From Ignavibacteriales bacterium (GTDB lineage: Bacteria > Bacteroidota > Ignavibacteria > UBA10030 > UBA6906): a stretch of 33,400 bases of DNA. The stretch spans positions 1-33,400 of the forward strand of contig JBBIRR010000041.1 of assembly GCA_037441705.1 (NCBI GenBank), written 5' to 3'. How positions within the stretch are numbered: the stretch's first letter is position 1; each line of letters begins with the position of its first letter. A program made the translations under genes and the position numbers. The notes beneath the pieces are model-generated. The model ran no database searches and was not told where the DNA came from. It was given only the letters and a program-made list of their open reading frames with translations. This document shows, piece by piece, positions 1 to 33,400 of the stretch.

Positions 1-1
1 T

Positions 2-82
2 GCGTGGACGAGGTGGCTGAAGTTCAAGAAGCCGCTTCGGGATTTGCAGCCGCAGCTCCAGCCCAGTTTTGATGCAGAATGA
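2..82 (+). CDS. possible 3' end of a gene entering from the left edge
   Basis: Frame-2 read AWTRWLKFKKPLRDLQPQLQPSFDAE ends at TGA 80-82; too short to identify. Confidence 0.25.
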   Translation, partial: AWTRWLKFKKPLRDLQPQLQPSFDAE

Positions 83-228
83 ATCATCAAGGTGCTGTGC
101 CTTACCGGTGAACAGCCGAAAGGCAAGGGTAAGCGGGATATGACGGCAAAGGCAGCCATTCTTCTTTCCGGTGTGCTCAAGACCTCATCGTAATTCTGGA
201 TGAACCTTCAGGTCTCCCATCCAACAGC

Positions 229-271
229 GAGCAATCAAGGGCAGGCTGCATCGCCTGCCGCTTGGTTGTTC
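229..271. terminator. long hairpin between converging genes, probable terminator or 3' stability element
   Basis: gagcaatcaag-ggcaggc / gcctgcc-g-cttggttgttc stem with a 6-nt loop; G-U pairs form on the + strand; lies just past the stop of the 284..1075 gene. Confidence 0.45.
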
Positions 272-283
272 TATTCAGCATTG

Positions 284-1075
284 TTACTTTTGCGTCATCT
301 CCTTCGGCTGCACGGAGAGATCGGGACGAATCCTTCCGTTGTGTGTGTCGAACTTGCGGATAACTTTCCACGTTTTTGCCCAGAGAGCTTTTCCTTCCTC
401 GCCCGCTTTCTTCATCCATGCTTCCTGTCGCGTAGCAAAATCCACCGCGTCCTTGGCGGACTGCGAAACGACGAACACGGGCGTATCGCTGCCGAACGAG
501 CCTGAGTAGAGTCGGTAGCCATCGGGCAGGCCAAGCTTCTTGTTCAGCGCCACCCATTCCTTCGCGATGTTCTCGGCTTCCTCTTCCATGCCGGGGTGGA
601 TGTAGTAGAACTCCCACGTCCTGTACAGCATCCCATCGGCAGGCGCGCTGCCGTGGCCGGGATTGTAGGAAAGCTCCGGTCGCATACGGACAAGATAGTT
701 CTTGTGGGACGTATAGCATCCGTCGAATTGATTCATCGCCGCGTCGAACGCCTGCTTGCCGACTTTCTTCTCCACTTCACTCCAGCCTTCTCCCATCTTG
801 TCAACCGCTGCAAGATTTTCTACCGGAGTGAAGTAGATGTACGTGAAATTGTCCATACTTGCCGCCGTGTAAGAGACGGTTGCTACGCCGCTCTTGCCGA
901 TGGTCGCGGCAAGGTTCGACGCTGCATTCTCGTACTTCTCGAGCATCGAAGGGATCACGAGGTCTTCGTGAATGGAAAACAGTTGACCCTTCGGCGCGTC
1001 GCCCTGTGCAAGAACAGGGGATGCTGCAAAGCAGCACAACGCCACGCGTAGAGCAAAGAACAGTTTGGAGTGCAT
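284..1075 (-). CDS. secreted hypothetical protein with two similar alpha+beta halves (possibly NIPSNAP-like fold)
   Basis: 263 aa; signal peptide ending VLA|Q; GGAGG Shine-Dalgarno upstream; both halves end in an R.RP[ED]LS motif. Confidence 0.75.
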   Translation of the reverse strand: MHSKLFFALRVALCCFAASPVLAQGDAPKGQLFSIHEDLVIPSMLEKYENAASNLAATIGKSGVATVSYTAASMDNFTYIYFTPVENLAAVDKMGEGWSEVEKKVGKQAFDAAMNQFDGCYTSHKNYLVRMRPELSYNPGHGSAPADGMLYRTWEFYYIHPGMEEEAENIAKEWVALNKKLGLPDGYRLYSGSFGSDTPVFVVSQSAKDAVDFATRQEAWMKKAGEEGKALWAKTWKVIRKFDTHNGRIRPDLSVQPKEMTQK

Positions 1076-1368
1076 GATGCACCTCCCGAGGTTGGTGGTT
1101 GGATGAATGAGTTAGTGAAGCCACAGCCGGACTCTTGCTGCATCGGCGGGAAGTGTGCGATGAGGCCGACGAGAGGCGAGCAAAGGCTCGCCCATATAAC
1201 GGATTTCCGTAGTCTAAGGCAAGTAAGCGTCGGTGAAATTTTCGTTCTGCAGTAGGGAAGGCCCGTTGCGTTTCCAAACTTCGGTGGCGGGAAGGAAGGA
1301 GTAAGCTTCTTTAGGGATGAAGGCGAGGTTTGTCGCGTACAGTTGCGCAGCGATTGCGCCGCGTGAAA

Positions 1369-1797
1369 TTACACTTTCTCAGCTATTGCCGCTGTGGCAT
1401 CCTTGTGTCCGCTAAACGAGCGTGCGTTTCCGACTCCGTTTTTCAAGCAGTGCAGGAACGCCTCCAGAGCGAACGGCTTCTGGAGCACCGCGTACACGCC
1501 GATGCGTGCCAGACTCTCACACGTCCGTTCGCCCACCGGTCCGGAGCCAAGAACAAAACGAACTCCCGGCCTCATGCTCTTTGCCTTCAAGAACACATCC
1601 AGTCCGCTCCGCCTCGGCAAATCCACATCGGCATACACGATATCAACCTCCCCCGCGCTCCGATCTAGAAGCAAAATTGCCTCCTCGCCGTTCTGCACAC
1701 TGATCACGTGATAGCCGTGAGCCGTCAGCGCTGCTGCAAGTTTCTCGCGCAGCACCGCATCGGCTTCCGCCAGCAACACCGTCTCCCTCTCGCTCAT
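1369..1797 (-). CDS. single-domain response regulator receiver
   Basis: MSERETVLLAEAD...DIVYADVDLP...SG...LQKPF receiver motifs; start placed at ATG 1797 rather than the 1977 ORF start. Confidence 0.8.
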   Translation of the reverse strand: MSERETVLLAEADAVLREKLAAALTAHGYHVISVQNGEEAILLLDRSAGEVDIVYADVDLPRRSGLDVFLKAKSMRPGVRFVLGSGPVGERTCESLARIGVYAVLQKPFALEAFLHCLKNGVGNARSFSGHKDATAAIAEKV

Positions 1798-2320
1798 CGC
1801 ATGAACACCGGGCATTCGTTCCTCTCTGTCGGCACAACAATCGGGAGTGTACCGCAGGAGCCGTCCCTTTGCCCAATGCGTACTCCGTTGGTACATCTCC
1901 CGCCCCTTCAGCACGTTTCCTTCGCTCCAACAACCTGCATCAAGATAACACGTCACGCCCCACGAATACCATCCCACCTTACATGCTTTTCGTGTCAGCG
2001 TCCCAACGGCATTCCGTCATCGTTTGTCCTACGCGACAATCCATCATAGCCGCATGATCTCTCATTCACGGTTGGATTTTTTGGGCGTTCCCGCCGCTTT
2101 GAACAGCAAGCGGCGGTCGGGCTGCTTCGGGCTTCGCCGCCGGCGGCGGCTTCGGTGCCGCAGCCCACAACGCTGCGGCACTGCCTCGCCTCGCCCCGCA
2201 TGCCGACCCTTCGGCGGGCACCCTCCGCATCCCTAACGCAAAAGCAACCAGACTCAACGCTTCGTCATAGATCGCGCATCATGCGAACGCCGAAACGTAC
2301 GACGGGGTTCTGAGCAAAAC

Positions 2321-2947
2321 CTACAGGAGCTTGTGTTCGACCGCGTACTGAACAATCTCCGCGTTGTTGTGCAGCCGCATCTTCTCGAGGATGTGCGTGC
2401 GGTGCGTGCTGATGGTCTTCACGCTTCGATCGAGAATGCGCGCAATCTCTCCAACCGTCCTGCCGGAAGCGATGAGCTTGAACACCTCGAACTCGCGCGT
2501 CGAAAGAAGTTCGTGGGGAGCCTCTGCCATCGTGCCGCTCAGCGTGTCCGCGAGATGCTCGGCAAGCGTGGGACTGACGTACTTGCCTCCTCCAGCAATC
2601 GTGCTGATGGCCGTCAACAGATCGCTCGCCGCCGCCGCTTTGGACATGTAGCCTGCTGCTCCTGCCTTCATCACGCGAACGGCGAACAACTCTTCGGGGT
2701 ACATACTCAGAATCAGCACGGGAAGCGCGGGATACAGATGCTTCACCTCCTTCAACGTGTCCAGCCCGCTTCGACCCGGCAAGTTGAGGTCAAGAATCAG
2801 CATGTCCCATCGCTCACGATGAAGAGCGTCGAGCACCTCATCCGCGTTGCGAGCGTCGCCTACGTGCTCGACGTCGGGAACATCGCTCAGCAGCTTCTTG
2901 ATGCCCTCCCGTACAAGCTCATGATCATCACCGACCAAAATGCGCAT
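2321..2947 (-). CDS. NarL/UvrY-family response regulator (REC + LuxR HTH)
   Basis: MRILVGDDHELVREG...LDLNLPGRSG...LSTREFEVFKLIASG...SVKTISTHR; true start at ATG 2947. Confidence 0.93.
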   Translation of the reverse strand: MRILVGDDHELVREGIKKLLSDVPDVEHVGDARNADEVLDALHRERWDMLILDLNLPGRSGLDTLKEVKHLYPALPVLILSMYPEELFAVRVMKAGAAGYMSKAAAASDLLTAISTIAGGGKYVSPTLAEHLADTLSGTMAEAPHELLSTREFEVFKLIASGRTVGEIARILDRSVKTISTHRTHILEKMRLHNNAEIVQYAVEHKLL

Positions 2948-2957
2948 CAGTCCTTCG

Positions 2958-3941
2958 CTACAAGAGTCCGGTGTCGTTGTACCACCGATACGCCCGACGG
3001 ATGGCTTCGTCGAACGGGGTGATCGTATAGCCGAGTTCTCGTTCGGCTTTCGCCGATGAGTACCAGTTGTACTTTCCCGCACCCGAAACCAGATCGGGCG
3101 TGAGAAGAGGATCAACACCAAGGAGATTGCTGAGCCACTCCACGCCAGCGGCCACGGTGCGCAGCGCCGGCAGAGGCAGCTTCATCAGCGGCGGCAATCC
3201 CCCGACGATGCGCGCCGTGCGACGAAACACCTCCTTGTGCGTTAGGTTTTCGCCGCCCAGAATGTAGCGCTCGCCGCGTCCGCCTCGCTGCGCCGCTGCA
3301 ATCATTCCGCTCACAACATCTCCTACATACACAATGTTCATCCCACCGTCAATGTACAACGGTACCTGCCACTTCTTGACTCTTCGAATGATGTCGCCGC
3401 CGTGAAAGTGAATGTCACGCTCGCCCACAACCACTGAGGGGTTGACAATCACGGCATGCAGTCCTTGCTCCGCCGCCTGCCGCACAACTTGTTCGGACTC
3501 ATGCTTCGAATACTTGTAGCCGACGGTTCGTCCCCAGTTGAACGGCGTCTCCTCGGTTGCCAGCGTGCCCTCGGGCGGATAGCCGATGGCCGCAACAGAG
3601 CTGGTGTGCACAAGGCACCGGATGCCGGTCGCGCGACACGCCTCGATCACGTTGCGCGTGCCGCCGATGTTGACGGCAAGCTGTTCTTCGGCCTTCTTCT
3701 TTTCGAATGTGACCATCGCGGCGCAGTGGAACACCGTATCGCATCCCCGCATCGCAACCATCAGCGACTGGAGGTCTCTCACATCTCCGATATGGTGTTC
3801 GACATCTGCATCGGCGATGGCTCGGAGATCGGAGTGCGCACGTCGGAGGATGCGCACGCTGATGCCTGCTGCGCGCAGCCGCACGGCCAGGTTAGCCCCG
3901 ATGAATCCCGTGCCGCCGGTGATCAACACGGTGTTCATCAC
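2958..3941 (-). CDS. NAD-dependent epimerase/dehydratase (extended SDR, dihydroflavonol-reductase/HpnA-like)
   Basis: ITGGTGFIG Rossmann motif, HTSS and YKYSK (YxxxK) catalytic motif. Confidence 0.9.
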   Translation of the reverse strand: MMNTVLITGGTGFIGANLAVRLRAAGISVRILRRAHSDLRAIADADVEHHIGDVRDLQSLMVAMRGCDTVFHCAAMVTFEKKKAEEQLAVNIGGTRNVIEACRATGIRCLVHTSSVAAIGYPPEGTLATEETPFNWGRTVGYKYSKHESEQVVRQAAEQGLHAVIVNPSVVVGERDIHFHGGDIIRRVKKWQVPLYIDGGMNIVYVGDVVSGMIAAAQRGGRGERYILGGENLTHKEVFRRTARIVGGLPPLMKLPLPALRTVAAGVEWLSNLLGVDPLLTPDLVSGAGKYNWYSSAKAERELGYTITPFDEAIRRAYRWYNDTGLL

Positions 3942-4738
3942 GAAGCGACGCGCCGCAGGAACGCAAGCAGGTGTCGGTTGAACTCGTCGGGGTTCTCCAG
4001 GTTGCTCATGTGTGCAGCGTCCGGAATGATGTGCAGCTCCGAGCCTGGGATCTTCTCGTGCATGGCGCGCGATGCGGCAGGCGGCGTGGTGACATCCTTC
4101 TCGCCGACGAGGATGAGCGTCGGAATCCGCATCTGAGGAAGAAAGGCGGTTGTGTCCGTCCTGGCAGCGAGCGCTAACAGCGTGCCGGCAATGCTCAACG
4201 GCGGCGTTGCCGCGATGATCTTCGCAATGCGTTGAACGACATCGGGTCGGCGGACGAACGTGTCGGCGGCAAAAACGTTGCGAACGAACGTCTCGGCAAA
4301 CGCTTCCGAGCCTTGCTCACGCACCATCTTCATGTTCTCGAAACGTTTGAGCTTTCCCTCGTTGGTATCGGCCTCGCTTTTCGTATCGCACAAGACGGCG
4401 GCACGAAATCGCTGCTGGTCGCGCTCCAACGCCCGCAGCGCAATGTATCCGCCCATCGAAAGTCCGACGATGACCGGCTTTTCCAATTTCCATTCGTCTA
4501 TCAGGGCGATCAGGTCATCCACGTGATGTTCAATCGTAAACTGCCCATCGCCCACATAACTCTTGCCGTGCCCGCGCACGTCGTACGCTATCGCCCGGAA
4601 CTCCTGAGCTACCAGGCCAATCTGTTCGCTCCACATTTCATGACTGAACGGGAAACCGTGAATGAAAATGACCGGCATGGCGTTCCGGTTTCCCTCATCC
4701 ACATACCAGAAGGGAACGTCCTTAACGTAGATAAACAT
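3938..4738 (-). CDS. alpha/beta hydrolase (3-oxoadipate enol-lactonase-like)
   Basis: FIHGFP oxyanion loop, GLSMGG nucleophile elbow, GEKD acid and AAH histidine. Confidence 0.9.
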   Translation of the reverse strand: MFIYVKDVPFWYVDEGNRNAMPVIFIHGFPFSHEMWSEQIGLVAQEFRAIAYDVRGHGKSYVGDGQFTIEHHVDDLIALIDEWKLEKPVIVGLSMGGYIALRALERDQQRFRAAVLCDTKSEADTNEGKLKRFENMKMVREQGSEAFAETFVRNVFAADTFVRRPDVVQRIAKIIAATPPLSIAGTLLALAARTDTTAFLPQMRIPTLILVGEKDVTTPPAASRAMHEKIPGSELHIIPDAAHMSNLENPDEFNRHLLAFLRRVAS

Positions 4739-4771
4739 TGGGGGTTGAACAGTAGTGAAACATGCCGCTGT

Positions 4772-4800
4772 AGGGTATCCAATTCATAGTACTTTGTCAA
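4772..4800 (-). promoter_or_regulatory. sigma70-type promoter for the hydrolase-epimerase-regulator operon
   Basis: Minus strand TTGACA-17 nt-TACCCT about 35 nt upstream of ATG 4738. Confidence 0.5.
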
Positions 4801-4879
4801 GGGCATCTCTCCTGAACGTGGCATGTTTTGTTTAGAACGCTCGAACGCAACGCTCGAGGCTGTACAAAAAGAAACCATT

Positions 4880-4994
4880 GTCATTCTGAACCCTTCGGCT
4901 TCGCTCACGGTAAACTCAGCGTAGCCGATTGAAGAATCCAGTAAATGGCTTGGCTCTGGATTCTTCGCCTATGAGAAACGAGGCTCAGAATGAC
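4880..4994. repeat. REP/MITE-like nested palindromic element
   Basis: Outer inverted repeat GTCATTCTGA (4880-4889) / TCAGAATGAC (4985-4994); inner IR GAAGAATCCAG (4931-4941) / CTGGATTCTTC (4956-4966); internal CCCTTCGGCTTCGCTCACGG motif. Confidence 0.7.
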
Positions 4995-5022
4995 GTTACT
5001 ACGTTTTGGTCTGCCTCTTACG

Positions 5023-5051
5023 TTGAACCTTCACGAGAGCTTTGGTATATT
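5023..5051 (+). promoter_or_regulatory. sigma70-type promoter of the dipeptidase
   Basis: TTGAAC-17 nt-TATATT, followed by GGAGA SD and ATG 5093. Confidence 0.6.
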
Positions 5052-5092
5052 GAATTGCAATCACCAACCTTTCCTCATCATGGAGATATACC

Positions 5093-6478
5093 ATGGAACA
5101 GGTCCTCACATACCTCGACCAAAATAAAGAGCGCTATCTCGCCGAGCTGAAAGACCTCCTGGCCATTCCGAGTGTCAGCACAAATCCCGACAACAAGGCC
5201 GATGTTGAACGGTGCGCCCACTCGATCGCCGACCACATGCGAAGCATCGGATTGCAGAACGTGCAGGTGATGCCCACGCCGGGTCACCCGGTGGTGTACG
5301 GCGACTGGCTGAACGCGCCGGGCAAACCGACCGTGCTGCTCTACGGTCACTACGATGTGCAGCCCCCGGAGCCGTTGGAGTTGTGGACGTCGCCCCCGTT
5401 CGAAGCGACCATTCGCGGTGACAACCTCTATGCACGAGGCTCTGCCGATGACAAAGGGCAGGTGTTCATTCATTTCAAGAGTATCGAAGCCTACCTGAAG
5501 AACACCGGTGCCCTTCCCATCAACATCAAGCTCTTGATTGAGGGAGAAGAGGAGATCGGAAGCGAGCATCTCGTGCCGTTTGTAACCGAGCATAAGCAGA
5601 TGCTGAAAGCCGATCTCGTGCTGATCTCGGATTCATCGATGTTTGCCAAAGGAGTTCCTTCGATCTGCTATGCGCTGCGCGGCCTGGCGTACATGCAGGT
5701 GGATCTTGTCGGTCCGAACAAGGACCTGCACTCCGGTTCGTTCGGCGGCACGGTCCATAACCCGATTCAGGCGCTTGCGGAAATTATCGCGAAGCTACAC
5801 GACAAGAATGGTCGGGTGACGATTCCCGGTTTCTACAAGGATGTCCGCCCGCTGAGTGCCGAAGAGCGGAGATCGTTCAAGAAGCTGCCCTGGAACGATA
5901 AGAAGTACGCGGCCGAACTCGGCGTGAAGCAGTTATACGGCGAGAAAGGCTTCACGACGCTTGAGCGTGTGTGGGCTCGTCCGACGCTCGAATGCAACGG
6001 CATCTGGGGCGGTTTCACGGGTGAGGGCGCGAAAACGGTTTTGCCCTCGAAAGCCTCCGCGAAAATTTCCATGCGCCTGGTGCCCGACCAGAAAGCAGAA
6101 AAGATTGCGAAGCTGTTCGAGCGACACATCAAGAAGATTGCGCCGAAGACGGTGAGCGTGAGTGTACGCTACCTGCACGGCGGCGAGGCGGCCATCACGC
6201 CGATTGATTCACCGGGCGTGCAGGCGGCAGTTGCTGCGCTCGAGAAGGGATTTGGCAAGAAACCATTGTACCAGCGTGAGGGAGGATCTATTCCGATCGT
6301 CGTGCAGTTCAAGGAGGTGCTCGGGCTTGATACGGTGCTACTGGGCTTCGGCCTGCCGGATGAGAATGCGCACGCGCCGGACGAGTTCATCAACCTCGAC
6401 AACTTTTTCGGCGGCATGCGCACAAGCGCGCATTTCTTCAACGAGCTGCCGCGCTTCATGAGCGATAAGAAACGGTAG
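5093..6478 (+). CDS. M20A-family dipeptidase (Dug1/CNDP-like)
   Basis: YGHYDVQP, ARGSADDKGQ, EGEEEIGS, DLHSG, GGSIP and NAHAPDE metal-binding motifs. Confidence 0.95.
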   Translation: MEQVLTYLDQNKERYLAELKDLLAIPSVSTNPDNKADVERCAHSIADHMRSIGLQNVQVMPTPGHPVVYGDWLNAPGKPTVLLYGHYDVQPPEPLELWTSPPFEATIRGDNLYARGSADDKGQVFIHFKSIEAYLKNTGALPINIKLLIEGEEEIGSEHLVPFVTEHKQMLKADLVLISDSSMFAKGVPSICYALRGLAYMQVDLVGPNKDLHSGSFGGTVHNPIQALAEIIAKLHDKNGRVTIPGFYKDVRPLSAEERRSFKKLPWNDKKYAAELGVKQLYGEKGFTTLERVWARPTLECNGIWGGFTGEGAKTVLPSKASAKISMRLVPDQKAEKIAKLFERHIKKIAPKTVSVSVRYLHGGEAAITPIDSPGVQAAVAALEKGFGKKPLYQREGGSIPIVVQFKEVLGLDTVLLGFGLPDENAHAPDEFINLDNFFGGMRTSAHFFNELPRFMSDKKR

Positions 6479-6551
6479 GTTCATCCAACCACTCGAGATG
6501 TGTTGCTCAACGCAACAACCTCCTCGTGAAGTTCGCGATGTCGTCGTGAGA

Positions 6552-6580
6552 TTGAATTCCATTCCACGCCTTCGTATATT
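6552..6580 (+). promoter_or_regulatory. sigma70-type promoter upstream of tRNA-His
   Basis: TTGAAT-17 nt-TATATT. Confidence 0.6.
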
Positions 6581-6610
6581 GGAACGGCATTGCACGAGGG
6601 ATTCCTCGAG

Positions 6611-6676
6611 GCCGGGGTCTCGTCCCAAACTCAGTTTGGGACGGATTGGTTAGAGCACCAGATGATGAGCCTGGGG
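6611..6676 (+). pseudogene. degenerate tRNA 5'-half copy with an inserted palindrome
   Basis: GCCGGGGT start; perfect 10-bp hairpin 6621-6643; TGGTTAGAGCACCAGAT (6647-6663) matches tRNA-His 6715-6731 at 16 of 17 nt; no T-arm. Confidence 0.45.
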
Positions 6677-6698
6677 CATTAGCTTGATATCGTTCATC

Positions 6699-6772
6699 GC
6701 CGACGTAGCTCAGCTGGTTAGAGCATCAGATTGTGGATCTGAGGGTCGTAGGTTCGAGTCCTACCGTCGGTA
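6699..6772 (+). tRNA. tRNA-His (GTG); no encoded G-1, G1:U72, A73, CCA not encoded
   Basis: Acceptor GCCGACG/CGTCGGT, D arm GCTC..GAGC, anticodon arm TCAGA-TTGTGGA-TCTGA, T arm GTAGG-TTCGAGT-CCTAC. Confidence 0.95.
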
Positions 6773-6822
6773 CACGATACTGCGTCACTCCACCCGAATG
6801 GATTCAGGGGAGTGCATGATGT

Positions 6823-6867
6823 TCGCCCGCGTGGTGCGCGTCCACGCGGGCGATTGCATTTTTCTTC
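6823..6867 (+). terminator. intrinsic terminator after tRNA-His
   Basis: 12-bp stem TCGCCCGCGTGG / CCACGCGGGCGA followed by TTGCATTTTTCTT. Confidence 0.6.
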
Positions 6868-6919
6868 TGCCACAAATGACCAGGAGAGTTAGGAGCTCCA
6901 GTAGGGCCGACTTCGGCGA

Positions 6920-6948
6920 TTGCTCCTGACACACTTTTGACGTATATT
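6920..6948 (+). promoter_or_regulatory. sigma70-type promoter upstream of tRNA-Met
   Basis: TTGCTC-17 nt-TATATT. Confidence 0.55.
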
Positions 6949-6977
6949 GTGTACGGCATCTGTATGTCGCAGAAGAT

Positions 6978-7054
6978 GGCGGGATAGCTCAGCTGGTTAG
7001 AGCGTCGGAATCATAATCCGTAGGTCGGGGGTTCGAATCCCTCTCCCGCTACCA
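6978..7054 (+). tRNA. tRNA-Met (CAT), most likely elongator
   Basis: GGCGGGA/TCCCGCT acceptor, A73, encoded CCA, anticodon loop ATCATAA, T arm GGGGG-TTCGAAT-CCCTC; lacks the initiator C1:A72 mismatch and the three G-C anticodon-stem pairs. Confidence 0.9.
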
Positions 7055-7460
7055 CACCCTTTGGGTCGCCGGCTCACCTGAAGAATATTTTTCGAAAGAC
7101 TGCTTTCCGTTAGGTTTTTCCTACTGCCTTTACTATATTGAGCAGCGAGCTTTCCGTCGCGCTGTTCTTTAACGTATCCTGTGAAACGTGCCTTTCCAAC
7201 GGGTTTTTCCCATGCTTCTTGAAACGAAAGTGCCTCTCCCGTCATGTCCCATCCACACAGGATATAGAACGAACATCAGGTATGCCCTCCTTGATTTGAT
7301 ACATCCCTCCTTATCGCCGGAACGGCGGGCCGAACGTACGACCATCTCACCATCCGAGCTTCGTGTCCGATCAGCGCATGCTCGGTGAACCATCTCACAA
7401 GAACAGAATGAACATCGCAGATTTGCACATCCCTCAATACACGAGACAGGAGGATCGAAA

Positions 7461-7970
7461 GTGAAACAGCGACGGCACGCACATAATCTTGTGGTGGTCG
7501 GAACAACATTCGCGCAGATGATTGCAGGCTACGTCTGGGGCCAGGCAAAGCTCATGAGTACATACGAGTTGACGAACCGCGCTTCTGTCATCGCGGTGGC
7601 AAAAGTGGCGACCGTGCAATCGGAGTGGAGTTCGGATCGTTCGCGGATACTGACGCGCGTCGGGCTTTCGGTTGAACAGTACCTGAAGGGTGAGCGGGCC
7701 GAACGCGCACTCACGATTGTCGTCCCCGGTGGCGAGATTGATGGCGTGGGTGAGTTGTACAGTCACGCCGCGCGATTCAAACCTCACGAGGAGGTTGTTC
7801 TCTTCGCCGAGCGAGACACTCGTGGCAACCTGCGTGTTGTAGGGGGCGAACAGGGGAAGTTTACTGTTGTCGAAGACAAAGCAAGCGGCAGAAGATTCGT
7901 GGGTGAGGATCAGGCATTCGAGATATTTACAGAGAGAATCAAGCAGGTAGTGAAGGCGAATCCAAGGTAG
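7461..7970 (+). CDS. secreted hypothetical protein (resembles small proteins or prodomains found ahead of matrixin-like proteases)
   Basis: GTG start after AGGAGG; weak signal peptide ending VWG|Q; ELTNRASVIAVAKV..VEQYLKG..VPGGEIDG..EEVVLF..QGKF pattern. Confidence 0.7.
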   Translation: MKQRRHAHNLVVVGTTFAQMIAGYVWGQAKLMSTYELTNRASVIAVAKVATVQSEWSSDRSRILTRVGLSVEQYLKGERAERALTIVVPGGEIDGVGELYSHAARFKPHEEVVLFAERDTRGNLRVVGGEQGKFTVVEDKASGRRFVGEDQAFEIFTERIKQVVKANPR

Positions 7971-8040
7971 TCGGACTGAATCAGTTTCCCCGGATGCCGC
8001 CGCATGGCAGCACCGATCCATCACGATGCAAGGAGCTTCA

Positions 8041-9225
8041 ATGTCAACTACGCGCGGTCGCCTCCTCCTGCCGAACTTTGTATTCCGGCGCCTCCTCCTT
8101 TGGTTCGTACTCTTCTTCACCGCGCTGCCGTCCCGCGCACAACTTGACTCGGTGCTGGTTCCCTTCGGGGGGGCGAACTACAAATATCTGATCACCAAGG
8201 CGCAGACGATTCCGCGCAACTACGAACACCCGACCTTTGACGACTCGCGCTGGGCCGCCGCCAGAGCGGCATTCGGCACGCTCTCCATCCCCAACACGCC
8301 TCCTTGCCCGCTGAACGACACGGCCTTCGTCAAGACGTTCTGGGATCAGTCGCGGGAAATTCTCCTCAGGAAGCGGTTCAATCTGCCGGCCGGAGCACAG
8401 AACGTCCGCGTTACGGTTGCCATTGACAATGCGGTTCAGGTGTATTTCAACGGGACGGACATCTCGGGCGGCATCCGCTACCACGATGATTGCGCCTCGG
8501 CCACCGGCGATTTCACGTTCAGCGTGCCCGCTTCGCTTCTGAGAGTCGGCGAAAACGTGATCGCTGTGCGCGGATTCTGGCAGAGCGGGAAGAGCTATCT
8601 CGACATCAAGGTTCTGGGCGACATCGTCTTTACGATTACAGCGACTGCCGGACCGAACGGCTCGATTGCACCAAGCGGGGCGGTGAGTGTCAACTACGGC
8701 GCAAATCAAACCTTCACCATTACTCCTAACGCACAATACCGCGTCGCCGATGTTGTGGTTGACGGCAACTCCCAAGGATCGATCACAAGCTACACGTTCA
8801 CGAACGTTACTGCCAACCATACGATCAGCGCAACGTTTGTGCCCGAAAGCCACACGATCACCGCATCAGCCGGGGCGAACGGCACCATCACGCCGAGCGG
8901 GGCGGTGGTCGTCAGCAGCGGCACGAACCAGCTCTTCACTTTCACACCCGATCCGCATTACCATGTTGACAGCGTGTTTGTTGATGGGGTGCATGTGGGC
9001 GCGCCGGCGAGCTACGAATTCACGAACGTGATCGCCGACCATTCCATCCTTGTGAAGTTTGCCATTGATACCTACGTCATCACCGCAACAGCGCAAGCTA
9101 ACGGTGCAATCTCTCCTTCGGGATCGGTGATTGTGGCGCACGGTTCGTCCCCAACCTTCGCTGGGCAAGAAGGATGTCGAGAATGTTGCCGTGCACGAAG
9201 TGGGACACTTCAGCGGGCTTGGTGA
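8041..9225 (+). CDS. N-terminal part of a secreted multidomain protein: galactose-binding-like jelly roll plus about 2.4 beta-rich surface repeats (InlB B-repeat-like); reading frame broken near 9160
   Basis: Signal peptide ..PSRA|Q; FDDSRW..AAFG..LRKRFNLP..IDNAVQVYFNG..GENVIAV motif; repeats of [FHY][TV]ITA[TS]AxxNGxIxPSG; the tail after SPTF is non-homologous. Confidence 0.7.
   Translation: MSTTRGRLLLPNFVFRRLLLWFVLFFTALPSRAQLDSVLVPFGGANYKYLITKAQTIPRNYEHPTFDDSRWAAARAAFGTLSIPNTPPCPLNDTAFVKTFWDQSREILLRKRFNLPAGAQNVRVTVAIDNAVQVYFNGTDISGGIRYHDDCASATGDFTFSVPASLLRVGENVIAVRGFWQSGKSYLDIKVLGDIVFTITATAGPNGSIAPSGAVSVNYGANQTFTITPNAQYRVADVVVDGNSQGSITSYTFTNVTANHTISATFVPESHTITASAGANGTITPSGAVVVSSGTNQLFTFTPDPHYHVDSVFVDGVHVGAPASYEFTNVIADHSILVKFAIDTYVITATAQANGAISPSGSVIVAHGSSPTFAGQEGCRECCRARSGTLQRAW
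8629..9159 (+). repeat. tandem 74-aa (222-nt) coding repeats, third copy truncated
   Basis: Units start at 8629 (FTITATAG), 8851 (HTITASAG) and 9073 (YVITATAQ). Confidence 0.85.
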
Positions 9226-9655
9226 TATCTACAATCCGGGATTCCCGCAGTATCTTCCGTTCATGGGAACGGATAACGACACGGTGACGATGTACGGCTT
9301 CATCAGAAACGGCGAGGTAGTGAAGCGTGACTTGGATGTTCCGGATACGTCCGGCATCGGGTATATCTACCGGAACATTCCGCGGACGCGCATGGATGTC
9401 GTTCTCATCTTTGACGGCGCTGGCAATTTCGCTTCGCCATCGGCGTACAATGGATTTGTGCCCGCAAAGAACAATGCCGCCGCGCTGATTCAAAAGATGC
9501 GTACGGGCGATCGAGTTGGCGTCATCAGACTTCCGAACACGATTATTTCTCCTCTCACCACAATACAGGATAGCGCCTCACGCAGCGGCGTGTTTTTCTA
9601 CCGCTTGCAGGCCGGTGACTTCGTTGCTCATCGCAAGATGATGATGTTGAAGTAA
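9161..9655 (+). pseudogene. fragment in another frame: metzincin active-site half + start of a VWA domain + last residues of a T9SS C-terminal domain
   Basis: HEVGHFSGLGD (9194-9226) and TVTMYG Met-turn; DVVLIFD...DRVGVI (VWA-like); then abruptly SGVFFYRLQAGDFVAHRKMMMLK stop; no credible start of its own. Confidence 0.6.
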
Positions 9656-9676
9656 CGACTAGGCCGAGACGATGGA

Positions 9677-9709
9677 CTCCGCTTGCTTCCAGATTTATGG
9701 CAAGCGGAG
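9677..9709 (+). terminator. hairpin after the T9SS-type stop codon
   Basis: CTCCGCTTGC / GCAAGCGGAG 10-bp stem; weak U-tract. Confidence 0.4.
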
Positions 9710-9804
9710 CCTATCCTCGTTGGCCTGGCATTTTATGATTCATTGATTGAGTTGCAGGGGTGCCAGAGTTCATCTCTCAAAACGCAAGGAACTTCTTGAA
9801 GTAG

Positions 9805-12800
9805 ATGTGTGCACGGTCGTTTAGCGGTTTCCTTCTTCTTGTCGTAACGATTTGTTCGTTAGGAGTTTCCCAACCAAAGATCAGGTTCTCCCACCTCTCC
9901 GTCCAGCAGGGGCTTTCGCAAAGCGCGGTCAACTGTATCTTTCAGGATCGCCAGGGGTTTATGTGGTTCGGAACGCAGGACGGTTTGAACCGCTACGACG
10001 GCTATTCGTTCAAAGTATTCAAACACAATCCTGCCGACACAGGCAGTATTAGTGACAACTTTATTGTCTCGATCAGCGAGGACAACGAAGGGGTGTTGTG
10101 GATTGAGACACTGAACACTCCCGCGGTGCTGAACCGCTTCGACGGATTGACAGAAACATTCGCCCGGCGCGTGAAGGACAGCGTTGACCTGAAAAACGCG
10201 CGGCGAAGTTCTGTCTTCTCGTCCCATGAGGATCAGCACGGCGTCCGGTGGGAAGGATCAGTTGGTGGAGGAGTGACGAGGCTCGACATGCGCACAGGAG
10301 CGAAGAAGGAGTACAAGCACGATGCGAAAGACCCCGGCAGCCTCAGCGACAATCGCGTGTACTCTGTGTACGGCGACCGCGCCGGCACAATTTGGGTGGG
10401 CACGCGTGAAGGTCTCGATCGCTACGACCCTTCGACCGACTCGTTCGTCCACTACAGGCATGATGATCGCGATCCGCATTCGTTGAGCGACAACTGGGTG
10501 TGGCCGATCGTTGAAGATCGCACGGGCGTCCTTTGGGTCGGTACGGCGCGCGGCGGCTTGAATCGGTTCGATCGGACGACGGGGCGGTTCACCACGTTCA
10601 AGCGTGACCCTTCCGACACGAGAAGCTTGAGCGACGATTTCGTCCTTTCCATTTATCAAGATCGCTCGGGGCTGATGTGGGTGGGAACGAGCGGGGACGG
10701 TCTCAACACCTTCCATCCCGAACTGAATGCCTTCCACACCTTTGCAAACGATCCCCGCAACCCAAACAGTTTAGCAGACAACACGATCCGCGCGATGTAC
10801 GTTGATCGGGCCGGCATCGCATGGATTGGCACGCCTGCGGGACTCGATCGCTTCGACCGCGAGCAAGGAACCTTCATTCATTACAAAATCAATCCGAAGA
10901 ATCCAAAAAGTCTTGGAGACATCCCGAACGTTCTGTTTGAAGATCGCGCAGGCGGGTTCTGGGTAGGGACGTTCAGCAACGGGCTTGACCGTCTCGACCG
11001 GGCGACAGGCACGTTTACGCATTTTCGTCGCGATCCCGCTCGGCCCAACAGCTTGAGCGACAACCGCATCTACGCGCTTGCTGAAGACCGCGTCGGGGCG
11101 TTGTGGGTGGGAACCTACGGTGGAGGCCTGAATCGCTTGGACCCCGCCACAGGAACGTTCAAAGTCTTCGCGTACGACCCTACCGGCAGAACAGGCCCAA
11201 CGGCAAAAGGAGTCTGGTCGCTCTGCGTTGACCACGAGGGCGTTCTGTGGGTGGGGACGTACGGCGGCGGGCTGAATCGGTTCGACCTTCATACGGAATC
11301 GTTCACGTCTTTCAAGCACAACAAAGACGATACAACAAGTATCAGCGACGATACGATCATCTCCATCTACGAGGATCGCTCGCACAGGTTGTGGGTGGGA
11401 ACGACGGCCGGGCTGAATCGTTTCGATCGGGCAACGCGAACCTTTACGCGTTATCGCGAGAAGGACGGGCTGCCCAACGATTTCATCTTCGGTATACTCG
11501 AAGATGGTAACGGACGATTGTGGTTAAGCACGAATAAAGGTCTCTCACGCTTCGACCCAGCCACATCAACGTTCCGTAACTACGACGTCAACGATGGCTT
11601 GCAGGGAAATGAGTTCAACCAGAATGCGTATGCCCGAAGCGGGCGAACAGGGGAGATGTACTTCGGGGGAGGCAACGGCTTCAACGTGTTCCACCCCGAG
11701 AGTGTGAAAGAGAACGCGTTTCTTCCGCCTGTGGTCATCAGCGGCTTCCGTCGCTACAATACCGATGATGCCGAGGGCAAGCCCATCGAAGAACGGGGAG
11801 TGCCATTGCGAGAGGGGATCGAACTGAGTTACAAGGACAACATTGCGACGTTCGACTTTTCCGCTCTGAGTTTCTACAACGCGTTCAAGAATCGCTACGC
11901 GTACAGGTTGGAAGGATTCAGCGAGAACTGGATTCAGCTCGGCACGACGCGCACCGCGACGTTCACCAATCTCGATGCAGGCGAGTATGTGCTTCACGTG
12001 CGAGGCTCGAACAATGACGGTTTGTGGAACGAGGACGGAGCTTCGCTACGCCTCGTCGTAACGCCGCCGTGGTGGAAAACGCGATGGGCATACGCTGCGT
12101 ATGTCTTGATCTTCTTCGGCATTCTGTACGAGTTACGGCGATTCGAAATCAACAGACGCGAGCAGAAGGCGCGCTTGCGCGAATCGGAGCTGCGTGCAAA
12201 AGCCGCCGAAGCCGAGAAGCGCGTGTTAGAAGTCGAAAACGAGCGGAAGACGAAAGAGCTGGAGGAGGCCCGAGAACTGCAGCTTTCGATGCTGCCGCGC
12301 GAGATTCCGAAGCTGCCGAACCTCGAGATCGCCGTCTTCATGAAAACCGCGACAGAAGTCGGCGGCGACTACTACGACTTCCATCTTACACCCGACGGAG
12401 TTCTCAGCGTCGCCTGCGGCGATGCGACGGGGCACGGCATGCAGGCAGGCACGGTGGTCACGTTGATGAAAGGCCTCTTCACCTCTGACGCGTCGCGGCT
12501 CGACATCAAGTCGTTCTTCAATCACAGCAGCCTCGCCATCAAAAACATCAAAATGGGCCGGCTGATGATGGCTTTCACAATGCTGAAAATCCACAACCGA
12601 CATGTGGCGTTTGCCTCTGCGGGCATGCCGCCCCTTTTTGTCTGGCGAGAGAAACAGGGCACGGTGGAGGAAATCCTGTTGAAGGGGATGCCGTTAGGTG
12701 CCATGAAGAATTTTCCGTATGTTGTGCATGAAGAAGAACTCCAGGCTGGCGACCTGCTCCTTGTTCTTTCCGACGGACTGCCGGAGCAAAAGAATGCAAC

Positions 12801-12966
12801 GGGTGAGATGTTTGATTATCTTCGTGTGCAGGAGACCCTGAAATCGGTTGCGAGGGAGACGCCCGGAAAAATTATCGAACGCCTCTGGAACGCAGCACAG
12901 ATGTGGATGAACGGCGCAACGCAAGAAGACGACATGACGATGATAGCGATACGGATGAAAGGGTGA
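9805..12966 (+). CDS. membrane sensor phosphatase: Reg_prop beta-propellers + Y_Y_Y + TM + SpoIIE/PP2C domain
   Basis: Signal peptide; many SLSDN..D..G.LWVGT..GGLNRFD repeats; YRLEGF..YVLHVRGSN; PPWW-TM; VGGDYYDF, GDATGHG, SDGL and EDDMT PP2C motifs. Confidence 0.93.
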   Translation: MCARSFSGFLLLVVTICSLGVSQPKIRFSHLSVQQGLSQSAVNCIFQDRQGFMWFGTQDGLNRYDGYSFKVFKHNPADTGSISDNFIVSISEDNEGVLWIETLNTPAVLNRFDGLTETFARRVKDSVDLKNARRSSVFSSHEDQHGVRWEGSVGGGVTRLDMRTGAKKEYKHDAKDPGSLSDNRVYSVYGDRAGTIWVGTREGLDRYDPSTDSFVHYRHDDRDPHSLSDNWVWPIVEDRTGVLWVGTARGGLNRFDRTTGRFTTFKRDPSDTRSLSDDFVLSIYQDRSGLMWVGTSGDGLNTFHPELNAFHTFANDPRNPNSLADNTIRAMYVDRAGIAWIGTPAGLDRFDREQGTFIHYKINPKNPKSLGDIPNVLFEDRAGGFWVGTFSNGLDRLDRATGTFTHFRRDPARPNSLSDNRIYALAEDRVGALWVGTYGGGLNRLDPATGTFKVFAYDPTGRTGPTAKGVWSLCVDHEGVLWVGTYGGGLNRFDLHTESFTSFKHNKDDTTSISDDTIISIYEDRSHRLWVGTTAGLNRFDRATRTFTRYREKDGLPNDFIFGILEDGNGRLWLSTNKGLSRFDPATSTFRNYDVNDGLQGNEFNQNAYARSGRTGEMYFGGGNGFNVFHPESVKENAFLPPVVISGFRRYNTDDAEGKPIEERGVPLREGIELSYKDNIATFDFSALSFYNAFKNRYAYRLEGFSENWIQLGTTRTATFTNLDAGEYVLHVRGSNNDGLWNEDGASLRLVVTPPWWKTRWAYAAYVLIFFGILYELRRFEINRREQKARLRESELRAKAAEAEKRVLEVENERKTKELEEARELQLSMLPREIPKLPNLEIAVFMKTATEVGGDYYDFHLTPDGVLSVACGDATGHGMQAGTVVTLMKGLFTSDASRLDIKSFFNHSSLAIKNIKMGRLMMAFTMLKIHNRHVAFASAGMPPLFVWREKQGTVEEILLKGMPLGAMKNFPYVVHEEELQAGDLLLVLSDGLPEQKNATGEMFDYLRVQETLKSVARETPGKIIERLWNAAQMWMNGATQEDDMTMIAIRMKG

Positions 12967-13074
12967 TAACGCGTGAGGGGGGAGGAGAGGGGCTTGTGCA
13001 GATACACCAGAGACTTGTCTCTCCAAGTCTGGGGTTGCTGCAAACAGACAAATCTGTCATGCATACGATCAATC

Positions 13075-13491
13075 ATGAATAACGAACTCACACTCAAGAT
13101 CGAACTGCCGAACGTGCCGGACATAGAACTCGTGGCGCTGGAAGGACTGGAGCGCCTCGGGCGGCACATGGGCATCGCCGACGGCAAGATCGCCGAAGGG
13201 CGCGTCCTTGTAACGGAGGCCATTATCAACGCGCTGGACCATACCGGCAAGGATCATCCCGTCGTGCAGGTAGAGTTCACGATGTCGAAAGAAGAACTGA
13301 CGATCTTCGTTCGCGACTATGGAAAGGGCTTCGCGCCGGATGCAATCCCGCGGCCCGACATTCGAACGAAGATCGGCGATCCGAATAAGCGCGGCTGGGG
13401 CTTGCATCTCATGAAGACGATGTCCGACGATTTTCGCATCGAGTCGCAGCCCACCGGAACCAAGATTACGCTCATCAAGAAACTTACATAG
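13075..13491 (+). CDS. anti-sigma factor serine kinase (RsbW/SpoIIAB-like HATPase)
   Basis: VTEAIINALDH, VRDYGKGF, RGWGLHLM and GTKITL; start at ATG 13075. Confidence 0.9.
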   Translation: MNNELTLKIELPNVPDIELVALEGLERLGRHMGIADGKIAEGRVLVTEAIINALDHTGKDHPVVQVEFTMSKEELTIFVRDYGKGFAPDAIPRPDIRTKIGDPNKRGWGLHLMKTMSDDFRIESQPTGTKITLIKKLT

Positions 13492-13501
13492 AGGATGATG
13501 G

Positions 13502-13855
13502 ATGGAACAGGAGTTCTCACTCACGCCCGTACTTCAGAACGATTGCCTTGTGATTGCAACGTCGGGATATGTCAATAACAAAGGGGGCGAGGCGATCGCG
13601 CGCGAGTTCAACAAACATTTTGAGCACGGCGTCAAGCGTGTCGTCATCAACCTTGCACAATCGAAGGTGGTCAACTCCATCGGCATGTCATTTCTGATCG
13701 AGATTATCGAGAAGTTGGAAGAAGCCGGAGGGCGCCTGGTGTTCACCAATCTCGATCCCGGAGTCGAGAAGATGCTTTCGATCATGGGACTGTTGAATTT
13801 TGCGGGGAAGGAAAAGACCGTTGACGACGCGTTGAAGTCTCTTTCTACCCAATAA
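13502..13855 (+). CDS. STAS-domain anti-sigma factor antagonist (RsbV/SpoIIAA-like)
   Basis: 117 aa; VVINL..VVNSIGMSFL (phospho-Ser motif variant); GGRLVF..VEKMLSIMGL. Confidence 0.9.
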   Translation: MEQEFSLTPVLQNDCLVIATSGYVNNKGGEAIAREFNKHFEHGVKRVVINLAQSKVVNSIGMSFLIEIIEKLEEAGGRLVFTNLDPGVEKMLSIMGLLNFAGKEKTVDDALKSLSTQ

Positions 13856-13868
13856 CAAAGGCTGCTTC

Positions 13869-15470
13869 GTGGCGCTGCCCCTGTTGGTAGAACGCTTGTC
13901 CGTTCAAATCGCTTCGCTGCAGGAGGGATTCGAGCTGCTTACGCGCGCTTCCAGCCAGAAGGAACTCGCGCGTCGGTTCTTTCACATTCTGCGCGGCAAC
14001 TTCGTCACCACGGATATCACGATCTATTACAAAACCACCGCAAGCGATCCCTGGCAGAAGCTCTACGGAAAGGCGACATGCGAAGGCGAGGAATATCTCG
14101 GCGGAACGCCTCCGGAATTTGTGTTGAAGAGTTATGGTGGAAAGAACCCAAAACTTGCCGTAGCGCAGCCGCTTATGGATGGGTCGTGTGTCGGCGTGAT
14201 TCTGGGACATAAGTTGGGCGGCGCCGCGCACTCCGCTCTTGACAAAATCTCCCTCCAAATCTTCCTGCAGGTATTTGCAACTGCGTATCAGGCCCTGTCA
14301 CAATATCGCAAGGAAAAGGAACTCATCTTTTCGCTGAACCATCGTCTCCTCCAGTTGAATAGCTTGATTGATACGGGAATAGAGTTGACGCGGCGGAAGA
14401 AGAATCTCGCGCCCGAAGCGTTTGCTTTACAGCGTGCCGCAGCGCTCACGAACGCATCCTGGGGAATGTTCCGGAAGAGAGTGGAGAAGGAAAACGTGGA
14501 GACGCTTGTGTTCCCCGAGGGCACACAGCCTCGCAGGTCGCGCAGCAAGCTGCATCATATTCGCTCCGGCTTTACGCTCCACGGAATCACCTACATTTTT
14601 GATTTGTATGAAAAGGAAAGTCGTGAGGGGACAATTCCGTTTGAAGAGACCGATCGTCTTCTGCTCGACGCAGTCGTCCAGCAAGTGTATGCCGTGGTCG
14701 AGAATGAATTTCGCCAGAAGCAGGAGTTGGAGAGACAGAAAATCGAGCAGGACATTGCGGTTGCGGCCTCGATTCAGCAGCGCATCCTTCCTGCTGAGCT
14801 TCCGCGCATTCAGGGATACGACATCTTCGGCATCAATATTCCCACGCGGGCAATTGGGGGCGATTACTACAACTGCATCCCGCTGAACGGCAGGGGGTAC
14901 GGATTGTTGATGGCCGATGTTGCCGGGAAAGGCGTTCCGGCCGCGCTGCTGGTCAGCAGTTTTCATGCATATCTTCACGCGTACCTGGACAACGTCGGCT
15001 CGCTGGTCGAGCTTGCACAGCGCCTCAATCAAGCCATATTCAGTGCATCGACGGCCGAGCGATACATTACTGCTGTGGTTGGCATCCTGCAGCCCGATCG
15101 CGGCGAGCTGCAGATGATCAATGCCGGACACAATCCCGTGTACGTACTGCGGGCAGATGGCACGGTCGAGGCGCTCAGCAAGGGAGGCATTGCGTTTGGA
15201 ATGATAGATATGGATTTCCCTTACGAAGTTGATTCGGTGACGCTTGCGCCGGGCGACCGTGTGCTGCTTTACACCGATGGAATTACGGAGGCGATGAATG
15301 CGCACGGAGAGCAGTACGACGCGCACGACGCCTTGCAGAGTTTCTTGCTTGCTCACCGACCGTCGTCGTCCGAAGCGTTTGTGCGCGGCCTGCTTGCTGA
15401 TGTCGCTTCCTTTACCGGCGCCGCTCCGCAGAGCGACGATATGACGGCGATGTATCTGATGCGCGGATGA
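13869..15470 (+). CDS. SpoIIE/RsbU-like PP2C phosphatase with degenerate GAF-like N-terminal region
   Basis: IQQRILP, IGGDYY, ADVAGKGVPAAL, NAGHNP, YTDGITEA and SDDMT. Confidence 0.9.
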   Translation: MALPLLVERLSVQIASLQEGFELLTRASSQKELARRFFHILRGNFVTTDITIYYKTTASDPWQKLYGKATCEGEEYLGGTPPEFVLKSYGGKNPKLAVAQPLMDGSCVGVILGHKLGGAAHSALDKISLQIFLQVFATAYQALSQYRKEKELIFSLNHRLLQLNSLIDTGIELTRRKKNLAPEAFALQRAAALTNASWGMFRKRVEKENVETLVFPEGTQPRRSRSKLHHIRSGFTLHGITYIFDLYEKESREGTIPFEETDRLLLDAVVQQVYAVVENEFRQKQELERQKIEQDIAVAASIQQRILPAELPRIQGYDIFGINIPTRAIGGDYYNCIPLNGRGYGLLMADVAGKGVPAALLVSSFHAYLHAYLDNVGSLVELAQRLNQAIFSASTAERYITAVVGILQPDRGELQMINAGHNPVYVLRADGTVEALSKGGIAFGMIDMDFPYEVDSVTLAPGDRVLLYTDGITEAMNAHGEQYDAHDALQSFLLAHRPSSSEAFVRGLLADVASFTGAAPQSDDMTAMYLMRG

Positions 15471-15601
15471 GATGACTCCTTTCGCAGCCTTTCCCTTCCG
15501 TTTTTGCAATAGCATAAGACCCTCAAAATCCGTATCATAGTCACTGAGGGAGGGGACGTGGGCATTCCCCTCGCAATTTCGGTCGAAGCATGGATTGATT
15601 G

Positions 15602-17008
15602 ATGCGCTTCTCCAGAGCGTTTTTCACGCGGTTTCATGAGTTCAGTCGTAAACGGCGGCTCATGGAGCAGGGCGATAAGATCATCGCGGCGGTAAGCGGT
15701 GGCGTGGACTCGATGGTGTTGCTGGACTTGCTTGCCAGAGAACAAGAAGCCCTGGGGCTTTCGGTGATTGTCGCACACTTCAACTTCATGCTGCGCGGGG
15801 CAGAATCGGACGGCGACGAGCAGTTCGTTGTCCAGCGCGCCCGTCATTACGGATTCGAAGTGTATCTCGATCGTGCCGATTGTGCCGCGTATGCACGAGA
15901 GCACAAGATGGGCATTCAGGAAGCAGCGCGCCAGCTTCGCTACGAATTCTTTGACAATCTGCTGCTCTCGAGCGGGTTCGACAAGATTGCAACCGCCCAC
16001 AACGCCAACGATAACGCGGAGACCATCTTACTCAATATGTTCCGCGGTGCGGGCGTTGCCGGGCTTTCGGGCATCCCCGTCTATCGCGAGGATAGACGCA
16101 TCATTCGCCCGTTGGTGTTTGCCGAGCGCAAGGAAATTGAAGACTATGCCTCCGTCGAGAGAATCCCGTTTCGCACAGATTCGTCGAACGCGGAGGAGTA
16201 TTACACAAGAAATTATCTCCGGCTCAACGTTCTTCCGTTGATTCAAAAAGAGATCAACCCCAACGTCGTTGCAACGTTGAACCGCACCGGAGAGCTTTTT
16301 CGCGAGTTAGAATCGTACCTGATCGCTGCGGCACGCGAACAGTACGATGCTGTGGTGACGCGCGATAGCACCACCGAGGTGCAGGTTGCGGTGTCGCGCC
16401 TCAGGGCAATCCCGCGACTTTTGCAGCAATACGTGGTCATGTTCGTGGCCGAGAGCTTTGCCGCGTGCAGGCCGGAATACGATCATGTCCAACGCATTCT
16501 GGAGCTGATGGATGGCCTGAGCGGCTCGTGGGTGGCGATTGACAGAAACCATGTTGTTTTTCGCGATCGAGACCATCTGGTGTTTCGCAAGACCGAAGAG
16601 GTGCCGGAGTTTCGGTTTGCGGTTCTGCCAAACCGGCGATACCAATTCGACCGCTTCTGTTTCTCTTCCGAGATTATGGAGGCGAAGAACCTGGTGCTCA
16701 ATGGGAGCGAAGCAGAATACGTTGATGGAGACAAACTTGCGGGCAAGAGCCTCGTGCTGCGTTCCTGGAGTGACGGCGATTGGTTTATCCCGTTGGGGAT
16801 GACCAGCAGAAAAAAGATCAGCGATTATTTTGTTGATGCGAAGATTCCGATCTACCGGAAGCCGCTGATTCCGATCCTGGAAACCACCGATGGCGAAGTG
16901 GTGTGGGTCTGCGGTCAACGCATTGATGAGCGGTTCAAAGTAACGCCTGCAACGCGACAGGTGATGAAACTCCAGTTCTCTACAAAAGAAACGGCGGATG
17001 ACGCTTAA
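15602..17008 (+). CDS. tilS: tRNA(Ile)-lysidine synthetase
   Basis: AVSGGVDS PP-loop, AARQLRY, TAHNANDNAET, RNYLR and TilS C-terminal KKISDYFVDAKIP. Confidence 0.96.
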   Translation: MRFSRAFFTRFHEFSRKRRLMEQGDKIIAAVSGGVDSMVLLDLLAREQEALGLSVIVAHFNFMLRGAESDGDEQFVVQRARHYGFEVYLDRADCAAYAREHKMGIQEAARQLRYEFFDNLLLSSGFDKIATAHNANDNAETILLNMFRGAGVAGLSGIPVYREDRRIIRPLVFAERKEIEDYASVERIPFRTDSSNAEEYYTRNYLRLNVLPLIQKEINPNVVATLNRTGELFRELESYLIAAAREQYDAVVTRDSTTEVQVAVSRLRAIPRLLQQYVVMFVAESFAACRPEYDHVQRILELMDGLSGSWVAIDRNHVVFRDRDHLVFRKTEEVPEFRFAVLPNRRYQFDRFCFSSEIMEAKNLVLNGSEAEYVDGDKLAGKSLVLRSWSDGDWFIPLGMTSRKKISDYFVDAKIPIYRKPLIPILETTDGEVVWVCGQRIDERFKVTPATRQVMKLQFSTKETADDA

Positions 17009-17561
17009 CAAGAAGAAGATCTTCGTCAACGGCGATGCGTTCGTGGTGATGCTCAGCGAGCGGCGCATCCGAACGAGAGTGAAACAGCTCGCGCAGCAGA
17101 TCAGCAAGCAATACAAGGGTACGATCCCCGTCTTTATCGGCGTGCTCAACGGGTCGTTCGTGTTCTTTGCCGATCTCATCCGCGAAGTCACGATCGATTG
17201 TGAAGTGGATTTTCTCAAGCTTTCGAGCTACGGCGATGCAAAGATCAGCTCGGGCAATGTCAAGCTGTTGAAAGACTTGAACTGTCAGGTGGAAGGACGC
17301 GACATCATCATCGTGGAGGATGTCATTGATTCGGGGCTCTCGATGGAGTATATCCGCAGCCTCATCATGCAGCAGAACCCAAAGTCCTTCCGCGTTGTTA
17401 CTCTGTTGTACAAGAAAGATGCGGTGAAATGGCCTGTGAGGATTGACTATATCGGGTTCACGATCCCGAAGGATTTTGTCATCGGGTACGGTTTGGACTA
17501 CGCGCAGCGATTACGGCACCTCAAAGCGATTTACCGCCTGCAAAAGCGCAATGAACGATGA
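16998..17561 (+). CDS. hpt: hypoxanthine phosphoribosyltransferase
   Basis: GVLNGSFVFFADL, IIVEDVIDSG PRPP motif, FVIGYGLDY; conserved tilS-hpt-ftsH order. Confidence 0.96.
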   Translation: MTLNKKKIFVNGDAFVVMLSERRIRTRVKQLAQQISKQYKGTIPVFIGVLNGSFVFFADLIREVTIDCEVDFLKLSSYGDAKISSGNVKLLKDLNCQVEGRDIIIVEDVIDSGLSMEYIRSLIMQQNPKSFRVVTLLYKKDAVKWPVRIDYIGFTIPKDFVIGYGLDYAQRLRHLKAIYRLQKRNER

Positions 17562-19609
17562 ATGAGGGTTCGATGGACGAGCAGAAAAAAACGGAGAACG
17601 GCGCGCGCCGTTCGGGCGAAACGGATCGGCGAAGGAGCTTCCCGCGACCGGGAAGGAAGCGCCCGAGTCCGCCCATGAGGCCGGATGACGACTTCAACTG
17701 GAACCGCGTTCTCAAGGTGGTTCTCAGTTGGTCCGCGATCATCCTGATGGTCTTTTTGGTGATGACGCTGTTCAAGGGAACGGAAGGCGGCGAGGTGGAG
17801 ATCACCTACACCGAATACCGCGCGTTCCTGGAAGGCAACGAGATTGCCAAGGCAACGATCAAGAAATCGGAGTTGGCCAACTATGATTTCCACGGCGAGC
17901 TGCGCGAGCAGAAGTATCTCGTACGTGACGGTCGTAATGTTCCCGTGAAGAAGTTCTGGCTCACCCTGCCCATTCTCGACAGCGGCGTGATCAAGGACTG
18001 GACGGAACGCAATCTCAAGTTTACCGTTGTTCGCGAAGACAACACCTGGATCAACGGGCTGTTCGGCTTGCTGCCGTGGGTCCTGCTGGTTGCCGTGTGG
18101 CTCATCATCATGCGGCGCATGCAGGGTGCCGGACCGAAAGGAATTTTCTCGTTCGGAAAAAGTCGGGCAAAGATGTTGAGCGAGGGTGCCCCGAAGGTCA
18201 CCTTCCTCGATGTTGCCGGTGCCGATGAAGCGAAACTCGAGCTGCAGGAGATCATTGAGTTTCTCAAGGAGCCGACGAAGTTTCAGAAGCTGGGCGGAAA
18301 GATTCCGCGTGGAGTGATCTTGCTCGGCCCTCCGGGCACAGGCAAAACGCTGCTGGCCCGCGCAGTTGCCGGTGAAGCCGGCGTGCCGTTCTTTTCCATC
18401 TCGGGCGCGGACTTTGTCGAGATGTTCGTCGGTGTCGGTGCAAGCCGTGTGCGCGATCTGTTTGAGCAGGGAAAGAAAAACGCCCCGTGCATCATCTTCA
18501 TCGATGAGATCGACGCCGTGGGTCGCCATCGCGGAGCGGGCCTTGGCGGCGGACACGACGAGCGCGAGCAAACGCTCAATCAGCTGCTGGTGGAAATGGA
18601 TGGCTTCGAGCAGAATAGCGGCGTGATCATCATCGCCGCGACAAACAGACCCGATGTCCTTGATCCTGCACTCATGCGTCCCGGACGGTTCGATCGGCAG
18701 GTTGTTGTAGATCGGCCCGACGTCAAAGGCCGTGAAGGGATTTTGCGCGTTCATACCAAAAACATCCCTCTGGCAGAAGATGTCAATCTCGAGACGCTGG
18801 CAAAAGGCACGCCCGGCCTCGCGGGTGCAGAGCTTGCCAATCTCGTCAATGAGGCGGCACTGCTTGCAGCCCGACAGAACGCGCGCGCGGTAACCATGCG
18901 TCACTTCGAAGAAGCAAAGGACAAGGTGATGATGGGGATGGAGCGCAAGAGCCTTATCATCTCCGAGCGCGAGAAAAAAATCACATCCTATCACGAGATC
19001 GGACACGTGCTTGTGGCAAAAAAGATTCCCGAAGCCGATCCGGTCCATAAGGTCACCATCATTCCGCGCGGCCGGGCATTGGGCCTGACCACCTATCTGC
19101 CGATCGACGAAAAGCATACGTACTCGAAGGCCTATCTCGAGGCTATGATTTGCTATGCGCTGGGCGGTCGCGCTGCCGAAAAGATCGTCTTCGGCGAACT
19201 CACCACTGGCGCAGGCAATGACATCGAGCGGGCGACCGAGATTGCTCGGAAAATGGTGTGTGAGTGGGGGATGAGTGAGCGCCTGGGCCCGCTGACCTAC
19301 GGCCAGAAGGACGAGGAAATCTTCCTCGGCCGCCAGATTACGCGCCACAAGAATTACAGCGAGGAAACGGCCATTCTCATTGATGAAGAAGTGCGCCGCA
19401 TTGTTGAGACCGCGATGGCGCGTGCCGAAAAAATCCTGACCGATAATATCGACCTCCTGCACAAGATGGCAAAAGCGTTGCTGGAGCGGGAAATCTTGGA
19501 TGCCAATGAGATTGACACGATCATGCGCGGCGAGGAGCTTCCTCCTGTGGAGCGACGCGGCAACGGCCAGGCGCAGGCAACGGTTGAGCCCTCCGACAAA
19601 AAGAAATGA
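17558..19609 (+). CDS. ftsH: ATP-dependent zinc metalloprotease FtsH
   Basis: Two TM helices, [26 protein letters not shown] and HEIGH. Confidence 0.98.
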
Positions 19610-20271
19610 GCATTCTTCCGAATGTTGAGCAGAGCTATGCCGTGGAGCTCGTGCGCAAGAGCATCCACCTCTGCTCACTTTCGATTCCGATCATCTACTC
19701 TTTCATCAGCAAGGCCACGGCGCTGAGCATCCTCATCCCGCTAACGCTCCTGTTCGGGCTCTCGGACCTTGCGCGTGTGTACCATCCGCCGACGCGCAGG
19801 CTTTATCATCGGCTGTTCGGATGGCTGCTGCGCAGGCATGAGTTGGACGACGCTGCGCGCAATCTCAACGGCGCGACGTACGTTTTGCTGTCGGCGTGTG
19901 TGTTCATCTGGCTGCTGCCGAAGGTCATCTTCATCACGGCCTTTGCGATTCTCATCGTTTCCGATACGCTGGCGGCATTAGTAGGCCGACGCTTCGGGGC
20001 GCGAGCGTTCTTGAAGAAGACCCTCGAAGGAACGACTGCATTTTTCCTGAGCGCGCTGGTCGTGGTTGCTCTTGCGCCGAAAGTCGGCACCGGACCCGGC
20101 GAATACCTTGCGGGCGCAGGCGCCGCGTTGATCGGTGCGCTGGTCGAAGCCTCCGGCCTGCCGCTCGATGATAATCTTCTTGTCCCGCTGAGTGTGGGAC
20201 TGTCGTTGTGGGCGTTCTATATTCTCTTCCTTCCATCGCTCGATGTGTACGCCCTCGACGCGCTCCGGTAG
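19606..20271 (+). CDS. dolichol/phytol kinase-like membrane protein (CTP_transf_1/SEC59 family)
   Basis: RKSIH, SDTLAALVGRRFG, KKTLEGT and LDDNLLVP motifs; highly hydrophobic. Confidence 0.85.
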   Translation: MSILPNVEQSYAVELVRKSIHLCSLSIPIIYSFISKATALSILIPLTLLFGLSDLARVYHPPTRRLYHRLFGWLLRRHELDDAARNLNGATYVLLSACVFIWLLPKVIFITAFAILIVSDTLAALVGRRFGARAFLKKTLEGTTAFFLSALVVVALAPKVGTGPGEYLAGAGAALIGALVEASGLPLDDNLLVPLSVGLSLWAFYILFLPSLDVYALDALR

Positions 20272-20303
20272 TTTATTGCACACGTGCAGGTTCGAGTCAG
20301 CCC

Positions 20304-20771
20304 ATGCATAACCCCCGACGAGTGTATCTTTCCGGCGGCATGGAGTATGCCCCCAATGAAGGGCGCGCATGGCGCACCGAATTGCAGCAATGGCTGCAGG
20401 ACGAGCTTCGCTGCGAAGTCTTCAACCCGAACGCGGAGAGCGACAGGTTTCTCCGTACCCACTACCCTCATGTGGATATTCGTGCCTTGAAGGCGGTTGA
20501 TGTCGTTTCGTTTGCCGCGATCGTGGCGCAACTGGTAGAACTGGATTGCAAGGAAATCGCGGAGCGCTCGGACCTGGTCATCTGCTACTGGGACGAAGCG
20601 GCGATGCGAGGCGCGGGAACGAAAGGAGAGCTGACCATCGCAAAACATTTCGGCAAACCCGTCTATATGGTCACGTCCCTGCCGTATTCGGAAATCCCCG
20701 GCTGGGTCCTCGGCTGTACAACGATGATCTTCAACTCGTTCGACGAGCTGAAATCCTTCCTGCTGTTGTAG
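20304..20771 (+). CDS. nucleoside 2-deoxyribosyltransferase-like protein
   Basis: VYLSGGM..WR..VFNP..D..SDLVI..GAGTKGE..A..GKPV pattern; ATG 20304. Confidence 0.7.
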   Translation: MHNPRRVYLSGGMEYAPNEGRAWRTELQQWLQDELRCEVFNPNAESDRFLRTHYPHVDIRALKAVDVVSFAAIVAQLVELDCKEIAERSDLVICYWDEAAMRGAGTKGELTIAKHFGKPVYMVTSLPYSEIPGWVLGCTTMIFNSFDELKSFLLL

Positions 20772-20800
20772 CGATACGACGCCCGATTTCTGTACACTGA

Positions 20801-20829
20801 TTGCCGAGGCGTTGGGATTTGGATATATT
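20801..20829 (+). promoter_or_regulatory. sigma70-type promoter of guaA
   Basis: TTGCCG-17 nt-TATATT. Confidence 0.55.
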
Positions 20830-20852
20830 GAGGTACACGAGAACTCTCACTC

Positions 20853-22406
20853 ATGACTCATCCTGAACGCATCGTTATTCTCGACTTCGGTTCGCAGTAC
20901 AGCCAGCTGATTGCTCGTCGCGTCCGCGAGCTGGGAGTCTATTCGGAGCTGCATCCATTCAACATCTCGATCGAGCAGATCAACGCGCTGCGTCCCAAGG
21001 GCATCATCCTTTCGGGAAGTCCGTACAGCACATACGAGCCGGGCGCGCCGATCCCTTCGCCCGAAATCTTCGAGCTGGGCATTCCCATTCTCGGCATCTG
21101 TTATGGATTACAACTGATCGCGCATCAACTCGGAGGGGAAGTTGACAGAGCCGCGCGGCGAGAGTACGGTCACGCCGAACTGGTGATTGACGACACCTCC
21201 GACCTATTTGATGGGTTCCCTTCGCAAGGTTCCGCCGTCGTGAGCGTCTGGATGAGTCACGGCGACCATCTAACGAAAATCCCCAACGGCTTCAGCCCGA
21301 TCGCACACACAAGCAACTCACCCATTTGTGCAATCAGAAATCGTGAGAAGAGAATCTTCGGCATTCAGTTCCATCCCGAAGTTGTACACACACCGCAAGG
21401 AGGACAGGTCCTCCACAACTTTATCTACAAGATTTGTGGGTGTGAGGGAGGGTGGAGCCCATCATCGTTTATTGCCAATGCCGTGAGCGAAATCCGCTCG
21501 ATCGTTGGAAATGAAAAAGTGATATGTGCCCTCAGCGGAGGTGTGGATTCCTCCGTCGCTGCGGTGCTTCTTCATAAGGCTCTCGGTGATCGGCTCACCT
21601 GCATCCATATCAATAACGGATTGATGCGCAAGGGGGAGTCGGAACTTGTCGTGCAAACGTTTCGCGAAACGTTCCATATCAATCTCGACTACGTTGATGC
21701 AAGCGAGCGTTTCCTTGCTGCGTTGACCGGTGTGTCCGACCCTGAGAAGAAACGCAAGATCATCGGAAATCTTTTTATTATGGTTTTTGAAGAAGAGGCA
21801 AGAAAGATGGAGAGGGTGGGCTTCCTTGCCCAGGGCACGCTCTATCCGGACGTGATCGAGTCAACTTCGTTCAAAGGTCCATCCGTCACGATCAAGACGC
21901 ATCACAACGTCGGCGGCTTACCGGAAAAGATGAACCTCAAGCTGATTGAGCCGTTCCGGGAGTTGTTTAAGGATGAAGTCCGTGCCGTTGGTGCAGAGCT
22001 CGGACTGCCTGACGAGCTTATGTGGCGACATCCGTTTCCGGGACCCGGACTTGCTGTTCGCGTCCTCGGCGAGGTCACGAAGGAGCGACTCGACCTGTTG
22101 CGTGAAGCGGACGCAATTTTTGTTGAAGAAATCAAAAAAGCGGGAATCTACCGGGATATCTGGCAGGGATTTGTTGTGCTCCTGCCCGTCAGAAGTGTTG
22201 GCGTGATGGGCGACGGACGGACGTACGAATACACATGCGCCCTTCGCTGCGTGACGAGCGTTGATGGGATGACGGCCGACTGGTACCGAATGCCGCATGA
22301 CGTGATGGCGAGAATCTCGTCGCGCATTACCAACGAAGTTCGGGGCATCAATCGCGTCGTGTACGACATCAGTTCAAAGCCTCCTGCCACCATCGAGTGG
22401 GAATAA
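20853..22406 (+). CDS. guaA: GMP synthase (glutamine-hydrolysing)
   Basis: [37 protein letters not shown] and KPPATIEWE. Confidence 0.99.
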
Positions 22407-22458
22407 GCGAGGCCCCGGTCTTCGCGAGCAGACGCTGCGGCTGCGTTTGTGTGACAAC

Positions 22459-22490
22459 AAAAAAGGCGCGGACACCAATCCGCGCCTTTT
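22459..22490. terminator. bidirectional intrinsic terminator
   Basis: AAAAAAGGCGCGGA-caccaa-TCCGCGCCTTTT between convergent guaA and the T9SS cargo gene. Confidence 0.85.
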
Positions 22491-22509
22491 GCTTGAACGC
22501 CACTCGGGC

Positions 22510-24339
22510 TTACCTCAAGTACACCATCTTCTTTGTCTGCGATTGATTGCCTACCCTGAGCGTGTAGTAATACACACCTCCAGCCAGATTTTCCGGTGAG
22601 AATTCTACAGTGTACTCGCCCGGTGTGCGGTAGTCGTTCAGCGGCGTTGCAACGACCTGCCCAAGGACGTTCGTCACCGTCAAGCTTACGTACGCCTCCT
22701 TCGGAATCGAGAATCGAATACGCGTTGATGGATTGAACGGATTGGGATAGTTCTGCTCAAGCTTGAACGATGACGGTTCCAAACCGCCTTCATCTACGCC
22801 TGTTGTTGTGAAGGTGTACGCAGCCACATAGACGTTCGTTTGCATGATGTTGTCAGGCGGCCAGGTATTGATGCCGGCCTGGTAACATCGGAACAGGAAG
22901 AGAGTGTAGCTGTTGCCCCCGTTCCATTTCACCGTCGGTGCAGCATGAAGCAGCATCTCCGCAAAATCCGGTGTTTGAGAGATGTTGATGGGTGTTGACC
23001 ATGACGGATCAGTAATCCTTCTGTACGAGAACCAAATTTCGGGCAGCGTATCGTTTGGTGAAAGCGAGGCTGCTTCAAGCCAGACAAACGTCATCAGTTG
23101 ACCATCGGAACTGATGGAGGCCTGAATGGAGTGATTGGTTTGACTCAGATTTCCTTGGGTTGGACTGGGATAGTACAAAACGGTTTGGCGCGCGAGGTTA
23201 CGCTTGATGAACTTCGCTTCCCAGCCGGTGGGCGTCTGGTAGACTTCAAGGAGGTGTCTCTGCTGCTGGTCGGTAGCAGGTGTGTCGGCCACCGGATAGA
23301 AGAAGTGCGCCATACCGTTCGCGTCGATCACCATGTCCGCATTGTAATCCACCGTGCCGCCCGGTGGTTGTGCGAAGTCGTACAGATCGTATGCAGCACC
23401 CAGGCCTGTTGCGATTCCCCAATCGGGTTGGGGTCGTATCCATGGCCCCCACGTCGCGCCATTATCGGTCGTGCGGCTGTAGCCAACGTTAAATGCGTTC
23501 GCAAGCGAGTCGGGATAGAACAACCCGTTGACCGCGAAGTAGCCGCCCTGATTGGTTGCCTTGCCAACGACAAAGCCGAGTGAGTTGATAAAATACGGAA
23601 TGGTATCGCGCCAGTGAGGAGGCGTTTGCCGTATCACCGTGAGATAGTCGTTCGTTCGCCATGTCAGATGGTCGTTCGGAATTCCGGACGCCAATCGACT
23701 CGATGCCCAGTTGACCCAATCGGAGTTTGGATAGCTCCAGATCGAGAGTGCAGCTGTGAGGTCGTTCGTTGCCGGATCCACCGTCGCAATTCCGGCCCCG
23801 GCACCGAGCGGAAAATCGACACCATACGTAATTTGCCCGAACGCACCGCCGTTGATAAGATTGGGCGCCGCCCATACAAAAAGTAGCTGCGACGTGTCGG
23901 CTGTACCCGCGGGGTTGGAAATCGTGCAACTCGGATAACGCAGGCTTTGCGGCGTTCCTCCGGAGAGTTCGCCTGCACGGTACCAGCTCACCCCGTTATT
24001 TCGTGAGACGTTGTACCATAGCTGACCGCTCGTTCCATACGGTGGAGCACCCCGGTGGATCAGCACCAGCGTGTTGCTCGCCTGATCGTATGCGAGTGGT
24101 TTGACTTGATCATTCGCGGGACCGAAGGCGTTGGCCATCGAGTCCACAAGAACCCAGTTCAGGACAAGCGGGTTGTCGAGTCCAGGGATGTACTGCCCGT
24201 TTCCCGTTGATGCGCGCGCGATGCCATCATCAATTGCGAGCGGTGCAGGTCGTGCATTGCGTAGGTCGAATCTCTTTCCGGCGAAAGAGAGTGACGTCGC
24301 AAGAGAGATACAGCAGGCAATGAGTAACGCCTTCCTCAT
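22510..24339 (-). CDS. secreted T9SS cargo protein with BNR/Asp-box beta-propeller-like body
   Basis: GGAGG SD and MRKALL.. signal peptide; Asp-box-like SRNNGVSW and TTDNGATW; CTD FKLEQNYPNPFNPST...GVYYYTL..KKMVYLR. Confidence 0.88.
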   Translation of the reverse strand: MRKALLIACCISLATSLSFAGKRFDLRNARPAPLAIDDGIARASTGNGQYIPGLDNPLVLNWVLVDSMANAFGPANDQVKPLAYDQASNTLVLIHRGAPPYGTSGQLWYNVSRNNGVSWYRAGELSGGTPQSLRYPSCTISNPAGTADTSQLLFVWAAPNLINGGAFGQITYGVDFPLGAGAGIATVDPATNDLTAALSIWSYPNSDWVNWASSRLASGIPNDHLTWRTNDYLTVIRQTPPHWRDTIPYFINSLGFVVGKATNQGGYFAVNGLFYPDSLANAFNVGYSRTTDNGATWGPWIRPQPDWGIATGLGAAYDLYDFAQPPGGTVDYNADMVIDANGMAHFFYPVADTPATDQQQRHLLEVYQTPTGWEAKFIKRNLARQTVLYYPSPTQGNLSQTNHSIQASISSDGQLMTFVWLEAASLSPNDTLPEIWFSYRRITDPSWSTPINISQTPDFAEMLLHAAPTVKWNGGNSYTLFLFRCYQAGINTWPPDNIMQTNVYVAAYTFTTTGVDEGGLEPSSFKLEQNYPNPFNPSTRIRFSIPKEAYVSLTVTNVLGQVVATPLNDYRTPGEYTVEFSPENLAGGVYYYTLRVGNQSQTKKMVYLR

Positions 24340-24401
24340 GGCGAACCTCCAGTTGTTGATTGATGTGATGAGTTCGAAGTGATGGTGAAAAACCACGGAC
24401 T

Positions 24402-24430
24402 AAGATAGGAAGAGCAAGAGGCAAAAGCAA
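24402..24430 (-). promoter_or_regulatory. sigma70-type promoter of the T9SS cargo gene
   Basis: Minus strand TTGCTT-17 nt-TATCTT. Confidence 0.45.
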
Positions 24431-24478
24431 CCATGACGTGCAAGCACGAGAGGGAGATCGTTCCGTTCGCGCGAAAAC

Positions 24479-24892
24479 CTATTCTCCAATTACCTTGATA
24501 ACAACTCTCTTGCGCCGTTGCCCGTCGAACTCTGCGTAGTAGATTTGCTGCCAGGGACCAAAGTCGAGCGCGCCGTTGGTGATGGGAACGATCACTTCGT
24601 GGTGGATGAGAAGACTTTTCAAATGTGCATCGCCGTTGGTTTCACCCGTGCGATGGTGGCGATAGTTTGGATTGAACGGGGCGAGTTTTTCCAACCACTC
24701 ATCGATGTCTTGAATCAACCCTGCTTCGGCATCGTTGACATATACACCGGCAGTGATGTGCATAGCCGAGACAAGAACGAATCCTTCGGTGATGCCACTT
24801 TTCCGTACGGCTTCCTGCACGGTGTCGGTGATGTTGATGTACTCGCGATGCTTCTTGGTGTTGAACCAGAGATACTCGGTATGAGATTTCAT
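24479..24892 (-). CDS. yjbQ: YjbQ/UPF0047 family protein
   Basis: [38 protein letters not shown]; ATG 24892. Confidence 0.92.
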
Positions 24893-24896
24893 GATG

Positions 24897-25277
24897 CTAC
24901 TCTGAGGCAAGGAGTCGTCGTGCTGTTGTTACCAGTTCGGCCGTTACATAGGGCTTGGGCAGAAACTCATCTGCGCCTGCGCGCATGACTTCCTCGCGAA
25001 CGTTGTTGCGTCCGAAGCCGCTGGCGCCGATGATCTTGACTGAAGGCTTCATCTTGCGCACCCGCTCGATCAACTCAACTCCTCCTAACTTAGGCAATCC
25101 CAGGTCTGTCACCACAAGGTCAATCTCATCCGCGTGCGCGGCGAATGTTTCGAGGGCCGACTGGCCGTCGAACGCTTGCAGCACGGAGAAGTTCTCGGCT
25201 TGCAAGATAACGGTAAGGAGATTGTTGATGTCGACCTCGTCTTCCGAGATCAGCACAAGGGGTTTCTTGATCGCCAT
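24897..25277 (-). CDS. single-domain response regulator receiver
   Basis: [20 protein letters not shown] and FLPKPY. Confidence 0.92.
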
Positions 25278-25322
25278 GGCCTTGGTTGGCGTTTCAGAGG
25301 AATACGCTGGAAACCGTGTGCC

Positions 25323-25351
25323 AATATAAAAATACCCCGCCTGAACATCAA
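25323..25351 (-). promoter_or_regulatory. sigma70-type promoter of the receiver-yjbQ pair
   Basis: Minus strand TTGATG-17 nt-TATATT. Confidence 0.55.
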
Positions 25352-25419
25352 TGCTATGACTGAAGCAAATGAGGCTGCAATTACGTATACTGCACCCTGT
25401 ACGGTGGCGTGAGATCTCT

Positions 25420-27216
25420 ATGAAACTGCTCTTATCCTATTTAGAACACTATTGGAAGCTCGTGGTGGTGGCGCTGCTGCTTGCAGCCATCAACCAGACG
25501 TTTTCCCTTCTCGATCCGCTCATCTTTCGCTATATCATCGACGAGTACGTCACGCGCTTCAAAGAATACACGCGTGCCGATTTCCTCCGCGGCGTCGGGC
25601 TGCTGCTGCTCGCGGCGATGGGGGTTGCCTTCGTCTCGCGTGTGGCAAAGAACTTCCAGGACTACGTCATCAACGTCATCACGCAGCGCCTGGGAGCCCG
25701 CATCTACTCCGACGGCTTGCGGCATTCATTGGAGATGCCCTATCAAATGTTCGAGGATCAGCGCAGCGGCGAAACGCTGGGGAAGCTCCAGAAAGTCCGA
25801 ACCGACGTCGAAAAGCTGATTGCCGCGCTCATCAACATCCTGTTCCAATCGCTGGTCGGCATTATCTTCGTCATGGTCTATGCGTTCAGTGTTCATTGGC
25901 TGATCGCGATCGTATACTTTACTACGGTGCCGGCGCTTGGCCTGATCAGCTCCATCCTCAGCAGGAAGCTTAAGTCCATGCAGAAAGTGATCGTACGGGA
26001 AACCACGGCGCTCGCAGGGTCAACTACCGAGTCGTTGCGGAATATTGAGCTGGTCAAGAGTCTCGGCCTTGCACAACAGGAGATTGAACGACTCAACAGC
26101 ACGACGGACAAGATTCTCAGACTCGAGCTAAAGAAGGTGCGCTATCTGCGCAGCCTGAGTTTCATTCAGGGAACATCCGTAAACTTCCTCCGCACCACGA
26201 TTCTGGGCCTCATGCTCTACATGATTTTTGATCAACAGATTACGTTCGGTCAATTCTTCTCGCTCTGGATCTACTCGTTCTTCATCTTTGGGCCCCTGCA
26301 GGAACTCGGCAACGTCATCAACACCTATCGCGAAACGGAAGTATCGCTGAAAAACTTTGAAGAGATTCTCACCGCACAAAAGGAGGCAAAACCCGCGAAG
26401 CCCGTGAAGCTTGACACGATAGAATCGCTGGCATTTCAAAATGTTCGGTTCAAACACCTCTCCTCGACGAAGCATGCGCTCGCCGACATCTCGTTCGAGG
26501 TTCGGCGCGGAGAGACGATTGCATTTGTGGGTCCGTCAGGCTCCGGGAAGACCACACTCGTGAAGCTGCTCATCGGCTTGTATACTCCACACTCGGGAAC
26601 GATTCTGTACAACGGCTATCCGAGGGAGGTGATCGATCTCGAAGGCTTGCGCGAACGCATCGGGGTGGTTACTCAGGATACACAGTTGTTTTCGGGAACG
26701 ATTCGTGAGAACCTCCTCTTTGTGAATCCATCGGCGACGGATGCGGAGTGTCTCGAGGTATTGGAGAAAGCGGCATGCCAGAGCCTCCTTGCACGGGCCG
26801 ATAAGGGACTGGACACCCTGATTGGGGAGGGGGGCGTGAAGGTCTCAGGTGGAGAGAAACAGCGCCTCTCGATCGCACGAGCACTCCTGCGGCATCCGCA
26901 TCTCCTTGTGTTCGATGAAGCAACCTCGTCGCTCGATTCGCTGACCGAAGAGGAAATCAGTGAGACGATTCGTGATGTGTCCATGCAGAAAGACTTGATC
27001 ACCATTCTGATAGCGCATCGACTGTCGACGGTGATGCACGCCGATCGCATTCTTGTGCTGGAACGCGGAAGGATCGTTGAGGTCGGCCAGCATCAATCCC
27101 TGTTGGACCAGAAAGGCCTGTATTACGCCATGTGGCGTCAACAAATTGGTGAAAGGGAGGAAGAAAGACGTGACGGTGAAGGGCTGATGACGACTAACGT
27201 TCTGGCGAAGAACTAA
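25420..27216 (+). CDS. ABC exporter, fused permease + ATPase (MsbA/MdlB-like)
   Basis: N-terminal TM domain, GPSGSGKT, VSGGEKQR, VFDEATS and IAHRLST; likely start ATG 25420. Confidence 0.93.
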   Translation: MKLLLSYLEHYWKLVVVALLLAAINQTFSLLDPLIFRYIIDEYVTRFKEYTRADFLRGVGLLLLAAMGVAFVSRVAKNFQDYVINVITQRLGARIYSDGLRHSLEMPYQMFEDQRSGETLGKLQKVRTDVEKLIAALINILFQSLVGIIFVMVYAFSVHWLIAIVYFTTVPALGLISSILSRKLKSMQKVIVRETTALAGSTTESLRNIELVKSLGLAQQEIERLNSTTDKILRLELKKVRYLRSLSFIQGTSVNFLRTTILGLMLYMIFDQQITFGQFFSLWIYSFFIFGPLQELGNVINTYRETEVSLKNFEEILTAQKEAKPAKPVKLDTIESLAFQNVRFKHLSSTKHALADISFEVRRGETIAFVGPSGSGKTTLVKLLIGLYTPHSGTILYNGYPREVIDLEGLRERIGVVTQDTQLFSGTIRENLLFVNPSATDAECLEVLEKAACQSLLARADKGLDTLIGEGGVKVSGGEKQRLSIARALLRHPHLLVFDEATSSLDSLTEEEISETIRDVSMQKDLITILIAHRLSTVMHADRILVLERGRIVEVGQHQSLLDQKGLYYAMWRQQIGEREEERRDGEGLMTTNVLAKN

Positions 27217-27994
27217 GGAATGAATCGGCAAGGATCTGTTGTGTGAACGGATGCTTTGGGGATGATGCCAGTTCACGTGATGCGGCATGTTCGACGATCA
27301 CGCCGCCGTGCAGCACGGCAATGCGGTCGCACACACGCAATGCAGTATCGAGATCATGAGTGATGAGGAGGAGAGAAAGATGAAAACGATCTCGAATTTG
27401 AAGTAGGAGCGACAGAATCTGCCGTTGGGTGAGAAGGTCAAGGGCCGATGTCGGCTCATCGAGAATCAGAAGGGATGGCTGCGCAGCCAAAGCACGGGCA
27501 ATGGCGATGCGTTGGCGCTGGCCTCCGCTGAGCTGACCGGGCAACAAGGGCAGGAGATCGCTCTCTAGACCCATCGCTTCAAGAAGCTCGACCATCGCTT
27601 CTTCAAGGTCCGGTGCACCGGCGTGTGGGCGTGCTTCGAGTCCCTCACGCAAACAGTCTCTGACTGACATCATAGGATTAAGCGAAGCACTGCTTGCCTG
27701 AAAGACCATCTGCATCTCGGTGCGAAATCGTCTGCGGTTGTTCTCCTCGGGAAAGATGTTTACGGACTTGAAAAGGATCGAGCCGCGATCGGGCCTCTGA
27801 AGGCCCACAATGCATCGGGCGAGTGTTGACTTGCCGCTCCCGCTCGGTCCGACCAATCCCAGAATTTTTCCTTCCTCAAGAGAAAGCGAAACGTCGCTGA
27901 GTACAACGGCTCGCCTCGTAAGAAACCCTCGCCGGTGCGAAGGAACCATCGAGCATTGGAGATTCAGGATCAGCAGAAGCGGTACCTCAGGCAT
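27194..27994 (-). CDS. oligopeptide/dipeptide ABC importer ATPase, OppF/DppF-like
   Basis: GPSGSGKSTL, QMVFQ..SLNP, LSGGQRQR, LDEPTSALD and PKHPFT. Confidence 0.88.
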   Translation of the reverse strand: MPEVPLLLILNLQCSMVPSHRRGFLTRRAVVLSDVSLSLEEGKILGLVGPSGSGKSTLARCIVGLQRPDRGSILFKSVNIFPEENNRRRFRTEMQMVFQASSASLNPMMSVRDCLREGLEARPHAGAPDLEEAMVELLEAMGLESDLLPLLPGQLSGGQRQRIAIARALAAQPSLLILDEPTSALDLLTQRQILSLLLQIRDRFHLSLLLITHDLDTALRVCDRIAVLHGGVIVEHAASRELASSPKHPFTQQILADSFLSSSPER

Positions 27995-28799
27995 GAGCAG
28001 TAAGATGAGTGTTAGAACGGCTGACTCTGTCGTTCAAGGCCTTGAGCAGAAGTTGTGAATACGGATGCTGCGGCGTACGAAAGAACTCTTCGACGGATGC
28101 GTTTTCGATCAATGCACCGTCATGCATAACGGCAACTTCGTCTGCGAAGTGGCGAGCAAAGGCAAGATCGTGTGTCACAAGAATCATCGTCATGCGCTGC
28201 TTGGTTTGTATGGATCGAAGAAGCTTCAGGAGTTGCTTGCGCAGCGAAGCGTCGACGGCACTTGTTGGTTCGTCCGCAATCAATAGCCCTGGTTGCGGCA
28301 GCAGGGCCATGGCGATCATAACGCGCTGGGCCATTCCAACACTCAACTCGTGCGGATATCGTGACAGCACGTCTTCCGGTCGCTCCAAGCCGACCTCAGC
28401 CAGCACCTGCGTGATCTCAGCTTTTGTCGTTTCTCGCCTTCCGCAGGCAAGCAGCATTTGCTTTCCAATAGTGGAAACGGGATTCAACGCCGCGTACGGC
28501 TCTTGAAAAACATAGCGGATAGCATTCTGTCGCAGGTCAGCTAACTCCGAATCGCTACATGCCAGGATGTCCCTCGAATCGAATTGCACGCTTCCGGCTA
28601 TGTCTACGGCAGCGCGGGAGGGAAACAGCCGCGTCAGCGCGCGGCATAGCGTCGTCTTGCCACATCCACTTTCACCCACAAGCGCGAGAGCTTGACCCTT
28701 CAACAGCGAGAAATTGACGTCTCTAACGGCCGGTGACGGTGAGCTGCCTGAGAGATACTTCACCGTAAGTCCACGCACTTCTATCAGGTTCTGTTGCAT
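27987..28799 (-). CDS. oligopeptide/dipeptide ABC importer ATPase, OppD/DppD-like
   Basis: MQQNLIEVRGLTVKY, VGESGCGKT, FQEP..ALNP, YPHELSVGMAQR, ADEPT and PQHPYS; ATG 28799. Confidence 0.9.
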   Translation of the reverse strand: MQQNLIEVRGLTVKYLSGSSPSPAVRDVNFSLLKGQALALVGESGCGKTTLCRALTRLFPSRAAVDIAGSVQFDSRDILACSDSELADLRQNAIRYVFQEPYAALNPVSTIGKQMLLACGRRETTKAEITQVLAEVGLERPEDVLSRYPHELSVGMAQRVMIAMALLPQPGLLIADEPTSAVDASLRKQLLKLLRSIQTKQRMTMILVTHDLAFARHFADEVAVMHDGALIENASVEEFFRTPQHPYSQLLLKALNDRVSRSNTHLTAHA

Positions 28800-29064
28800 T
28801 TCAAAATTTGTTGGAAACTTGCCGGTATAATACTGATTTCTTGGGGCGGGAGTGTGACCTGGAACGAACTGGCTTAATCTACGCAATATTACGTATTTTT
28901 GGCGGTTATCATCGTAAAAAATTGCTAAATGCTATGAAAATCCACTTGCTAATGATTAGTGATTGTTCTATGATTTTCGGCGAAAGGGGGAAGATGATTG
29001 CTAAAGTCTTTCCTTGTTGCACCAACCTAATTCACTCATGTTTCAAAAGTGAAGGAAGTCCCCC

Positions 29065-29403
29065 ATGGCAAAAACCAAATTCCTTTTGGTGATCTCGGCA
29101 ATTCTGCTTTTCGCCGGGATTGCCGTCTGCCAGGAGAGCGTGGAGCAGGCCGTTCGCGTTAGACTGGCAGAAGCTTCACCGCCATTGGTTAATTTAGGGG
29201 CTGTGAGTGTAAATGATGAACTCATTACCCCGTTCGTCCAACAAATCAACATGAGGTCCGCCTCTCAAGTAGAAGCTCTCGGCAGCCAGTACGGCTTCGG
29301 GCGTTCCGCTTCGCAGGTGGAAGCTCTCGGCAGTCAGTATGGCTTCGGGCGTTCTGCTTCGCAGGTGGAAGCTCTCGGCAGTCAGTATGGCTTCGGGCGT
29401 TAG
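29065..29403 (+). CDS. secreted multicore peptide precursor: signal peptide + about 42-aa pro-region + 3x SASQVEALGSQYGFGR
   Basis: GAAGGAAG SD; MAKTKFLLVISAILLFAGIAVC|Q signal peptide; three amino-acid-identical repeats with only synonymous DNA differences; terminator downstream. The CDS call is confident; the function is inferred. Confidence 0.85.
   Translation: MAKTKFLLVISAILLFAGIAVCQESVEQAVRVRLAEASPPLVNLGAVSVNDELITPFVQQINMRSASQVEALGSQYGFGRSASQVEALGSQYGFGRSASQVEALGSQYGFGR
29257..29400 (+). repeat. 3 x 48-nt tandem coding repeat
   Basis: Units 29257-29304, 29305-29352 and 29353-29400; 6 third-position changes between units 1 and 2, and 1 between units 2 and 3. Confidence 0.97.
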
Positions 29404-29488
29404 TCAGTCCGAACAACTTTAGCTTTCATCCTTCCTTTCAAGGGGGAGCCCAAGTTCGACTCTACGTTCGTTCACATGGGGAACCCAC

Positions 29489-29525
29489 AAGCCTTCAATG
29501 TGAGAAATATTGAAGGCTTTTTTTT
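29489..29525 (+). terminator. intrinsic terminator after the precursor gene
   Basis: AAGCCTTCAAT-gtgagaaat-ATTGAAGGCTT followed by a T-run. Confidence 0.8.
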
Positions 29526-29561
29526 ATCGTATACAAGTCTTGCAACCTTCTTGAGAGTTTC

Positions 29562-32501
29562 TTGAGATTCATTTCGCTGGTGATCTGCCTCCTGGCCGCG
29601 GACCACAACGCGTTTCCTGCCGAACAGTTGACAACGCAGTGGTACGAATCGGAGAGTCCGCATTTCCGGATTGTGTACAAGCCCGGCCACGCTCATCTTG
29701 TTCATCATATTCTTGGCTCGGCGGAAAGAGCGCTAGACAGGCTGACCGAGCTGTTTCACTACACACCCTCAGAGAAAATCGTCATCAACACGTACGATGT
29801 CAATGATTACGGCGCCGGGAGTGCTACGACTGTCCCCCGCAACTACCTCTGGCTGGATCTTGCACCTCTCGAACCCGGCTATGAAAACATCCCGTATAAC
29901 GAGCGCATTCAATGGCTGATCAACCATGAACTTGTTCACGTCGTGGTAAATGATCTTGCGACCAACGTCGAAGCTTTCAGTCGTTCCATCTTTTCAAAAG
30001 TTGCTCCTGAACAAGTGCAGCCACTCACGATTCTCTACAGCGTGCTCACCAACTATGGCCGCTACACACCCCGCTGGCACCAGGAAGGTATTGCTGTGTT
30101 TCTGGAAACCTGGTTGAGCGGCGGATTCGGTCGAACGCTCGGCAGTTTTGATGAAATGTATTTCCGCTCTCTGGTTGCCGAAGGCAGACCTTTCCCGTCC
30201 GACATTCTCCTCGAAACGCAGGTTTCTCATAATTCCTTCCTCGTGGAGACTACATATTATCTGTTTGGCGAACGGTTTGTCGCTCACCTTGCCCTACGAT
30301 ACGGGCCGGACAAAATCTTACGATGGTACACAGCTTCTGCTGCCGATCTATACAAGACGTTCAAAGAGAAGTTCAAAGAGGTTTTCGGATCGGATTTCGA
30401 TACCGCATGGCAGGAATTCGTTCAAGCGGAGAAGCAGTTTCAGGAACTCAACCTCACCCGACTTCGCTCCGCGCCCGTTACGCCTGTTGTGCGGCTTACA
30501 GCTCAGCCGATTGGGGCAATCTCGCAACCACATGCAACCTTTGAGGGCGACACGTTGTATTGGGGTGAGCATCGTCCGCATCATCTCGCCGCCATAGGGC
30601 GATTCGTTCGCGCGTCGGCGATATGCGGGGACGTGTCCACACTGCCGACACCGAGTATGCACCAGGTTGCCTCGACCGCTTTCGACCCAAGTACGGGAAA
30701 GTTCTTTTACACTACGAAAAATAACCAACTCTACAGAGACCTCTGGATGCTCGATGTCCATTCGAACGAGCGCAAACTCCTGTTCGAAAATGCTCGGGTG
30801 GGTCATCTTACAGTTGCCGCGTCCACTCATGAGTTGTGGGGAATACGACACAGCGGGGGCGCTGCGTGGCTTGTGTACTCACCTTTTCCGTATGATTCAC
30901 TCGTTCAGCTTCGCTATTTCGACATCGGCGATGAAGTGCATGGGCTGGCCGTTGATCCGTCGGGCCGCACGCTTGCTGTTGTGGTGCACAAAGCCAACGG
31001 CGATCAAGGGATTCTAACGGTCTCCACAGATGTCCTCAAAACAGGTGGCTCGCCGGCATATAACGTGATCACTGACAAGGGGTCTCCGGAAAACCCCAGC
31101 TGGAGTCGCGATGGTAGGACGCTTTACTGGAATGCCTACACGAATGGTGTATCGAATATCTATAAGATGAGCGGTGAGGACATGAAAGTCGTCCCCGTCT
31201 CGCATACGCTCGTTGGGTTATTCAAGCCGATAGAAATTCATCGCGACACGCTCTTCGCCTTTGAGTTTTCCACGGAGGGTTTTATCCCCGTTCTTATTGC
31301 GAACGCGCATGCCGAGCGCCTTCCCGCAATCCAATATCTTGGTCAGCAAATTTATGAGGCATATCCTACTGTCGGGAGTTGGACCTTGCAGCAGGGGGTG
31401 AACAACGACAGTCTCGGCCCCGTCATGCGTACTGAGTACAATGGCTTCCGCCATCTCAGTATCGTGGCTTTCATGCCGGTGATTACAGGCTTCCAATCGA
31501 AGAAAGTGTTAGGACTTTTTGCCCGCATTTCTGATCCAATTCTCAACCACGACGTGACGCTTGAGACCGGCTTTTCCCCATTTGGTGAGAGGCATCAGCC
31601 GACGGACTTCCATCTAAAATTGAAATACGAATACAAGAAAGAATGGGAAGTGGGGTGGGAGTTCAACGGGCCGGACTTTTACGACCTGTTCAACAGCCGA
31701 AAGCGCGGGATGCTCGGAAGTAAGTTCCGCTTCGGGAACACAACCTACTGGATTTACGACAATCCCCATAAGCTCAAACAACAGACTGAGATCACTTTTT
31801 ATACGGGAGTGCAGTTTATCAACGACAACCTTGTGCGCGTCTCCACGCCTGATTTTGTTGTCGCGCAGACTGCTCTTACCTCACAGAGTCTCCGCAGAAC
31901 GATCGGCAGCAGCGACTATGAGAGCGGAAACGAGTATGCTATCACAGCAATGTTCTTCGGCTCTGACCCTCGTAATCCCCAAACGGGGTTTCAGCTCTAC
32001 GGAGAATGGGACAGGTTCACGCCGTATATTGTGCCGCATAATGTCTTGCATTTCAAGATTGCAGCAGGGTATCATGAGGCGCATTCGCGGCTTCGGCAAT
32101 CGCGGTTTTTCTTCGGCGGCTTTGGCAATCGTGAACTCGAAAATGTGGACGCGAAGCAATTCCGGAAGGTGTTTCGCTTTCCCGGCATTCCTATCTATTC
32201 GTTTGGTGTGGATCGGTTTGTAAAGCTGATGGTCGAAAACAATTTTCCTCCCCTCAGGTTTGGCGATGTCTCGCTCGGTCAGCACTTCATGAACCATCTC
32301 GATGCGTCCGTGTACGCCAACGTCTTGCTTACCAACACAAGCCGATGGCTTGGCGCAAGTGTGGGTGCGCAGGCAAATATTGTCTTCAAGCATTGGTCCA
32401 ACCTCGAATCCACTCTGTCCGTCGGCGCAGCGAGGGCCTGGCAGCGCAGTTCTCCGTCGAGCGACTGGTTCATTTCATTCAAGCTGCTGCGTAACAATTG
32501 A
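29562..32501 (+). CDS. exported 979-aa protein: clan MA (gluzincin-like) zinc peptidase + TolB/PD40-like propeller + putative C-terminal outer-membrane beta-barrel
   Basis: TTG start; N-terminal hydrophobic leader; ESPHFRIVY, INHELVH, PRWHQEG; NPSWSRDGRTLYW..NGVSNIY (PD40-like); aromatic alternating strands and FFFGGFG in the C-terminal third. Confidence 0.8.
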   Translation: MRFISLVICLLAADHNAFPAEQLTTQWYESESPHFRIVYKPGHAHLVHHILGSAERALDRLTELFHYTPSEKIVINTYDVNDYGAGSATTVPRNYLWLDLAPLEPGYENIPYNERIQWLINHELVHVVVNDLATNVEAFSRSIFSKVAPEQVQPLTILYSVLTNYGRYTPRWHQEGIAVFLETWLSGGFGRTLGSFDEMYFRSLVAEGRPFPSDILLETQVSHNSFLVETTYYLFGERFVAHLALRYGPDKILRWYTASAADLYKTFKEKFKEVFGSDFDTAWQEFVQAEKQFQELNLTRLRSAPVTPVVRLTAQPIGAISQPHATFEGDTLYWGEHRPHHLAAIGRFVRASAICGDVSTLPTPSMHQVASTAFDPSTGKFFYTTKNNQLYRDLWMLDVHSNERKLLFENARVGHLTVAASTHELWGIRHSGGAAWLVYSPFPYDSLVQLRYFDIGDEVHGLAVDPSGRTLAVVVHKANGDQGILTVSTDVLKTGGSPAYNVITDKGSPENPSWSRDGRTLYWNAYTNGVSNIYKMSGEDMKVVPVSHTLVGLFKPIEIHRDTLFAFEFSTEGFIPVLIANAHAERLPAIQYLGQQIYEAYPTVGSWTLQQGVNNDSLGPVMRTEYNGFRHLSIVAFMPVITGFQSKKVLGLFARISDPILNHDVTLETGFSPFGERHQPTDFHLKLKYEYKKEWEVGWEFNGPDFYDLFNSRKRGMLGSKFRFGNTTYWIYDNPHKLKQQTEITFYTGVQFINDNLVRVSTPDFVVAQTALTSQSLRRTIGSSDYESGNEYAITAMFFGSDPRNPQTGFQLYGEWDRFTPYIVPHNVLHFKIAAGYHEAHSRLRQSRFFFGGFGNRELENVDAKQFRKVFRFPGIPIYSFGVDRFVKLMVENNFPPLRFGDVSLGQHFMNHLDASVYANVLLTNTSRWLGASVGAQANIVFKHWSNLESTLSVGAARAWQRSSPSSDWFISFKLLRNN

Positions 32502-32552
32502 CACGCGAGCCTCAGCCATACCGACCGTTAACGTGACAAGGAATACACATGG

Positions 32553-32581
32553 TTGACAAAGCTGTGCGCTCTGACTATATT
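32553..32581 (+). promoter_or_regulatory. near-consensus sigma70 promoter of the peptide-binding protein gene
   Basis: TTGACA-17 nt-TATATT, 28 nt before ATG 32609. Confidence 0.7.
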
Positions 32582-32608
32582 TAGTCGAAATTCGTTTGTT
32601 TTCAGGGG

Positions 32609-33400
32609 ATGAAGACCATTTGTCTGGCAAAGCGATGGCTTGCCTTTGGAGCTGTTGCTTGCACACTTCTCGGGGGATGTCAGGGGAAACAGCACGATGA
32701 CAGGACGGCGGTCACCATCGCGGTTGAAGGAGATATCGACACTTTCAATCCGATATTCACCGAAGAACTTGTCTCTGCCCAAATCACTGAGCTCCTCTTT
32801 CCGCGCCTTGTAGAGCCCGAGTTCGACACCACTCGCGGCGCGCTCACGTTTTCTCCGCTCTTCGCTTCCGCTTGGGACTTCTCCGACGATCGACGGGAGG
32901 TGACATTCCATCTTCGCAGTGACGCATTCTGGAGCGACGGCGTCCGTGTCACTGCCCGTGATGTCCAATTCTCCTTCGAGCTTTATGCAGACACCGTTGT
33001 TGCAAGCGTGCGGCAAGATGCCGTTCACAACCTGCGCAGGACGAATGGGCGAGTAGATATTGCGACGAGTGTTGTCCCGCTGAATGACTCCACCGTGGTC
33101 TTTCGATTCGAGAAAGCTTCACCGAGCCAGTTGTTTGATGTCGGCGTTCCGATCGTTCCCAGCCACATTCTCAGCAGCGTTCCTCGCAACCGGCTGCGTG
33201 AACATTCATTCAACAAATCGCCTGTTACATCGGGACCCTTTGTGCTGGAACGGCACGTTCCGCTTCAGGAAATCGTCCTGGCTGCGAACAAGTCTGGTTG
33301 GTGCGGCATCAAACCGAATCTCTCCCACCTCGTGTTCAAAGTCCTCCCCGATTACAGATCACGCGTCGCACAACTTGAATCAGGGGAAGTGGACATCGTC
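32609..33400 (+). CDS. family-5 ABC substrate-binding lipoprotein (OppA/DppA-like), truncated by the window end; absent from the ORF track
   Basis: Manual translation MKTICLAKRWLAFGAVACTLLGG|CQGK (lipobox)..DIDTFNP..VTFHLRSDAFWSDGVRVTARDVQFSF..PVTSGPF..QLESGEVDIV. Confidence 0.92.
   Translation, partial: MKTICLAKRWLAFGAVACTLLGGCQGKQHDDRTAVTIAVEGDIDTFNPIFTEELVSAQITELLFPRLVEPEFDTTRGALTFSPLFASAWDFSDDRREVTFHLRSDAFWSDGVRVTARDVQFSFELYADTVVASVRQDAVHNLRRTNGRVDIATSVVPLNDSTVVFRFEKASPSQLFDVGVPIVPSHILSSVPRNRLREHSFNKSPVTSGPFVLERHVPLQEIVLAANKSGWCGIKPNLSHLVFKVLPDYRSRVAQLESGEVDIV

Follow-up and report, generated by a model that had tools for sequence, protein, structure and literature searches.

The window, by which we mean the whole 33,400-nucleotide stretch that was analysed, ends on its right-hand side in a compact group of genes. 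The original prediction had described there a pair of oppF- and oppD-like ATPases, a repeat-peptide precursor, a 979-residue HExxH protein and an OppA-like lipoprotein, and open reading frames and Pfam domains place every one of these where it had put them:

27194..27994, minus strand: oppF-like ABC ATPase (ABC_tran, E 3.7e-35), which adjoins oppD in congeners too
27987..28886, minus strand: oppD-like ABC ATPase (ABC_tran, E 1.1e-29, and a weak oligo_HPY match, E 7.7e-4)
28946..28974, plus strand: sigma-70-like promoter candidate for the precursor, TTGCTA-17-TATGAT (consensus match only)
29065..29403, plus strand: precursor ORF of 112 aa (hydrophobic signal sequence at the N-terminus; 3 x 16 aa)
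29257..29400, plus strand: three tandem 48-bp units, SASQVEALGSQYGFGR x3 (Tandem Repeats Finder)
29489..29529, plus strand: intrinsic-terminator-like hairpin and T run, 3' of the precursor and 5' of the 979-aa gene
29562..32501, plus strand: ORF of P979, a 979-aa predicted outer-membrane protein with signal peptide (also modelled with AlphaFold2)
32609..33400, plus strand: 5' part of the oppA lipoprotein gene, 264 codons (SBP_bac_5, E 6.6e-37; LLGGC lipobox), open at the window end

The oppD-like gene probably begins at the ATG of MQQNLIEV, near 28799. The sigma-70-like candidate falls within sequence blocks kept in genomes G006 and G007, its counterpart in G006 being TTGATA-17-TATGTT, and the hairpin 3' of the precursor is likewise present in G006. 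Beyond the window, oppA runs on in frame on the reverse strand of contig C44 of the same genome (G000), which shares a 127-bp overlap with the window end, to a full length of 558 aa. C44 then carries oppB, oppC, a gene for a Ser/Thr-kinase–STAND–TPR protein and a sigma-54 activator gene, followed by genes for a lipoprotein, two GAF histidine kinases and a PP2C phosphatase. This join is validated by an identical gene order on the continuous contigs of all four congeners examined. The suggestion that permeases and a receptor or modifying enzyme might lie past the right edge is borne out by oppB/oppC and by a TPR-bearing candidate receptor; no modifying enzyme appeared among the nine C44 ORFs scanned. 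Wherever the original prediction could be checked against sequence, it held. The convergent ABC exporter, which had been suspected of being unrelated, indeed lies outside the conserved gene set and is missing from the G007 locus.

The resulting Opp set comprises a family-5 binding protein (SBP_bac_5, E 6.6e-37 and 4e-36), two permeases (BPD_transp_1, E 1.8e-42 and 2.9e-25) and two ABC_tran ATPases, the composition of an Opp/Dpp-type importer, with a weak oligo_HPY tail. G000 has no SBP_bac_5 gene other than this oppA and no second Opp system, so the importer could serve housekeeping, a point that counts against a role in signalling. Enterobacterial OppA takes peptides much shorter than 16 residues.

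The precursor opens with a signal peptide of about residues 1-22, removal of which would expose a Gln, and continues with a conserved VEQAVRVR motif (residues 26-33), a linker that varies, and then the three cores; the stop codon comes immediately after the Arg that closes the third. Tandem Repeats Finder reports a 48-bp unit in 3.0 copies at 29257-29401 with 92% matches. Nine nucleotide positions vary among the three units, and all nine differences are synonymous with none non-synonymous, a bias far from chance that speaks for a translated sequence under purifying selection. The copy number of three is itself uncertain, as a contig from a run that possibly represents the source sample skips exactly 48 nt and so has a two-copy form; in another sequencing run, depth is 113-419 over the repeat and about 9 in the flanks. 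Searching 1.84 billion proteins yielded 112 cluster representatives at E<=1e-3, 71 of them at E<=1e-10, and common to all members are a signal peptide, a VExAxRxR motif, a linker and between one and about 21 cores. Single-copy precursors occur, in which the ORF ends immediately after the core. Judged by its sequences, the precursor is a real, selected family. Within the core, G-x-x-aromatic-x-aromatic is invariant, preceded by a polar residue outside the window's genus, a pattern in line with the beta-signal PoxGxxHyxHy given in PMC3045335. Repeat junctions differ in their residue (mostly R or K, H in L078, T in L041 and L042), which blurs the cleavage rule and counts against the signal reading.

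P979 had been read from its sequence as a peptidase-propeller-barrel protein, and a high-confidence AlphaFold2 model (pLDDT 87.5, pTM 0.86) together with its fold matches upholds that reading:

29643-30467, plus strand: gluzincin-like domain, residues 28-302 (predicted structure)
29925-29939, plus strand: HELVH, residues 122-126
30486-31301, plus strand: six-bladed TolB-like propeller, residues 309-580 (predicted structure)
31458-32495, plus strand: 16-strand Omp85/BamA-like barrel, residues 633-978 (predicted structure)

In this model the propeller matches TolB (Z 22.7), and the barrel aligns with Deinococcus radiodurans BamA (8xnb_B) over 284 residues at Z 18.4 and rmsd 4.0. The first domain resembles M1 aminopeptidase catalytic domains at Z 10-10.7 over 109-133 residues, in a domain model with a pLDDT of only 70.7. 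Gluzincins (clan MA) combine HExxH and a downstream Glu ligand in a thermolysin-like fold; across 54 P979 sequences no variation is seen at H122, E123 or H126, nor at the two candidate ligands E175 and E182. Pfam returned neither a peptidase family nor POTRA for P979, nor any Omp85 family at E<=0.01. The loop-6 motif of the Omp85 superfamily is VRGY/F; the long loop between strands 11 and 12 of P979 carries an invariant F851-G-G-F-G-N856 unlike it. If P979 is oriented like other Omp85 proteins, its peptidase domain and propeller should lie on the periplasmic side, which makes any intercellular role putative; with OppA in the periplasm too, the peptide might never leave the cell. A distant subfamily of P979 (31-33% identity) is also encoded downstream of an exported tandem-repeat protein, there membrane-anchored, with an ECF sigma gene and a PrsW-family protease as neighbours, from which it appears that P979-type proteins are generally paired with a repeat substrate. 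Contigs C13 and C19 of G000 encode P979-like HExxH proteins of about 1030-1070 aa that have no repeat partners.

Downstream of the importer, the stop of oppC and the start of the kinase gene overlap as ATGA, and the two genes appear to be translationally coupled. The kinase protein, our candidate receptor, combines Pkinase, AAA_16 and TPR domains (Pfam), with intact catalytic motifs and a Walker A; a Pfam scan found no HTH in it and a hydropathy scan no transmembrane segment. RapF and NprR are weak matches to its TPR repeats (E 4e-5 to 1e-4) and rank below generic TPR proteins. The sigma-54 activator, an enhancer-binding protein, has a receiver-like N-terminus that is degenerate. Sigma-54 promoters follow the consensus TGGCAC-N5-TTGC, with GG-N10-GC elements. 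Strict TGGCA[CT]-N5-[TA]TGC sites were sought on both strands of 860,916 bp, and 15 of the 17 found lie just upstream of a precursor on its own strand; in other genera a GG-N10-GC element is accompanied by a nearby activator gene. Precursors of the window's own genus have no conserved sigma-54 promoter in front of them, and the feedback loop is therefore not evident there.

A further protein encoded in the cluster in this genus, the lipoprotein u192, ends in ...HFSQYGFGRLQ, so that after HF|S it bears the same heptapeptide as the precursor core. In the G000 genome the exact heptad occurs only in u192 and the precursor cores, which encode it with different codons. The two co-vary between genomes (u192/core: Q/Q in G000, I/I in G007, Q..A/Q..A in G002, A/A in G006 and G001), and H, F and S are invariant in all 11 members of the u192 family, at the end of a beta-rich domain. 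Pfam ZU5 matches two of the 11 members (best E 0.0017, below curated thresholds), and a u192 profile searched against the PDB finds the ankyrin and ZO-1 ZU5 domains on top (E 0.038-0.5), making ZU5 the best though weak sequence match. A search of the Atlas likewise leads toward ZU5. Self-cleavage of ZU5 domains, at HF/S in PIDD and at SF/S in NLRP1 and CARD8, is described in PMC3210808.

The original prediction was to be abandoned if homologues of P979 generally lacked an upstream repeat precursor. Among loci with at least 1500 nt of upstream DNA, 26 of 27 have one, and on this point the prediction stands. Two cases depart from this: L054, where P979 stands with neither precursor nor opp, and G011, where the 411 nt assembled upstream of P979 hold no repeat. 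Ten of 11 congeners carry a P979 orthologue, at 56-84% identity, and the order oppF<oppD< >prec>P979>oppA>oppB>oppC>kinase-TPR is identical in all four continuous congener loci, placing the precursor and the kinase-TPR gene about 6 kb apart in one cluster. The same gene set recurs in other Ignavibacteria in a different order, with one to about 21 core copies in the precursor. Across 21 loci of other genera with 10 kb of upstream sequence, oppB/oppC are found in 20 and a sigma-54 activator in 18; outside the window's genus kinase-TPR is followed by the sigma-54 activator and then the precursor. The split importer said to bracket the two unusual genes is thus real and peculiar to the window's genus; elsewhere the arrangement is oppDF and, separately, oppABC-kinase-EBP-precursor-protease. 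The spread is patchy: of 151 genomes sampled from the class, seven, counting G000, have homologues with 49% identity or more. The locus occurs in no RNA run, which also counts against the signal reading.

We lean towards the view that the locus is a dedicated module for a peptide signal that is secreted, processed and re-imported. This reading draws on gene content, conservation, folds, motifs, promoters and co-variation, from which we infer each biochemical step and any travel between cells. The precursor would be exported by Sec, with signal peptide removal exposing the Gln, and P979 would recognise the tandem 16-residue cores and cut them apart, while its Omp85-like barrel may also pass peptides across the outer membrane. 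The lipoprotein OppA and OppBCDF would then carry the peptides into the cytoplasm, where the TPR sensor of the Ser/Thr-kinase–STAND protein may detect them and relay the signal to the sigma-54 enhancer-binding protein, the GAF kinases and the PP2C phosphatase. In most lineages the activator gene immediately precedes the sigma-54 promoter from which the precursor would be transcribed, and this would form a positive feedback; in the window's genus the ZU5-like lipoprotein may cleave itself at HF|S to yield a second peptide with the same species-specific heptad. Precursor, outer-membrane protease, importer and kinase sensor together look like an undescribed peptide-signalling system of two-membrane bacteria. 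More tentatively, it is possible, if some way short of probable, that P979 represents an undescribed class of Omp85-fused metalloproteases that recognise upstream-encoded repeats through a beta-signal-like element, the Opp-linked branch of which makes a diffusible 16-mer autoinducer that returns to the cytoplasm, where a kinase–STAND–TPR receptor senses it and drives a sigma-54 feedback loop. If true, a diderm phylum would for the first time be shown to have import-type peptide quorum sensing, with pherotype-like variation and a self-cleaving ZU5 lipoprotein as a second source of the heptad.

The chief alternative is a cell-autonomous envelope relay, in which P979 is an outer-membrane sensor-protease whose activity is set by the state of the envelope or by a propeller ligand, the repeat protein is its reporter substrate, and the peptides are periplasmic second messengers that reach the kinase-TPR protein and sigma-54 through Opp without any cell-to-cell signal. 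The paralogous subfamily, with its ECF sigma, membrane-anchored repeat protein and PrsW-family intramembrane protease, has the layout of anti-sigma regulated proteolysis, and the peptidase and propeller of P979, preceding the barrel, would by analogy sit in the periplasm beside the OppA lipoprotein. General porins are moreover too small to let a 16-mer peptide through. We regard this relay as the less likely of the two. Amplification to as many as about 21 identical copies, positions that vary by species and autoregulation through sigma-54, as the layout suggests, are found more typically in a signal that depends on dosage than in a reporter substrate, and the co-varying tail of the ZU5 lipoprotein points to recognition specificity, as in pherotypes.

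Two further explanations appear much weaker. Simple nutritional scavenging, with P979 as a general outer-membrane peptidase feeding the sole Opp and the product of the repeat gene a structural or unrelated protein of the envelope, left uncut, would suit the single importer of this kind in G000 and the partnerless HExxH proteins on C13 and C19. We consider it improbable, as it leaves unexplained the pairing of precursor and P979 at nearly every locus, single-copy precursors that end exactly at the core, the sigma-54 promoter, the coupling of the kinase to oppC and the matching ZU5 tail. The multicore precursor, its leader-like VExAxRxR motif and a dedicated protease recall RiPP logic, and P979 might then be the maturation protease and exporter of a multicore RiPP, a bacteriocin-like product or another secreted effector, leaving Opp and the regulators to immunity, recycling or unrelated regulation. 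This seems about equally improbable, given that the cores lack Cys and offer few modifiable patterns and that the genes conserved around the precursor encode an importer and cytoplasmic sensors. Pfam assigned only transport, kinase, regulator and phosphatase families to nine window ORFs (22510-33400) and nine on C44, and no RiPP modifying enzyme appeared among these 18 or in the conserved gene set.

A dedicated signal module invites comparison with the RRNPP(A) import-type quorum sensing of Bacillota, which includes tandemly duplicated Phr propeptides (PMC11343458). With Rap-Phr, NprR-NprX and PlcR-PapR the locus shares a small Sec-exported precursor whose active unit is C-terminal and sometimes multicopy, a propeptide gene lying near that of the receptor and, as predicted from its genes, extracellular or periplasmic proteolysis followed by Opp import and a cytoplasmic TPR sensor encoded nearby. 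It differs in its diderm host, in a processing enzyme fused to an Omp85-like barrel, in a Ser/Thr kinase–STAND–TPR sensor where RRNPP receptors fuse TPR to an HTH or phosphatase output, in output through a sigma-54 activator, and in a 16-residue unit of up to about 21 copies; Opp is the only homologous component. Like BamA and the two-partner secretion protein FhaC of the Omp85/TpsB superfamily, P979 has a predicted 16-strand barrel, and as in TpsA/TpsB pairs its partner is encoded next door; its long strand 11-12 loop, with the invariant FGGFGN, may be a further parallel, but a gluzincin-like domain and TolB-like propeller (residues 28-580) stand in place of POTRA. In Bacillus subtilis, sigma-W/RsiW exemplifies regulated anti-sigma proteolysis with PrsW. 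The distant P979 subfamily, set between an ECF-sigma-linked anchored repeat protein and a PrsW-family protease, resembles that system, whereas the window's locus has neither a sigma/anti-sigma pair nor PrsW, its repeat protein is free, and an importer replaces the intramembrane protease. The invariant H-F-S that ends a beta-rich domain in u192 recalls ZU5 autoproteolysis in PIDD, NLRP1 and CARD8 (PMC3210808), but u192 is a bacterial lipoprotein whose predicted post-cleavage fragment is only seven to about 15 residues long. Yeast alpha-factor is a multicopy pheromone precursor from which identical tandem units are released by endoproteolysis, in copy numbers that vary between strains. The precursor described here shares identical tandem units and variable copy number with it and with eukaryotic neuropeptide precursors, and departs from them in lacking spacer peptides, in its unrelated protease and in its prokaryotic setting.

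Contig C41, which makes up the entire window, belongs to a 3.83-Mb Ignavibacteriales genome (G000) in 92 contigs, and the named relatives of the window proteins are Ignavibacteria MAGs. At 27194-33400, the original prediction described a split Opp peptide importer together with a repeat precursor and an HExxH protein, an arrangement confirmed by the ORF list and Pfam scan:

27194-27994, minus strand: oppF-like ABC ATPase (ORF list and Pfam scan)
27987-28886, minus strand: oppD-like ABC ATPase whose tail matches oligo_HPY weakly (ORF list and Pfam scan)
29065-29403: precursor, a 112-aa ORF (ORF list)
29562-32501: P979, a 979-aa protein containing HELVH and a single PD40 repeat (ORF list and Pfam scan)
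Open at the window end: family-5 binding protein (oppA), lipobox present (Pfam scan)

A 265-bp control region lies between the oppD-like gene and the 112-aa ORF. Read on its reverse strand, contig C44 opens with the final 127 bp of C41, and the oppA frame is continuous across this join (558 aa in total). The join is no mere guess of assembly, gene order across it being identical in 4/4 congeners with continuous contigs. The oppB and oppC genes and the TPR-bearing candidate receptor previously suspected past the right edge are all encoded on C44:

After oppA, in order: oppB, oppC, a 1260-aa Pkinase/AAA_16 STAND/TPR protein (kinase-TPR), a sigma-54 activator
Further on: a 192-aa lipoprotein (u192), a GAF histidine kinase, a PP2C phosphatase, a second GAF kinase

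The oppC stop and the kinase start overlap as ATGA, and the kinase-TPR protein retains its catalytic motifs and Walker A motif, with no membrane segment by hydropathy scan. The N-terminus of the sigma-54 activator, for which there is no Pfam match, looks like a degenerate receiver. The Opp system of the cluster is the sole one in the genome, and the C-terminal half of OppA is 59-80% identical between congeners. The convergent ABC exporter at 25369-27216 was rejected as a part of the system, in keeping with the earlier suspicion that it is unrelated, being missing from the locus of the congener G007 and from 54 of the 55 other-genus loci (present only in L054). The region upstream (22510-25277) encodes a 628-aa protein that bears a type IX secretion C-terminal sorting domain, as well as a UPF0047 protein and a lone response regulator; these last two also adjoin oppF in G007 (88% and 82% identity). 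The first 60 bases of the window (1-60) recur within contig C27 at position 48053, and probably represent a repeat that broke the assembly.

In the precursor the signal sequence is followed by a short motif that is conserved (VEQAVRVR), then by a linker and by SASQVEALGSQYGFGR in three identical copies, with the stop codon directly after the last Arg. No Pfam or NCBIfam family matched it; ALTTAQ_rpt matches one precursor relative (E 8.4e-7), a match that the window protein lacks. The DNA units of the repeat (window 29257-29400) are 92% alike, all 9 differing positions being synonymous, and a hairpin with a T run 3' of the gene (29489-29529) is found also in a congener. A 38,920-nt public contig omits exactly one 48-nt unit, leaving two copies, and in another sequencing run the summed contig depth is 113-419x over the repeat vs about 9x beside it. 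Copy number is unstable or under-assembled, and may be underestimated in the window. Congener contigs often terminate inside the repeat. Close relatives share the precursor architecture with 1 to 11 copies and differ mainly at core positions 11 (Q/I/A/E) and 13 (G/A/I). Single, double and odd copy numbers rule out the repeats as beta-barrel strands or a structural polymer. Predicted signal-peptide cuts in precursors and P979 homologues mostly expose Gln (AVC|QE, SFA|QVEE, HAQ|L...), which fits the Bacteroidetes Q-rule (PMC10653852). The locus is present in 6 DNA sequencing runs from 5 studies, with no RNA run among those listed.

The association of these genes extends outside the window genus. 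P979 homologues of 46-84% identity occur at 55 loci in a scan of species-representative genomes. The original prediction had asked whether such homologues lack an upstream repeat precursor; among loci where 1500 nt or more of upstream sequence is available, 26 of 27 carry one (the exception is L054), and these precursors have a signal peptide, the motif VE[EQ]A[V]R[YF]R and from 1 up to about 21 cores. Their core consensus reads S-x-S-Q-L-[DE]-E-L-G-x-[RK]-Y-G-[FW]-x-[RK]. Searching 1.84 billion representatives with a profile returned 112 members of the precursor family (71 at E<=1e-10), many of them single-copy proteins of 77-80 aa that terminate at the core. In other genera oppF and oppD diverge from a run of oppA, oppB, oppC, kinase-TPR, activator, precursor, P979 and GAF kinases; where 10 kb upstream is available (21 other-genus loci), oppB/oppC are found in 20/21 and the activator in 18/21. 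The gene set is thus kept while its order is not, as expected of a functional unit. Homologues with at least 49% identity occur in 7 of 151 sampled genomes of the class (G000 counted), spanning three families, and the system is therefore patchy.

Across the 55 loci (860,916 bp, both strands) there are 17 strict sigma-54 motifs, of which 15 lie just upstream of the precursor and on its strand, at 59-111 nt from its start (12 loci with the start fixed). Another clade carries TGGCAY-N5-TTGG at the equivalent place. Since the activator gene stands immediately upstream of the motif and precursor, this suggests autoregulation in other genera. A sigma-54 promoter before the window precursor was rejected, the match being poor (GGGGAAGATGATTGCT) and not conserved in the congeners G006 or G007; the window genus has instead a sigma-70-like site in conserved sequence upstream of the precursor. 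The sole strict sigma-54 site of its cluster precedes the second GAF kinase (G000 and the congener G001):

L003 (C44 region) 8535, minus strand, equal to G000:C44:18814, minus strand: strict sigma-54 motif between PP2C and the second GAF histidine kinase
L026 (G001) 4279, minus strand: the same motif in the same position

Downstream of this motif comes a leader of roughly 390 nt in which no ORF is obvious.

P979 belongs to no Pfam or NCBIfam family, and its 762 homologues (E<=1e-3) are unnamed or labeled TolB/YncE-like; its profile matches only TolB-like repeats among PDB sequences. An AlphaFold2 model built with 54 homologues (pLDDT 87.5, pTM 0.86) predicts a signal helix followed by an alpha/beta domain (residues 28-302), a six-bladed propeller (309-580; TolB match Z 22.7) and a barrel of 16 long strands (633-978; D. 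radiodurans BamA Z 18.4, 284 residues aligned). Because propellers filled the Foldseek results for the whole model, the N-domain was folded separately; this model, of lower confidence than the whole (pLDDT 70.7), is closest to M1 aminopeptidase catalytic domains (Z 10-10.7, Foldseek E 3.5e-4). Residues H122, E123, H126, E175 and E182 are invariant in homologues down to 30% identity. The N-terminal domains of Omp85 proteins are periplasmic, and by analogy the peptidase and propeller of P979 should be oriented towards the periplasm. The core has an invariant G-x-x-aromatic-x-aromatic, preceded by Glu outside the window genus, and fits the Omp85 beta-signal (PoxGxxHyxHy, as quoted in PMC3045335); this could explain how an Omp85-like barrel recognizes each repeat, but the motif being short, we treat the match as no more than a lead. 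Co-folding of G006 OppA (residues 28-562) with the last three precursor repeats scored 0.00 in two runs with no controls and carries no weight here either way.

Many P979 homologues, about 1225 aa long, carry some 250 additional residues as an N-terminal domain that the window form lacks, and Cu_amine_oxidN1 matches one of them (E 4.8e-7). Related forms are:

P0016-P0020, P0117; L031, L033, L062 and others, about 0.85 kb upstream of the P979 match: extra-domain homologues
G000:C19:27939-31151, minus strand, and C13:53707-56808, plus strand: two HExxH proteins (1033-1070 aa) that are distant relatives of P979 in its N-terminal part (22-28% identity) and have no repeat protein upstream

The lipoprotein u192 (G000:C44:21142-21717, minus strand, equal to L003 10860-11438, minus strand) has no curated family and ends in ...NHFSQYGFGRLQ in G000. 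In a six-frame translation of that genome the heptad SQYGFGR occurs only in u192 and the three cores; their codons differ at 4/7 residues, which rules out recent gene conversion. Among congeners the u192 heptad co-varies with the local core:

G007: u192 tail HFSIYGFGR; core GSIYGFGR
G002: u192 tail HFSQYAFGR; core GSQYAFGR
G006 and G001: u192 tail HFSAYGFGR; core GSAYIFGR (position 11 agrees, position 13 differs)

The lipobox Cys, H-F-S, Y and F-G-R are invariant in 11/11 members, and in a Melioribacteraceae locus a comparable lipoprotein has the C-terminus HFSRFGWYI, next to a core that terminates in GARYAWAK. ZU5 domains match u192 best, though all these matches are weak, and u192 is probably ZU5-like. 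PIDD ZU5 domains self-cleave at HF/S (PMC3210808); we infer that self-cleavage of u192 may release a short peptide sharing the core recognition heptad.

On balance we favor a peptide signal that is secreted, processed and reimported. Its main rival is a cell-autonomous proteolytic relay within the envelope, without cell-to-cell transfer, which we consider rather unlikely and which draws on P979 homologues (31-33% identity) from other families within the order, where the gene context is parallel but different (L083 (G022:C4) 5208-12686, minus strand; also L013-L023). The protein encoded upstream of the paralogous P979 is anchored in the membrane and carries long 8-9-residue tandem repeats (e.g., KDARFAELA, SSELQSALA). 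Past it come a 260-aa ORF without a Pfam family, the gene for an ECF sigma factor and RsbW/STAS-like genes, and on the downstream side a PrsW-family protease is encoded. It thus seems that P979-type proteins always have an exported repeat protein as partner, which supports a protease-substrate relation. A nutritional role for the cluster appears quite improbable, and a RiPP-like reading of the precursor is very doubtful.

Import-type peptide signaling, comprising export, proteolysis, Opp uptake and a cytoplasmic TPR sensor, is textbook for Bacillota. No such system is described for Ignavibacteria or other Bacteroidota-related diderms in the literature searched, whose coverage excludes subscription journals. 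If the favored reading of a reimported signal is true, import-type logic was assembled independently out of unrelated components, namely a protease anchored by an Omp85 barrel, a kinase of eukaryote-like type carried on a STAND-TPR scaffold, and sigma-54. The cluster would then exemplify how two membranes can be bridged in handling a peptide signal. Further proposals from the locus are a function for a large unannotated family of about 1000 aa, a possible link of Omp85 barrels to peptide recognition, and the use of bacterial ZU5 self-cleavage for short-peptide release.

Among known systems, the barrel of P979 resembles Omp85 by predicted fold but is without POTRA domains. The closest logic is that of RRNPP signaling, which includes tandem Phr propeptides (PMC11343458); membership fails, however, because the sensor here would be a protein of kinase–STAND–TPR type and Opp alone is homologous.

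Follow-up and report, generated by a model that had tools for sequence, protein, structure and literature searches.

The window, by which we mean the whole 33,400-nt stretch of DNA analysed here, contains at 29065..29403 (+ strand) a small open reading frame of 112 amino acids that encodes a repeat protein matching no Pfam or NCBIfam family. A ribosome-binding site (AAGGAAG) lies 7 nt 5' of its ATG, and an Rfam scan of the window returned two tRNAs, neither of them at this locus. Residues 1–22 (29065..29130, + strand; MAKTKFLLVISAILLFAGIAVC then Q) form a predicted signal peptide, read from the sequence and from relatives, with a basic n-region, a 16-residue hydrophobic core, and the end AVC followed by Q, in agreement with the first-pass annotation. 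The n-, h-, and c-regions and the small-x-small site followed by Gln are kept in 13 aligned relatives (A-x-[SC], then Q or H, at the signal-peptide end). Residues 26–33 (29140..29163, + strand) carry a head motif, V-E-x-A-x-R-x-R, identified from the alignment, in which V26, A29, R31, and R33 are invariant among 13 aligned sequences, and the V and the first R are invariant in a larger set of 19; we propose that this motif is a docking element for the product of the neighbouring gene described below. The remainder of the pro-region (residues 34–64; 29164..29256, + strand) is a variable, poorly conserved linker with Arg at its end. Of 13 relatives, 11 have R or K just before the array, one has M, and one has S. 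The rest of the protein consists of three exact 16-aa units (SASQVEALGSQYGFGR; 29257..29400, + strand). Both Tandem Repeats Finder (29257–29401, period 48, 3.0 copies) and a script recovered them, confirming the earlier description of a 42-aa pro-region that ends in Arg and is followed by three exact units.

At the DNA level, units 1 and 2 differ at six positions and units 2 and 3 at one. A recount showed that all seven differences fall at third codon positions and are synonymous, as first reported (binomial p = 3.8e-5, given that ~23% of random single-base changes would be synonymous). Three units is a lower bound on the copy number, because another, independent assembly, from a run that is possibly the source sample, joins 29307 to 29356 and retains two units, and because contigs of a related strain from a second study break in the array (flank depth about 9, repeat unitigs 24–66); the bound is taken from assembled contigs, which give no true depth. 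The three cores reported earlier are thus present in this assembly but are not a fixed count.

The small protein is a member of an undescribed, unannotated family in Ignavibacteria, retained across three families of the class (f1, f12, and f7), in which 1 to 18 units stand behind a conserved head. Eight close relatives have 1–5 units each, long contigs carry arrays of 8–18, and single-unit members (74–80 aa) exist. The search returned 144 cluster representatives at E <= 0.001, most of them 72–300-aa proteins whose match starts at residue 1; two long proteins among these (P0066 and P0079) are unrelated repeat proteins and were set aside. The same was done with a weak match in genomes G361 and G365, which is a 397-aa trypsin-type-protease-like protein in one and has no repeat ORF in the other. 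Complete relatives span 72–350 aa with the same head, and the ORF is thus not a truncated piece of a longer repeat protein, a possibility raised in the first-pass annotation. Most family proteins terminate exactly where a unit ends. One 299-aa member has diverged, non-identical units. The Pfam ALTTAQ repeat (PF20080) scores 29.0 bits against a cut-off of 26.4 in one relative (P0005), and neither five other scanned relatives nor the window protein reached that cut-off. Across 35 arrays (266 units), 386 of 448 variant codons are synonymous (23% expected), and the selection on the peptide that had been suggested from the window alone therefore holds for the family.

A partner gene (29562..32501, + strand) starts 159 nt downstream of the small gene and encodes a 979-aa protein. 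Based on a predicted model (pLDDT 84.9, pTM 0.84), fold matches, and alignment, it comprises a signal peptide, a gluzincin domain (aa 24–305), a six-bladed TolB-like propeller (aa 309–580), and a BamA-like beta-barrel (aa 633–978). The statement that no modifying enzyme is visible in the window did not survive, since this conserved HExxH protein begins at 29562. By residues and modelled fold, the N-terminal domain is predicted to be a gluzincin metallopeptidase of clan MA(E): H122, E123, H126, and E175 (HExxH plus Glu) are invariant in 27 sequences, and the fold matches lugdulysin (Z 15.9), M1 peptidases (Z 13–14), and thermolysin (Z 10), with a Foldseek match to IRAP (E 1.3e-5). The Pfam Peptidase_MA_2 match (E 0.0028) lies below the cut-off. 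The propeller matches TolB (Z 22.8) and the barrel matches Deinococcus radiodurans BamA (Z 19.2, 286 residues aligned), and the Atlas look-alike clusters of the partner include Omp85. A paralog of the same architecture in the window's genome scores above the Pfam cut-offs for Peptidase_MA_2, PD40, and Omp85 (PF01103); the partner itself has no match to the Pfam Omp85 model, and hhalign of its barrel to that of the paralog gave E 0.066. Sequence and profile searches of the PDB with the whole partner, its N-domain, and its C-domain yielded nothing useful. Relatives of the partner number at least 588 in the species collection and are distributed across Bacteroidota, Acidobacteriota, Calditrichota, and several candidate phyla.

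The two genes occur together. Among 301 genomes of the class, close relatives of the partner (at least 47% identity) are present in 14 further genomes, 12 of which also matched the small protein in a phylum-wide search (G285 gave no match, and G580 was absent from the phylum sample used for this count). Wherever the contig extends far enough, the small gene is directly upstream of the partner on the same strand. We also collected 80 loci of partner relatives from the species collection, 56 of which had at least 700 nt of upstream sequence, and in 54 of these, from several phyla, a repeat, periodic, or docking-motif ORF was found there (20 of the 16-mer type, 20 membrane-anchored with motif and repeats, 13 periodic without the motif, and 1 with the motif only). 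Since the 13 periodic ORFs derive mainly from high-GC genomes, some of this periodicity may be compositional.

The surrounding genes are associated with peptide uptake and regulation. Divergent from the small gene are two ABC ATPase genes of oligopeptide/dipeptide type (27194..28886, − strand; Pfam ABC_tran, weak oligo_HPY), and this pair also flanks the cluster in three other genomes (G145, G097, and G580). On the other side of the partner lies the 5' part of a family-5 solute-binding protein gene of OppA/DppA type (32609..33400, + strand; SBP_bac_5, E 6.6e-37), cut by the contig end. The rest of this gene, its 3' part, lies at the end of another contig, C44, where the next genes encode a permease, a kinase-AAA-TPR protein, and a sigma-54 activator, and then a 192-aa lipoprotein whose tail mimics the unit, GAF kinases, and PP2C. 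Opp genes, the kinase-AAA-TPR protein, and the sigma-54 activator stand beside the pair in all three families (f1, f12, and f7) with differing gene orders; a second f7 genus has an OPT oligopeptide transporter and a TPR-CHAT protein in their place. This synteny represents three families of one class and not many independent events.

Upstream of the small gene, a weak sigma-54-like −24/−12 element (GG-N10-GC; 28987..29002, + strand) matches 7 of 10 consensus letters and is located 78 nt before the ATG. It is a candidate only, because it is not conserved in the window's genus, in which no good sigma-54 site was found upstream of the small gene. In relatives, far better sites (TGGCAC-N5-TTGC) are located at −70 to −120: at least 8 of 10 letters are matched upstream of 10 of the 27 small genes, compared with 2.3% of random pieces of 250 nt, and the sites at loci L064 and L117 are perfect. 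A sigma-70-like promoter candidate (TTGCTA-17-TATGAT; 28946..28974, + strand) is no better than chance, with one site found and 0.8 expected in shuffles. Between the small and the large gene (29489..29527, + strand) there is a hairpin with a 13-bp stem (AAGCCTTCAAT..ATTGAAGGCTT) and a T-run, the hairpin and T-run themselves being placed at 29489–29519. The stem is conserved in four of four genomes of the genus, and a hairpin with a T-run, mostly with the same stem letters, is found 3' of 21 of the 27 family small genes. A terminator in this position is as expected for a highly expressed precursor followed by a less expressed processing gene.

In the core of the unit, G is invariant and E nearly so, and the conserved positions E-x-G-x-x-[YFW]-x-[FWY] fit the beta-signal pattern of outer-membrane proteins as given in PMC10945584 (polar-x-G-x-x-[aromatic/hydrophobic]-x-[aromatic/hydrophobic]). 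In the majority unit this stretch is E-L-G-S-R-Y-G-F; in the window's unit it is A-L-G-S-Q-Y-G-F, with a non-polar first position. The pattern is degenerate, with a chance match that we estimate at near 10% per unit. The lipoprotein of the cluster ends in the unit's own SxYGFGR, and this tail co-varies with the unit, one residue (Q, I, M, or A) changing in step.

The best explanation of the small ORF is that it supplies the substrate in a conserved module of two genes. We consider it quite possible, if short of probable, that the small protein is a multi-copy precursor from which its partner excises signalling peptides. The general precursor design proposed in the first-pass annotation is supported by the range of 1–18 units, the conserved head, the units that stay identical as protein while their codons drift, the proteins that stop at a unit end, the small gene's own terminator, and the adjacent peptidase gene. 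The small protein would be exported by Sec and lose its signal peptide, and its head (VExAxRxR) would dock on the 979-aa partner, which is predicted to be anchored in the outer membrane through the BamA-like barrel with peptidase and TolB-like propeller in the periplasm. The peptidase would then split the array, by a rule other than Arg/Gly, so that one peptide of roughly 16 residues is released many times over. In Ignavibacteria, these peptides may serve as signals: the adjacent Opp-type ABC importer would bring them in, and the Ser/Thr kinase of the cluster, which carries AAA and TPR domains, would sense them, act on the sigma-54 activator, and so drive the small gene's own promoter in a feedback loop.

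Several observations count against the precursor reading. Because unit ends vary and internal Arg is common, no conserved cleavage site can be named, and the diverged units of the 299-aa member are easier to reconcile with a repeat domain than with a polyprotein. The upstream repeat proteins of most other phyla are membrane-anchored, only some of them fused to an anti-sigma head, and are accompanied by an ECF sigma factor and a PrsW protease, a context that points to regulated proteolysis in which the cut, rather than its product, matters. In addition, a peptide of 1.7 kDa would need a route through the outer membrane in both directions, the window's genus is without a good sigma-54 site, and the TPR protein does not belong to the RRNPP family.

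Peptide signals that are ribosomally made, imported, and read in the cytoplasm are a Gram-positive hallmark. A more specific form of the precursor reading, which we regard as unlikely but worth stating, is that the module is a diderm counterpart of Gram-positive pheromone signalling: a sigma-54-driven gene would encode up to 18 copies of one peptide, and the Omp85-fused zinc peptidase would recognise each unit by its beta-signal-like core, excise it, and let it out of the cell, after which it would return through Opp and be sensed with feedback by the TPR-kinase. If so, the rapid, matched residue changes in peptide and lipoprotein tail would represent pherotype divergence, and the tail would be a tethered pseudo-ligand. 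A precedent exists in Bacillota, where extracellular proteases mature tandemly duplicated pheromone propeptides (PMC11343458). The RRNPPA systems outlined there (Rap-Phr, Bacillus phages) share with the module a Sec-type propeptide with several short C-terminal copies, as well as extracytoplasmic proteases, an Opp-type importer, and a cytoplasmic TPR protein. The small protein is likewise a small Sec-exported propeptide with a C-terminal peptide, its signal peptide being read from the sequence. Compared to the RRNPPA systems as outlined in that source, however, the host here is a diderm, with up to 18 exact 16-residue units rather than 2–3 of pentapeptide scale, a dedicated protease fused to an outer-membrane barrel, and a predicted sigma-54 activator output. 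The TPR protein also differs, being an approximately 1200-aa Pkinase, AAA_16, and TPR protein that is not always adjacent; no TPR receptor of the RRNPP family was found beside the pair, and the TPR protein of the window's genome lies beyond the opp genes on C44. Eukaryotic polyprotein precursors (neuropeptides, yeast alpha-factor, fungal Kex2-processed repeat proteins) resemble the small protein in their signal peptide, pro-region, identical units, codons that drift under peptide-level selection, and variable copy number. Unlike them, it has no dibasic sites, kexin/convertase, or conserved Gly, and the candidate enzyme is the adjacent gluzincin.

DegS/RseA reads the YxF ends of outer-membrane proteins, and PrsW/RsiW is a case of regulated anti-sigma proteolysis. 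The main rival to the precursor reading, somewhat unlikely in our view but to be taken seriously, is an envelope-state sensor, in which the repeat protein would act as a fuse or decoy for the peptidase and its fragments would be recycled through Opp as food. Relatives at 28–34% identity sit in clusters with PP2C-GAF, RsbW-like, STAS, ECF sigma, and single-pass anti-sigma proteins, together with a membrane-anchored repeat protein, a large protein, and a PrsW-family protease. The repeat protein upstream has a membrane anchor in most other phyla and is sometimes fused to an anti-sigma head (an anti-sigma-like head is present at L053, L054, and L058), and in one f7 genus a divergent ECF sigma/anti-sigma pair adjoins the 16-mer gene. 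The units contain Y-x-F and fit the beta-signal consensus (PMC10945584), and the partner barrel is BamA-like; if the units imitate a beta-signal, their fate would report the load on the barrel-assembly route. However, the proteins of Ignavibacteria, with a cleavable signal peptide, are not anchored, so that the substrate itself would pass no signal through the membrane, the window protein has no adjacent sigma factor, and the outer-membrane protease is of another family than those of anti-sigma proteolysis. Exact unit identity under purifying selection would be needless for a mere degradation substrate, and the beta-signal match has the chance rate given above. The head motifs of the 16-mer and membrane-anchored proteins were aligned by hhalign in the expected register, at a probability of 7.8%.

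Two-partner secretion systems (TpsA/TpsB, e.g., FHA/FhaC) pair an Omp85-type barrel gene with an adjoining cargo gene that has an N-proximal recognition element. By analogy, the barrel could move the repeat protein to the cell surface or the medium, where it would stay long as matrix, adhesive, or coat, with the peptidase trimming only the head. The gene arrangement, with a barrel gene beside a presumed cargo that carries an N-proximal motif, the match of that barrel to BamA, the Omp85 look-alikes, and the highly variable array length, as in surface repeat proteins, are all consistent with such export. Nevertheless, according to Pfam the small protein lacks a TPS domain and the partner lacks POTRA domains, and the cargo here would be tiny and repetitive with a protease on the barrel protein. 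The single-unit members do not have the length that a structural role would require, structural repeats are seldom strictly identical, and the regulatory and peptide-uptake context would be left unexplained. We consider export of this kind distinctly unlikely.

It is more doubtful still that the units are antibacterial peptides that mimic the beta-signal and jam BamA of competing diderms, with the lipoprotein as immunity protein or decoy. Beta-signal peptides inhibit barrel assembly in vitro (PMC10945584), and protein antibiotics have been described that bring a C-terminal mimic of the beta-signal to BamA (bioRxiv 10.64898/2026.09.25.754295). As with such BamA-directed mimics (lectin-like antibiotics; darobactin, per PMC10945584), the module has a short peptide with the beta-signal pattern, and in the cluster lipoprotein such a peptide forms the C-terminus of a folded domain and matches and co-varies with the unit. 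Compared with those mimics, the module is at most a candidate for killing activity, and the pattern match is weak evidence on its own. Unmodified linear peptides are weak inhibitors in the in vitro work of PMC10945584, and a route of entry into target cells is not evident. No bacteriocin-type exporter or immunity gene was recognised, and sigma-54, kinase, and Opp genes are atypical of bacteriocin loci. Pfam revealed no RiPP modifying enzymes (radical-SAM, YcaO, lanthipeptide, etc.) among the genes of the window and cluster, and the small protein has a Sec-type signal peptide, whereas a RiPP precursor has a leader without one.

The first-pass annotation had envisaged a scheme in which an Arg-specific cut frees the 16-mer, its terminal basic residue is removed, and Gly becomes a C-terminal amide (..QYGF-amide); this scheme now seems barely credible. 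In the window's own protein, Arg does precede each unit with no other basic residue inside, as had been stated, and throughout the genus every unit is Arg-bounded and ends in Gly-Arg. Outside the genus, the ends are FTR, FVR, WSR, WGK, WAT, WST, and WGD, and across the family the final residue is R, K, T, D, or Y. Gly before the terminal Arg is thus confined to the genus, which leaves Gly as an amide donor without support, and the boundary Arg is only partly kept. No dibasic or conserved basic site was found at each boundary, only single R or K, or T, D, or Y. Since most relatives carry an internal Arg or Lys (e.g., LGSRYGF), Arg-specific cleavage cannot be the family rule, and the conserved neighbour is a metallopeptidase, neither C25 nor S8. 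The search for Arg-specific proteases suggested earlier did find six C25 (gingipain-type) peptidase genes in the genome, but all are on other contigs, unlinked to the locus. A search of the genome for the copper monooxygenase family (PF01082) gave no match, a result that is uninformative because control genomes were equally silent. The whole-partner Foldseek list was filled by propellers. In the separate fold comparison of the propeller, PAL was one of about 50 tied six-bladed matches and was rejected as evidence of amidation. Finally, the idea that the repeat is a functionless assembly or slippage artefact, prompted by a copy number that varies between assemblies of the same data, is already refuted by conservation of the family across three families of the class, purifying selection on the units, and the conserved partner gene.

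Neither the module of small protein and partner nor the family is described in the main texts of the literature searched, in which no multi-copy Sec-exported precursor with its own outer-membrane processing machine was reported for diderms. The closest relative of the partner's architecture is the WD40-Omp85 subfamily, in which a TolB-like propeller also stands ahead of an Omp85 barrel and whose function was unknown in Heinz and Lithgow 2014 (PMC4104836). Compared to that subfamily as described in the text of PMC4104836, a zinc peptidase precedes the propeller here and a repeat gene is coupled to it.

Under the precursor reading, the pair suggests how a bacterium could make one short peptide in many copies. 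A connection with outer-membrane protein biogenesis is suggested by the lipoprotein tail, which co-varies with the unit, and by the unit's beta-signal-like core. The module comes down to two proteins that lend themselves to direct testing, a small one and a protease, and the small protein is a likely substrate for a widespread, uncharacterised, putative Omp85 branch that combines peptidase, propeller, and barrel.

The small ORF (29065–29403, + strand; 112 residues) has a ribosome-binding site upstream of its ATG, as read from the sequence, and contains a tandem array (29257–29401, +; Tandem Repeats Finder: 3.0 copies, period 48 nt) in which all three units share the identical 16-residue translation, SASQVEALGSQYGFGR. 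Re-derivation from the window sequence bore out the first-pass annotation in that the three units are exact and all seven inter-unit base differences (6 between units 1 and 2, 1 between units 2 and 3) are third-position, synonymous changes (p = 3.8e-5 against ~23% expected for random single-base changes in these codons). The predicted Sec signal peptide was likewise upheld by reading, with the small-x-small site and Gln kept in relatives. Three units are a lower bound, because an independent 38,920-base contig, from a run possibly of the source sample, jumps 48 nt (29307 to 29356) to give a two-unit array, in agreement with protein P0001, and because, in another study's run, contigs of a strain 95–99% alike end at the array, with a depth of 8–9 in the flanks versus 24–66 for the 47–60-nt repeat unitigs.

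The first-pass annotation saw no modifying enzyme in the window, having overlooked a predicted zinc peptidase gene (29562–32501, +) that starts 159 nt past the stop codon of the small gene and encodes 979 residues with a signal peptide. The AlphaFold2 model of this partner (27 homologues; pLDDT 84.9, pTM 0.84) has three domains. Structure comparison gives residues 24–305 the fold of the gluzincins, with Z scores of 15.9 to lugdulysin, 14.4 to puromycin-sensitive aminopeptidase, 13.8 to tricorn factor F3, about 11 to collagenases and 10 to thermolysin, and a Foldseek E of 1.3e-5 to IRAP; H122, E123 and H126 (HELVH) together with E175 (W-x-Q-E-G-x-A) are invariant in 27 of 27 sequences. Residues 309–580 are a six-bladed propeller whose closest match is TolB (Z 22.8), and in residues 633–978 some 16 long strands can be aligned with the Deinococcus BamA barrel (Z 19.2, 286 residues); BamA was the sole non-propeller entry among the top 50 structure matches, and look-alike clusters in the Atlas include Omp85. 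Pfam reports PD40, a sub-threshold Peptidase_MA_2 and no other family for the partner, and Peptidase_MA_2, PD40 and Omp85, all above cut-offs, for a 1033-aa paralog on another contig of the genome (C13, L189:708–3806, +) that aligns with the partner N-domain at E 5e-8. This paralog has no repeat gene upstream, and its upstream neighbor reads as ribonuclease R-like. A 'WD40-Omp85' subfamily, function unknown, is named by Heinz and Lithgow (PMC4104836). In family f12 (L039, L041–L045), the large protein carries an additional ~240-residue N-terminal region.

Large-protein matches at E <= 1e-10 occur in 90 of 301 genomes of the class and fall into three identity tiers. At >= 47% identity (14 further genomes), the small gene lies immediately upstream on the same strand wherever contig extent permits, and the phylum search for the small protein also matched 12 of the 14; of the other two, G580 lies outside the phylum sample and G285, which has no match, has its large gene truncated by the contig start. 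In the 28–34% tier (full-length matches), an upstream repeat protein is also present, here membrane-anchored and 330–450 aa or longer; its units (8, 9, 12 or 26 residues) are wholly different from genome to genome, and a conserved motif, GTIGG-x-K-A-x-K-Y-R-x-x-Q, lies directly behind the anchor. Similarity in the 20–25% tier is limited to the first 575 residues, and the example in the window genome is without an upstream repeat gene. A one-genome-per-species scan found 588 relatives of the partner N-domain, of which the best 80 were surveyed upstream. Of the 56 whose upstream sequence reaches 700 nt or more, 20 have a 16-mer-type ORF, 20 an anchored motif-plus-repeat ORF, 13 a motif-less periodic ORF (not read individually; several are Ala-rich, from high-GC genomes), one the motif alone, and two no upstream ORF (L098 is a real absence; in the other the large ORF was wrongly picked by the script). 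Named records of relatives cover Ignavibacteria, Chlorobi, Calditrichaeota, KSB1, Acidobacteriota, Latescibacterota, Krumholzibacteriia and Eiseniibacteriota. Judged from sequence, the pairing of repeat gene and large gene is conserved far outside the class Ignavibacteria. Using hhalign, the head motifs of the 16-mer and anchored proteins aligned in the expected register, but at a probability of 7.8%, and a common origin of the two is no more than plausible.

Gene order in the window's genus is two divergent Opp/Dpp-type ATPases, small gene, large gene, family-5 binding protein and permeases. The binding-protein gene is split between the ends of the window contig and contig C44. Next to it, C44 encodes in order a permease, a Pkinase-AAA_16-TPR protein of 1260 aa, a sigma-54 activator, a lipoprotein of 192 aa and a PP2C phosphatase between two GAF-HATPase proteins. 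In one f7 genus and in family f12 the same genes are arranged differently: ATPases, binding protein, permeases, kinase-TPR protein and sigma-54 activator come first, ahead of the small gene and the large gene, and a GAF kinase and a hybrid kinase follow. A second f7 genus has an OPT oligopeptide transporter, a TPR-CHAT protein and a divergent ECF sigma/anti-sigma pair as neighbors, and a prolyl oligopeptidase downstream. That two unrelated oligopeptide transporters and two different TPR proteins share one position argues for a functional link of the gene pair to peptide uptake and sensing. The best-supported reading, which we hold tentatively, is that of a Sec-exported multi-copy precursor cut by the partner into identical signal peptides, with Opp uptake and a kinase-TPR/sigma-54 read-out. 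Upstream of 27 distinct small genes, sigma-54-type -24/-12 elements match at >= 8 of 10 positions in 10 and at >= 9 of 10 in 7 (2.3% and 0.55%, respectively, of random 250-nt pieces from the same loci), with a perfect TGGCAC-N5-TTGC at L064 and L117; no convincing site was seen upstream of the small gene in the window's genus. A 13-bp hairpin with T-run (29489–29519), a putative terminator, lies 3′ of the small gene, and a hairpin with T-run follows 21 of the 27 small genes; the other six include four genes running off the contig and one with masked bases. The stem letters AAGCCTTCAAT..ATTGAAGGCTT are near-constant across genera and families (window 29489–29527; L117:1625–1660), which is unusual for a terminator, and the stem is a perfect palindrome that could also serve as a protein-binding site.

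Elsewhere, the window encodes a partner-switching set (9805–15467, +; 1053-aa Reg_prop/Y_Y_Y-SpoIIE phosphatase, RsbW-like HATPase_c_2, 117-aa ORF, second SpoIIE phosphatase), a 628-aa protein whose sole recognized domain is a type IX secretion C-terminal sorting domain (22510–24396, −), and two tRNA genes (Rfam; 6699–6772 and 6978–7051, both +).

In clusters of the 28–34% tier, the anchored repeat protein and the large protein are accompanied by GAF-PP2C, an RsbW-like kinase, a STAS protein, an ECF sigma factor, a single-pass anti-sigma factor, a PrsW-family membrane protease and, in many cases, an M55 peptidase; at three loci (L053, L054, L058) the repeat protein itself begins with a fused anti-sigma-like head. 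Such clusters look like an undescribed regulated-proteolysis module. This ECF/PrsW neighborhood of distant relatives suggests the main rival reading, in which the small protein is a sensor substrate and the information lies in the cleavage event, not its product; we consider it somewhat unlikely for the small protein. In clusters of this kind, anchored proteins with hypervariable tandem units of 5–27 residues precede large-protein relatives at L046–L060 and L126–L165 (Acidobacteriota, KSB1, Latescibacterota, Chlorobi and others).

A word-indexed protein search found eight relatives of the small protein, with 1, 2, 3, 4 or 5 units, and a profile run against 1.84 billion representatives matched 144 at E <= 0.001 (76 at E <= 1e-10), mostly 72–300 aa and aligned starting at residue 1; the long proteins read among them were unrelated repeat proteins and were rejected. 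In a phylum sample of 401 genomes, 16 matched at E <= 0.01 (two weak matches were spurious when read), all in a single class, Ignavibacteria, including Ignavibacteriaceae and Melioribacteraceae among named records. All members share a signal peptide, head motif (V-E-x-A-x-R-x-R, of which V, A and the two R are the same in all 13 sequences compared), variable linker and units (consensus S-x-[ST]-Q-[LVI]-[ED]-[EA]-[LM]-G-x-[RKQ..]-[YFLW]-x-[FWY]-x-[RK..]). P0027 (299 aa) has diverged, non-identical units of ~15 residues (..QLxELGPFGWNQ..) and a Gly-rich tail at its end. One-unit members of 74–80 aa exist, and 8–18 units occur on 170–570 kb contigs from long assemblies; short-read assemblies frequently break inside the array. 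Of 448 codons that vary among the 266 units of 35 distinct arrays, 386 do so synonymously; the counts do not represent independent events, but they point unambiguously to selection on the peptide sequence in every unit. Export of the small protein whole, as a long surface protein, appears improbable.

The 192-aa lipoprotein, outside the window in the same gene cluster (C44, L167:4143–4718, −; homologues L168, L169, L170, L171 and L128:2–355, −), has a C-terminus, ...INHFSQYGFGRLQ, that matches the C-terminal half of the unit. Tail and unit are HFSQYGFGR and LGSQYGFGR in the window genome, HFSIYGFGR and LGSIYGFGR in G009, HFSIYGWCR and LGSIYGWSR in another lineage (L128), and HFSAYGFGR and LGSAYIFGR in G145 (a weak paralog, on another contig); in G317 the tail is HFSMYAFGR and the unit starts LGSM, where the contig ends. 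The variable residue thus agrees genome by genome (Q, I, M, A, I...W), and further tails, from database homologues of the lipoprotein, have Q, A, A, I and I there. Tail and unit codons differ (TCN versus AGY for Ser, AGG versus CGT for Arg), therefore the match is held at the protein level and gene conversion is excluded. More remote homologues of this lipoprotein domain, many of which come from genomes lacking a 16-mer gene, end in HFSRYGW.., HFSRYGFTK or HFSRYGFGF, the majority unit core. The unit peptide thus reproduces the C-terminus of a protein family, and in the window's genus the two co-vary, which points to a binding partner shared by peptide and lipoprotein. The conserved unit positions also agree with the OMP beta-signal (polar-x-G-x-x-[aromatic/hydrophobic]-x-[aromatic/hydrophobic], as given in PMC10945584), a loose pattern with, by our estimate, a ~10% chance match per 16-residue unit. 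A beta-signal-like unit beside a BamA-like barrel gene is suggestive; that the units are an antibacterial beta-signal mimic is very unlikely.

The first-pass annotation had proposed Arg-specific cleavage between units, with Gly as amide donor. Copy number does vary among relatives, but the boundary is not kept: Gly precedes the terminal Arg in the window's genus only, so that amidation is left without support, and units elsewhere end in FTR, FVR, FLR, WSR, WGK, WAT, WST or WGD, with variants of 15, 17 and 18 residues terminating in Tyr or Asn. Most units have an internal Arg or Lys (LGSRYGF), the position occupied by Q, A, I, E or M in the window's genus, and conservation is strongest in the core Q-L-x-E-L-G-x-x-[YF]-x-[FW], as opposed to the boundary; an Arg-specific protease is thus ruled out as a family rule. 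The window genome has six Peptidase_C25 (gingipain-family) genes (893–1730 aa; C19, C36, C49, C75), none near the locus, and a copper monooxygenase family search gave no matches in this genome or, likewise, in controls. Arg/amide processing is scarcely credible.

Full-text literature searches found no description of the small-protein family or the two-gene module; the published system that comes nearest is that of the Phr propeptides with tandem duplications in Bacillota (PMC11343458). For each family considered as a home for the module, a defining feature does not fit; we therefore rate the module as new in kind, with a function that is inferred. In the signal-precursor reading, the small protein would be exported by Sec as a multi-copy precursor and the neighboring, predicted outer-membrane zinc peptidase would cut it into identical peptides; in Ignavibacteria, these may be signals imported by Opp and read by the kinase-TPR protein and sigma-54 activator pair.
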